From Malacoraja senta (taxonomy: Eukaryota), in contig CM075991.1 in NCBI GenBank assembly GCA_038087875.1, positions 3,472,001 to 3,536,000 on the forward strand: DNA of 64,000 nt. The letters are read 5' to 3'. Both the position numbers and the translations under genes were made by a program. This document shows positions 1-64,000 of this stretch, in pieces. Position 1 is the first letter of the stretch. Each line of letters begins with the position of its first letter. The notes beneath the pieces were generated by a model. That model was not told the DNA's origin, did not search any database, and saw only the letters and a program-made list of their open reading frames with translations.

Positions 1-738
1 GATTCACCACCCTCTGGCTAAAGAAGTTCCACAGATTCACAAATTCCACAGATTCGCCACCCTCTGGCTAAAGAAGCTAAAGAGTTCACCGTACCTTGGT
101 ACACCTGACAATAAACTAAACTGAACTGAGAGGAGGCTAAAGGGGTAGCAAGGAGCCAGATTGAATTTGTACTCTTTTTACTGAATAAGACATACTCGGG
201 CAATCTTGTACTTTGTTAGTTTATTACTAGTGAAGCAACTGTATTGGAGCAGACACCAAACGCTGGAGTAACTCAGCGGGACAGCCAGCATCTCTGGAGA
301 GATGAATGGGCGATGTTTCGGGTCGAGACACTTCTTCAGGTCTGAAGGAGGGTCTCGACCCGAAACTTTACCCTCTCCTTCTCTCCAGGGATGCTGCCTG
401 TCCCGCTGAGTTACTCCAGCTTTTGGTGTCCATCTTCGGTTTAAACAAGCATCTGCAGTTCCTTCTTACACAACTGTACTGGGACAGCTTGGAACATTCG
501 TATTACAGTTTGTACTCTTGTTATTCTCAGTACTTCTGCCAAGTGTGGCTCGGCATGGAGGAGGGATGATTCATCGACTGAGGAGGAGTGGCAGGTGGTA
601 ATCAAGAGGATTGCTCACCTTTGTTTGACATGATACTGGAGGCATTCCCAGGTGCACTTCTTCTGACCTGTATTGCTCAATAGAAACATCTCTTGGTAGG
701 TCCTGCCATGGACCTACCTATGCATTATGGTGGAGGAT

Positions 739-1240
739 TAGGATTGCCAATTGTTCCGTATTAGCCGGGACATCCCGTGTATTGGGATCAATTGGTTTGT
801 CCCGTACGGGACCGCCCTTGATCTGTATTTGACTGCTACTACTCGGGTCGAGGGGACTGTCGGGTCGGAGCACCGCGTCCGGCCCCGCCTCACCCGTCCC
901 GACGTAGTGCAGCCCATGGTGTGCAGCAGCAGCAGCTCCTCGCCCGTGGCCCCGTCGCTCGGCAACCCGGCCACCCGGCCAGCTGCCCGACCTTCGGACC
1001 GTTGCTTACCGCCAACACCACCACCACCCCTTCTCATGGCCGATCATCGGTTCATGAGTTGGATGGGGTGCTGGACTTCGCAGCTGGCCTGCCGGCTGGG
1101 CTTTGTGTGCAGTCCAGCACCCGGGCCAACTCATCGTTCACCCAGCCACAGCCGAGTCGGTCAATGAATTGCAGTCAGGAATTTGTCCCTTCCTTTGACC
1201 TTTTGTCCCTTATTCAGGAGTGAGAACGTTGGCAACCCTA
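739..1240 (+). mobile_element. Non-autonomous hAT DNA transposon (MITE), family A
   Basis: TIRs TAGGATTGCCAA...TTGGCAACCCTA, with a perfect 8-bp TSD TGGAGGAT (731-738 and 1241-1248). GC-rich interior with GGGAC/GTCCC subterminal motifs. Second copy at 36783-37294. Confidence 0.85.
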
Positions 1241-1291
1241 TGGAGGATCCAAGACTATCGGCAGTAAGGTCATTATATCAGGCCACAAGGA

Positions 1292-1580
1292 GCGGCACGG
1301 TGGCACAGCGGTAGTGTTGTTGCTTCACAGCGCCACAGACGCGGGTTCGATCCTCACTCTGGGTGCTGTCAGCACGGAATTGGTACCTTCACCCTGTGAC
1401 CGCATGGGTTTCCTCCGGGTGCTCCGGTTTCCTCCCGCATTCCAAAGACCTGCAGGTTTGTAATTACATTAGTCTCTGTAAATTGCCCTTAGTGTGTAGG
1501 ATAGAACTAGTGGACGGGACGATCGCTGGTCTGCGAGGTCTCGGCGGGCCGAAGGGCCAGTACCTCTCAGCTAAACGAAA
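1292..1580 (+). mobile_element. HE1-like tRNA-derived V-SINE (representative copy; ends approximate)
   Basis: tRNA-like head (GGCACGGTGGCACAGCGGTAG...GGGTTCGATCC, A/B boxes), central TGGGTTTCCTCCGGGTGCTCCGGTTTCCTCCC domain, CR1-like tail GGGCCGAAGGGCC. Dozens of similar copies on both strands, e.g. ~2668-2960 -, 6466-6780 -, 17070-17380 -, 21380-21660 +, 34865-35185 -, 36115-36440 -. Confidence 0.85.
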
Positions 1581-3329
1581 ATGACTTACAATATTGGAAT
1601 CTTCAGCAAAGCACAAAGTGCTGGAGTAAATCAGCGGGTCAGGCAGCATCTGTGGGGGCGAATGGATCCTTCTTCGGACTGATTGTGGTAGAGGAGGAAC
1701 GATGGAAAAGAGAGCTCAGTGTGGAACAAAGCCCAGCAAGTAATAGATGGATGGAGGTGAGGGTGGAGAGGGGGGGCGTGGAGGAGGGGGGGGGGGGAGG
1801 GTAATGGTGGAATAGGTGACTAAGGCCAGCGATAAAAATTAGTTGGAAAGGTGTCAGATAAGGAGAGAGGAGAAGTGAAATGTAAAACCAGTGGGATGGA
1901 AAATGTTTCCCAACCTGCAACATTGTCTGTCCATTCCCCCCATGGATGCTGCCCGACCTGCTGAATTACTCTAGCATGTGGTGTTTTTGTCATTATCAGG
2001 ACATAAGGTCATAAGTGATAGGTGAAGAATTAGGTCATTCGGCCCATCAAGTCTACTCCGCCATTCAAACATGGCTGATCTATCTCTCCCTCCTAACCCC
2101 ATTCTCCTGCCTTCTCCCCATAACCTCTGACACCTGTACTAATCAAGAATCAATTTATCTCTGCCTTAAAAATATATCAACAGGCTGGATGGGCCGAAGG
2201 GCCTGTTTCCACACTGTATCAAACCTGGGTCCGTGGCTCTGTAAGACAGTAGCTCTGCCGCTGCACCACCGCCGTGCAGCCCACAATATGGATCACAGGC
2301 AGGCAGGCAGGCAGAGGAGATTAGCAACTGGGCATCATATTCAGCACAGACACTGTGAGCCAGAGGGCCTTTACTGAGTGGGCACTGTTCTCTGTACTGT
2401 GTTCTCAGGGCAGAAGTGAACCAGTTGGGCTTTTGCAATAAATTTCATGCCCCATGACTGAGACGAGTTTTTTTTAGAAAGCATCTTGATAGCTCATCCA
2501 GGGAGTTAACCAATGCACTATCAATTCCATTGCATGCAGAGACGCATTGCATTAATACTTGAAGCAAAAACATCTCAGTTGTTACCAGGAGAGTGAACTC
2601 AATTAATAACACTTTCAGAGAGCTAGTATTGACAAATTTGGCAAATGGCTTCTATTTGTAGTATTTTCGTTTTAGAGATACAGCTTGGGAACAGGCCCTT
2701 TGGCCCACCGAGTGTGTGCCGAACAGCAACCATTCCGTGCACTAATTCTATCCTGCACAATAGAGACAATTTACAGAGGCCAATTAACCGAAAAACCCGC
2801 ACGTCTTTGGAGTGTGGGAGGAAACCAGAGAACCTGGAGTAAACCCACGCAGATCACGGGGAGAACGTACAAACTCCATACAGACGGCACCCGCAGTCAG
2901 GATTGAACCTGGGTCTCTGGGGCTGTTAGGCAGCAACTCTACCGCTGTGCCATTGTGCCACACTATTACTGTACTGTACAATTTATAATTCCATTCTGAT
3001 TTTTATGGCCCAATTTAGCAAATGCTTTCCACCAAAATCAGCAAATGCACTTTCCATCCTAAATTGTACACGTGTATCTTTGTAGACACAAGGAAGTACA
3101 GATGCTGGAATCTTGAGAGACTTGGATGTGTGTCGGACAGGACTGGACAAGGGGGGGACAAGATTGAATTGGGACATTCGAGGATGAAAATCATGTGCAT
3201 AAAATCATGAGAGGAATAGATTGGGTGGATGCACAATGTGTATGAAGGAACTGCAGATGCTGGTTTAAACCCAAAGATAAACACAAAATGCTGGAGTAAC
3301 TCAGCAGGACAGGCAGCATCTCCAGCCAA

Positions 3330-4246
3330 AATGCTCCTCCTGGGCTAATAAGGGCATTTTGGGCAAAAGGGACAGGTTTCTCACCAAATAGGGGCCTTGT
3401 GGGCTGAAATTAGTGGTTTCAGGCAGGCCAAATAACTAATTTCATTTCCATTTCAATTTCAAGCATAGGGCAGGCCAAACAACTCATTTAATTTCCATTT
3501 CCATTTCAATTTCCAGCACAGGGCAGGCAAACAACTCTTTTCATTTCCATTTCCATTTCAATTTCAAGCACAGGGCAGGCCAAACAACTCATTTCATTTC
3601 CATTTTCCATTTAGTTCAAGCACAGGGCTGGTAAAACAACTCGTTTTCTTTTCATTTCATTTAATTTCCATTTCCATTGCAGTTTCAAGCACAGGCCAAG
3701 CCAAACAGCTCATTGCATTTTCATTTCATTTCCATTTCCATTGCAGTTTCAAGCACAAGGCAGGCCAAACAGCTAATTGCATTTTCATTTCATTTCCATT
3801 TCATTGCAGTTTCAAGCACAGGGCAGGCCAAACAACTCATTTCATTTTCTTTAAGGCTAACAAATCATTTATTGCAAGTACATTGCAGACTCACAGTTCA
3901 ATTGATTCACAGCTTAGAATCACAGTTGTGGCCTCTCCCTCGCGATCTTCAAGAGTGACAGACTCACATCCAGGCATCCAGGGGTTTATAGTCCTGCCCC
4001 CCCCCCCCCAGAAGGGGCGTTTCCTTCATCATGGTGATTGACAGGCGAGAGGACCAATCAACTGATCTCAAGGTTTTTTTAAACACACATAACTTTTTTA
4101 TTTTTCATCGATCGGAAAAATCCTTGAGGCTGCCTCAGTGGAGGAGGATTGTGAGTAAGATATAGTGATATAGGGTAGCGTTTTTTCTAAAATCAATACA
4201 CAGTGCAGATAGGAAGTGGTCAAGTTGAGACTTTTAGTTATATAGA
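3330..4246 (-). mobile_element. Putative non-autonomous Helitron-like element (5' end visible, 3' end not found)
   Basis: Minus strand begins A|TCTATATAACTAAAAG at 4246, resembling Helitron 5' termini. It encloses a minisatellite. No CTAG/hairpin 3' end is seen; the left side abuts a Penelope remnant. Confidence 0.4.
3420..3850. repeat. Minisatellite, ~7-8 units of ~50-70 bp
   Basis: Unit GCAGGCCAAACAACT-(CATTT/CCATTT)n-TTTCAAGCACAGG repeated in tandem, with a variable number of internal pentamers/hexamers. Confidence 0.9.
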
Positions 4247-7200
4247 TTTTTGTTTAGACCTGTATTTTTGTGGACATTTTTTTTGGTTGCATTCAATTGT
4301 TTGAAAAGCTCTTTACAAATAAAGCTATTATTATTATTATTAAGAATCAGAGGGGTAACTTTTCCACACAAAGGGAGGTGGGTGTATGGAACAAGCTGCC
4401 ATAGGACGTAGTTGAGGCTGGGACTATCCCATCGTTTAAGAAACAGTTGGACAGGTACATGGATAGGACAGGTTTGGAGGTATATGGATCAAACGAGGGC
4501 AGCTGGGACCAGTGTAGCAGGGACATGTTGGCCGGCGTGGGCAGGTTGGGCCGAAGGGCTTGTTTCCACACTGTATCACTTTATGACCGTATGACTAAAA
4601 GATGGCAATGGGCAGTGGGGGAACTGTAAAGTTGAAGGCTGTAGGGGGTGGGGGGGAGATCGTCAGAGATGATGAGACCAGAAATGCCGCCTATCCATTC
4701 CCTCCACAGATGCTGACTGCCCGTCGAGTTTTTTCACTCTACATTTGCCCACTATTATTTCCTTGCCGGTTTGCCAAGTTCTTTACTAAGATGTTCTGTT
4801 TGTAAAAGAGACAGTTGTGATTTTTGCCATTTTCCCTTTGACAGAACGTTAAACTGCCTAGGTACATTGGCTGCTAATCTGACAAAGATTAACAGATTCT
4901 TGAATAGTAAGGGTGTCAAAGGGTTATGGGGAGAAGGCGGGAGAGTGGGGCTGAGAGGGAAAGATAGGTCAGGCATGATTGAATGGCGAGTAGACTCGAT
5001 GGGCTGAATGCTTAACTGTGCTCCTATAACTTGTGAACTTGTCTTCAGCAGGCCAGCAACAAAGGAGCAGCAACTGAAGAGAACAATCGCCTTCAGTTCC
5101 ACATTATTTAAAAAAAATTGATAACTAGAAATGATTTAGAGTAATAGGAAAATTACATACAAAAACGGTAATTTTTTTTCCCTTTGTAGGAGTTTGGCTC
5201 ACGATGAGATAACATCTTAACATATCTCCCAGCTTTTCAATATTCAATTCCCCAAAACAGCTGTCATTATCTAAAAATAACTGCTAATGCATTATCAAGT
5301 CGTCAAGTTGGTAAATTGTCATATTCACAAGTATGGTCGGGTGCAGGTACAATGAAAATCTGTGTTATTCTACTTACTGAACTGTGAGCCAAGGTGGGAC
5401 TGAGGTTGGAGCTGCCACCTCACAATGCCCAGGGTCCGGGGGTCGATTGTGACCTCTGGATCTGTCTGCCTGGAGTTTGCGCATTCTACCTGTGATCACC
5501 TGGCTTTCTCCTGGCGCTCCGGTTACCTCCCACAATGCAGAGGTAGGTGCTGTTGGGAATTATTTCTTTGTGTGGGTTCATGGCAAAAATGAACCAAAGA
5601 GGTTCCAGGGGTACCTGTGAGAAAGGAAAGCTGCTCATGGATAGGACGGGTTTGGAGGGATATGGGCAGGTGGGTCTAGTGTAGCTGGGACCTGTTGGCC
5701 GGTGTGGGCAAGTCGGCCGAAGAGCCCATTTCCACACTGCATCACTCTATGACTATGAGTCTACTGCCATTGAATCATGGCTGATCTTCTTTACCTCTGA
5801 ACCCCAAACTCCTGCCTTCTTCTCATAACCCCAACACCATTACTAATCAAGAACCTATCCATCTCCCGTTTTACCCATTGACTTGGGCCTCCACCGCCAT
5901 CTGTGGCAATGAATTCCACAGATTCACGACCGTCTGACTAAAGAAATTCTCGAAGGGCCTGTTTCCATGCTGTATCACTCTATGACTATAAAGAAGGAGA
6001 TGGGAATTGGATGAATGGTGTTGCTTCCTGAGGAGCTAGCATGGACCTGACAGGCTGAATGGCATTTCTGTGTATAATAAAAAATAATAACAATCATTTT
6101 ATTGTATTTTTAGTATCACAAAAAAGAGGGAAATCAAATTGAGACACAAGAGACCGCTGATTCTGGAACCTTGTGGATACCACAAAATGCTGGAGGAACT
6201 CAGCAGGTCAGGCAGCATCTGTGGTGGGATGTTTCACATTGGGAATCATTTTCCATCCCTCTGGTTTTACATTTCACTTCTCCTCTCTCCTTATCTGACA
6301 CCCTTCCATCTCATTTTCATCTCAAGCCTTTGCCACTTACTCCACCTATGTGTCATTCTAACTGACCAGACTGAAGAAGGGTCTCGACCAGAAACGTCCA
6401 CCTAATACTTTTCTCCAGAGATGCTGCCTGACCCACTGAGTTACTCCAGCTTTTTGTGTCTATTTAGTTTAGTTAGGGATGCAGCACGGAAATAGGCCCT
6501 TCGGCCCACCGAGGTCCGCGTCGACCAGAGATCCCCGCACCCTTAACACTATCCTACACACACTAGGACGATTTACACACACACCAAGCCAATTAACCTA
6601 CAAACCTGTACGTCTTTGGAGTTTGGGAGGAGACCGAAGATCTCGAAAAAACCCACGTGGTCATGGGCAGAACGCACAAACTCCGTACAGGCAGCACCTG
6701 TAGTTTGGATCGAACCCAGATTTCCGGCGCTGCAAGCGCTGTAAGGCAGCAACTCTACCGCTGCGCCACCGTGCCGCCCTCTATCATATGTAGTCATAAT
6801 CCTGAAGAAATTCGTCCTCATTCTCCAGACTGTGCGACAGAGTAACACAGAAACACAAAGAAGATTTACGAGGATGGTGCCAGGACCAGAGGGTGTGAGC
6901 TGTAGGAGAGGTTGAGTCAGCTGGGTCTCTATTCCTTGGAGCGCAGGAGGAACTTATAGACGTGTACACAAACATGAGAGGAATAGATGCGGGTAGATGC
7001 ACAGAGTCTCTGCCCAGAGTGAGGGAATCAAGCACCAGAGGACATCGGTTCAAGATGAAAGGGAAAAGATTGAATAGGAATAGGGGTAACTTTTTAACAC
7101 AAAGGGTGGTAGGTGCATGAACAAGCTGCCAGAGGAGGTAGTTGAAGCTGGGATTATCCTATCTTTTAAGAAACAGTTAGACAGGTACATGGAATGGACA

Positions 7201-9169
7201 GGTTTGGAGGGATATGCAGGCAGGTGGGACTAGTGTAGCTGGGACATGTTGGCCGGTGTGGGCAAGTTGGCCGAATGGCCTGTTTCTCCACTGTATCACT
7301 CTATGACTATAATACGTGTTTAACGCTGGACTTCAGTGAAGTATTGCAGTGCGATAGTGAGAGACGGCTTAGTTATCAGAGGTGTCCGATTCATTAAACA
7401 GTGGCATCCATCTTTCCAATTCACATGCCTGATAACATTGCTGAAAACAAGCCTGAAAGCTCTCTTGCCTTCAATAACATTACTACGAAAACACCTTAAC
7501 TGGTAAATTATTGCAGCTTAAATGGAGTGTGACCTGTTCAGCTGAAGTAAATACCGCAGGAGATGTCACAGTCGTTGAGTTATGTTATCGACACAAAGTG
7601 CTGGGGTTTACTCAGGGGTCAGGCAGCATCTCTAGAGAACTGGATAGGAGATGTATCGGGTCGGGATCTTGGTACAGAACCTGAAGAAGGGTCACCTATC
7701 CGTATTCCTCAGAGATGCTGCCTGACTCGCTTGGGTTACTCCAAGTACTTTGTGTCTTCTTTTGTAAACAGCATCTGCAGTTCCTTGTTTCTACATAGAA
7801 TGATGTAGCATGGCCCACCGGTACACACTGACCAACCATCACACGTTCACACCAACGTGGAGGTCACATTGGCGCCCGCGGTAGAGTTGCTGCCTGGATT
7901 CGAATCTAAACTACGGCTGCTGTCTGTTTCCGTGCTGTATCTCTAAACTAAACTAAACTAAACTAATCCTACATCAATCTCTTGCTTTTATTCCCCCCAG
8001 TTCTCACCTACAGATTGGAGCCATTTTACAGTGGCCTTTTCATCTGCAGCCTTCCACTTCAGCTTTGGGATGTGGAAGGAAGCCAGAACATCCGGAGGAA
8101 CCCATGCAGTTACACAAGTACATGCAAACTCCAAATAGACAGCGCCGGAGGTTGGGATTGAACCGGGTCTCTGGCAATGTGAGAACGAGAAGGACGTGGA
8201 GGCTTTGGAGAGGGTGCAGAAGTGGTTTAGCAAAATTCTGCCTGAATTATTAGTAAATTCACTGGAATTTAGAAAGATGAGATGGGATTTAATAGAAATA
8301 AATAAAATTCCTTAAGGGATTGGACAGGCTAGATGCAGGAAAAATGTTCCCGATGTTGGGGTAGTCCAGAACCAGGGGTCACAAAGTTTAAGAATAAGGG
8401 GAAGGCCATTTAGGACTGAGATGAGGAAAAACTTTTTCACCAGAGAGTTGTGAATCTGTGGAATTCTCTGCCACAGAAGGCCGTGGAGGCCAATTCACAG
8501 GATGTTTTCAAGAGAGAGTTAGATTTAGCTCTTCGGGCTACGGAATCAAGGAATAGGAGGAGAAAGCAGGAACGGGGTACTGATTTTGGATGATCAGCCA
8601 TGATCATATTGAATGGCGGTGCTGGCTCGACGGGCCGAATGCCTACTCGTACACCTGTTTTCCATGTTTCTATGTATTAGATACAAGGGATGTTGGGAAA
8701 ACCTGGATTGATTTCTATGGAGCGTCGAAGGTTAAGGGGACACCTGACAGAAGTTTATGAAATTAGAGAGAGGCATTAATGGTCAGGTCCTTTTTCCCAG
8801 GCTGGAAGTGTCAAAGACTAGAGGGCATAGTTTTAAAGTCAAGAGGGGGAAGGTTTAAAGGAGATGTGTGGGCATGTTTTATAAACGGAGGATGTTGGAG
8901 ACCTGAACATGAGGCCAGGGGTGGTGGTGGAGGCAGGTAAGATGGTGGCATTCCAGAGAAAACAATCCAAGTCTATCCAACTTCTCCCTGTCGCTGAAAC
9001 CCTCTAACCAAGGTGGCATTCCGGCAGGAAACCTCCTCTACAACCTCTCCACAGCTTCCACATCTTTCCTCTAATGGGGAGACCCTGAACATTTAGTTTA
9101 GTTTAGAGATACAGCGCGGAAACAGGGCCTTCGACCCACCGAGTCCGCGCCGGACCAGCGAACCTCACA

Positions 9170-9752
9170 AGGGCCTGTCCCACTTGGGCGACCTAACCCG
9201 CGAGTTCTGGCGAGTTTGCCCTCGACGCATACATCTCAGCATGGTCGACACGAGGTCGTAGGAGGTCTTCGTAACTCTCCTTCATGCTCGAGAGTGGTTT
9301 CAGCGTACTTGAGGCCTCAGCTAGGACGTGGAGTTTTTTTCAATATGTTAAAAATGCCCCGAGTAAAAAAAGGTCGTCATGGAAAAAATCGATACTTTTC
9401 TTACTCGTAGGTTTAGTCGTAGTAGGTCGTAGTAGGTCGGCATGTTAGTCGTAGGTGATCGAGGGTAGTCGAAGGTAATCGAAGGTTATCGAAGGTAGTC
9501 GTAGACAGTCTTCATCATAGTCGAAGGGAGATCGAAGGGAGGGTGAAGGAGATCAAAGGAGGTCGTCTTCACTCTCCACTATTCCGATGTCCAATTTTCC
9601 CGAAGTTAGTCGTAGCTAGTCGTAGCTAGTCGACGCTGGTCTTCAACATAGTCGAAGGAGGTCTTCTACATAGTCGAAGGAGGTCTTCAACATGTCATTT
9701 TTTCAAACTCTTCTGAACTCGCCAATAAGGTCGCCCAAGTGGGACAGCCCCT
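9170..9752 (+). mobile_element. Non-autonomous TIR element (putative PIF/Harbinger-like MITE) nested in a SINE
   Basis: TIRs AGGGCCTGTCCCACTTGGGCGACCT...AGGTCGCCCAAGTGGGACAGCCCCT, with an internal 10-bp GAAGGTARTC-like periodicity. The host SINE (9093-9169) resumes at 9753. Second copy at 29920-30429. Confidence 0.75.
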
Positions 9753-9911
9753 TAACACTATCCTACACACACGAAGGACAATTTATACTCTAACGAAGCT
9801 AACATGGACATCTTTGGAGCGTGAGAGGAAACCGAAGATCTCGGAGAAGACCCACGCGGTCACGGGGAGAACGTACAAACTCCGTACACGTTGCCAGGAT
9901 TGAGCACAGAT

Positions 9912-11082
9912 ACATAGATACATAGAAAATAGGTGCAGGAGTAGGCCATTCGGCCCCTTCGAGCCTGCACCGCCATTCAATATGATCATGGCTGATCATC
10001 CAACACAGTATCCCCGTACCTGCCTTCTCTCCATACCCCCTGATCCCTTTAGCCACAAGGGCCACATCTAACTCCCTCTTAAATATAGCCAATGAACTGG
10101 CCTCAATACCCTCTGTGGCAGAGAGTTCCAGAGATTCACCACTCTCTGTGTGAAAAAGTTTTTCCTCATCTCGGTCTTAAAGGATTTCCCCCTTATCCTT
10201 AAGCTGTGACCCCTTGTCCTGGACTTCCCCAACATCGGGAACAATCTTCCTGCATCTAGCCTGTCCAACCCCATAAGAATTTTGTACGTTTCTATAAGAT
10301 CCCTCTCAATCTCCTAAATTCTAGCGAGTATAAGCCAAGTCTATCCAGTCTTTCTTCATTGTAAGTCTGACATCCCAGGAATCAGTCTGGTGAACCTTCT
10401 CTGCACTCCCTCTATGGCTATAATGTCCTTCCTCAGATTTGGAGACCAAAACTGTACGCAATACTCCAGGGTGGTCCCACCAGACCCCTGTACAACTGCA
10501 GTAGAACCTCCCTGCTCCTATACTCAAATCCTCTTGCTATGAAGGCCAACATACCATTCGCTTTCTTCACTGCCTGCTGCACCTGCATGCCTACTTTCAA
10601 TGACTGGTGTACCATGACACCCAGGTCTCGCTGCATCTCCCCATTTCCTAATCGGCCACCATTTAGATAATAGTCTGCCTTCCGTTTTGCCACCAAAGTG
10701 GATAACCTCACATTTATCCACATTATACTGCATCTGCCAAACATTTGCCCACTCACCCCAGCCTATCCAAGTCACCTTGCAGTCTCCTAGCATCCTCTCA
10801 CAGCTAACACTGCCCCCCAGCTTAGTGTCATCCGCAAACTTGGAGATGTTGCTTTCAATTCCCTCGTCCAGATCATTAATATAAATTGTAAATAGCTGGG
10901 GTCCCAGCACTGAGCCTTGCGGTACCCCACTAGTCACTGCCTGCCATTGTGAAAAGGACCCGTTTACTCCTACTCTTTGCTTCCTGTTTGCCAGCCAGTT
11001 CTCTATCCACATCAATACTGAACCCCCAATACCGTGTGATTTAAGTTTGTATCCTAATCTCTTATGTGGTACCTTGTCGAAA
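9912..11082 (-). mobile_element. CR1 LINE, 5'-truncated, frameshifted RT and 3' UTR
   Basis: AFDKVPHKRL...GVPQGSVLGPQLFTIYINDLD...SKFADDTKLGG; downstream RTRGHSL / FFTQRVVNLWNSLP; (TTTCTATG)-type tail. Confidence 0.95.
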
Positions 11083-12427
11083 GCACGCGTCTGTGGCACT
11101 CCAAGTGCTGTGAAGGCTGCAACTCTACTGCTGTGCCCGCACGCCACCGAACTACACCCAATATTCCAATGTGGCACACAAAGTCCCATAGAGCGGCATC
11201 TTGACCATGACCTTTGTTGTCGTAGCATCTAATATTCCTGTAAAACTGCAGCAAGCAAAAAAGTCTTTATACTTGTTCATTTCTGGTGCATATGGCAATT
11301 AAACACACTTTAACTCGAACTCTAATATTATTTGTTTCATTAAAGTCATAGAGAGAGAACTACAGAGATGGCATTTTGACCTACTGAGCCTACACCAACC
11401 ATTTCCACTAATCCTCCATTAATTCAATTTTTTTGAATCCTTATTACATTCTCATCACACCTCCAGATTCTACCACTCTCACACACACACGTGGGACAAT
11501 TTACAGCAGCCAATTAACCCACCAACCTACGCATGTAAGAAGAAATAAGGAACAGCTGGTTAATACACGAAAGGACACAGTTCTGGAATGACTCAACGGG
11601 ATACGGACAGGTGACCTTTCGGGTCGAGATCCTTCTTCAGCCTTCTGTGTCCTTTACGTGTCTAAGGATGTGGGAGTAGACCAGAGGACCCAGAAGGTGG
11701 GGTCACAGGGAGAACGTGCAAACTCCACAAATCAGCACTCTTTGTTTCTCATTGCAAAAGTGTCTGAAGATAGACACAAAATGCCAGTGTCACTCAGCGG
11801 GTCAGGCAGCATCTCTGGAGAGAAGGAATGGGTGATGTTTCAGTCTGAAGAAGGGTCTCGACCAGAAACGTCGCCCATTCCTTCTCTCGAGAGATGCTAC
11901 TTGTCCCGCTGAGTTACTCCAACATTTTGTGTATATTCGGTGTAACCCAGCATCTGCAGTTCCTTCCTATACATAGTGACTCTATTTCCTAAATGACTAT
12001 ATGTTAAAAGCACAATTGATGAAATTGTGTTACGAACATCAGGACTGATGTGTTTCTGATGCCATTCCACGTGATATCCATTGCCAAAGATATCTGTCTT
12101 TAGCACACGGTGAAATACAAGCTGAAAATAGGAACTTTGTTTATTTGATATTTGTAGCTTGAAAGCAAAGAGTCCAATACAAATCTCCCATGCTGTTTTC
12201 AGTGTCAGGGTGAAAAGCTGGGACAAGCTGTTCCCTTCGAAATAAATATGTACATTGGAAGCTATTTCAGAATAGGATGGTTAGGGAGCATAGGTTTAAT
12301 CAGCCGCAAATCAGTGACTGACACTTTCTGTTAAGCCAATAATAGTGAGATACAAGCACCTGTGAACCAGAAGATGTCACATCGGTTACAAGCTAAATGA
12401 CATTAAACTGCAACGTTTAACTGTAAG

Positions 12428-13200
12428 ACAAATGCGATTACAAAGGACAAAGGACAAAGGACAAAGGACATTTAATTTGCACATACACCAAATGGTGTAG
12501 TGAAATTTGTCTTGCCATGCAGCACAAATAGACACAATATTAAAGAAATTTATCATAAAACATAAAACATCCCCCCACAATGGTTCCCACTGTGGGGGAA
12601 GGCACAAAGTCCAGTCCATATCCCCTTGTCCACCCATAGTCGGGCCTATTGAGGCCTCCACATTCGCCGCTACGGGGGCCGATGTTACAGGCCCTTCTTT
12701 GCCGGGTGATGGTGCTCATGCGTCGGGAGAACCCTCTCAGCGGCTTGGGATACCTGGAACGGCCGCCTCCTTACCGGAGTCCGCGGCTTCCGAAGCCAGC
12801 AGGCCGCGCTGGATGGAGCTCCACCACTGGCGATCTCGGCGAGAGATCCCAGGCTCCGATGTAAAGTTCAGCGCCGCTGCCCGCAGCTGGTCGCTTCACA
12901 GACCTGCAGATTACACGTCCACCACTGATTTTCCTGGTGGTCTGGCACCTCCTTTACTTGAAATTCCACCCCGGGAGTCCCCCCAACACCCCCCCCCTCC
13001 CCCCCCCCTAAAAATGTGGTGCCTAGGCTGGGTGAGGCGGTCGATCTCGACCTCATCAGGACTTCAGCGGCCGATCGGCGGGTCGAATTTTCCCCCTGCG
13101 GCCGGGGCTCTGGCACACCGGCCCGGCCGGAGCCGGCAAAACCGTTCCCACAGCCGACGGTATCTCGGCCCCTCAGGCGGACTGTTCCGGTAACGTTGGA
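12428..13200 (-). repeat. Unclassified GC-rich interspersed repeat with LINE-like tail
   Basis: Minus strand ends AAATTAAATGTCC(TTTGTCC)n. The GC/CpG-rich body has no recognisable protein motif. A similar architecture occurs at ~56455-56820. Confidence 0.45.
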
Positions 13201-13500
13201 CTCCTCTCAGAGGCCGTGACCTCTGTTGGTTCAGCAAAACAGATAATCCAGGAACCAAGGGTGCTGGAAAATCTATGGCAGACCTGTATCTTCAAAGAAA
13301 AGGAGCAGAGAAAAGATTAGAAAGATTGTTCTGAAATGTTCATATTAATTGGAGCCAATATTATGACAAGAAAAGAGAAGCAGACCATGCCAGCTGTAGG
13401 CAGGAAGTCCGACAGACTCTGTAATAAGATAGACACAAAATGGCAGATCAAAGAAGATAATGCTAAAGGAAATGTAGAATGGTTCACTGTTAGCTGAGTG

Positions 13501-13826
13501 CATTGCGGAAAACCCGGGGGGGACGTGTCCCCTCCGTGTTTTCAGAGGTGGGGACGGTCCCCCTCACGTTACAAGCTTTAAATCTGTGGTACAGATGTGC
13601 AGTAATTGACTCATTCTAACGGTAACGGCCAGTAGTAGAGGCGTCCACGTCACGGGGCTGGAAACTGGAAGAATCCCGAGCTAATTACCGTCCACAGGGC
13701 GCACGGCTGAAGCTTTCGATGCCTCGCGTGTGTGTGTGAGTGTGCTCATGCGCGTGCGGCCGCCAAGAAATTGTGTCCCCCTGTCCCCCGGTCCCCTCCA
13801 TGTTTTGACAGCGGTTTCCGTCTCTG
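13501..13826 (+). mobile_element. Non-autonomous hAT DNA transposon, family B
   Basis: Degenerate TIRs CATTGCGGAAA...TTTCCGTCTCTG and a perfect 8-bp TSD GCTGAGTG (13493-13500, 13827-13834). Inserted into a Penelope 3' region. Longer relative at 41957-42651. Confidence 0.8.
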
Positions 13827-13929
13827 GCTGAGTGGAAGGTGACAATGAGGTAATTACAATCAGTAATATTGAATCAGGACAGTGGAACTAGTCAGAGAAC
13901 TAGGCTGCTGCAGGGACAGACAATTCTAT

Positions 13930-14680
13930 GTTTAAGAAGGAACTGCAGATGCTGGAAAATCGAAGGTAGACAAAAATGCTGGAGAAACTCAGCGGGTGAG
14001 GCAGCATCTATAGAGCGAAGGAAATAGGCAACGTTTCGGGTCGAAACCCTTCTTTCAGACTGATGTGAGGGTGGGAGGAAGAAAGGAAGAGGAGGAGCCA
14101 GAGGGCTGAGAGAGAGCTGAGAAGGGGAGAAGAATGTAAGGACTACCTGAAATTAGAGAAGTCAATGTTCATACCGCTGGGGTGCAAACTGCCCAAGCGA
14201 AATATGAGGTGCTGCTCCTCCAATTTACGGTGGGCTCACTCTGGCCATGGAGGAGGCCCAGGACAAAGGATGGATTCGGAATGGGGGGAGTTGAAGTGCT
14301 GAGCCACCGGGAGGTCAGGTTGGTTATTGCGAACCGAGCGGAGGTGTTGGTCTCACCGATGTAGAGTAGCTGACATCTAGAGCGGCGGATGCAATAGCTG
14401 AGGTTGGAGGAGGTGCAGGTGAACTCTGCCGCACCTGGAAGACTGCCTGGGTCAAGTCTATATTTCCTTGATCATCGTCTGCTTTGATCTGTCATTTTCA
14501 CACCTTACCCTTCCACATATCTCTAGTCTCCCTCTCCCTGACTCTCAGTCTGAAGGCGGGACTCGACCCAAAACGTCACCCATTCCTTTTCTCCTGAGAT
14601 GCTGCCTGTCCCGCTGAGTTACTCCAGCATTTTGTGTCTATCCTCGGTGTAAACCAGCATCTGCAGTTCCTTCCTAGTGC
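13930..14680 (-). mobile_element. Penelope-like element remnant with inverted pseudo-LTR
   Basis: Minus strand encodes the GIY-YIG C-terminus (…RKLEEQHLIFRLGSLHPSGMNIDFSNF), followed by a pLTR with a hammerhead-like motif. An oppositely oriented pLTR lies at ~14460-14680. Confidence 0.8.
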
Positions 14681-15979
14681 AACAGCCTCGGTGAAAAGGT
14701 TGGCATTTCAGTCCTCGAGCAGAAAGGTGACTAAAAGATAAACGGCACCTTCGCTCAGTCTGCGTGGGCCTACGCGTTCGCCCGATTACTAAACACTTTA
14801 ACTCCCCCTCCCATTCCTATGCTGAACTTTCTGTCCTGGCCTCCTCCATTATCAGAGTGAGACCCAGCGCAAATTGGAGGAACAGCACCTCATATTTCGC
14901 TTGGGCAGCTAACACCCCAGCAGAATGAATTACGATTTCTCTAATTTCCAAGTAAACCTTGCTTTCCCTCTCTCCGTCCCTTCCCCACTCTAGTTCTCCG
15001 ACTAGTTTCACTGTCCTCCTGATAAATATTACTGTTTGTATGCCTCGTTGTCACCTTCCCCGCAGCCAACAATGAACCATTCTACATTTCCTGTAGCATC
15101 ATCTGCTTTGATCTGTAATTTTCACACCTAACATGCTATTTGTACCCTTCAATGTCTCTCGTTTCCTCTCTCCTGGCTAAGTCTGAAGAAGGGTCTTGAA
15201 CCGAAACGTCACCCATTCCTTCTCTCCAAGGATGCTGCCCATCCCAGCATTTTATGTCCATTTAGTTTAGTTTAGAGATACAGCGTGGAAAACAGGCCCT
15301 TCGACTAACGAGTCTGCACTGACTAGCCATCCCCACACATTAACACAAGCCTACACACACTAGGAACAATTTACACTTATGCCAAAAGCCAATTAACCTA
15401 CAAACCTGTACGTCTTTGGAGTGTGGGTGGAAACTGAAGATCTTGGAGAAAACCCATGTGGTCACGGGGAGAACATACAAACTCCGTACAGACAGCACCC
15501 GTGGTCTACTCTGATCTTTCCTTGTTACACCTCACCCTCCCATATCTCTAGTTTCCCACTCCCCTGACTCTCAGTCCGAAGAATGGTCTCGACCCGAAGC
15601 ATCACCCATTCCTTCTCTTCAGATATGCCACCTGTCCCGCTGAGTTACTCCTGGATTTTGTGTCTGTCTCTGGAGGGAAAGGGGTTGGGGAGAGGCAGCG
15701 GATATTCTACTCACAAAGGGGAAGTGAATGGTATCAATGATCGAAGATAGACACAAAATGCTGGGGTAACTCAGCAGGACAGGCAGCATCTCTGGAGAGA
15801 AGGAATGGGTGACATTTCGGGTCGAGACCCTTCTTCATTATCTATGATCCCTGGCAGCTGCACAGTACAATGTTGTCAGGTGAAGTGAATGGTGAGTTTA
15901 CAGGCGCAAAGGCACATAAAGGCATAAAGGGCCTGTCCCACTTGGGGTCATTTGCCCACCAATGGCGTGCGAATTTGGT

Positions 15980-16179
15980 NNNNNNNNNNNNNNNNNNNNN
16001 NNNNNNNNNNNNNNNNNNNNNNNNNNNNNNNNNNNNNNNNNNNNNNNNNNNNNNNNNNNNNNNNNNNNNNNNNNNNNNNNNNNNNNNNNNNNNNNNNNNN
16101 NNNNNNNNNNNNNNNNNNNNNNNNNNNNNNNNNNNNNNNNNNNNNNNNNNNNNNNNNNNNNNNNNNNNNNNNNNNNNNN
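15980..16179. other. Assembly gap (200 N)
   Basis: Run of exactly 200 N. Left flank is a truncated TIR element (AAAGGGCCTGTCCCACTTGG at ~15927); right flank is a pLTR fragment. Confidence 0.99.
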
Positions 16180-17804
16180 TAGATGCTGCTGCACCCGCTG
16201 AGTTTCTCCAGCATTTTTGTGTACCCAGGATTGTAGGTTAATTGGTTTCTGTAAATTGTCCATAGTGTGCTGGACAGAACTAGTGTTGGGGGGGGATCGC
16301 TGGTCAGTGCAGACTCGGTGAGCCGATGGGCCTGTTTCCACGCAATATCTCTAAAGTAAACTAAACTACAACATTATGGGAGGTATAGCGAGGAAGAGTC
16401 AGAAACTGTTCCCCAGTGTGGTAAACCTTCTGGATGTGGCTGGAAATATTGTGGAGAGTCTGGACAAGCTGTGAACAGTAGAGGCAGAGGGGTGACCTGA
16501 ACTTACAGAGGCACTAACCAGTGACTGGTATAGATAGGGTAGAGAGGCTGTAACCTTTCCCCATCGCTCATGTGTCTAATACCTAAGAACATAAGGTGCA
16601 GGAGTAGGCACCGCCATTCAATATGATCATGGTCGATCATCCAGAATCAGTACACCGTTCCTGCTTTCTCCCCATATCCCTTTATTCCGTAAGCTCCAAG
16701 AGCTACAGTATATCTAACTCTCTCTTGAAAGCATCTAGTGAACTGGCCTCCACTGCCTTCTGTGGCAGATAATTCCACAGATTCACAACTCTCTGCGTGA
16801 AAACATTTTTCCTCATCTCAGTCCGAAACGGCCTACCCCTTATTTTGAAATTAAGGTGAGGAGACAGCGGTTTAGAAAAGATTTGAGGGAATCTTTTTTC
16901 TCAACAGGGGGTGGGTGGAATGTGGAGCCGGTGGGTGGGGGGTGGGGGGGGGGGTGGAAACAGAGACTCCCACAACATTGAAGAAGCATCTGGAAGAGCA
17001 CTTGGCTCACCAAGGCTGAGAAGGCTACGACCAAGTGCTACTTACTGGGATTGAATTAGATAGTTTGTTTTTGTTTTAGCTTAAAGATACAGCGTGGAAA
17101 CAGGCCCTTCAGCCCATCGACCAGCGATCCCCCCCGCACATTAACACGACACTACACACACATCAGGGAGAGTCTCCACTTACACCAAGCCAGTTAATCT
17201 GCAAACCTGTACGTCTTTGGAGTGTGGGAGGAAACCGACAATCTCGGAGGAAACCCACGCAGGTCACGGGGAGAACGTGCAAACTACGTACAGACAGCAC
17301 CCGTGGTCGGGATCGAACCCGGGTCTCCGGCGCTGCAAGCACTATAAGGCAGCGACTCTACCGCTGCGCCACCGTGCCTCCTCTAGTTGAATGACAACAT
17401 GGATGTGGTGGGACGAAGGGACTGCTTCTGTGCTGGCCCCCACCATGAATGACTCTGTAAGACCCTGAATACTTTGCCATGGCAACTTTGCCCAATTGGA
17501 ACAGAAAGCTTTGAGGAATTCATTCAGCATCTGTTACCAGAATGAATGGATAATATTTCTCACTTACACATTTACCTTCATTATTTCCTGCACATGCGAC
17601 CAAACTTGGTGTTAATTTGTAACAGTTGCAGTTTCTGCACGTTTTTCACAAGTCTATGTACATGCTGTAATTAGTATTCCGACTCACGCTTGCTGATATT
17701 ACCCTCTTTATTACAACAGTGTTTATACTGTGGCCGGGATTTAATTGATTGTAAAGTGCTCTGGAGGGGTGCTGAAAGATGCTCCAGGAATTAAAGTCTA
17801 TCCT

Positions 17805-17990
17805 GTTAAAGAAGGAACTGCAGATGCTGGAAAATCGAAGGTACACAAAAATGCTGGAGAAACTCAGCGGGTGCAGCAGCATCTATGGAGCGAAGGAAAT
17901 AGGTAACGTTTCGGGCCGAAACGTTACCTATTTCCTTCACTCCATAGATGCTGCTGCACCCGCTGAGTTTCTCCAGCATTTTTGTGTACC
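17805..17990. mobile_element. Penelope pLTR-derived fold-back palindrome insertion
   Basis: Near-perfect ~151-bp hairpin 17840-17990 centred on TTTCGGGCCGAAA. Flanked by a 15-bp TSD ATTAAAGTC(T/G)ATCCT (17790-17804, 17991-18005). Confidence 0.8.
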
Positions 17991-20499
17991 ATTAAAGTCG
18001 ATCCTTCCTTCTACCTGGGGTGTACACAGTGCTCTGATATCTAAGTTGCTGCACTTCAGCAAAGAGTTGGGGAGCATTGTCCCACAATGTGGTGGTGAAT
18101 CTGTGGAGTTCTTTGCCACAGAAGGCTGTGGAGGCCAAATCAGTGGATATTTTTAAGGCAGAGATAGATAGATTCTTGATTAGTGGGGGTGTCAGAGGTT
18201 ATGGGGAGGAGGCAGGAGAATGGGGTTAGGAGAGAGAGATAGATCGGCCTACTGTGATAGATAGATGAATGGCATAGACTTGATGGGCCGAATGGCCTAA
18301 TTCTACTCCTATTCCTTTTGACATGACCTTATAACATGCCTTCACACACCAATGCATGCACACAAGCACCCACGCACAAACATAGAATGTTTCCACTGCA
18401 CAGCCTGCAGGGTGTTAAACCAACATGATCTCCCTGTTGCTAAACATTAGTTGCAGTTAATTGCAATTCCTCCTCCCATTCCCACACTGACCTTTCTGTC
18501 CTGGGCCTCCTCCACTGCCAGAGTAAGGCCCAATGCAAATTGGAGGAACTGCACCTCATATTTTGCTTGGGCAGCTTACAAACCAGCAGTATAAATATTG
18601 GCATCTCTAACTTCAAGTAACCCTTGCATTCCCTCTCACTCCATCCGTCTCCCAGCCTAGTTCCCCGATCAGTCTGACTGTCTTCCTGATTAAATTTTAT
18701 CTTTGTATGCTTCGTTGTCACCGTCTCCCAGCTAACAATCATCAATTCTACATTTCCCTTGAGCTTCGTCCCCTATGATGTCTCGTTTTCACACCCTACC
18801 CTTCTGTATCTCTGTGTCTCCCTCTCCCCTGACCCTCAGTCCGAAGAAGGGTCTCAACCCGAAGCGTTACCCATTCCTTCTCTCCAGAGATGCTGCCTGT
18901 CCCGCTGAGTTACTCCAGCATTTTGTGTCTATCTTCTTGTCCTAATCTTTCCCTCCTATTAGCCCAGGATAACTCAACTAATTGCAGACAGTAGGTTTCT
19001 GTGCTGGCTATTACGCTGGACAACATAGACCATAGAATTGTGCAGTATAACAGAGGAACAGGCTATTCGGCCCACAATGTCTATGCCTGGCTAAACTGAT
19101 CTCAACTGCCCTTACATGATCCATGCACCTCTATTCCTTGTACTTCCATGTTATACCCTCGATCCTGTATCTGTACATTGTGGACGGCTTGATTGTAATC
19201 ATTTACAGTCATTTCCCATTTAGATCAAGAGGCAACTGCTTGGCTAAAGGACTTTGCATTCGCTAAATAAATTTCCCTGACGGGATAGCTCTTGACAAAA
19301 TAGCTTTTCCCTGCAACTCGGTACACGTGACAATAATAAACAATCCTAAAACTAAACCAAACTGCTGTATCTGCCTCTACCACCAGCTCCAGCAAAACCT
19401 TACAAACTCTCACCACTCTCTGTGTAAAAAAAATGGCCACGCACATCTCTCCATTAAACTTTCCCCCTCTCACCTGATAGCTCTGCCCTCTAGTGTTGGG
19501 TATTTCCACCCTGGGATATAGGCTCTGACTGTTAATGCTACCTATCCCTTTTGTAATTTTATACAATACAATACAATACCATTTATTGTCATTTGAACCT
19601 CAAACCAAGTTCAAACGAAATTTGGTTTCTGCAGTCAAACAAAACAAAACAGTTCCTACACGACACACAAACAATTCAATCCCCAGAAAAACATCCATCA
19701 CAGTGAATCTCCTCCTCACTGTGATGGAAGGCCAAGTCTTTTCTCTCCCCTGCACCATCCTTCTCCCGATGTTGAAGCCATGTACTTTTATCAAGTTTCC
19801 CTTCAACCTCCGAGGAATTAAGAGACCGATGATAGACACAAAAAGCTGGAGTTACTCAGCGGGACAGGCAGCGTCTCTGGAGAGAAGGAATGGGTGACGT
19901 TTCAGGTCGAGACCCTTCTTCAGACTGATAGTGGAGGAGGGAGAGGAGAGGAGGGGATGGAGCATGCTCTATAAAACAGGAGTAAGTCTGGAGTTACTCA
20001 ATAAGTCAGGCAGCTTTCCCGCACTTTGTGTCTTTTTTTTGGTAAACCAGCACCTTGGAGGAGCAGCACCTCATATTTCACTTGGGCAGTCTGCACCCCA
20101 GCGGCATGAACATTGACTTCTCTAATTTCAGGTAGTCCCTGCTTTCTCCTCCCCTACTCAGCTCTCCCTCAGCCCACTGGCTCCGCCTCTTCCTTTCTTC
20201 TTCCAGCCCCCCCCCCCCCCCCCCCACCCTCACATCAGTCTGAAGAAGGGATTTGGCCCGAAACATTGCCTGTTTCCTTCGCTCCATAGATGCTGACGCA
20301 CCCGCTGAGTTTCTCCAGCATTTTTGTCTACCTTCGATTTTCCAGCGTCTGCAGTTCCTTCTTAAACACCTGCAGTTCATTGTCTTTGCTCTGTCTAAAG
20401 CCACGTGGTGTGCACTTGCCGTTATAATGCAAGGTGGTGCAAAGATGTATGCGGCATGTGTGAATGGATTAGTTTCAGTGCTGCCTGGTCTGCTATTGT

Positions 20500-21137
20500 T
20501 AGGATGGGACTGAGGGGGACCTGGGGGAGGGTAGTGCACCGAGATGTCCCATGCAAACTGTTTCTCTCCTGGTTCACAGGCTGGAAGAGTCTGTGTTACA
20601 CGTGTATATGGCGTGTGTGAGGCTTGCAGCCCCTGTTCCATTTTCTAAAGGGGATGCTCCTCGCCTTCTGGCTGCACTTCATGCCCACCATCCACACCTT
20701 TGGACAACCTGTGCATAGGGGAGAGGGTGGGGCTGAAGATGTCCTGCTCCTGGGCCTGGCCCAGCTGGCCATCCGTGAGTCATGGCGGCAGGTGGAAGAG
20801 GGCTCTGCCCGAGCCGGCTGCCTGCCCCATTTACGACGTTACATTTACGTTTACGACCCCATTTACGACGTTACATCCGCGCCCGGGTGGCACTAGAGAG
20901 GGACTACGCGCTATCCACGGGCACCCTGGGGGATCTCCGGGACGTTGGGCACCGCGGGAGGTGGTGACAAGGATCGTAATATATTGTTGTTTCATTTCCA
21001 TTTTCAGTATATTGATATTTAAGAATATTTGTTTTACTTTGTGCTATGGTGGTGGATATTGTTTTGTATTGTAAATATTATTCTTGTAAATAATTGACTA
21101 CAATTATTTTTGGTTAAAAAATGTAAAAAATTAAAAT
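20500..21137 (+). mobile_element. Tx1/L1-clade LINE 3' fragment (decayed)
   Basis: Frameshifted peptide GDLG.RVVHRDVPCKLFL...EESVLHVYMACVR.LQPLFHFLKGMLLAFWLHF...LLGLAQLAI resembles the Tx1 ORF2 C-terminal Cys/His region. T-rich 3' UTR and A-rich tail follow. Confidence 0.65.
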
Positions 21138-22335
21138 AGGAAGGGACTGAGCGGATGATGTGCGTCTGTGTGGTGTCTGGGCGATTGTTAACTTTCTACA
21201 CATAAGAGACCAATGATCTAGAGACTGGGATTTAAACCTTAAAATGGCAACTGATGTGGCCTGTACGTAACACTAACCACTATCAATGTGAATCATCCAT
21301 AACTGCTCCCTGCAATATATAACAAACCGCCTAGTTCAAGGGAAATTGGCAATGCATACAGTGAAGGGAATAAGTAACAGGGGCAGACAATGGTGCAGCT
21401 GGTAGAGCAGCTGCCTCACAGCGCCAGAGACCCAGGTTCAGGCCTGGCCTTTGCAGATGACTGCGCAGAGTTTGTACGTTCCAGTTTCCACCCGCATCCC
21501 AAAGGCGTGCAGGGTTTGCAGGGTAACCGGCCCTCTGTAAATTGCCCCTGGTGTGTAGGGAGTGGATGCGAAAGTGGGCTCACAAGAACAAGTGTGAACG
21601 GGTAATTGACGGTCAGCATGGACTCGGTGGGCCGAAGGGCCAGTTTCTGTGCTGTATCTGTCAATCAAAAAATCTCAGCAGTGCTATTAGTGCGAAAGCA
21701 AAGGCAAGACATAATGCTTCATAAGCTCAGATGGAAGGATATCAACCAAAAATATCAAAACACGTAAAGATATTTGGATAGATACATGGACAGGAAGGTT
21801 TTAGAGGGATATGGGACTAGCCTAGATGGGGCACCTTGGTCAGCATGGGAAAGTTGGGCCAAGGGACCTGTTTCTGTGGTGTATGACTATGACTATTAAC
21901 TGTGTAGGGAGGAACTGCAGATGCTGGTTTAAATCGAAGATAGACACAAAATGCTGGAGTAACTCAGTGGGACAAGCAACATCTCTGGAGAAAAGGAATA
22001 GGTGACGTTTCGGGTCTATATTATCTGTGTTCTTTACACAGACGCTGCCCGACCTGCTGAGTATGTCCAGCATTCTCTGGTTTCAACGGCAGAAAATACA
22101 AATGTCATGATAGCTCAGACTTTTAATGAACCACCTACTGCAAAGACAGGGTCTTGATCTGCAGCCTGAACTGTAATTAAACTTGGGATCACCACAGCTT
22201 GTGCTCGCTTATCATTTCATAGATAACTGTATTTTGGTAGCATTTAAATTGGAGTGCGGGAGGGGGAATTGTTACCCATTGTGAGTGGAGCAGGAATATG
22301 ATTTAAGTTCATAAGTGATAGGAGCAGAATTAGGC

Positions 22336-22935
22336 AGTTGTATAGGGCTCTGGTAAGACCACATCTGGAGTATTGTGTACAGTTTTGGTCTCCTAATTTG
22401 AGGAAGGACATCCTTGTGATTGAGGCAGTGCAGCGTAGGTTCACGAGATTGATCCCTGGGATGGCGGGACTGTCATATGAGGAAAGATTGAAAAGACTAG
22501 GCTTGTATTCACTGGAGTTTAGAAGGATGAGGGGGGATCTTATAGAAACATATAAAACTATAAAAGGACTGGACAAGCTAGATGCAGGAAAAAAATTCCC
22601 AATGTTGGGCGAGTCCAGAACCAGGGGCCACAGTCTTAGAATAAAGGGGAGGCCATTTAAGACTGAGGTGAGAAAAAACTTTTTCACCCAGAGAGTTGTG
22701 AATTTGTGGAATTCCCTGCCACAGAGGGCAGTGGAGGCCAAGTCACTGGATGGATTTAAGAGGGAGTTAGATAGAGCTCTAGGGGCTAGTGGAATCAAGG
22801 GATATGGGGAGAAGGCAGGCACGGGTTATTGATTGGGGATGATCAGCCATGGTCACATTTAATGGCGGTGCTGGCTCGAAGGGCCGAATGGCCTCCTCCT
22901 GCACCTATTTTTATGTTTCTATGTTTCTATGTTTC
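22336..22935 (+). mobile_element. Young CR1 LINE 3' fragment
   Basis: Uninterrupted 164-aa ORF ([18 protein letters not shown]...FFTQRVVNLWNSLP...), (TTTCTATG)n tail, and a TAGGC duplication (22331-22335, 22936-22940) inside an older CR1 tail. Confidence 0.95.
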
Positions 22936-23520
22936 TAGGCCATTCAGCCCTTGAAGTCTACTCCGAATCCCCATCAATCATGGCTGATCTATCTCTTCCC
23001 CTCTCAACCCCATTTTCCTGCTTCTCCTCATAACCCCTGACACCCGTACCAATCAAGTATCCATCTACCTCTGCTTTAAAAAATATCCGTTGACTTGGCC
23101 TCCACAGCCAAGAATGATACCACATGGAAACAGGCCCTTTGGCCCAACTCATCCATGACGACCAAGATGACCCATCTAAGCGCGTTTAATCTGCCCGCCT
23201 TTGGCCCACATCCCTCTAAACCTTTCCTTTCCATGTACCTGTCCAAGTGTCTTTTAAATGCTGTTCTCCTACCTGCTTCAACAACCTCCTCTGGCAGCAT
23301 GTTCCATACCCCCACCACCCTCTGAGTGAAATGGTTTCCCCTCAGGTTCCTATCAAATCTTGCCACTCTCACCTTAAGCCTATGTCCCCAGGTTCTTTGA
23401 TTCCCTTATTGCCGAGGTAAAAGAGCTGTGAATAGTGTTAAAAGTCATGCTGAATGGCCTGGGCAGATGGAGAATGTCATTAACACATGCCACAGGTAAT
23501 TCAGGATAATTGAAGATCTC

Positions 23521-23820
23521 GGGGCAGCACGGTGGTGCAGCGATAGAGTTATTGCCCGACAGCGCTTGCAGCGCCGGTGACCCGGGTTCGACCCCGACTA
23601 CGGGTGCTGTCTGTACGGAATTTGTATGTTCTCCCCGTGACCGTGTGGGTTTTCTCCGAGATCTTCGGTTTCCTCCCACACTATAAAGACGTAATTGGAT
23701 TGGTATAAATGTCCCTAGTGTATGCAGGATAGTGTTAGTGTGTGGGGATTGCTGGTTGGCGCAGACTCAGTGGGCCGAAGGGCCTGTTTCCATGCTGTAC
23801 CTCTAAACTAAGCTAAACTA
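23521..23820 (+). mobile_element. HE1-like V-SINE, near full length
   Basis: GGGGCAGCACGGTGGTGCAGCG...GGGTTCGACCCC head, central domain, GGGCCGAAGGGCCTGTTTCC tail and (CTAAA)n end. Confidence 0.85.
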
Positions 23821-24431
23821 ATGCAAGGTATTGGGCAACTGAGTGCAGGTTCCACTTGGGGAAGGGGAACAATGTTCCTCCTTGGGTCTCCGATAAGAAA
23901 GGTTTCCCCTTCTGAATCCCACAAGAGAGTGAAGGCGTCCTCTATCCTAGTTGATTCTTGCTGCCTTCTAGATTCTACCCCTGGGTCCTGAGATTGATGC
24001 CTGTTGGAAGACAGCTGGTGGACTTTCCACAATGACCTGGCTGGAGTCACGTGGTCCGTGGAGACCAGTGTTGAAGATAGCTCACCTTCATACCATACCA
24101 TACCATAGAACTTGATTTATCCCAGGGGGGAAATTGATCTATCAACAGTCATGAAAACCACAAAATAAAATTAAAGTGGCAGGTGGAAAGGGTTGGGGAT
24201 GTGCAAAGATTGGGGGTGCGGTGGAAGGAGTCAGGCTAACGTTTCAGGTCGAGACCCTTCTTCAGACTCGACCCGTAACATCACCCATTCCTTCTCTCCA
24301 GTGATGCCACCTGTCCCACTGAGTTACTCCAACATTTTGTGTATATTCGGTGTAAACCAGCATCTGCAGTTCCTTCCTATACACAGTGACTCTATTTCCT
24401 AAATGACTATATGTTAAAACCGCACTTGATA

Positions 24432-24700
24432 CATAGAAACATAGAAACATTGAAAATAGGTGCAGGAGGAGGCCATTCGGCCCTTTGAGCCAGCACCGCC
24501 TTTCATTGTGATCATGGCTGATCGTCCCCAATCAATAACCCATGCCTGCCTTCTCCACATATCCCTTGATTCCACTAGCCCCTAGAGCTCTATCTAACTC
24601 TCTCTTAAATCCATCCAGTGACTTGGCCTCCTGTGTAGCAATCAATAAAGGGCTATAGGTGTATTGCGAGTATATATACTCGCAATACACCTATAGCATA

Positions 24701-24732
<32 letters not shown>

Positions 24733-25165
24733 GTACAGGGGCATATAGAAACATAGAAACATAGAAAATAGGTGCAGGAGGCCTTTCGGCCCTTCGAGCC
24801 AGCACCGCCATTCTTTGTGATCATGGCTGATCGTCCCCAATCAATAACCCGTGCCTGCCTTCTCCCCATATCCCTTGACTCCACTAGCCTCTAGAGCTCT
24901 ATCTAACTCCCTCTTAAATCCATCCAGTGACTTGGCGTCCACTGCCCTCTGTGGCAGGGAATTCCACAAATTCACAACTCTCTGGGTGAAAAAGTTTTTT
25001 CTCACCTCAGTCTTAAATGACCTCCCCTTTATTCTAAGACTGTGGGCCCTGGTTCTGGACTCGCCCAACATTGGGAGCATTTTTCCTGCATCTAGCTTGT
25101 CCAGTCCTTTTATAATTTTATATGTTTCTATAAGATCCCCCTCGTCCTTCTAAACTCCAGTGAAT
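24432..25165 (-). mobile_element. Two tandem CR1 3' fragments of the young subfamily (24432-24631, 24745-25165)
   Basis: Both are near-identical to the reverse complement of 22500-22935. They are separated by a perfect palindrome and a (TA)n tract. Confidence 0.9.
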
Positions 25166-26259
25166 CTGTTGATGAAACCGTGTTATAAACATCAGGATTG
25201 ATGTATTTTCCTCTCTACAAATTCTATATATATACACACTGAACTTTTTTTCTGGTTTATTATATAGTTTACAGTGTACTATGTTTACATATTCTGTTGC
25301 GCTGCTGCAAGTAATAATTCCATTGTTCTGTCTGGGACATATGACAATAAAACATTCCTGAGTCTCGACGCTTAGACTGCCTTGCTTTCCTTTGGAGCAC
25401 CAGAAAAGACTCGTTTTTAGGTCACATCCTTTTCTTTCAACCGACATGCTCTAATTCTGTTTTAATTTCCCAGTCGGCTCCGCTGCACAACAAAGTTTGG
25501 AATCCTGCGTCCAAAACAAGTCCCCGCCACCCAAACAGTCACAATCAACGTATGGCCTCCCGAATGGGAAGGCGATGAGTTTCAATGGTGTGATGATGCA
25601 AGACCAATTTGGGACAATGCCACAAAATTGATTCATACGGGTGTCAGGGGTTACGGGGAGAAGGCAGGAGAATGGGGTTAGGAGGGAGAGATAGACCAGC
25701 CGTGATTGAAAGGCAGAGTAGACTTGATGGGCCGAATGGCCTAATTCTGCCCCAATCACTTACGAAAAAGGAGAAAAAGTGCTGGCGTAACTCAGCGGGT
25801 CGGGCAGCACCCCTGGAGAACATGGGTAGGTGATGTTTCGGGTCTGGACCCTTCTTCATACCGATTGTAAGGGGATTGGAAAATCACAGCTGGAAAAGGG
25901 GAGAGGCATGACAAAGCGTGACTGGTAATAGGTCGACAGAGAGTCATAGAGTGATACAGCGTGGTAACAGGCCCTTCGGCCCAACTTGCCCACACCAGCC
26001 AACATGTCCCAGCTACACTAGTCCATATGTATTTGATGCATGACCTTTTGTGTACAGACCAGCATCTGCAGTTCCTTGTTGCTACAATTTGCCAAAGCCA
26101 CTGCACTGGGTATGAGGGAAAGGTTTTTATTTTTTATTTTTGGCTTCAGGGATAACAGCAGGTATCAAGGACATCCTTTGAAAAGCCCAATTCAGAAAAA
26201 TCCTGCATTAGTCCAAAAGAAATTTGCGAGCGAATTGCAAATGATTTCCACTAATTGGG

Positions 26260-26768
26260 TGCATGGGAAGAGAGAGAGAGAAGCGATCTGCATTTTTTTT
26301 TTTAATGAACTTGCGTTTAAAGTAGGGCGGAATCGTTCGAATCCCACCTCGGATGGTCTGTCTACCTCCTCGTCTCCCCTCTACTCCTGTTACCCGGAGA
26401 CCAGATCAGCCTCGGTTGCTAAGGGGAGGCAGAGGTCGGTGAAAGACAGCATCGTAGCCCAGTCGGTGGTGCGATCTCGGGGGTTGCAGCTAATAGCGAG
26501 GCTGGAAAAGAACAGCGGGCGGTGCTAAGGCGGGCTTCCAATGTATTCAGTGTAGCATTTTCTCTCTCTCTCTCTCTCTTTGAGCATCACATTGTTACGG
26601 GGAGAAAATAAAGGATACGGTGATGTTTTTTTTTAATTTGCATCCTGCTTTCTCCCATCGCACTGCGAGGCTCTGTTGTGGATGGCTTACAGTGTTTCTC
26701 TCAAACTGCAGCACGATTTGCGTGTGGAGCCCTGTGGATTCTACCGAGAAGCAAGCGTGCAGTTTCAG
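26260..26768 (+). promoter_or_regulatory. Candidate ZMAT4 promoter / first exon
   Basis: Non-repetitive, CpG-enriched stretch. GC box GGGCGG at 26325; RFX-half-site-like GTTGCTAAGG at 26415 (similar GGTGCTAAGG at 26521); strong donor CAG|GTAATG at 26768/26769. Lies upstream of and in the same orientation as the ZMAT4 ATG exon. Confidence 0.5.
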
Positions 26769-27524
26769 GTAATGTGCAAGAGCGTTCTTTGAAATGCAAT
26801 GCAACTTTCTAATACACCCCCCGTGCAATTAATTGCAAGTTGTTTTTTTTAAAGCTGTTAAAACAGCCCGTGCACTTTTTGTTTTAAAAAGAGCAAAAGT
26901 TGTCCTTTAATTTATTTTTGGCACAAGTTTGCTGTATTTGTAAAACGTGGCGTTGCCAATGGCAAAGGTGTTCGCATCTCCTAATACATTGCACATCGCT
27001 GGCAAGGTTTAGAAACAAGGAACTGCAGATGCTTGGTTACTGGGGGGGGGGGGGGGGGAGACAGGTACACAGATACGTAAGTGTGCGAGATGGTACTGTT
27101 GTTTACTCTGGGTGGGGGAGCATCAGTTGATTCGAAACATCACCTATTCCTTTTCTCCAGAGATGCTGCCTGCCTGACCCGCTGAGTTGCTCCAGCTTTT
27201 TGTGTCTATCCTCGGTCGAAACCAGCATCTGCAATTCCTTCCTGCACAGGAGAGTATTATTTGGCCCTGCTGAACAGTGACCTAACCTGTGTTTAAATCA
27301 TCTAACGCTTTAACACATAGTGTTTGAGGTGGTTAGGTGGGGGTGGGGGGAGGTGGGGTGGGGGGTGGAACGCGTGACAGGATTTAGTGGTGCAAACGTT
27401 AGCGTGCATTGCAATACTTTTTTTTTGTATTCATTAATTGCGATTCATTCAGACAGCCGCTGTCTAATCTAAGTTAGACAATGAACGGTGTGAACCGCCT
27501 CCCGTGTGGAGAATCACATTTCCA

Positions 27525-27527
<3 letters not shown>

Positions 27528-27572
<45 letters not shown>
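27528..27572. repeat. (CA)n microsatellite
   Basis: About 22 uninterrupted CA units. Confidence 0.95.
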
Positions 27573-27574
<2 letters not shown>

Positions 27575-29919
27575 GGCATGGCTTGTGATTTCAAACAAAA
27601 AAAATGACTCTACAGATTTTTGACACGAGAAGGAAGCAACTGCTCGGGTATTGAGCTATTACAGAGGCGGGCAGTCACTATCAGTCTGCCCTGCCATATG
27701 CTGCTGCTGCCACACACATTTAACATTTATGATCTTCTCAAATACAAAATTAAATAACTTGATGTTCACGGTGATCTTGAAGGTTGATTTTCTTGGCGGA
27801 CAGAGACATTTAAACGTGCAAATGTTCAGCTTGATGATTGATCTTCATTTGTTTGTGTTATGTTTTTGCAAACATAGAGGTCAAATAAGCAGGGTCAAAA
27901 AATAATGCCAGCTTGGTTACCGGGAACACGTGCTGGCAAATGTTATTTACCACACGGCGGGAGCGAGGGTGGTAAATGGAAGTTAATAGTTAGCAGCTGG
28001 TTTGAATTGACCAAATTCTGCCAAACTCCTTTTAGAAGCAAGCAGTTATGTTTATTGTTGCCCCTGGACAGATCTGGCTTCCACAACTGGCTTTTGCTGT
28101 TCGTAGAGGGCGAAAAAATGAAGGAATACAGACAGTGTGCCTTTATAATCTGTGACTTGTGCAAAGTATACTGCTTGAAGAAGGGTCTCGACCCAAAACG
28201 ACACCCATTCCTTCTGTCTGGAGATGCTGCCTATCCCGCTGAGTTGCTCCAGCATTTTGCTTCTATCTTCGGTGTAAACCAGCATCTGCAGTTCCTTCCT
28301 AGACATTAACTTTGCAACAACAGCCACTTGGTGTTGAAGTGGAAGAAGAGGTGTGAATGTGGACCAGATCCATCAGCCAGTCTCGGCCAGGCTGCTGGTT
28401 AGTTAGTTACACCCTTGCGGGAGATTTTGTACGACAGATTGCTGGTACAGAGTGCCTAAGCTGGAGAACGTTTCCCTGTGTCCTTTTCCTCAGCCAACAA
28501 TAAGCCATTATGGGCTTCACCCTTCCTTGGTCATCTATTGCTGGCCCTCATTTTTTTCTGCCCTTTTCCTACCTCCTGTTCATAAGATCATAAGTGATAG
28601 GGGCAGAATTAAGCCATTCGGCCCATCAGGTCTACTCCGCCATTCAATCATGGCTGATCTATCACTCCCTCCTAACCCCATTCTCCTGCCTTCTTCATTT
28701 TGAAGGATGAGAGGGAATCTTATGGAAACATATAAAATACCTCAGGGATTAGACAGGCTAGATACAGGAAAAATGTTCCCCATTTTGTGTCTATCTTCGA
28801 TATAAACCAGCATCTCCAGTCCCTTCCTGCACCGAGAGCTTCACTTTGCATTATGTAACACCTCATACACAAGATCTCTCTGAAGCTGCTCGTTTGTTTT
28901 GACCTGCTGGTAATTGTAGAAAATGTGCAACTTAAAATGTCTGAAGAAAATTAATAGAAGTAAAAATGGACTTGTACTTCTAGGGAACAAAGCACTTTGT
29001 TTTAAAAAAAACAGTAAGGAGCATGATTGCAAAAATTGCATTTTCTAAATACAATCAAAGTACAATGGATAACATTTATAATTCTTAAGGGATTGGACAG
29101 GCTAGATGCAGGGAAAATGTTCCCGATGTTGGGGGAGTCCAGAACCAGGGGTCACAGTTTAAGAATAAGGGGTAGGCCATTTAGGACTGAGATGAGGAAA
29201 AATGTTTTCACCCAGTGGGTTGTGAATCTGTTGAATTCTCTGCCTCAGAGGGCGGTGGAGGCCAGTTCACTGGATGTATTCAAGAGGGAGTTAGATATAG
29301 CACGTAGGGCTAATGGAATCAAGGGATATGGGGAGAAAGCAGGAAGGGGGTACTGGTTTTGAATGATCACCCATGATCATGTTGAATGGCGGTGCTGGCT
29401 CGAAAGGCCGAATGGCCTACTCGTCCACCTATGTTCTATGCTGTTTTCCAAACAAGCTCAAATAAGCCCAGTCTGACGTAACTTACGCTGAGGAGTGTTC
29501 AATTTCCGAGCTCTCCCTTTCATCCTTGTACCACCCGCAAGGTTTTTGAAATGATATGTCGGCATTTTCTGAATTATTATCACCTTCGTACCAGTGCAGA
29601 GCTTTGGAGTGCCGTGTGTCGTCTTAAAACAGAAAGCTTATTATCCTTTTAGAACGTACTGGCACACAACTGCGGTGTGTTTTGCCTGATTAGTGTGATC
29701 TGGAATACACTGGGATAAATAGTCATTGAAGTACTCAGGATTATTGGCACTCAATGCTTGAGAAGAACTCTCAAGGAGCCATTGCTCTCAAATTACAAGC
29801 TTCCACTTAATTATTTCCTTTTTGATATTTTTATTTTCCCCTCTCGAAACACTTGACACACCATTTCCAAAGACCAATGCATTAGTTGAATCCATTCAAC
29901 TATAGCTCTGGAAATAAAA

Positions 29920-30429
29920 AGGGGCTGTCCCACTTGAGCGACTTAATCCACGAGTTCTGGCGAGTTTGCCCTCGACTCATACTCGCAGCATGGTCGACAC
30001 GAGGTCGTAGGAGGTCTTTGTAACTCTCCTTCATGCTCGAGAGTGGTCTCCGCGTACTCGAGGCCTCAGCTAGGTCGCGGCGTTTTTTTCAATATGTTAA
30101 AAAATGCCCGCGAGTAAATAAAGGTCGCCATGGAAAAAATCAATACCTTTTTTACTCGTAGGTTTAGTCGTAGTAGGTCGGCATGTTAGTCGTAGGTAAT
30201 CGAGGGTAGTGGAAGGTAGTCGTAGATAGTCTTCATCATAGTCGAAGGGAGGTCGAAGGAGATCGGAGGAGGTCATCTTCACTCTCCACTATTCGGTGTC
30301 CAATTTTCCTGAAGTTAGTCGTAGCTAGTCGAAGCTAGTCTTCAACATAGTCGAAGGAGGTCTTCAACATGTCATTTTTTCAAACTCTTCTAAACTCGCC
30401 AATTAGGTCGCCCAAGTGGGACAGCCCCT
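29920..30429 (+). mobile_element. Non-autonomous TIR element (putative Harbinger-like), same family as 9170-9752
   Basis: AGGGGCTGTCCCACTTGAGCGAC...GGTCGCCCAAGTGGGACAGCCCCT; colinear with the 9170 copy but with fewer internal repeats. Confidence 0.8.
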
Positions 30430-30886
30430 TTTGGCTTCTCTTCCGATTCTCCTCGATCAGGTTTTGCTGGCTTTTCCTTGCACTAAGCGTGATTCCCTTA
30501 CCTTATATCTCTGCACTGTAAATGGCTCGATAGTAATCATGTGTTGTCTTTCTGCTGACTGGTTAGCACACATTAAAAGCTTTTCACTGTACCTCGCTAC
30601 ACGTGACAATAAACGAAACTGAAACCAAAACTGAGGTGAGGACTGAACCCAAGTCATTGGAGCTGTGAGGCAGCAGCTCCAACAGCAATTTGCCCACAGC
30701 AATCTCCCACAAACAGCAAATGCATGAGAACCAGATGATCTTATATAACCGAGCAAATCACCCAGAGTAATTCACAAGGACATTATCAAACAAACATCGG
30801 CAAGCCAGGTAAGTGGTATTGGGACGACCAAAGACTTAGTCAATGCGGAGTATCTTAGAGTGGTAGAGAGGTAGAAGGGAAGTAAT

Positions 30887-31747
30887 GTGAAGGAAGGAAC
30901 TGCAGATGCGGGTTTAAACCGAAGATAGACACAAAAAGCTGGAGTAATTCAGCGGGACAGGCATCATCTCTGGAGAGAAGGAATGGGTGACGTTTCGGGT
31001 CGAGACCCTTGGTTAGGGAAAAGGGAAACGAGAGATATAGAGGATGATGCGGAGAGATAAAGAACAATGAATAAAAGATATGCAAAAAACGATGATAAAG
31101 GAAACAGGCCATTGTTCGCTGTTTGTTGGGTGAAAACGAGAAGCTGGTGCGACTTGGGTGGGGGAGGGATGGAGAGAGAGGGAATGCCGGGGCTACCTGA
31201 AGTTAGAGAAATCAATATTCATACCACTGGGCCGTAAGTAAAATATGAGATGCTGTTCCTCCAATTTGCGTTTAGCCTCACTGACAATGGAGGAGACCTA
31301 GGACAGAAAGGTCTGTGTGGGAATGGGAAGGAGAATTAATGTGTTTAGCAACTGGGAGATCAAGGAGATCGGAAGGTGTTCCGTGGAACGATCGCCCAGT
31401 CTGCGTTTGGTCTCGTCCATGTATAAGAGTCCACATCTTGAACAGCGGATACAGTAGATGAGGTTGTAGCAGGTGCAAGTGAACCTCTGCCAAACCTGAA
31501 AGGACTGTCGGGGACCCTGGACATAGTCGAGGGAGGAGGTATAGGGACAGGTGTTGCATCTTCTGCGGTTGCAGGAGAAGGTACCTGGGGAGGGAGTGGT
31601 TTGGGTGGGAAGGGATGAGTTGACCAGGGAGTTGCGGAGGGAACGGTCTCCGCGGAAGGCGGAAAGGGGTGGAGATGGGAAAATGTGGCTAGTGGTGGGA
31701 TCCCGTTGGAGGTGGCGGAAATTTTGGATTATGCGTTGAAGGGAAGC
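30887..31747 (-). mobile_element. Neptune-type Penelope-like retroelement, 5'-truncated
   Basis: Minus strand reads PGTFSCNRRRCNTCPY (Cys linker), then FTCTCYNLIYCIRCSRCGLLYMDETKRRLGDRSTEHL (GIY-YIG), then the pLTR. 14-bp TSD AGAAGGGAAGTAAT (30873-30886, 31748-31761). Confidence 0.9.
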
Positions 31748-31779
31748 AGAAGGGAAGTAATTATGCCAGCTAAACTATG

Positions 31780-32079
31780 ACATAGAAACATAGAAAATAG
31801 GTGCAGGAGGAGGCCATTCGGCCCTTTGAGTCAGCACCGCCATTCATTGTGATCATGGCTGATCGTCCCCAATCAATAACCCGTGCCTGCCTTCTCCCCA
31901 TATCCCTTGATTCCACTAGCCCCTAGAGCTCTATCTAACTCTCTCTTCAATCCATCCAGTGATTTGGCCTGCACTGCCCTCTGTGGCAGGGAATTCCACA
32001 AATTCACCATTCTCTGGGTGAAAAAGTTTTTTCTCACCTCAGTCTTAAATGGCCTCCCCTTTATTCTAAGACTGTGACC
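31780..32079 (-). mobile_element. CR1 3' fragment (young subfamily)
   Basis: GHSLRIKGRPFKTEVRKNFFTQRMVNLWNSLP; tail nearly identical to that of 22336-22935. Confidence 0.9.
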
Positions 32080-33348
32080 CCGAAGATGCCACAATGATTC
32101 TATGAAACTACACTGTAAATGTAATCATGTATTGTCTTTCCGCTGACTGGATAGCATGCATCAAAAGCTTTTCACTGTACCTCGGTACACGTGACAATAA
32201 ACTAACCTGTAAACTGAAGTTGTCCATACTCCCCTGTGTTTTCCCATCACATTTTATGCCGATAGTGCTGAGGCTCTAGAAGGCGCTGGTTAGGATGCAT
32301 TTGGAATATTGTGAGCAATTTAGGGCACCATATCTGAGGAAGGATGTGCTGGCCCTGGAGAGGGTCCAGAGGAGGTTTACAAGAATGATCCCAGGAACGA
32401 GTGGGTTAACATATGATGAGCATTTGTCGGCACTCGCTGGCGTTTAGAAGAATGAGGGGGGACCTAATTAAAATATACCGAATAGTGAAGGTTTGGATAG
32501 AGTCAAGTCAAGTCAAGAGAGTTTATTGTCATGTGTCCCAGATAGGACAATGAAATTCTTGCAGTGGACGTGGAGAGGATGTTTCCACTAGTGGGAACAT
32601 CATGGACTAGAGGTCATAGCCTCAGATTTAAAGGGAGTTCCTTTGGGAAAGTGATGAGGAGGGATTCCTTTAGTCAGAGGGTGGTGAATCTGTGGAATTC
32701 CTTGCCACAGAAGGTTGTGGAGGCCAAGTCAGTGGATATTTTTAAAGCAGGGATTGATAGATTCTTGATTAGAGGTTAGGGGTTGTGGGGAGAAGGCAAG
32801 AGAATGGGGTTATGAGGGAGAGATAGATCAGCCATGATTGAATGGCGGAGTGGACTTGATGGGCCGAATGGCCTAATTCTGCACCTATCCCTTATGACCT
32901 GATGACATTTTCTCTGCATGGTATCTGACCGTTGCAGAAATGACAGGGGTAGGTCCTGATCTATGGTATCATCAAGGTATTGGGTCTTACATTGTACGCA
33001 GGCTGGAAAGTGTGAGAATATATTAGGTAATGTAATTGAAAGGGAAGAAGGAAAGATTTTCAATTAAAATGGCCTCATCAAGTGCAGGAGGAGAGGCGGG
33101 GGGGGGGGGGGATTTTAAAGCAAGTGTGATTCATGTAATTACTTGAGGTACAGGTAAGGCCCAGTGCTGTATTCAACTCTCTTTGGTGAGTCGATATGGC
33201 ATTAAATTACTATATTTAGCACATACTTTCCATGGTCCTTGAATGAGGCCATGTGTTGGTCGCATATGAGCACATTACTTTTCTTCGCGATTTTCAGGGA
33301 AACATTAACCTGTTCTGGAGCTCGTTCTCTCGTTTCATTATCACACTT

Positions 33349-33660
33349 GGGCGGCAGCGGTAGAGTTGCTGCCTTGCAGCGCCGGGGTCCCGGGTTCGAT
33401 CCTGACCAAGGGTGCTGTCTGTACGGAGTTTGTACGTTCTCCCCGTGACCTGCGTGGGGTTTTTCTCCGAGATCTTCGGTTTCCTCCCACATTCCAAAGA
33501 CGTACAGGTTTGCAGGTAAATTGGCTTGGTGTAAATGTAAAAAAAATATTGTCCCTAATGGGTGTAGGAAAGTGTTCATATACGGGGATCGCTGGTCGGC
33601 ATGGACCCGGTTGGCCGAAGGGCCTGTTTCCGCTCTGTATCTCTAAAACTAAACCTAAAA
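33349..33660 (+). mobile_element. HE1-like V-SINE
   Basis: B box GGGTTCGATCC, central domain, CR1-like tail and (CTAAA)-type end. Confidence 0.85.
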
Positions 33661-34079
33661 CTGCCATTACGGTCGATCACTTGCCCCTTTACCAGTGAGT
33701 CCGTGGCGGGACCTGAGGCAGCAAAGATCCAGCAAGTCATCAGCGAGACTTCTGCTTTAATTGGTTCATCTTTTAGTTTAGGTTTATTATGGGGACGCAT
33801 CACAGCATGGTCTGGGAACAGCTCCATCCAAGATCGCGAGAAATTGTAGAGAATTGTGGACGCAGCCCAGACCATCACGCAAAACCAGCCTCCATTCCAT
33901 TGACTCCATCTACACCTCGTGCTGCCTCAACAAGGCCAGCAGCATAATCAAGGACAAGTCGCACCCTGGCCACTCCCTCTTCTCCCCTCTCCCATCGGGC
34001 AAAAGGTATAGAAGTGTGAAAACTCACACCTCCAGATTCAGGGACAGTTTCTGGTTGCGATCAGGCAACTGATTCTCCC

Positions 34080-34245
34080 GCTCACCCTCTCGCACCTCTC
34101 TCCCTCTCGCACCTCTCTCTCTCTTGCATCTGTCTCTCTCTCTCTCACCTCTCTCTCTCTCTCCCTCTCTCCCACACACCTCTCCCTCTCCCACACACCT
34201 CTCCCTTTCTCTCTCTCACACACACACACACCTCTTTCTCGCATA

Positions 34246-34291
<46 letters not shown>

Positions 34292-34460
34292 CTCTCACAC
34301 ACACACACACCTCTTTCTCACACACTCTCACACACTCTCTCTCTCTCACACAGACACACTCTCTCTCTCTCACACACACACACCTCTTTCTCACACTCTC
34401 TCTCACACACACACTCTCTCTCTCACACACACACACACACCTCGCTCTCTCTTACATACA
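34080..34460. repeat. Compound (CT)n/(CA)n microsatellite
   Basis: About 380 bp of interleaved CT and CA runs following a Rex1-type 3' fragment (~33790-34070). Confidence 0.95.
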
Positions 34461-36782
34461 GCACACGTGGCTCTCTGTCTGGTTGAACAAGGAATTTGGG
34501 CTAATATTGTGGTTATTAATTTATTGGATTTGTGTTTGTTATATCACTGTGTATTGTGTTACTGCTGTTGCAAGCGTGAATTTAATTGTGCCGTTGTTGC
34601 AACATATGACAATGAACCCTCTCGGCTAGATCCTTGTTAGGGTGGGATTGAAACGTGTTCTACTGGATGATCAGCTCGGTCGTTGTCCAACTCTGGTGCC
34701 AACCTGTATGGCATTTGGCATTCCTCGTTCCCCAGCTGACTTCCCAGGGGGAATTATTTGTGCTACGATACCCTGGGGGATGGTGTGGACAATATGACCG
34801 CTGCGCTGTCATCAGGGGAATGTTCTTCGGAGGTGGCAACAACGCACGGAAGAATTGCTAGTCTTTAGATTTTAGAGATACAGTGTGGAAACAGGCCCTT
34901 CGGTCCACCAAGTCCATGCTAACCAGCACTCACCCAGTGCATGAGCACTATCCTATACACTAGGGACAATTTTCAATTTTTACTGAAGTCAATTAACCTG
35001 CAAGCCTGCACATCTTTGGAGTGTGGGAGGAAACCGGAGCACCCGAAGGAAACCGGAGCACCCGGAGGAAACCCACATGGTCACAGGGAGAACGTGCAAA
35101 CTCCGCACAGGCAGCAGGCTGAGGTCAGGATCGAACTCGGGTCTCTGGACCTGTGAGGCAGCAACTCTACTGCCGCACCACTGTGTCGCCCCAACGGCAG
35201 GAAAGGAGAAACTAAAAAAATGCAGATGGTAGAACCCCGAGATAAAACCACAAAGCACTGGAAAAGCGGAATAAGTCAGGCAGCATCTGCGGAAAGAGAA
35301 ACAGTTAATGTAGCAAGTCGGAGATTCTTTATCAGATAAAGCATCTTCAACCTGAAACATTACTCCAGCTTCTCTCTCCACAGGTGCTGCCTGACCTGCA
35401 TCTGTATGAGTATTTCCAGCATTTTTATTGTTGAGTCAGTCAGAGATACAACATGGCAACAGGCCCTTTGGTCCACTGAGTCCACGTCGACCATCGACCA
35501 CCCAATCACACTAGTTCCGTGTCTTCCTACTTGCTCATCCACTCCCTACACACCAGGGACATTTTATACAGGCCGGTTAACTGCAACTCCGAACGTCTTT
35601 GGGATGTGGGATGAAACCGGAGCAAACCCACGCGGTCACAGGGAGAACGTGCAAACTCCAGACAGTCAGCTCAGGATCAAACCCAGGTCTCTGGCGCTGC
35701 GAGGCAGCAGCTCTACCCGCCACCACAGTGAGAAATCAAGGTGGTGAAATTCCCGGATTGGGATGGGAGTCGTGTTGGAGGAGGGAGAGGGAATATTTAG
35801 CAGGTACTGCAAGCAACACAAAATCCGCAGAGCTTTTTGTACATTAGAGCTCGGTTGTTCTCCCCACTGGGTTAGAGGTGAAGAAAGCAAAGGCCTGTGG
35901 CAATAAAGGCCCGGAATGCATTGTAGCAATATGTGGATGATAAAGTGGATGATAAAGTCGTTGCCAAGTTGTGAGCTGCAATGACTGATGAGTACACAGT
36001 ATTTGGCTCAAGATCAAACAGTACCTGGCCATAAAATATTAGGTATAAACATCAGTGAGAATGGAACTGTATGGCGATATCGGGAATCGCTTCGGCAGAG
36101 GAAGGCAGAGATTTGTTTAGTTTCATTTTTAGTTTCGAGATGCAGCGAGGATTCAGGCCCTTCGGCCCACCGAGTTCGCACCGACCAGTGATCCCCCACA
36201 CACTAACACCAACCCACACACACTAGTGACAATTTACTCATACCAAGCCAATTCACCTGCAAACCTGCACGTCTCTGCAGTGTGGGCGGAAACCGGAGCA
36301 CCCGGAGAAAGCCCACGCAGGTCACGGGAGGAATGTACAAACTCCATACAGGATGAGCAAGTACAGAGACCCGGGTCTGGATCAAACCCGGGTCTCTTGC
36401 GCTGTGAGGCAGCAACTCTACCGCTGCGCCACCGTTGCCCGCCTTGGGGAAACTTGTGTGCGCAGGCAATCACATACAAGGACCTGGATTTCTCATCATT
36501 CTCTGTACGAGGCGCAAGGATAGAGGCTCTGCCTTCCCTTCAAGTCCCTGATGGCCGGTTGCCTGCAGAGATCAATGGCGGAATCTGGGCTTTCACTCTG
36601 TGGGCTGGCTGTTCTGAAGAGGCAGCAAACCTTTGTCAGGGAGGGAGAAGCTGTGGCACTGCAAGGCTGAAAGGAAGGTCGTAGATGTGTGCAGGGTCTG
36701 GAGCGTACCTCCATTTGACATGGAGAAGAGCAAGGAATGATCAGAATCCCTGTCTATGGGCATTCCTGATTTCCAGTGCATC

Positions 36783-37294
36783 TCGGGTTGCCAACTTTCT
36801 CGCTCCCAAATAAGGGACAAAAGGTCCAAATAGGGGACAAATTCCAGACAGCAATTCGTTGACCGACTCGGCTGCGGCTGGGTGAATGATGAGTTGGTCC
36901 GGGTGCTGGACTGCACACAAAGACCAGCCGGCGGGCCAGCTGAGGAGTTTTTGTCCGGGCCGCGCGACGTCGCGCGCCCCATCCAACTCGAGAACCGATG
37001 ATCGGCCATGAGAAGGAGGGGTGGTGGTGGTGGTGGTGTCGGCGGTAAGCGAAGGTCCGAAGGTCAGATAGCTGGCCGGGCTGCCGACCGACGGGGCCAC
37101 AGGCGAGGCACTGCTGCTGCACTCCATGGGCTGCACTACGTCGGGACGGGTGAGGCGGGGCCGGACGCAGCGACAGTCCCCTCGACACGAGTAGTAGCAG
37201 TCAAATATGGGACAAAGCTGGTCCCGTATGGGACAAACCAATTTAGCCCAATATACGGGATGTCCTTGCTAATACGGGACAGTTGGCAACCCAA
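36783..37294 (-). mobile_element. Non-autonomous hAT MITE, family A (second copy)
   Basis: Reverse-complement homologue of 739-1240. TIRs TCGGGTTGCCAAC...GTTGGCAACCCAA; degenerate 8-bp TSD AGTGCATC/TGTACATC. A third, partial copy is at ~41744-41878. Confidence 0.85.
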
Positions 37295-39049
37295 TGTACA
37301 TCAGTTCCTCAGTGCTGGGACCTACACGAACGTGCAAAATATCAGGCCCGGTGTATGGCAGATGCTTGCCAGAGTGTTCAGTTAGTTTAGTTTGTTGTCA
37401 CGTGTACCGAGGTACAGTGAAAAGCTTTTGTTGCGTGCTATCCAGTCACCAGAAAGACAATACACGATGACAATCAGGCCGTGCGCAGTGTACAGATATG
37501 TTGCCTTAAATCTAGGCTGTATCATCGAATTATAACACCAAGAAAAATGGGCACAGGTAGGTCTTCCCAATATTAATGTGCATCTTAAAATGAACATGGA
37601 CATGCTAATAAATTAATGGGGAGATTCCAAAGTAGGTCAGAAGTAAATGAAGAGGGAAACGTGTCTCCAGGCAGCAGAGAACAAGGGTAGAAGAGAAGAT
37701 GTTTTTTTTTGTTGTAAATCCAAGACTGTAGATTCTGGAAATTTGAAATAAAAACAGTGAGGGCAGGAAACACTCAGCAGGTCAGGCAGCATCTGTGGAG
37801 AGGGAATCGGTTAATGTTTCAGGTCTGAGACCCTTTGCCAAAGGATCTTGGCCAATACAACTCACCCTGTCCATGACACACTGGTCAACCTGAGGAGCAC
37901 CTTCAGCAACTGACTGGTTCCACTAAGATGCAGCACAGAACGCCACAGGAGATCCTTCTTCCCTGTGGCTATCAAACTGTACAACTCCTCCTCCCCCTTC
38001 TGTCGTGGGGTAGACTCTCCCCTCCCCCCCCTCCCCCCTCCCCAATCTTTGCACATCCCCAATCCTGGCCTTTCCACTCATCACTTCCATGTTTCATGTA
38101 TCTTGTGTTTCCATGACTGTTGGCGGACCAATTTCCCTCCCGGGATAAATAAAGTTCTATCGTATCGCAGTTTACATGAAAAAAGACACAAAGTGCTGGA
38201 GTAACTCAGCAGGTCAAGCCACATCTCTGCAGAACACGGATGAATGACATTTCTGATCTGGACTCTTCTTCAGACCCGAAACATCACCTATCCATGTTCT
38301 CCACTGGTGCTGCCTGGAGTTAGTCCAGCACTTTGTGTCTTTCCAGGGTGTCTTCTTCTTATCGAGTCCACACACAAGATTAGAAGTTGTTCAGCCAGAG
38401 CTGAACACACTTCTCGGCATCTGCATACAATGGTGTCTGTCTTGTCGCTTTTTGTGCGTGGTGGTGGGAAGATTGGTGGAAACAGGGCCTTGACGTGAAT
38501 GCTCTTTCCTTGACCCCTCTCTAGAGTGTGTTCCTGGTCGTAACAGGCCACGAGCCAGTTTCCATGCTGTATCTCTAAACTAAACTAAACACGGAATGGT
38601 TTCATTCAGCATTTGATTAACTTGTATCATTGCTGCAAAATGCGAATCACAGCAAGAATTTACCCTGGTGCCTCCAGCAGTATTTTATAAACATGTGCAA
38701 ACACGGTGATGTAGCAGTTGAGCTACGGCCTTACAGGGCCAGAGATCCGCATTCGATCCTGATTATGGGTGCTTGTCTGTACAGAGATTGCACCTTCTCC
38801 CCGTCACCTGCATTGTGTTTCTCCGACATCTTCGGTTTTCTCCCACACCCCAAAGACGAACAGGTTAGTAGGTTAATTGGCGTGGTAGAAATGTAAAATT
38901 GTCCCGTGTGTGTGTGTGTGTGTGTGTGTAGGGTAGTGTTAGTATGCGGGGATTGCTGGTCAGTGCGGACATGGTGGAAGGATGTCACCCACCCCTCTCC
39001 AATCACCACTTCACACCCAATTACCCATCCCCTCCGTGCTGCACAACAT

Positions 39050-40570
39050 CACTTCTCCATCATCAACAATAAAAATAGAGGAGGTGGAGAGGCTGTTCAG
39101 AAGACAGAAAAGCTGGAAATCTCCAATGTTTCCCCCTCTACTCTCAAGCTCTGTGCCGAACAACTGGCACCGGTCTACACAGACATTTTCAACCAGTCCC
39201 TGCAAACATGTATTGTCCCTGCCTGCTTCAAAGTCTCCACTATTGTCCCTGTACCTAAAAAGGCAAGGACTACAGGCCTGTCGCACTGACCTCTGTAGTC
39301 ATGAAGACCCTTGAAAGGCTTGTGCTGGCCAAGCTGAAAAATATCACAAATCCCCTGCTGGACCCGCTACAGTTTGTATATCGGGTCAATAGATCTGTGG
39401 ATGATGCAGTCAACCTGCATCCTCCAGCACCTAGACCGCCAGGGGACCTATGCGAGGATCCTGTTTGTTGATTTTAGCTCTGCATTCATCACCATTGTGC
39501 CAGAGCTACTACACTCCAAACTTTCTGAGTTGACTGTGCCTGAACCCCTCTGTCGGTGGATCACCAGCTTCCTGACATACAGGAAGCAGCATGTGAGGCT
39601 GGGAAAGCACATCTCGGACACGCAAACGCTCAGCGTAGGAGCACCGCAAGGCTGCGTACTCTTCCCTCTCCTCTACTCGCTCTACACCAACGACTGCACC
39701 ACCACAGACACCTCTGTCAAGCTTCTCAAGTTTGCGGACGACACAACCCTGATTGGACTGATCCAGGATGGGGAGTGACACAGCTGGCGTCCTGGTGCCA
39801 TCGCAACAATCTAGAGCTCAATGCTCTTAAGACAGTGGAATTAATAGTAGACTTTAGGGGAACTCCACCTCCCCTAACCCCACTCACCATCAACAACACC
39901 ACAGTCACATCTGTGGAGTCTTTTAAGTTCCAAGGACCTTAAATGGGGGGCCACCATCGACTCCATTGTCAAAAAGGCACAACAGAGGATGTACTTCCTG
40001 TGGCAGCTGAGGAAGCACAATCTGCCACAGGCAATGATGGTCTAATTCTATACGGCCATCGTAGAGTCTGTCCTCACCTTCTCCATCATGGTCTGGTTTG
40101 TCTCAGCCACCAAGCACGACACCTGGAGGCTGAAGCGAATCGTCCGATCAGCAGAGAAGGTTATTGGCTGCAACCTTCCCTCCATTGATGAACTGTACAC
40201 TGCGAGGGCCAGGAAGCGAGCGGGCAAGATCATCTCTGACCCCTCTCACCCTGGCCACAAACTCTTTGAATCACTTCCCTCTGGAAGGCGACTCCGGACT
40301 GTCAAAGCTGCCACAGCCAGACATAAAAACAGCTTTTTTCCACGAGTAGTAGCTCTACTCAATAACCAAAAATCTGTAGCCTCCTTTTGCTCTGGTATTT
40401 TATTTAATTCACATGTTTAATCAATAATGTTTTATTATTAATGTTTAATGTTTTATGTGTCGTTCCTAACAGTCACTGTATGTCGTTGTCACTTGCGGGT
40501 GGAGCACCAAGGCAAATTCCTTGTATGTGAATATTTGGCCAATAAACGCATTCATTCATTCATTCATTCA
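39050..40570 (+). mobile_element. Rex1/Babar-type LINE, 5'-truncated, frameshifted RT
   Basis: [67 protein letters not shown]...KFADDTT; DPSHPGHKLFESLPSGRR...SFFP; AATAAA followed by a (CATT)n tail. Confidence 0.9.
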
Positions 40571-41956
40571 AGCACAGGCAGGTGGGACTAATGTAGCCGG
40601 GACATGTTGGTCGGTGCGGACATGATGGGCCGAAGGGCCTGTTTCAACGCTGTATCTTTAAACTAAACTAAACTAAATGTGCAGGACATCAGAAGAGATT
40701 CACTCCGAAGAGATTCACTGCTTCTGATGGCCCTCAGTGTTCAAAGAAAGATAAATGTGATTTGTAGAGCGTTCTGCTCCACAACACTGCCGATCCTAAA
40801 TAGCTGCTATTCTGCATGTCACCCTCGCACACTTGCGTGAAGCATTTGCAGGTCAATTAGTATTGAATAGGCACTTTGGTGTTAGAGAGACCAATTTCGA
40901 ATTAAAAACCGTACTTGCCTTGTAAATTACTTTTATGTAATCATTGTGTTCACCAGCAAGGAGAAAGCTGTAAATGAGTTGGGACAAGCTGGATGCAATG
41001 AACTATGATAGTCCGCTGTCTAGAGTCATAGAGTGATACAGTGTGGAAACAGGCTCTTTGGCCCAACTTGCCCACACCGGCCTACAAGTCCCAGCTACAC
41101 TAGTCCCACCTGCCTGCGCTTGGTCCATATCCCTCCAAACTTGTCCTATCCATGTACCTGACTAACTGTTTCTTAAATGTTGGGATAGTCCCAGCCCTCA
41201 CTACCTCCTCTGGCAACTTGTTCCATAAACCCACAGCCATTTGTGTGAAAAAGTTACCCCTCAGATTCCTATTAAATCTTTTCCCCTTCACCTCTAATTG
41301 CTAGGAAATCTCCATTGTTTAATGCTTGACGCTTCTCACACTTGCTTTAAGTTTACCAGGGCCCAATACTCCTCATGAGCTCATCATAAGGTCTGTTGCT
41401 ACATTCCTTATTGAACTCAATGGGATTCTGTTCCCTATGCTCCTGTTAAACTCACCAGAGCTCGACACAAAAAGCTGGAGTAACTCAGCGGGTCAGTCAG
41501 CATCGCTGGAGAAAAGGTATAGGTGATGTTTCGGGTCGAGACCCTTATGTCTGGCCTTCTTCTGCAGAAGGGTCTTGTACCGAAACGTCACCTATTCCTT
41601 TTCTCCAGAGATGCTGCCTGACCCGCTGCGTTACTCCATTTTGTTACCATTTTGATAGTCCAGATGTTACTTGCATCTTTGATTTAAACCAGCATCTGCA
41701 GTTCCTTCCCACACAAACTCATCAAAGCTCCACACTAACACTTAGGGTTGCCAAATTTCTCACTCCCACATAAGGGACAAAAGGTCAAAATACGGGACAA
41801 ATTCCCAACGGCAATTCGTTGTCCGACTCGACCGTGGCTGGGTGAGTGATGAGTTGGCCCGGGTGCTGGACTGCACACGAGATTGATTCACAGCTAATTA
41901 ATTGTGTCTGGAGTGGAATCACAGTCGGCCACTTTGTGCCTGTACATGTCTGGCTG

Positions 41957-42651
41957 CAGGGGCGGAAAACCCGGGGGGCCAGGGGGGACACGCCCCCCCT
42001 CTGTTTTGAGAGGTGGGGGACATCCCCCCCAAGTTTTTGTAATCCGGATTTTAAAACCCGGTGAAATCTCCGCTTTCCGCGAGACAGTGGGGGTGGGACT
42101 GATGATCGAGGGCGCCGATTGGACGAGAGAGACGTCGGTCAGCAGGCAATGGGGGCGGGACATGATAATTCAGCTCGACGATTGGAGGAGAAGGGGGGAG
42201 GGGGGTGGGACTGAGGATAGAGCGCGGTGATTGGAGGAGGGAGACGTGGCACAGACCGATCCCGGCCGGGTCTCTGGCGCTGTCCCGAGTGCCCTCCACG
42301 GGTGGCCAGAGACGTCAGGAGTCAGACGGGAGCGGTGCCCCTAGGCCCACAGCCAGCGCAGAGAAGCAGCGCAAAACCCAGCTCACTCTGCCTGTCCTGC
42401 CAGGTGAACCTACAGCCCTTCCTGGACTTGCGGGAAATATGGCCAGCGCGGAGAAGCAGCGCTGGTGTCCCGTCAGTCCAGGCAGGGCTGTAGTTAACCC
42501 GGTGAGACAGGCAGAGTTGAGCTGCATTTAGCGCTGGATTGAGCCTCCGAAGCCTCGCACGTGTGTGTGTGAGTGTGCGCATGCGCGCACGGCCGCCAAA
42601 GAATTGTGTCCCCCGGTCCCCTCCATATTTTGATAGCGATTTCCGTGCCTG
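41957..42651 (+). mobile_element. Non-autonomous hAT-like element, family B (long variant)
   Basis: TIRs CAGGGGCGGAAA...TTTCCGTGCCTG; both ends homologous to 13501-13826; different interior; TSD not clean. Confidence 0.7.
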
Positions 42652-43742
42652 CATGTCTCTGCACCTGATGTGTAGGAAAGAACTGCAGATGCTGTTTTAA
42701 GTCGGTAGACACAAAATGCTGGAGTAATGTCTGAAGAAGGGTCTCGACCAGAAACGTCACCCATTCCTTCTCTCCAGAGATGCTGCCTGCCCCACTGAGT
42801 TACTCCAGCATTTTGTGTCTACCTTCAATATGAAGGAGATGTTCTCGAAAACTGAAGCATGTTTCAGCAGTGGGGCCCTGAGATGACCAAACCCAGCGAG
42901 CTATAAAGGAAGCCATTAAATGTAAATAAATTGGCATCAAGGAAATTCCAGTTCAACTGGTCTCCTGGGAACATTTTAACTTCCCTCCTCCGTCCACTTC
43001 CGAAGATAATGAGCATTACTTATTGATCCCACAGTGTCGACCAGAGACACTGAAGCTCACAGAGAGGTCTAACCTGGTGCACTAAGGGGGCGTGGAGGTT
43101 TATCACTGTAAATATATATATCCTTGCCCTGGGCAGAGGACAGGGAACTCCTGATCTGTCACCCCAACCCTCAGGTTTAACTTGATAAGTTCATCGGTTA
43201 TACGAGCAGGATTCAGCCCATCAGGTGAATCGAGGACCAGAGGACATAGGTTTATAGAGAAGGGGAAAAGATTTGATAGGAATCTGAGGGGTAATTTTTT
43301 CACACAAACAGTGCTGGGTGTATGGAACAAGCTGCCAGAGGTGGTAGTTGAGGCAGTTGAGACTATCCCAACGTTTAAGAAGCAGTTAGATAGGTACATG
43401 GATAGGACAGGTTTGGAGGGATATGGACCAAACGTGGGCAGGTGGGACAAGTGTAGCTGGGACATGTTGGCCGGAGTGGGCAAATCGGGCCGAAGGGCCT
43501 GTTTTCACACAGTATCACTCTATGACTGTGAGTCTACTTCGCCATTCACCATGGCTGATCTATTTTTCCCTCTCGACCCCATTCTTCTGCCTTCTCCCCA
43601 TAACCCCTGACACCCTTACGAATGAAGAACCTACCTATCTCCCGTTTTACCCATTGACTTGGCCTCCACAGCCATCCACAGATTCACCACCCTCTGACTA
43701 AAGTAATTCTTCCTCGTCTCCTTTCTGAAGGTATATCCTTAA

Positions 43743-44081
43743 AGGGCCTGTCCCACTGTACAAGGTAATTCAAGAGTTCTCCCGAGTTTTCCCTGATTCA
43801 AACTCGGAGAATGTCCGTAGCGGGACCGTAGGAGTTCGTGGATGTCTCGTAGCGGCTCGTACGAGTAACGGTAGGTACTCGGGAAATACGGTAAACTCAT
43901 GACGTTTTTTCAACTGTGAAAAATGTCCACGAGTAAAAAAAAATGGTTACTTTTTTACTCGTACGAGCCGTTACGAGACATCCACGAACTCCTACGGACC
44001 CGCTATGGACATTCTCCGAGTTCGAATCAGGGGAAAACTCGAGAGAACTCTTGAATTACCTCGTACAGTGGGACAGGCCCT
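43743..44081. mobile_element. Long-TIR MITE (putative Harbinger-like) inserted in a CR1 fragment
   Basis: ~126-bp inverted arms (43743-43868 vs 43955-44081) starting AGGGCCTGTCCCACTGTAC; flanked by TAA/TTA. The host CR1 continues on both sides. Confidence 0.85.
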
Positions 44082-45986
44082 TTAGATCTGAGGCTGTGCC
44101 CTCTGGTCCTAGACTCTCCCACTAGTGGATAGATCCTCTCCACATCCACTCTATCCAGGCCCCCCCCCCCCCCCCATCTTTCTAAGCTCGTTTAGGTTTA
44201 TTGTCACGTGTACCAAGGTACAATCTTCTAATCAGATCAGATAACACTATACATAAATACAATCAAGTCAAACTCAATACATAGAGCAAAGGGGTAGATA
44301 AAGAGTGCAGAATATATGTCTCAGCATGGTAGTGCACAAGTTCCAGAGACTATATGTGCAATGGAATAGAGGTGAATCGGACAGTACCCTAACTTATGGA
44401 AAGACTGTTCGGAAGCCTAATAACAGAGAGGAAGAAGCTGTTCCTGAGCCTGGTGGTTTCGAGCTTCTGCATCTTCTGCCAGGTTGGAGTGGGTAGAAGA
44501 AGCAGTGATCAAAGTGGGACAAGTCTTTGATGATGTTTAGGAAGGAACTGCAGATGCTGGTTTGAACCAACGATAGACATAAAAAGCTGGAGTAACTCAG
44601 CGTCTCTGGTGAAAAGGAATAGGTGACGTTTCGGGTCGAGACCCTTCTGACTGAGAGTCAGGGGAAGGGAAACGAGAGATATAGACTGTGATGTAGAGAG
44701 GTATAGAACAAATGAATGAAAGATATACAAAAAAGTAACGATGATAAAGGAAGCAGGCCATTGTTAGCTGTGGGCTAGGTGAAAACGGGTTACAGACAAT
44801 GAAACTCACCAGGATGACATTGAACTAGTACAAGGACTGGGGTGGTTGAGGGACGGAGAGAGAGGGGATGCAAGGGTTGCTTGAAGATAGAGAAATCAAT
44901 ATTCATACCGCTGGGCTGTAAGCTGCCCAAGCGAAATATGAGGAACTGTTCCTCCAATTTGTGTTTGGCATTTGGATTTGTGACTCACTAACAGGATATC
45001 CTTATGACCCATGAGAAGATGGTGTTAGGCTGTGGCCCTAAACCACATGAGCAGTTGTGGTCTGTCAGGATGTAGTTACTGGTCTTCTCAGTTTTCAACT
45101 GGCACCACTTCCCTCCCCTATAGTTTTGTTTAGATACAGCGCGATTACCGAGTCCGAGCCGATCAGCGACCAGCGATCCCCGCACGCTAACACTATCCTG
45201 CACACACGAGGGACAATTTACAATTTTACCAAATTACCAATTGAACTACAAACCTGCACGTCTTTGGAGTGTGGGGGGGGGGGGGGGGAGGGGGGGAATC
45301 TAGAGCACCCGGGGAAAACCCACGCGGTCACGGGGAGAGCGCACAAACTCCGTAGAAACAGCACTCATGGTCAGGATCGGACCTGGGTCTCTGGTGCTGT
45401 ATGGCAGCAACCTTACTGCTACGCCACTCTACCACCCCTACTACACACCCCTACTACACCCCCCTGTCCTGCCCCAATTCAGTTCAAGTCTCAAGGATAG
45501 ACTCAAAATGGTGGAATAACTCAGCGGGGTCAGGCAGCATCTCTGGTGAAAAAGGATGGGTGACACTAAGGGCCACGGATAGACCAGATACGTCCCCATA
45601 TCTTTTTTTTTCCAGGGATGCTGCCTGACCCGCTGAGTTATTTCAGCACTTTGTGTCCACCAGTATCTGCAGTTCTTTCTTTCTGCGATCGGTCAGGTCT
45701 CCATGGTTTTTGGCAAGCCTGACTATTTTTTAGTCGATCTCACAGCTCATTAGTTTTTTTCAGGTCCCTGCATTATGAAACGCTCTATTTTTGAGTCTGC
45801 ACTCAATATCACTTGCCTGCACAAAGCCATTGGCAGCCGGCTCAAGTGCAAGGTCGACTGTTTTCATTTAGTTTTGTTTATTGTCACGTGTACCGAGGTA
45901 CAGTGAAAAACTTTTTTGTTGCCTGCTAACCAGTCAGCAGAAAGACAATGCATGATTACAATCGATCCATTTACAGTGTATAGATG

Positions 45987-46150
45987 TATAGGAAGGAACT
46001 GCAGATGCTGGTTTAAACCGAAGATAGACACAAAATGCTGGAGTAGCTCAGCGGGACAGGCAGCATCAGACTGACCCAAAACATCACCCATTCCTTCCCT
46101 CCAGAGATGCTGCCTGTCCTGCTGAGTTACTCCAGCATTTTATGTCAATG
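45987..46150. mobile_element. Penelope pLTR fold-back insertion inside a Rex1-type 3' UTR
   Basis: Inverted pLTR arms with a 15-bp TSD TACAGTGTATAGATG (45972-45986, 46151-46165). The adjacent pLTR piece 46182-46272 has its own 13-bp TSD GATAAGGGAATAA. Confidence 0.8.
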
Positions 46151-47589
46151 TACAGTGTATAGATGCATGATAAGGGAATAAGTTAGACAAAATGCTGGAG
46201 AAACTCAGCGGGTGAGGCAGCATCTATGAAGCGAAGGAAATAGGCGACGCTTCGGGTCAAGACCCTTCCCCAGATAAGGGAATAATGTTTAGTGCAAGGT
46301 AAAGCCAGCAAAGTCCGATCAAGGGTAGTCCGAGGGTCAAAGATGTTAGTAGTAGTTCACCAAAGAGGTAGATCTCTGTGTAAATGCCACCAACATCTGT
46401 CCCCACCTCTGTCTCTGGCCTCCATCTCCTTGATGCCTGATCTTGTGTCCACTGTTGAGCTCTGGGGAGGTGATGGTTGGGATAGGAGACGAGCGGGACA
46501 CCTTCAAGTGGAAAAAAAGCAAACCTCCAGCAAACCTGTGGATGAGTAAGAAGCCGTTTGCAATCTGCAGACTCTGCCATTTGCCGTGCTTTTTGCAAGC
46601 AACGGTAGATGAATTGTGTTCCCATTATCGCGCTGCTTCGGAAATGCTGTGCCTTGGAAGACGACATTCTGCCACTTAGCAATCATTGCAATTGAAATAG
46701 ATGGAGCAGAAACTGCCGTTTGTCATTTCCACAATGGGCCGGAATGGGCAAGTCGTGTTCCTCCAGTTTCCCAGTTCCTGGTCAGTTGCCGTGAAGGTCA
46801 AAGCGCATCAAGGTGCTCGGTCAGAGGCTTCCTTCACTGCGAGGAAGCTTTCTGTTTCCAGTAGCTTTGTCGGAATCAGGTTCCAGTTTGTCATCGAAGA
46901 TAGACACAAAATGCTGGAGTAAGGTAATGGGTTTGGTGAAGGGCGAAAAGGGTAGAAGGACCCCAGTGGACTGGTGGGTGTCCAGCCTTGACTAACGTCA
47001 TCCTCCCTTCCCAGTTCCGATGAAGAGTCCTAGATCTGAAACTTTAACTGTGTCTCACTCCACAGATGCTGCCTTACCTGCTGAGTGTTTCAAGTATCTA
47101 CTCTATCCTTATTCTTCTCTATTCTTTATCCCTATTAAATCAGCTGCCTGCCAAATGGCGGAGATAATAGTCAACTGATCTGCCGTGATACATTTTGCTC
47201 TCTCCTTTGGAGTCACCGTTACCCTGCTTTGTATAGGACATGGCTCTGAACGACATAATCTGGGGGCGTTAGTTTTGTCTTTTTGCACTATTATTGTTTG
47301 TTTTGTATGTGTGTGTGTGTGGATGTATATAGAAACTTTTTCACCCAGAGAGTTGTGAATCTGTGGAATTCTCTGCCATAGAAGGCAGTGGGGGTAAATT
47401 CACTGGATGTTTTCAAGAGAGAGTTAGATTTAGCTCTTAGGGCTAATGGAATCAGGGGAGATGGGGAGAAATCAGGAACGGGGTACTGATTTTGGATGAT
47501 CAGCCATGATCATGTTGAATGGCAGTGCTGGCTCGAAGGGGCGAATGGCCTACTCCTGCACCTATTGTCTATGTTTCTATGTTTCCAGT

Positions 47590-48195
47590 CTCCTGTACAT
47601 GGGCGAGACCAAGCATAGACCCGGCTACCGTTTCGCTGAACACGCTGAAAATGTTTCGCTGAGAACGCTTGGTCCTCCAAGGCCTACTCGACCTCCCGTT
47701 TGCCAACCATTGTAACTCCCCTTCCCATTCCCACACTGACCTCTCCGTCCTGAGCCTCCTCCATTGCCAGGGTGAGGCCACACGCAAACTGGAGGAACAG
47801 CACCTCATACTTCGCTCGGGTAGCTTACACCCCAACGGTATGAACATTGAATTCTCTAATTATAGGTGACTTACCCAAGCACTCCTCTCCCCATCTCCCA
47901 TTGCTTTACTCCCCCTTGCCCCACTCCCCCCCCCCCCACCCCACTAAAAGTAATTTAACCAGTTCCACAGTTCACAGCTATGTATCCATCTTGGGATCAC
48001 ATCGTTCCTAACAAACAATAGGCCTATCAGGGAACCTCCCTATCTGAGGTCATCTGTTGCCGGCACTAATTTATCCTAGTCCTTTCTTGCTTCCAGTTCC
48101 TCCCATCCCTACAATCAGTCTGAAGAAGGATCCCGACCTGAAAAGTCAAACCTATCCATGTTCTCCACAGATGCTGCCTGACCCGCTGAGTTATA
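47590..48195 (+). mobile_element. Penelope-like element 3' remnant
   Basis: LLYMGETKHRPGYRFAEH...HSHTDLSVLSLLHCQGEATRKLEEQHLILRSGSLHPNGMNIEFSNYR, then a pLTR with CTGAAGAAGG...GAAA. Confidence 0.85.
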
Positions 48196-48869
48196 ACCAT
48201 ATAACCATAAACCATAACAGCACGGAAACAGGCCATCTCGGCCCTTCAAGTCCGTGCCGAACATTTTTTAAATTTTTTTTTTTAATTAAAAATAAATACT
48301 TCCCCCTAGTCCCATCTACCTGCACTCAGACCATAACCCTCCATTCCTTTCCCGTCCATATACCCATCCAATCTATTTTTAAAGGATAACATCGAACCCT
48401 GCCTCCACCACTTCCACTGGAAGCTCATTCCACACAGCTACCACTCTCTGAGTAAAGAAGTTCCCCCTAATGTTCCCCCTAAACTTCTGTCCCTTAATTC
48501 TCAAGTCATGTCCCCTTGTTTGAATCTTCCCTACTCTCAATGGGAAAAGCTTATCCACGTCCACTCTGTCTAAGCCGCTCATAATTTTAAAGACCTCTAT
48601 CAAGTCCTTCTGCGCTCCAAAGAATAAAGACCTAACTTGTTCAACCTTTCTCTGTAACTTAGTTGCTGAAACCTAGGCAACATTCTAGTAAATCTCCTCT
48701 GTACCTCTCTCTATTTTGTTGACATCCTTCCTATAATTAGGCGACCAAAATTGTACATCATACTCCAGAATTGGCATCCAGAATTGGCCCCCCAAAGTTA
48801 CTCCAGCACTTTGTGCCTCTCTGCCAGTTTCAAACCTTGCTCATCTCCTTTGTCTCTTTCCCTGAACAG

Positions 48870-48974
48870 ATGAAGTCTGCGGGCTCTGTGGATCAGGATT
48901 TGTTCACAGACACCTACTGCAAGGTCTGCAGCGCTCAGCTGATCTCCGAGTCGCAGCGAGTGGCCCATTATGAG
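48870..48974 (+). CDS. ZMAT4: Zinc finger matrin-type protein 4, first conserved coding exon (N-terminal part of zinc finger 1)
   Basis: Polypyrimidine tract + CAG acceptor directly before the ATG. 35 codons [35 protein letters not shown] match the recalled vertebrate ZMAT4 N-terminus ([34 protein letters not shown]). Phase-0 donor GAG|GTAAGA. Confidence 0.93.
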
Positions 48975-49038
48975 GTAAGATTCTGACTCGCAATATAATC
49001 CATTCCATGGCAGAAAATGCGGTAAACACTTGGCATAG

Positions 49039-49675
49039 CCGCACAGTGGTGCAGCGGTAGAGTTGCTGCCTCACAGCACCAGAGTCCCAGGTTCTACGCT
49101 GACCACAGGTGCTGCCTGTGTGGAGTTTGTACGTTCTCCCTGTGACCGCGTGGGTTTCCTCTGGGTGCTCCGGTTTCCTCCCACACCCAAAGACGTAACA
49201 GTTTGTAGGTTAAGTGGCTCTGTAAATGATCCCTCGTGTGTAGGACAGTGCCAGTTAATGGAGTGATCGTTGGTCAACATGTACTCTTTCCACTTTATAT
49301 CCTCTAAACGAAACTAAATTAAACAAGACACTCAGCATGTCAGGCAGTACCTGTGGAGAGAGAACGTGAGGTGTGTTTAGTTTAGAGATACAGCGTGGAA
49401 ACAGGCCCTTCGGCCCACCAAGTCTGTACCGACCATGATCACCGCACACTAACACTATCCTACACACACCAGTAACAATTTTTACATTTACCAGCCAATT
49501 AACCTACAGACCTGTGCGTCTTTGGAGCGTGGGAGGAAACCGAAGATCTCGGAGAAAACCCAAGCAGGTCATGGGGAGAAGGTACAAATTCCGTACAGAC
49601 AGCACCCATGGTCAGGATTGAACCCGGATCTCTGGCGCTGTGAGGCAGCTGCTCTACCGCTGCGCCACCGTGCCG
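49039..49675. mobile_element. Tail-to-tail inverted pair of HE1-like SINEs (49039-49325 +, 49375-49675 -)
   Basis: Both copies show head, central domain and tail, in opposite orientations ~50 bp apart. Confidence 0.8.
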
Positions 49676-50562
49676 ATGTCTCTGGTATTTCCATTGATGT
49701 ATCTGGCTTCCAGCATTTGCTGTTATTATTCCTGATCTCCAACATCTGCCATTATGATTTAAATTTAATTTCATTTCGCACGTCTTCAGGTTACATTGTA
49801 AACCATATTTTACTAGCAAGCTTTGGCAAGAGGTTGACAATAATTTTTTATCAGCTTTGAATATTTCTACTCAATATAAGGGCTTGCAGCTCAGGCTTGA
49901 GCTTGTCAGAAATGTTGAATCCATCACTCTCATTCCAAAACATCACCCATTCCTTCTCTCCAGAGATGCTGCCTGAAATGCTCAGTTACTCCAGCATTTT
50001 GTGGTCCATCTGTGGTGTAAACCAGCACGGCCAGTTCCTTGATTATACTTTACTTCAGACTTTAATGATACAAAGATAGGAGGAGGTGCTGGCAGTGTAG
50101 AGAAAGCAGGGACTCTGCGGAAGGACTTGGACAGGTTGGGAGAATGGGCAAAGAAGTGGCAGATGGAACGCTGCGTGGGGAAGAGATGAGGAGGAATTTC
50201 TTTAGTCAGAAGGTGGTTAATCTGTGGAACTCATTGCCAGAGAAGGCTGTGGAGGCCAACTCAATGGATGTTTTTAAGGCAGAGATTGTATGGGTGTCAG
50301 GGGATACGGGAAGAAGGCAGGAGAATGGGGTTGAGAGGGAAAGATAGATCAGCCATGATTAAATGGTGGAGTAGATTTGATATGTAATGGCCGCCTCGCC
50401 AACAGTCTGTCTTGTTCCTTCTCTGTTTTTATTATTTGAAGTATGTCTTGAATGTTTGTTTTTATGTCTCTTGGTATGTTTTATGTGGAGGGTGCGGGTG
50501 GGGGGTGGAGGGATCGGGGGAAACCTTTTTCAGTCACTTAACTCGACGGAGATGCGATTATT

Positions 50563-50762
50563 NNNNNNNNNNNNNNNNNNNNNNNNNNNNNNNNNNNNNN
50601 NNNNNNNNNNNNNNNNNNNNNNNNNNNNNNNNNNNNNNNNNNNNNNNNNNNNNNNNNNNNNNNNNNNNNNNNNNNNNNNNNNNNNNNNNNNNNNNNNNNN
50701 NNNNNNNNNNNNNNNNNNNNNNNNNNNNNNNNNNNNNNNNNNNNNNNNNNNNNNNNNNNNNN
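50563..50762. other. Assembly gap (200 N)
   Basis: Run of exactly 200 N; separates the + strand and - strand ZMAT4 exons. Confidence 0.99.
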
Positions 50763-50889
50763 TGGGTGCTGTCTGTACGGAGTTTGTATGTTCTCGCTGT
50801 GACCATGTGGGTTTTCTGCAGGGTGCTCCAGTTTGCTTCCACACTCCAAAGATGTGCTGGTTTGTCGGTTAATTGGCTTCTGTCAATTT

Positions 50890-51255
50890 ACAGTATAGAT
50901 ACATGACAAGGGAATAACATGTAGTGCAAGGTAAAGCCAGCGAAGCCTGATCAAGGATAGTCCGAGGAGCACCAAAGAGGTAGATAGTAGTTCAGCACTG
51001 CTCTCTGGTCATGGTAGGATGGTTCAGTTGCCTGATAACAGCTGGGAAGAATCTGTCCCTGAATCTGGAGGTGTGAGTATTCACACTTCTCTACCTTTTG
51101 CTTATGGGAGAGGGGGGAAGAGGGAGTGGCCAGGGTGCGACGTCCTTGATTATGCTGCTGGCCTTGCCGAGGCACCGTGAGGTATAAATGGAGTCACTAG
51201 AAGGGAGGTTGGTTTGTGCGATGGTCTGGGCTGCGTCCACAATTCGCTGCAATTT
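50890..51255 (-). mobile_element. Rex1/Babar-type LINE 3' fragment
   Basis: Minus strand CLGKASSIIKD..HPGHSL / RFRDRFFPAVIRQLN-like residues, then the 3' UTR that also occurs alone at ~30450-30630, 32110-32215, 37381-37497 and 45866-45985. Confidence 0.75.
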
Positions 51256-53765
51256 CTCGCGTGCCTGAATGATTTTGCTCTGTGGAAGATTAATTGCAAT
51301 AGATACATCGCCAGATCATCATTACAAAACATCAGCTTGAAAGGGCTCTCACAAGTACAGAGTCACTCATTGTTTGCGTTAAAGCCTCACTCTTCCATTA
51401 CCTTGCTGGATGGTGAGTATCAGTTGCGAATCCTGCAAACGGATACCTGGCTGGTGACAGTAAATGAGCGAGGAAGAAGTGTCCTCAAGTACTCTGCTGT
51501 TGTCACACTTCAGTGGAGTGAAACATGCCTTGCATCAATGTGTAAGAAGGAACTGCAGATGCTGGTTTAAACCGAAGATAGACACAAAAAGCTGGAGTAA
51601 CTCAGCGGGACAGGCAGCATCTCTGGAAAGAAGGAATGGGGCATCTCATATTTCACTTGGTAGACAAAAGTGCTGTAGAAACCCAGCGGGTGCAGCAGCA
51701 TCTATGGAGTGAAGGAAATAGGCAACGTTTCGGGCCAAAACCCTTCTTCAGACTTCTTCTTCACTTGGGCAGCTTACAGGCCAGTGGTATGAATATTGAT
51801 TTCTCTCACTTCAGGTAGCCCCGGCCAAAGGTACCAGAGCAAGCACTCTATGATCTTTCCCTCTCTCTCTATTTATCCCACCCCCACCCAAGTCACACCA
51901 GCTTCTCGTTTTCACCCTCCAAACAGCAAACAATGGCCTTTATCATCATGTTGTTAAAGAAGGAACTGCAGATGCTGGAAAATCGAAGGTACACAAAAAT
52001 GCTGGAGAAACTCAGCAGGTGCAGCAGCATCTATGGAGCGAATTCATCATTACTTGTTTGCATATCTTTCATTCATTGTTCTTTATCTCTCCACATCACC
52101 GTCTATATCTCTCGTTTCCCTTATCCCATACCAGTCTGAAGAAGGGTCTCGACCCAAAACGTCACCCATTCCTTCCCTCCAGAGACGCTGCGTGTCCCGC
52201 TGAGTTACTCCAGCATTTTGTATCAAACCGCAGTCAGACCTGCTGGGTCACAGCTCTGACAACCTGGATTGAATCCTGGCCTTGGGTGCTGTCCGTGTGG
52301 AGTCTGTACGTTCTTCCTGTGACCATGTGGGTTTCTCCTGGGAACTCTAGTTTTCTCCCACGTCCCAAAGGAGAGCGGGTTGGTGGGCTAATTTGCCCTT
52401 TGTAACTCACCTGGTGTGCAGGTGATGGGATGGAAAAGGATCATAGAGTCACACAGCATGGAGACAGGATGATCAACCATGATCATATTGAACACCCCTG
52501 ACTTGAAGATAGATCGAAAATGCCAGAGTAACTCAGCGGGGCAGGCAGCATCTCTGGAGAGAAGGAATGGGTGACGTTTCGGGTCAAGACCCTTCTTCAA
52601 ACGATATTGAATTCAGTAGCTGTCGGATCACTCAAGAGTCCATAGTGTTTTATTGTCACAGGTCCCAGATGGAAGAATGAAACTACTTACAGCCGCACAA
52701 CAGAATATGTAAACATAGTACACTGTAAACAATATAATAAACAATATAATAAACATGTTCCCAATGTTGGGGGAGTCCAGAACCAGGGGCCACAGTTTAA
52801 GAATAAGGAGTAAGCCATTTAGAACCGAGACGAGTAAACACTTTTTCTCACCGAGAGTGGTGAGTCTGTGGAATTCTCTGCGTCAGAGTGCGGTGGAGGC
52901 CGGTTCTCTGGATACTTTCAAGAGAGAGCTAGATAGGGCTCTTAAAGATAGCGGAGTCAGGCGATATGGGGAGAAGGCAAGAATGGGGTACCGTTTGGGG
53001 ATGATCAGCCATGATCACATTGAATGGTGGTGCTGGCTCAAAGAGCGGAATGACCTACTGCACCTATTGTCTATTGAGAAAAAAAAGTTCAGTGTGTGTA
53101 TATACAGATACACATACTCACATATAAACATGTATTTTATATAAATATATATATATATATGCATGCATGCACACTTGTATACATACATGCACACACATAT
53201 ATATACTGTACATACATACATATGTAAATATATACACACACACACACATAAAAAACAAACAAACAATAATAGTGCAATAATGACAATCATAGTCTATTGT
53301 AGTTCAGAGTTTATTTGAGGTTGTAGTATTTAATAGCCTGATGGCTGTAGGGAAGAAGCTGTTCCTGAACCTGGACGTTACAGTTTTCAGGCTCCTGTAC
53401 CTTCTTCCCGATGGTGGGGGTGAAATGAGTGTGTGGCCAGGGTGGTGTGGGTCTCTGATGGTGATGCTCTCATAACCCCCTCCAAATATTTGTCACAATC
53501 CTCCGATAAAGCATATCAAAGGAATGTCCGTTACATCTGAACAAGGTTTACCAAATTCGCGATGATATTGATGCTCCTCGGAGATCCTGCATCACTTTCC
53601 CACATGTACCGTGGAGGGTTTAATCTTCCATTTTATTGTTATTTTCAGTGCTGAGTAAATAAGTGTGTTGAATGATTTCCACTTGCTTGACAGTGCGGAA
53701 TTGTATGCCGAGGGAGGGGACATTTCAAATGGCACGTCTTTGTGATTGTTCTCAATTGTGCTAAG

Positions 53766-54592
53766 TCTTCTTCTTACGCCCCCTTCGGTCATGGCTGACC
53801 ATGGGTGTCTCCAGGGTTGGAGGATGCCAGTGCGTGAATGTGTTTAACGTGGGGAGACCGCCACCACACGGTACATGACAGATCTGGGTCAGACAAGAGA
53901 CAATAGACAATATACAATAGGTGCAGGAGTAGGCCATTCGGCCCTTCGAGCCAGCACCGCCATTCAATGTGATCATGGCTGATCATCCCCAATCAGTACC
54001 CCGTTCCTGCCTTCTCCCCATATCCCCTGACTCCGCTATTTTTAAGAGCCCTATCTAGCTCTCTCTTGAAAGCATTCAGAGAACCTGCCTCCACCGCCCT
54101 CTGAGGCAGAGAATTCCACAGACTCACCACTCTCTGTGAGAAAAAGTGTTTCCTCATCTCCGTTCTAAATGGCTTACTCCTTATTCCTAAACTGTGGCCC
54201 CTGGTTCTGGACTCCCCCAACATCGGGAACTTGTTTCCTGCCTCTAGCGTGTCCAAGCCATTAACAATCTTATATGTTTCAATGAGAAACCCACTCATTC
54301 TTCTAAACTCCAGGATCCAGTGGCATGGAGTCCAAGACGACCGGAGACCCTTTTCTGCTGCAGCCTTCATCCGCCTTCCCAGCCATTGTGATGCTCCACT
54401 AAGGTCAGCCATCATCCTCCGCCTGTTCCACCGTTGAGGTCTTGGTTGGATTGCTCTTTGTCGGAGACCTCCGACTTGACCTTACCGCCATGGGTGACCC
54501 TACCAGGAGCTTAGCTCCAGAAGGCATCTCTCTCAGGATCTCAGGACCACACAAGCTTCTCCACCACGACAAGGTGACAATCCACGGAGAAG
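53766..54592 (-). mobile_element. Short bipartite RTE-like non-autonomous element interrupted by a CR1 3' fragment (~53895-54310)
   Basis: Minus 5' end CTTCTCCGTGGATTGTCACCTTGTCGTGGTGGAGAAGCTTGTG...GATCCTGAGAG resembles RTE/Expander 5' UTRs. Minus 3' end has a (GAA)n tail. No ORF between them. Confidence 0.6.
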
Positions 54593-57424
54593 TGGATGTG
54601 GACAGTGAATTAACAAACACACCAGTATTTCTCAATTTCTATTCATAGGCGGCATTGCACACACAGATTGCATGAATCATAATTGAATTTAATAAAACTC
54701 CTTTCCAGAATTGTGGTTTCTGATATAGTTAGTCATAGAGTGATACAGCGTGGAAACAGGCCCTTCGGCCCAACTTGCCCACACTAGTCAACATACCCCA
54801 GCTACACTAGTCCCACCTGCTGGTGTTTAGCCCATCTCCCTCCAAACCTGTCCTATGCATGAACCTATCTAAGCATTTCTTAAACATTGGGATAGTCCCA
54901 GCCTCAACTAGCTCCTCTGCAAGCTTGTTCCATACACCCACCACCTCTTGTGGGTGAGAGATTGCAACCGTCAAGGTCAGAATTAATCCTGGGTTGGTGG
55001 AGCTGAGAGACAGCAGCACTACCTGCTGTGCACACGTTTCCAGCAGTGTACGACTATAATAACAGATGAAGTGTTTCAGATGGACAGGTACCAGATTTTG
55101 AATACAGCGGATGTAAGGAAGGTCAAAATGTAAGCCATGTAGACCATTACATTTAAATAATGAACTGGAGATGCTGTTTAATGCCCCATCAGTAGCCTAA
55201 ACATGGAAACAAGGGACTGGTTTACACAAAAGGACACCAAGTGCTGGAGTAACTCAGCAGGTCAGGCAGCATCTCTGGAGAACATAGACAGGTGATGTTT
55301 CGGGTCGAGATCCTTCTTCACCTAACCATGTTCTCCAGAGATGCTGCCTGACCTGCTGGGTTACCCCAGCATCTTGTGTCCAGTTTAGATAGGGATGAAA
55401 TAGTTAGAGGCAGTTCTAAATACTTATTTAATTTGGAATACGACTGAGTAAGAAAATACAGCGGTAAGATCAAAGCAAAAGCATTTTGTTTTGTAAGCCT
55501 TCTGAACCTTTTTGCCAAAGGGAAAAAAAATGTGCATTATGTTTAAGAAACAAATAGAGAGGAAACCAAAAGGGACAAACCAAACGAGATTAATGAACTA
55601 AAACGGCAGGACTAATAAAAGCTGAGGAAATGTTTCATGTTAAATTTAGAGAGAAAATTAAACCTGGAGCAAAATTATTGAAAAATGCCAAAATACTTTT
55701 TCTGGCTAAAATTAAAATTCATCCTCACAGGTTATAAATCAATTTAAATAAAAGATAAATTAACAAAATCAAAAGTTGACTATCAGGTTTATTTTAAAAA
55801 TCACTGAATGGAAATAGAAGAAGACATTAAAAAATGAAATGAGACAAATGGCGAAGTATACAAAAACAAAATTAAATGAGGCTATCAATTATTTTAATGA
55901 ATTTAAGTGGATCTGATATGATTTCTCATTATATCATGAATATCTAGACTACACAAAACACAAGGCTATTATTCAAAATGATTAGTTCAATTAGAAAAAG
56001 TTTATTGGATTTAAGCTAATGATCCAATACATTAAAATTTGATGTGTAGGAAGGAACTGCAGAAGCTGGTTTACACCGAAGATAGACGTAAAATGCTGGA
56101 GTAACTCTGCAGGACAGGCAGCATCTCTGCAGAGAAATGGAACGGGTGACGTTTTGGCCGTTCTTTTGAGAAGTTCTTCAGCTGATCTTGTTCTGAAGAT
56201 CTAAAGAAGGGTCTCGACCTCAAAAGTCGCCCATTCCATCTCTCCAGAGACGCTGCCTGTCCCGCTGAGTTCCTCCAGCATTTTGTATCGATCTTCAGTG
56301 TAAACCAGCGTCTGCGGTTCCTTCCGCCCGCCCATGGCCTTTCACATTGAAATTGGGTCTAGTTTGCCAATGAATAATTTCATCTTTCGTCCAAAACAGG
56401 TAGCTGGCATGTAATGTATGCCATGCCTTTTACAACCTCTCAAGAAGAGGAGGAATAGCAATAGGAATACTTTAGTGCCACATGTGATTAAGCACAGTGA
56501 GATTCTTTGCTTGCATACACAACGTATACAAATAGCAGCCACCTACGGCACTGACAAAGTTACAAAGCAAGCCGTCCCCCACTTTTGTTCCCCCATGTTA
56601 GGTCCCCATTGTCCTTTGTCCCTCCCCCCCCCCCCTTGTCCATTGTTCTCCCCCCGCCCACGACGGCCCCCCCACGTCGGGACCTCCATTGTTCTTCCCC
56701 TCCCCCCTCACAACTTCCCCCACTCTCTCATCGATCCACGAGGCAACGCTGCCGCCACGAGGCCCCATCATCGCGGGTCTTCACCGCTGCCAGTCCACAG
56801 CCGCGGCCCGTCGGGCAACCTTGGGGGTAGTTGTGCTCATTACAATAACTACCTTTAAAAGACACTTGGACCGGTGCATGGATAGAAAAGGTTTGGAGCG
56901 ATGTGGACTTAATGGGACTAGCTTTCATGGGGCATCTTGGTCAGCATGGATGAGATGGGCCGAAGGGCCTGTTTCCGTGCTGTATGACTCTAGTACATCT
57001 CACTGGTGCAGATTACCCCTTTCCTGCTGACAATGCTTTTGAGAGAGGAAGGGAACGCTCAGTTCCAGGAAGAAAGGAGAAGAAAGGGAAGCACAGTTCC
57101 ATATTCAACAAACCAGCCTGGTGGCGCAGCAGTCGAAAATCAAATTCGTAAAACACAAGGTGCGTGTACAAATATTCTGCTTTATATTACAGTAAAGCAA
57201 ATGGTAAATGCTTGTACGTTCTCCCTGTGACCGCGTGGGTTTTCTCTGGGCGCTCCGGTTTCCTCCCACACTCCAAAGACGTGCAGGTTGGTAGGTTAAT
57301 TGGCTTTGGTAAAAATTAGCGTGTAGGATAGTGCTGGGGGTGATCGCTGGTCAGTGTGGACTCGGTGGGCCGAAGGGCCTGTTTCCGCACTGTATCTCTA
57401 AACTAAACCAAGTTAAACACTAGG

Positions 57425-57607
57425 GAAGGTACACAAAAATGCTGGAGAAACTCAGCGGGTGCAGCAGCATCTATGGAGCGAAGGAAATAGGCAACGTTTC
57501 GGCCCGAAACGTTGCCTATTTCCTTCGCTCCATAGATGCTGCTGCACCCGTTGAGTTTCTCCAGCATTTTTGTGTACCTTCGCTTTTCCAGCATCTGCAG
57601 TTCCTTC
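57425..57607. mobile_element. Penelope pLTR-derived fold-back palindrome insertion
   Basis: ~157-bp hairpin 57425-57581 centred on TTTCGGCCCGAAA; 14-bp flanking duplication TTAAACACTAGGGA (57413-57426, 57608-57621). Confidence 0.8.
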
Positions 57608-57800
57608 TTAAACACTAGGGATCAATTTACTTACTGACTTGTTTAAAGCCACGATCAAATGGTAGAGTAGACTCATTGGGCCAAATGGCCTGATTCTGCC
57701 CCTATCTTGTGGACCTTTTCTAAGCCCCTCATGATTTTACATATGGACAGCGCCCGGCGTCCCATGATCCAGGGAAAGAAGGTTTATCTGAGAGCTCTAC

Positions 57801-58013
57801 CTCTAAGGGCCTCGGGGTCCAGTGTCTGGCCGAGCTGCTCCATTAAGTCGGCTCGCGCTGCGTTCTTCTTGTGCTTTTTGCCGTCGTAGTGTTGTTGGGC
57901 CATCATGGGGTTATTAAACCAGGCATTACACAGCTGACAGAATCGGGCCGAGTCTCTCCTCTGTCTCGGGGGGTTCGTTATCGTACTGCGACTCGAAGGC
58001 AGCTGCTTCGGTT
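57801..58013 (-). CDS. ZMAT4: Zinc finger matrin-type protein 4, internal exon (third zinc finger)
   Basis: Acceptor ctgttcttctgttgcag|, 213 bp, phase 1-1, donor G|GTAGAG. Translates ..[70 protein letters not shown](G), matching recalled ZMAT4 [44 protein letters not shown]. Not listed in the ORF track. Confidence 0.92.
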
Positions 58014-58649
58014 CTGCAACAGAAGAACAGGTTTGTAGGTCAATTGGCTACAATGTAAATTGTCCCCGTGACCGCGTGGGTTTCCTACGAGAAACGTTGG
58101 TTTCCTCCCACACTCCAAAGACGTACAGGTTAACTGGTTAATTGGCTTGGGTACAAGTGTCAGTTGTCGCCCAGCGTGTGTAGGGTGGCGCTAATGTACG
58201 GGGATCGCTGGTCGGCACGGGCTCGGAGGGCCGAAGGGCCTGTTTGCGTGCTGTATCTCGAAAACAAAAACAGAGAGATGTGAATTAAAAGAGGAAAATT
58301 ACTCCTCGTGCTTGGAACTATGATTGACCACTCAATACTCGCGGGATTCCTCAATCAGACATTATACTAATCGCTAAAAAATCACACACACACACACACA
58401 AAGCGCTGGAGTAACTCAGTTGGTCAGGCAACATGTCTGGAGGGCACGGATAGTTGACGTTTCAGATTGGGCAATTTTTGCATGTTTTATTATTTCTCAT
58501 TTTATCATTTTACTTTTAGATTTGAGATCAAACGTGGAAACAGGCCCTTCAGCCCACCGAGTCCATGCTGACCGGTGATCACCTGTACACTAGTTCTACC
58601 CTGCACACGAGTGACAATTTACAGAAGCCAATTAACTTCAGTATTTCAG

Positions 58650-59515
58650 TATTAACTTCATTGTCATTTCACTGAGTACTTACATACACAGAAGAAACGA
58701 ATAATTGTTTCTCATCTGTTCCTGTCAGTGCAGTTAATAAAAACAGAATAAATACATACAACTTTAAAATTAACATATCTAAAATAGACCTAAAATTGAG
58801 CTAAAAACAGACATACAGACCGAACAGTGACTTTACCTTGACAGGTGCCTAGCTGTCAAAGTTTGGGCAAGGTTAGATGTGTGGGTGTATAATGTATGGG
58901 GAGGGGACACAGTCCGTTAACCAGTTTTATTGCCTGTGGGAAGAAGCTGTGTAGCATCCAGCTGGTTCTGCAGCTGATACTCCTGTACCTCTTCCCAGAT
59001 GGCAGAATGGAGAAGATGTGGTGTGATGGGTGATAAGGGTCCTTAATAATGGAGATGGCTCTGCGGATGCTGCGCTTCTGATAGATCTCGAACAGGAAAC
59101 GGAGTGGAGCACCAATGATCCTACTGGCTGTCTTCACTATCCTGTTTAGCTAACCCTGTTCGTAAGCCTTGTAGCTCCCAAACCAGTAAGCTCTCGATGG
59201 TGCCCCTGGAGAAGGTCGTTAGGTGAACAGTGGGGAGAACTGCTTTTCTTAGTCTCCGGAGGGGTTGGAGCCGCTGCTGTGCTCTTTTGATGACTGCTGT
59301 GGTGTTGGTCGTTGAGGTCAGGTCGTCCGCCAGGTGAAGTCCCAGGAACTTCACACTGCTGACCCTCTCCACAGCAGCACCATCAATATGCAGCGGTGTG
59401 TGATGGTGTTTGCCAGCCCTCCGGAATTCGATCACCATCTCCTTTGTCTTTTCCACGTTGAGGGTTAGGTTGTGAGATCTGCGCCACTCTGTAAGCTGTC
59501 CACCTCCATCCTGTA
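58650..59515 (-). mobile_element. Rex1/Babar-type LINE 3' fragment
   Basis: KTKEMVIEFRR...VERVSSVKFLGLHL; IIKDPYHPSHHIFSILPSGKRYRSI...SFFPQAIKLVN; ends in an AATGAAGTTAATACTG tail. Confidence 0.85.
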
Positions 59516-59766
59516 TGCCGACATTGTTACTTACAAACCTGTACGTCTTTGGAGCGTGGGAGGAAATTGGAGCGCCCGGAGAAAACCCACCAAGTCACGG
59601 AGAAAATGGACAAACTCCGTACAGACAGCACCCGTAGTCAGAATCGAACCCGGTTCTCCGGCGCTGTGAGGCAGCAACTCTACCGCTGCACCACTGTGCC
59701 ACACAAAACGTCATTAAAACATCATTGATTTTAAATGACAAAATATCACAGAACATGGAACAGTGC

Positions 59767-60282
59767 GGGTGAGGCAGCATCTCAGGAGAGAAGGAATGGG
59801 TGACATTTCGGGTCGAGACCCTTCTTCAGACTGATGTCAGGGGAGGGGGTGGGACAAAGATACCTGAGCTAACCTACCTGATCTCCCGGTGGCTCAGCAT
59901 TTCAACTCCCATTCCCAATCTGACCTTTCTGTCCTGGGCCTCCTCCATTGCCAGAGTGAGGCCCAGCGCAAATTGGAGGAACAGCACCTCATATTTTGCT
60001 TGGGTAGTTTACACCCCAGCGATATGAACATTGACTTCTCTAACTTCAGACAGCCCTCGCTTTCTCTCTCCATCCCCTCCCCCTTCCCAGTTCGCCCATT
60101 AGCCTTACCGACACCGACTACATTCTATCCCACCCCCTCCCCTGACATCAGTCTGAAGAAGGGTCTCGACCCGAAAAGTCGCCCATTCCCTCTCTCCAGA
60201 GATGCTGCCTCACCCGCCGAGTTACACGAGCATTTTGTGTCTACCTTCGATTTAAACCAGCATCTGCAGTTCTTTCTTACAC
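59767..60282 (+). mobile_element. Penelope-like element remnant: inverted 5' pLTR + GIY-YIG C-terminus + 3' pLTR
   Basis: Inverted pLTR piece 59767-59857, then DLPVAQHFNS...RKLEEQHLIFCLGSLHPSDMNIDFSNFR, then a direct pLTR with CTGAAGAAGGGTCTCGACCCGAAA (60153-60176). Confidence 0.85.
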
Positions 60283-60367
60283 ATAGAACAGTGCAGCACA
60301 GGAACAGGCCCTTCGGCCCACAATGTTTGTGCTGGACATGATGCCAAGTTCTCATCCACCCATACAT

Positions 60368-63300
60368 AATAGTAAGATTAAAGGAGAACTTACCAGTTTG
60401 AAGTTTGATCTTTATTTTATGAGGAGTTACGTTGGTGATTACGTGAAGAAGTCCCGCCAGAGCGCATGCGCGTCAATCTTCAAAGCAGCGGTATGAAATC
60501 ACAGATAACAGAATATTTGAAGTAACATAGTAAGATCAGCAACATGAGAACTACCATATGACCTTTATGAGAGAGTTGGGCGTGGTGGGCACGTAATCAC
60601 CAACGTAATTCCTCATAAAATAAGGATCAAACTTCAAACTGGTAAGTTCTCGTTTAATCTTACTATTTTACTTCGGAGTCACGTGAGTGATTCCGTGAAG
60701 AGTTCAAAGCTCTGTGATTTTATCCCACAGATTCAAATCCCGGCTTCTCACTGCATTGATTGACTTCGGATGAGAAACAATCAATAATGCGTTAAACATG
60801 AAATTGAATATCATACAGTAACAATTGATTTGAAGAATGAAAACAAACAGTAACCCCTCTATCCCAGGGGAAACTTAAACAGAACTTAATACTGAATTTG
60901 CAAACAGCCCCCGATCGGCAATCGGCCGATGGTAAAAATTGTTGAAAAAACAATTCATTTGACCACCCGGCGCCTGTAAGAATATGATCGATGGGAACAT
61001 CCATCGCCCTGGCCGCCGACATTGCTGCTGCACTAGTGGAATGAGATGTATACACGTCAGTGTTAATACCTGCCTGAATCAACACTTGCTTTAACCACCT
61101 TGAGATAGCACTGACACTCTCTTGTGTGGTTTCTTGTAACTGATAAACAATCCTGTTTCCACATTTCTTAAGGTCCTTGTAGCTTCAATATAATGTAATA
61201 AATGTGTCCTTACACATAAACATGGATCAGTAGGCTATGCTGAAAACACAATTTAAAAAACCTGTGACATCTGTTTGAGCAGGTCGTAAATATATAACAT
61301 AACATTCTCTTCAGCCTCTTCCATCCTGTCTAGCTGAAGCTTTTGCCAAATCTGCACTCGCTATGCTGAACCAATGCCATGAGCATGACCACCTTCATGG
61401 TGAGTTTGGCCAATTCAGAGACGTGACAGGAACCCACTGTCGAAGCATCTTGAGGACCACACTTACATCCCAGATCGCCATATACCTGGGTTTAGGAGGT
61501 TTGGAGTTGAAATTCCTTTCATCAATCGAGCTATGAGAGGATGAAAACCCAATAGGATCTTTTCCTGACCCCATCAAAACATACGAGGACAAAGCACTTA
61601 AAGCTGTATTAATGGTGCTATAACTGAGCCCCTCATCATAGTAGAGTGTCGACAGGAACTCTAAAACATCCACAATACCTGCAGTACTATAGCCAATATT
61701 ATTTTGTACACAATATTGCTCCCATTTTTTTACATAAGTAATATACCGCTTTTGAGTACTCTTTCTCCAGGCTACAGTGAGCATGTCCACCGTTCGCCCA
61801 GACATTCCTCGCCCCAGGTATGGCCTTCTTAAAACCTGCAAATTAACAAGTCAATACGGTCACATAACGGATGACTTTCCCGTGTTAGCGGATGCTCCAG
61901 TAAATTCCTACGCTTGGGAACCACCAAAGGAGGTTGGATCGCTAACTGTAACATCAAAGGGAACCATGCTTGAGTTGGCCAATTAGGTATTACAAGCACC
62001 CCTGAAGTGGCATCCTGCTTGATTTTTTGCAGACTCCGACCTATGAGGCAAAATGGTGGGAAAATATATTAAAAACATACCACCCCAATGTAGCGAGAAA
62101 GCATCAATTGCAACTGCCCCCTGGTCTGGTTCCCATGAAACATATTTAGGCAGCTGGTGGTTAAACCTCGATGCAAAACAAATCGATATCTGGCATTCAT
62201 ATATAAGTACTATATTATTGAACACCTCCTGGTTCAACATCCAATCTGTGTTGTCATGGAACTTTTGTGACCTGGCGTCTGCTACTATGTTGAATCTACC
62301 TGGTGGATAAATAGCTGAAAGCCAAATATCTTTATCAATACACCAGGCCCAAATTTGATTAGCCAATCTGTCACAAGATACCGACTTGATTCCACCCATG
62401 TGATTAATATATATGCTACTGCCGTAGTATTGTCAATCTGAAACTGAACATGCAGGTTACCTTTGTTAGAGCAATAAGCCTTATCCATAAAAAGCTCCTA
62501 AACGCTCTAAATAGTTAATTCCCCATGTCTGTAGAAGCGATGCATCTTGCTCAGTCCATCTGCCTCCACAGCTGAAACTCGTATCCGTGGCACCCCACCC
62601 GGGTGCACTGACATTCATCTGCAAAATCATGGAAGGCTGCTCAAGCACTACTTTGCTCGAACTAGTGGACACATGCTGAATCCACCATTGCAAATCAGAA
62701 ACAGCCTCTGCTGATAACTGCATGGGTCTATTATAATGACCCGAATGTATCCTTAGTGCCTCCATTAGCTTGATACAGCTGTCAATTAGCTCTACCCTTT
62801 CTTCCTGGGCAGAGTCACTACCATTGAATCAATTGTGACCCAAATAGTCAGGTGTTAATTTGGATTTCTATGGATGAATAATGTCCAATCTTTGAAAAAT
62901 GGATTTAACAACTACCACCGGTTACTTCAGCTGTTCTCTTGGATACCCCTGTAATCAAGATATCATCGAGGTAAGCCATGAGCACCTGACCCTGGCCTCT
63001 CAGCATGCATAGTATATATTTTAACAATTTTGTGCCATAGTTGATCCATCCAGGTGAATTTCAAATATCTTCTATCCTGCAAATGAACAGACACTGAGTA
63101 ATATGTATCTTTAAGCTCTATAGTTGCCATATAGCATCCACTGGACCCAGTTGCTTGACAGTGACAAATGTTTCCATCTTAAAATGTCTATATTGCATCT
63201 CCCATCCTTTTTTGGCCTGGGAAAAAATATTAGACACAAATTGATGGGGTAGGTGAACCGACTTTCCAATTACACCTTTCAAGCGCAGCCTGAACCTTCA

Positions 63301-64000
63301 TCTGTTCTGTTAATGAAAACTGAAAAGTTCTCCCAGGAACATGCTGAATGTGCAAATCACAATTTGGATTGAACTCCATTCGAAATCCTTGAATAACACT
63401 CAGTTTCAACAGATCTGAGGTAATTTTCTTCCATTCATCCCGGAACAGATGTAATGTACCCCCAGATTTTAGTTGTGTCACATTTGATATGTTCACCTGA
63501 GAACCAGTCCCACCTACCTCCTTGGTACCTGGTGGATCCCGTTGTCCCCGACCCCTGGCGGGAAGCCCCACGTATGACCGTGTTCCCGCTGCAGAATGCC
63601 ACCTGCGCATCTGCATTGCCGGCCGACTTGTTCCTGGTCCAGACCAATCTGTCCCTCGTTTGCAGGGGTACTTTCTTTTTTGGAAACTTGCCGACCGCCA
63701 GTGGCTTGATCAAGCCCACCGTCTTTGCCTCGTCATCCATCTACTTGACACGCTTGGCGAGGTCCTCTCCGAAGAGTATGTTGGCCGGCTGTATGTTGCT
63801 GGGCTGGCAGAGTACTGCAAACTTGGGATTAATGGTGGGTTGAATGGAACTTTCCCTGAGACAATTTATCTAAAAATGGGCACTACAAAGCAACCCTAGT
63901 ACCTCTTGCTGCGTCTCCGACAGATGCCCGCCATCCACCGTTCTAGCGAACGCCGTGATTCCTGAGCCAAGTAGTTTCAGGATTCTCTGCAGCTTCATCT
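60368..64000 (-). mobile_element. DIRS1-type tyrosine-recombinase retrotransposon, decayed; continues beyond the window
   Basis: Minus-strand domain order: gag-like end (>63400); RT (HFKMETF, MATIELKDTYYSV, AYLDDILI); RNase H (DLQWW, GWGA, INYLE, QIDNTTAVAYI, NIVADARS); methyltransferase-like (FASRFNHQLPKYVSW...DAFSLHW); YR N-terminus (STQKRYITYVKKW...LSYSTINTALSALS); YR C-terminus (HSTSAAAMS...AGWS). Terminal inverted repeat 60368-60445/60590-60667. Many frameshifts. Confidence 0.92.
60792..61841 (-). pseudogene. Tyrosine recombinase of the DIRS element (disrupted)
   Basis: Integrase SAM-like N-domain in ORF 61395-61841 and catalytic C-domain in ORF 60792-61085. HSTR is degraded to HSTS; the catalytic-Tyr segment FYHRP is out of frame by one T in a T run. 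Confidence 0.85.

What the first reader, a model, noticed from the sequence alone, without database searches (positions are those of the whole stretch)
48870..58013. ZMAT4 exons on opposite strands, split by a 200-N gap
Seen: a ZMAT4 5' coding exon on + (48870-48974) and a downstream ZMAT4 zinc-finger-3 exon on - (57801-58013). Both have intact canonical splice sites and open frames, and a gap at 50563-50762 lies between them. I could not find the intervening exons (SRKHASKV..., KCCTLCNM...) or the last zinc-finger exon (..IEQYHAH..GSKH) on either strand in the window. Inference: the contig right of the gap is most likely scaffolded upside-down. Less likely are a real intragenic inversion, a tail-to-tail ZMAT4 duplicate or trans-splicing. 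As assembled, the gene model would be broken or mis-annotated.
Basis: partly seen in the sequence, partly recalled or inferred. Interest (0 to 1): 0.72.

Follow-up and report, generated by a model that had tools for sequence, protein, structure and literature searches.

The report
Likely flipped contig splits skate ZMAT4
Intact exons of one skate ZMAT4 gene point in opposite directions on either side of a 200-N assembly gap, most likely because the contig on the right was scaffolded upside-down, which would be an ordinary assembly error rather than biology.

Summary
ZMAT4 exons lie at 48870-48974 (+) and 57801-58013 (-), both with AG/GT ends and open frames, with a 200-N gap between them. The three match thorny-skate (Amblyraja) ZMAT4 at 29/29, 35/35 and 69/70 residues. 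Trees put the two zinc-finger exons with ZMAT4, away from the second cartilaginous-fish paralogue. The two middle exons and the last finger exon are absent from both strands of the window. Both gaps in the window are exactly 200 N, the one complete contig is 34.4 kb, and the strand switch falls in the stretch that holds the gap. A single flipped contig explains all of this, and short contigs are the documented weak point of Hi-C scaffolding (about 90%). No genome or read-level test was available, so this is inferred, not shown. A real inversion (about 5%) stays open, partly because relatives have isoforms that skip the minus-strand exon. A duplicate (3%) or trans-splicing (1%) is less likely. 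It matters for curation, not for biology.

The parts
26682..26768 (+).
   Evidence: 29/29 identical to P0003, E 5.8e-17; splice donor
48870..48974 (+). ZMAT4 exon 'B' (residues 30-64, first part of zinc finger 1), phase 0 to phase 0
   Evidence: 35/35 identical to P0003, 25/35 to the Amblyraja paralogue; tree; Pfam zf-met E 4.9e-4, just under the curated cut-off
50563..50762 (.). 200-N gap; the strand switch falls in the 8.8-kb stretch that holds it
50763..50888 (+). Right edge of the gap starts inside a 5'-truncated copy of an abundant short repeat (SINE-like; label from my own knowledge). The last 203 bases left of the gap match nothing else in the window.
   Evidence: 15 matches at this edge; left edge
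57801..58013 (-). ZMAT4 exon 'E' (residues 146-216, zinc finger 3), 213 nt, phase 1 to phase 1; skipped whole in isoform models of two relatives
   Evidence: 69/70 identical to P0003, 43/70 to the paralogue; tree; skipping isoforms
15980..16179 (.). Second 200-N gap; its right edge also starts inside a repeat
16180..50562 (+). The only complete contig in the window (34,383 bp), carrying exons A and B
50763..64000 (-). Contig inferred to be upside-down (at least 13.2 kb; far end outside the window), carrying exon E
   Evidence: orientation error is inference

Best explanation
The three exons are intact parts of one skate ZMAT4 gene, and the contig right of the gap at 50563-50762 was most likely scaffolded in the wrong orientation, so the real gene would be collinear and spliced normally. 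Shown: exon identity, strands, phases, the gap, and the absence of the other exons from the window. Inferred: the gap is a fixed-size placeholder from long-range (probably Hi-C) scaffolding; the flipped contig would carry exons D and C on the minus strand beyond 64000; a further gap and the last exons on the plus strand would follow. Less likely forms of the same error (the 34-kb contig misplaced and flipped, or C and D missing from the assembly) are included in this confidence.
For: Both finger exons group with Amblyraja/Rhinoraja ZMAT4, with the paralogue split off at 100/100 and 100/99 support. No decay: 133 of 134 residues match P0003, and the one difference is the residue that the five other batoid genera carry; end branch 0. 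2 of 2 gaps are exactly 200 N, 34.4 kb apart, and both right edges start inside repeats. Exon B ends 1.6 kb before the gap with no exon C; exon E ends 7.0 kb from it with no exon F. One flip accounts for this tail-to-tail layout. In 181 of 181 fetched homologues of 139 aa or more, the blocks found are in normal order; 125 have all five. P0003 is a RefSeq model on an 18.4-Mb record and is also held by Logan; that such models are built from same-strand exons is my own knowledge. Passages: Hi-C inversions are common when contigs are short (PMC6719893); local orientation error 4.3% for 3D-DNA on human short-read contigs, worse for shorter contigs, and such errors hinder gene prediction (PMC7672694); a scaffolded, curated assembly marks all 54 gaps with 200 Ns (PMC12134992).
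Against: Nothing here tests the join itself: no genome is held, no reads were laid, and the far end of the contig is outside the window. How the assembly was scaffolded is not known. Exon E is a frame-preserving cassette that isoform models of Amblyraja and Scyliorhinus skip, so a real inversion of E alone need not destroy the gene. Strand skew and repeat orientation gave no independent signal. The error rates cited come from other tools and species.
Confidence: 0.9

Rival explanations
1. A real inversion inside ZMAT4 (fixed, or carried on one haplotype) flipped exon E, alone or with C and D. Inverted repeats at the breakpoints would have broken the contigs there. Flipping E alone would force the exon-skipped, three-finger isoform; flipping C-D-E would join phase 0 to phase 1 and shift the frame.
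For: Exon E is symmetrical (213 nt, phase 1-1) and skipped in P0269 (Amblyraja X2) and P0132 (Scyliorhinus X3). The window is rich in repeats in both orientations (1205 self-matches).
Against: E keeps its frame and both splice sites and has no derived residue, so the event would have to be recent. For E alone, exons C and D would have to lie in the gap. The breakpoint would have to coincide with a placeholder gap. No long inverted pair flanks the gap inside the window.
Confidence: 0.05
2. A recent tail-to-tail duplication: exons A and B belong to one ZMAT4 copy on plus, exon E to a second copy on minus, and the 3' ends of both are lost in the gap.
For: The layout is tail-to-tail, and the gap has unknown true size.
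Against: Exons C, D, E, F and the last exon of one copy and the last exons of the other would all have to be missing in one gap, in a gene whose one measurable intron is 22.1 kb. No exon occurs twice in the window, and the two contigs share only repeat-type matches, none at 90% identity or better longer than 187 bp. No second close copy showed among the skate proteins listed.
Confidence: 0.03
3. The arrangement is real and the mRNA is made by trans-splicing between a plus-strand and a minus-strand transcript, as at Drosophila mod(mdg4).
For: Intact exons of one gene on opposite strands.
Against: The strand switch sits at an unsequenced gap. B (phase 0) cannot join E (phase 1) in frame, so C and D are needed, and the last exons would need a further switch. 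Relatives have ordinary gene models.
Confidence: 0.01
4. The minus-strand exon belongs to the other cartilaginous-fish paralogue (named 'zinc finger protein' by the sources), lying tail-to-tail with ZMAT4.
For: Such a paralogue exists in skates and sharks.
Against: Exon E matches the nine ZMAT4-group proteins at 58-69 of 70 residues and the seven paralogue-group proteins at 43-46 of 70; the tree separates them at 100/100.
Confidence: 0.01

Closest known systems
ZMAT4 (zinc finger matrin-type protein 4), Amblyraja radiata XP_032869673.1 (P0003)
   Same: Three exons give 133 of 134 identical residues, with exon ends that fit the block boundaries seen in isoform models.
   Different: In this window exon E is on the opposite strand to A and B, and exons C, D, F and the last exon are absent.
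Locally misoriented contig in a Hi-C scaffold (PMC7672694, PMC6719893; passages read)
   Same: Strand switch at a fixed-size gap, short contig nearby, gene otherwise intact.
   Different: The scaffolding method and the length of the suspect contig are unknown; the join was not tested with reads.
Drosophila mod(mdg4) trans-spliced locus (PMC13490949, PMC12692577; listing and start of abstract only)
   Same: Superficially, exons of one protein that cannot be read from one transcript as assembled (that some mod(mdg4) exons lie on the opposite strand is recalled).
   Different: There the layout is in finished sequence with alternative 3' exons under their own promoters; here one internal exon sits across a gap and its phase does not fit the upstream exon.

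Membership tests
ZMAT4 orthologue | Best matches and tree placement with ZMAT4 rather than a paralogue | tested here: met
   (exons B and E); exon A by identity only
ZMAT4 orthologue | Matrin/JAZ-type C2H2 zinc fingers | tested here: met
   Exon E: PF12171 E 1.9e-9, above cut-off; exon B: partial finger, 20.8 bits against a cut-off of 21.2
ZMAT4 orthologue | Full set of exons, in order on one strand | tested here: inconclusive
   Not so within the window; the rest of the scaffold is not held
ZMAT4 orthologue | Conserved neighbouring genes | not testable with these tools
   No other host gene found among 240 of 242 open frames of 75 aa or more scanned with Pfam
Misoriented contig (scaffolding error) | Strand switch coincides with an assembly gap | tested here: met
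   Gap 50563-50762 lies between exon B (+) and exon E (-)
Misoriented contig (scaffolding error) | Gaps of fixed placeholder size and short contigs | tested here: met
   2 of 2 gaps are 200 N; the one complete contig is 34.4 kb
Misoriented contig (scaffolding error) | No reads support the join; reads support the flipped join | not testable with these tools
   No read-level result was obtained
Misoriented contig (scaffolding error) | A second gap beyond which the gene returns to the plus strand | not testable with these tools
   Would lie beyond 64000; no genome held
mod(mdg4)-type trans-splicing | Opposite-strand exons in continuous, verified sequence | tested here: inconclusive
   A gap separates them
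mod(mdg4)-type trans-splicing | The two visible exons can join in frame | tested here: not met
   B ends in phase 0, E starts in phase 1
mod(mdg4)-type trans-splicing | Separate transcripts and chimeric mRNA shown by RNA reads | not testable with these tools
   No RNA reads were laid

The most novel reading that the evidence does not exclude
A real inversion has turned the middle of skate ZMAT4 around, and the gene survives by trans-splicing between transcripts of opposite strands, a vertebrate counterpart of mod(mdg4). A milder form (about 5%, interest about 0.45) is a real inversion that silences the cassette exon for zinc finger 3.
Probability: 0.01. Interest if true: 0.85.

Novelty: not a real feature. 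Interest (0 to 1): 0.1.

Why it matters
If the best reading holds, it matters only for curation: ZMAT4 would be split or missed by annotation in this assembly and could be miscalled as lost or rearranged in skate comparisons, and neighbouring short contigs deserve the same check. It is also a useful control pattern for this scan: exons of one gene on opposite strands across a fixed-size gap should be presumed an assembly error until reads span the gap. If reads confirmed the present orientation, it would be a natural intragenic inversion in a conserved vertebrate gene and worth transcript-level study.

Tried and rejected
Whole-scaffold tblastn: no genome is held. No reads were laid, which leaves the true join and the transcript structure open. 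Overlap or inverted duplication of contig ends: none found in the window. Strand skew by segment and orientation of eight repeat queries by segment: small counts, no consistent sign, uninformative. Split or partial skate gene models: none recognisable among the 120 of 127 short hits listed; the one 98% hit (P0257) is only the strongly conserved exon-D block with unrelated flanks. X-chromosome idea (half coverage in males giving short contigs): ZMAT4 was not named in the three papers searched for it; the shark X is described as homologous to part of human chromosome 12 (PMC10620051), whereas I recall human ZMAT4 on chromosome 8; the two supplements of PMC11406177 gave no hit even for the control gene ZBTB39, and bioRxiv supplements are closed, so the idea is unsupported rather than excluded. 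Literature: 0 papers for ZMAT4+skate+genome, 0 for ZMAT4+shark, 0 for one over-narrow Hi-C query; two searches listed nothing bearing on this locus (listings only). Earlier findings of the scan: four look-ups, all empty. Structure prediction was not used, since it cannot bear on contig orientation.

Full report
Observation. Window 48870-48974 (+) is a 105-nt exon with AG before and GT after, reading 35 codons from ATG and ending in phase 0. Window 57801-58013 (-) is a 213-nt exon with AG and GT ends, phase 1 at both ends, encoding a JAZ/matrin-type zinc finger (Pfam PF12171, E 1.9e-9). Between them lies a run of exactly 200 N at 50563-50762; a second run of exactly 200 N lies at 15980-16179. 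The contig between the two gaps is 34,383 bp.

Identity. The minus-strand exon's best match is ZMAT4 of the thorny skate Amblyraja radiata (P0003, XP_032869673.1), so the window comes from a skate or close kin. I call them A, B and E. Identity to P0003 is 29/29, 35/35 and 69/70. At the one differing site the window has the residue found in Rhinoraja, Pristis, Hypanus, Mobula and Hemitrygon. Blocks C (65-94), D (95-145) and F (217-254) have no match of their own on either strand; their best hits are cross-matches to the two finger exons or chance hits. All 140 homologues then in hand hit the same three places only.

One gene, not two paralogues. Cartilaginous fishes have a second, similar gene. 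Exon E matches nine ZMAT4-group proteins at 58-69 of 70 residues and seven paralogue-group proteins at 43-46; exon B matches the Amblyraja pair at 35 and 25 of 35. Trees of 22 rows each put both exons with Amblyraja and Rhinoraja ZMAT4, end branch 0, with the paralogue group split off at 100/100 and 100/99.

Surroundings. Of 242 open frames of 75 aa or more, 240 were scanned with Pfam; besides exon E, the hits were two reverse-transcriptase remnants, one PF09004 match and one integrase SAM-like domain. No other host gene gives an orientation marker. The right edge of each gap starts inside a repeat that has many copies in the window. The last 203 bases left of the second gap match nothing else in the window, and the two contigs share only repeat-type matches, so there is no overlap or inverted haplotig within the window. 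Strand skew and repeat orientation gave no usable signal.

Most likely explanation. The layout is A, B pointing right, gap, E pointing left. B ends 1.6 kb before the gap without C; E ends 7.0 kb from the gap without F; the 6 kb upstream of E hold no D. One operation, turning the right contig round, restores a normal gene, and predicts D and C on minus beyond 64000, another gap, and the last exons on plus. The exons show no decay, which fits a working gene. In 181 of 181 fetched homologues of 139 aa or more (paralogues included) the blocks found are in normal order, and 125 have all five; the Amblyraja protein is a RefSeq model on an 18.4-Mb record. Passages of two method papers state that Hi-C orientation errors are common for short contigs (PMC6719893), with a local rate of 4.3% for 3D-DNA on human short-read contigs and harm to gene prediction (PMC7672694). 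One passage shows 200 N used for all 54 gaps of a scaffolded, curated assembly (PMC12134992), and another uses 200 N to model YaHS joins (10.64898/2026.10.15.759518); that 200 N is a common placeholder for gaps of unknown size is otherwise my own knowledge. Shown: exons, strands, phases, gaps, paralogue identity. Inferred: that the gap is a scaffolding join and that the contig is flipped. I put this at 0.9, including variants such as a misplaced left contig.

What speaks against, or stays open. The join itself was not tested: no genome is held and no reads were laid. Runs that hold part of the stretch exist but their shares are not evidence here. One result raises the real-inversion rival a little: exon E is frame-preserving, and isoform models of Amblyraja (P0269) and Scyliorhinus canicula (P0132) skip it whole (the third protein flagged of 181, P0127, lacks only the end of E). 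An inversion of E alone would thus leave an in-frame three-finger product. It would, however, need C and D hidden in the gap, a breakpoint at a placeholder gap, and a recent date, since E is unchanged. An inversion of C-D-E would join phase 0 to phase 1. I give real inversion 0.05, a tail-to-tail duplicate 0.03, trans-splicing 0.01 (B and E cannot join in frame) and the paralogue reading 0.01.

Comparison with what is known. The gene is an ordinary ZMAT4 orthologue. The arrangement works like a locally misoriented contig; two defining features were met and two could not be tested. It resembles mod(mdg4) only on the surface (PMC13490949 and PMC12692577, listing and start of abstract). Searches for ZMAT4 with skate or shark found 0 papers in the held library, which does not cover most subscription journals. 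A side idea that the locus is X-linked found no support (supplements that I could not see, or that held no gene lists, may bear on it). Four look-ups of earlier findings were empty.

Verdict. Real exons, correctly spotted; the opposite-strand layout is most likely an assembly error. Interest 0.1.

Noticed in passing
window 61398-62432 (-), probably running to 64000: Broken remains with an integrase N-terminal SAM-like domain (PF13495, E 1.9e-6) and a weak PCIF1-type match (PF12237, E 0.0033, below cut-off). This pairing suggests a DIRS-like tyrosine-recombinase retrotransposon; the label is from my own knowledge and was not tested.
   Followed up: partly
window 10527-11228 (-) and 39338-39775 (+): Reverse-transcriptase remnants (PF00078, E 1.1e-16 and 5.4e-13), probably decayed LINEs.
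   Followed up: no
window 59124-59594 (-): PF09004 (ALKBH8_N) match, E 2.3e-12; from recall this domain often marks LINE-derived sequence, not an ALKBH8 gene.
   Followed up: no
window 17840-17990, 57422-57584 and 16180-16225: Near-perfect palindromic repeats of 150-160 bp (97-98% self-complementary); the 34-kb contig begins inside one arm of such an element. Also a longer imperfect palindrome at 43740-44084.
   Followed up: no
proteins P0009, P0017, P0038, P0042, P0048, P0114, P0142: A second ZMAT4-like gene in sharks, rays and chimaera, mostly named 'zinc finger protein', that forms its own well-supported group outside the one holding bony-vertebrate ZMAT4 (P0114 was not in the trees).
   Followed up: partly
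window 26598-26681 (+): Sequence just upstream of exon A aligns with the N-terminal extension of whale-shark ZMAT4 models (55% over 58 residues including exon A) but has an in-frame stop here; probably conserved 5' UTR.
   Followed up: no
window 3437-3854 and 34081-34476: Tandem arrays (units of 52-64 bp; CT/CA microsatellite block).
   Followed up: no
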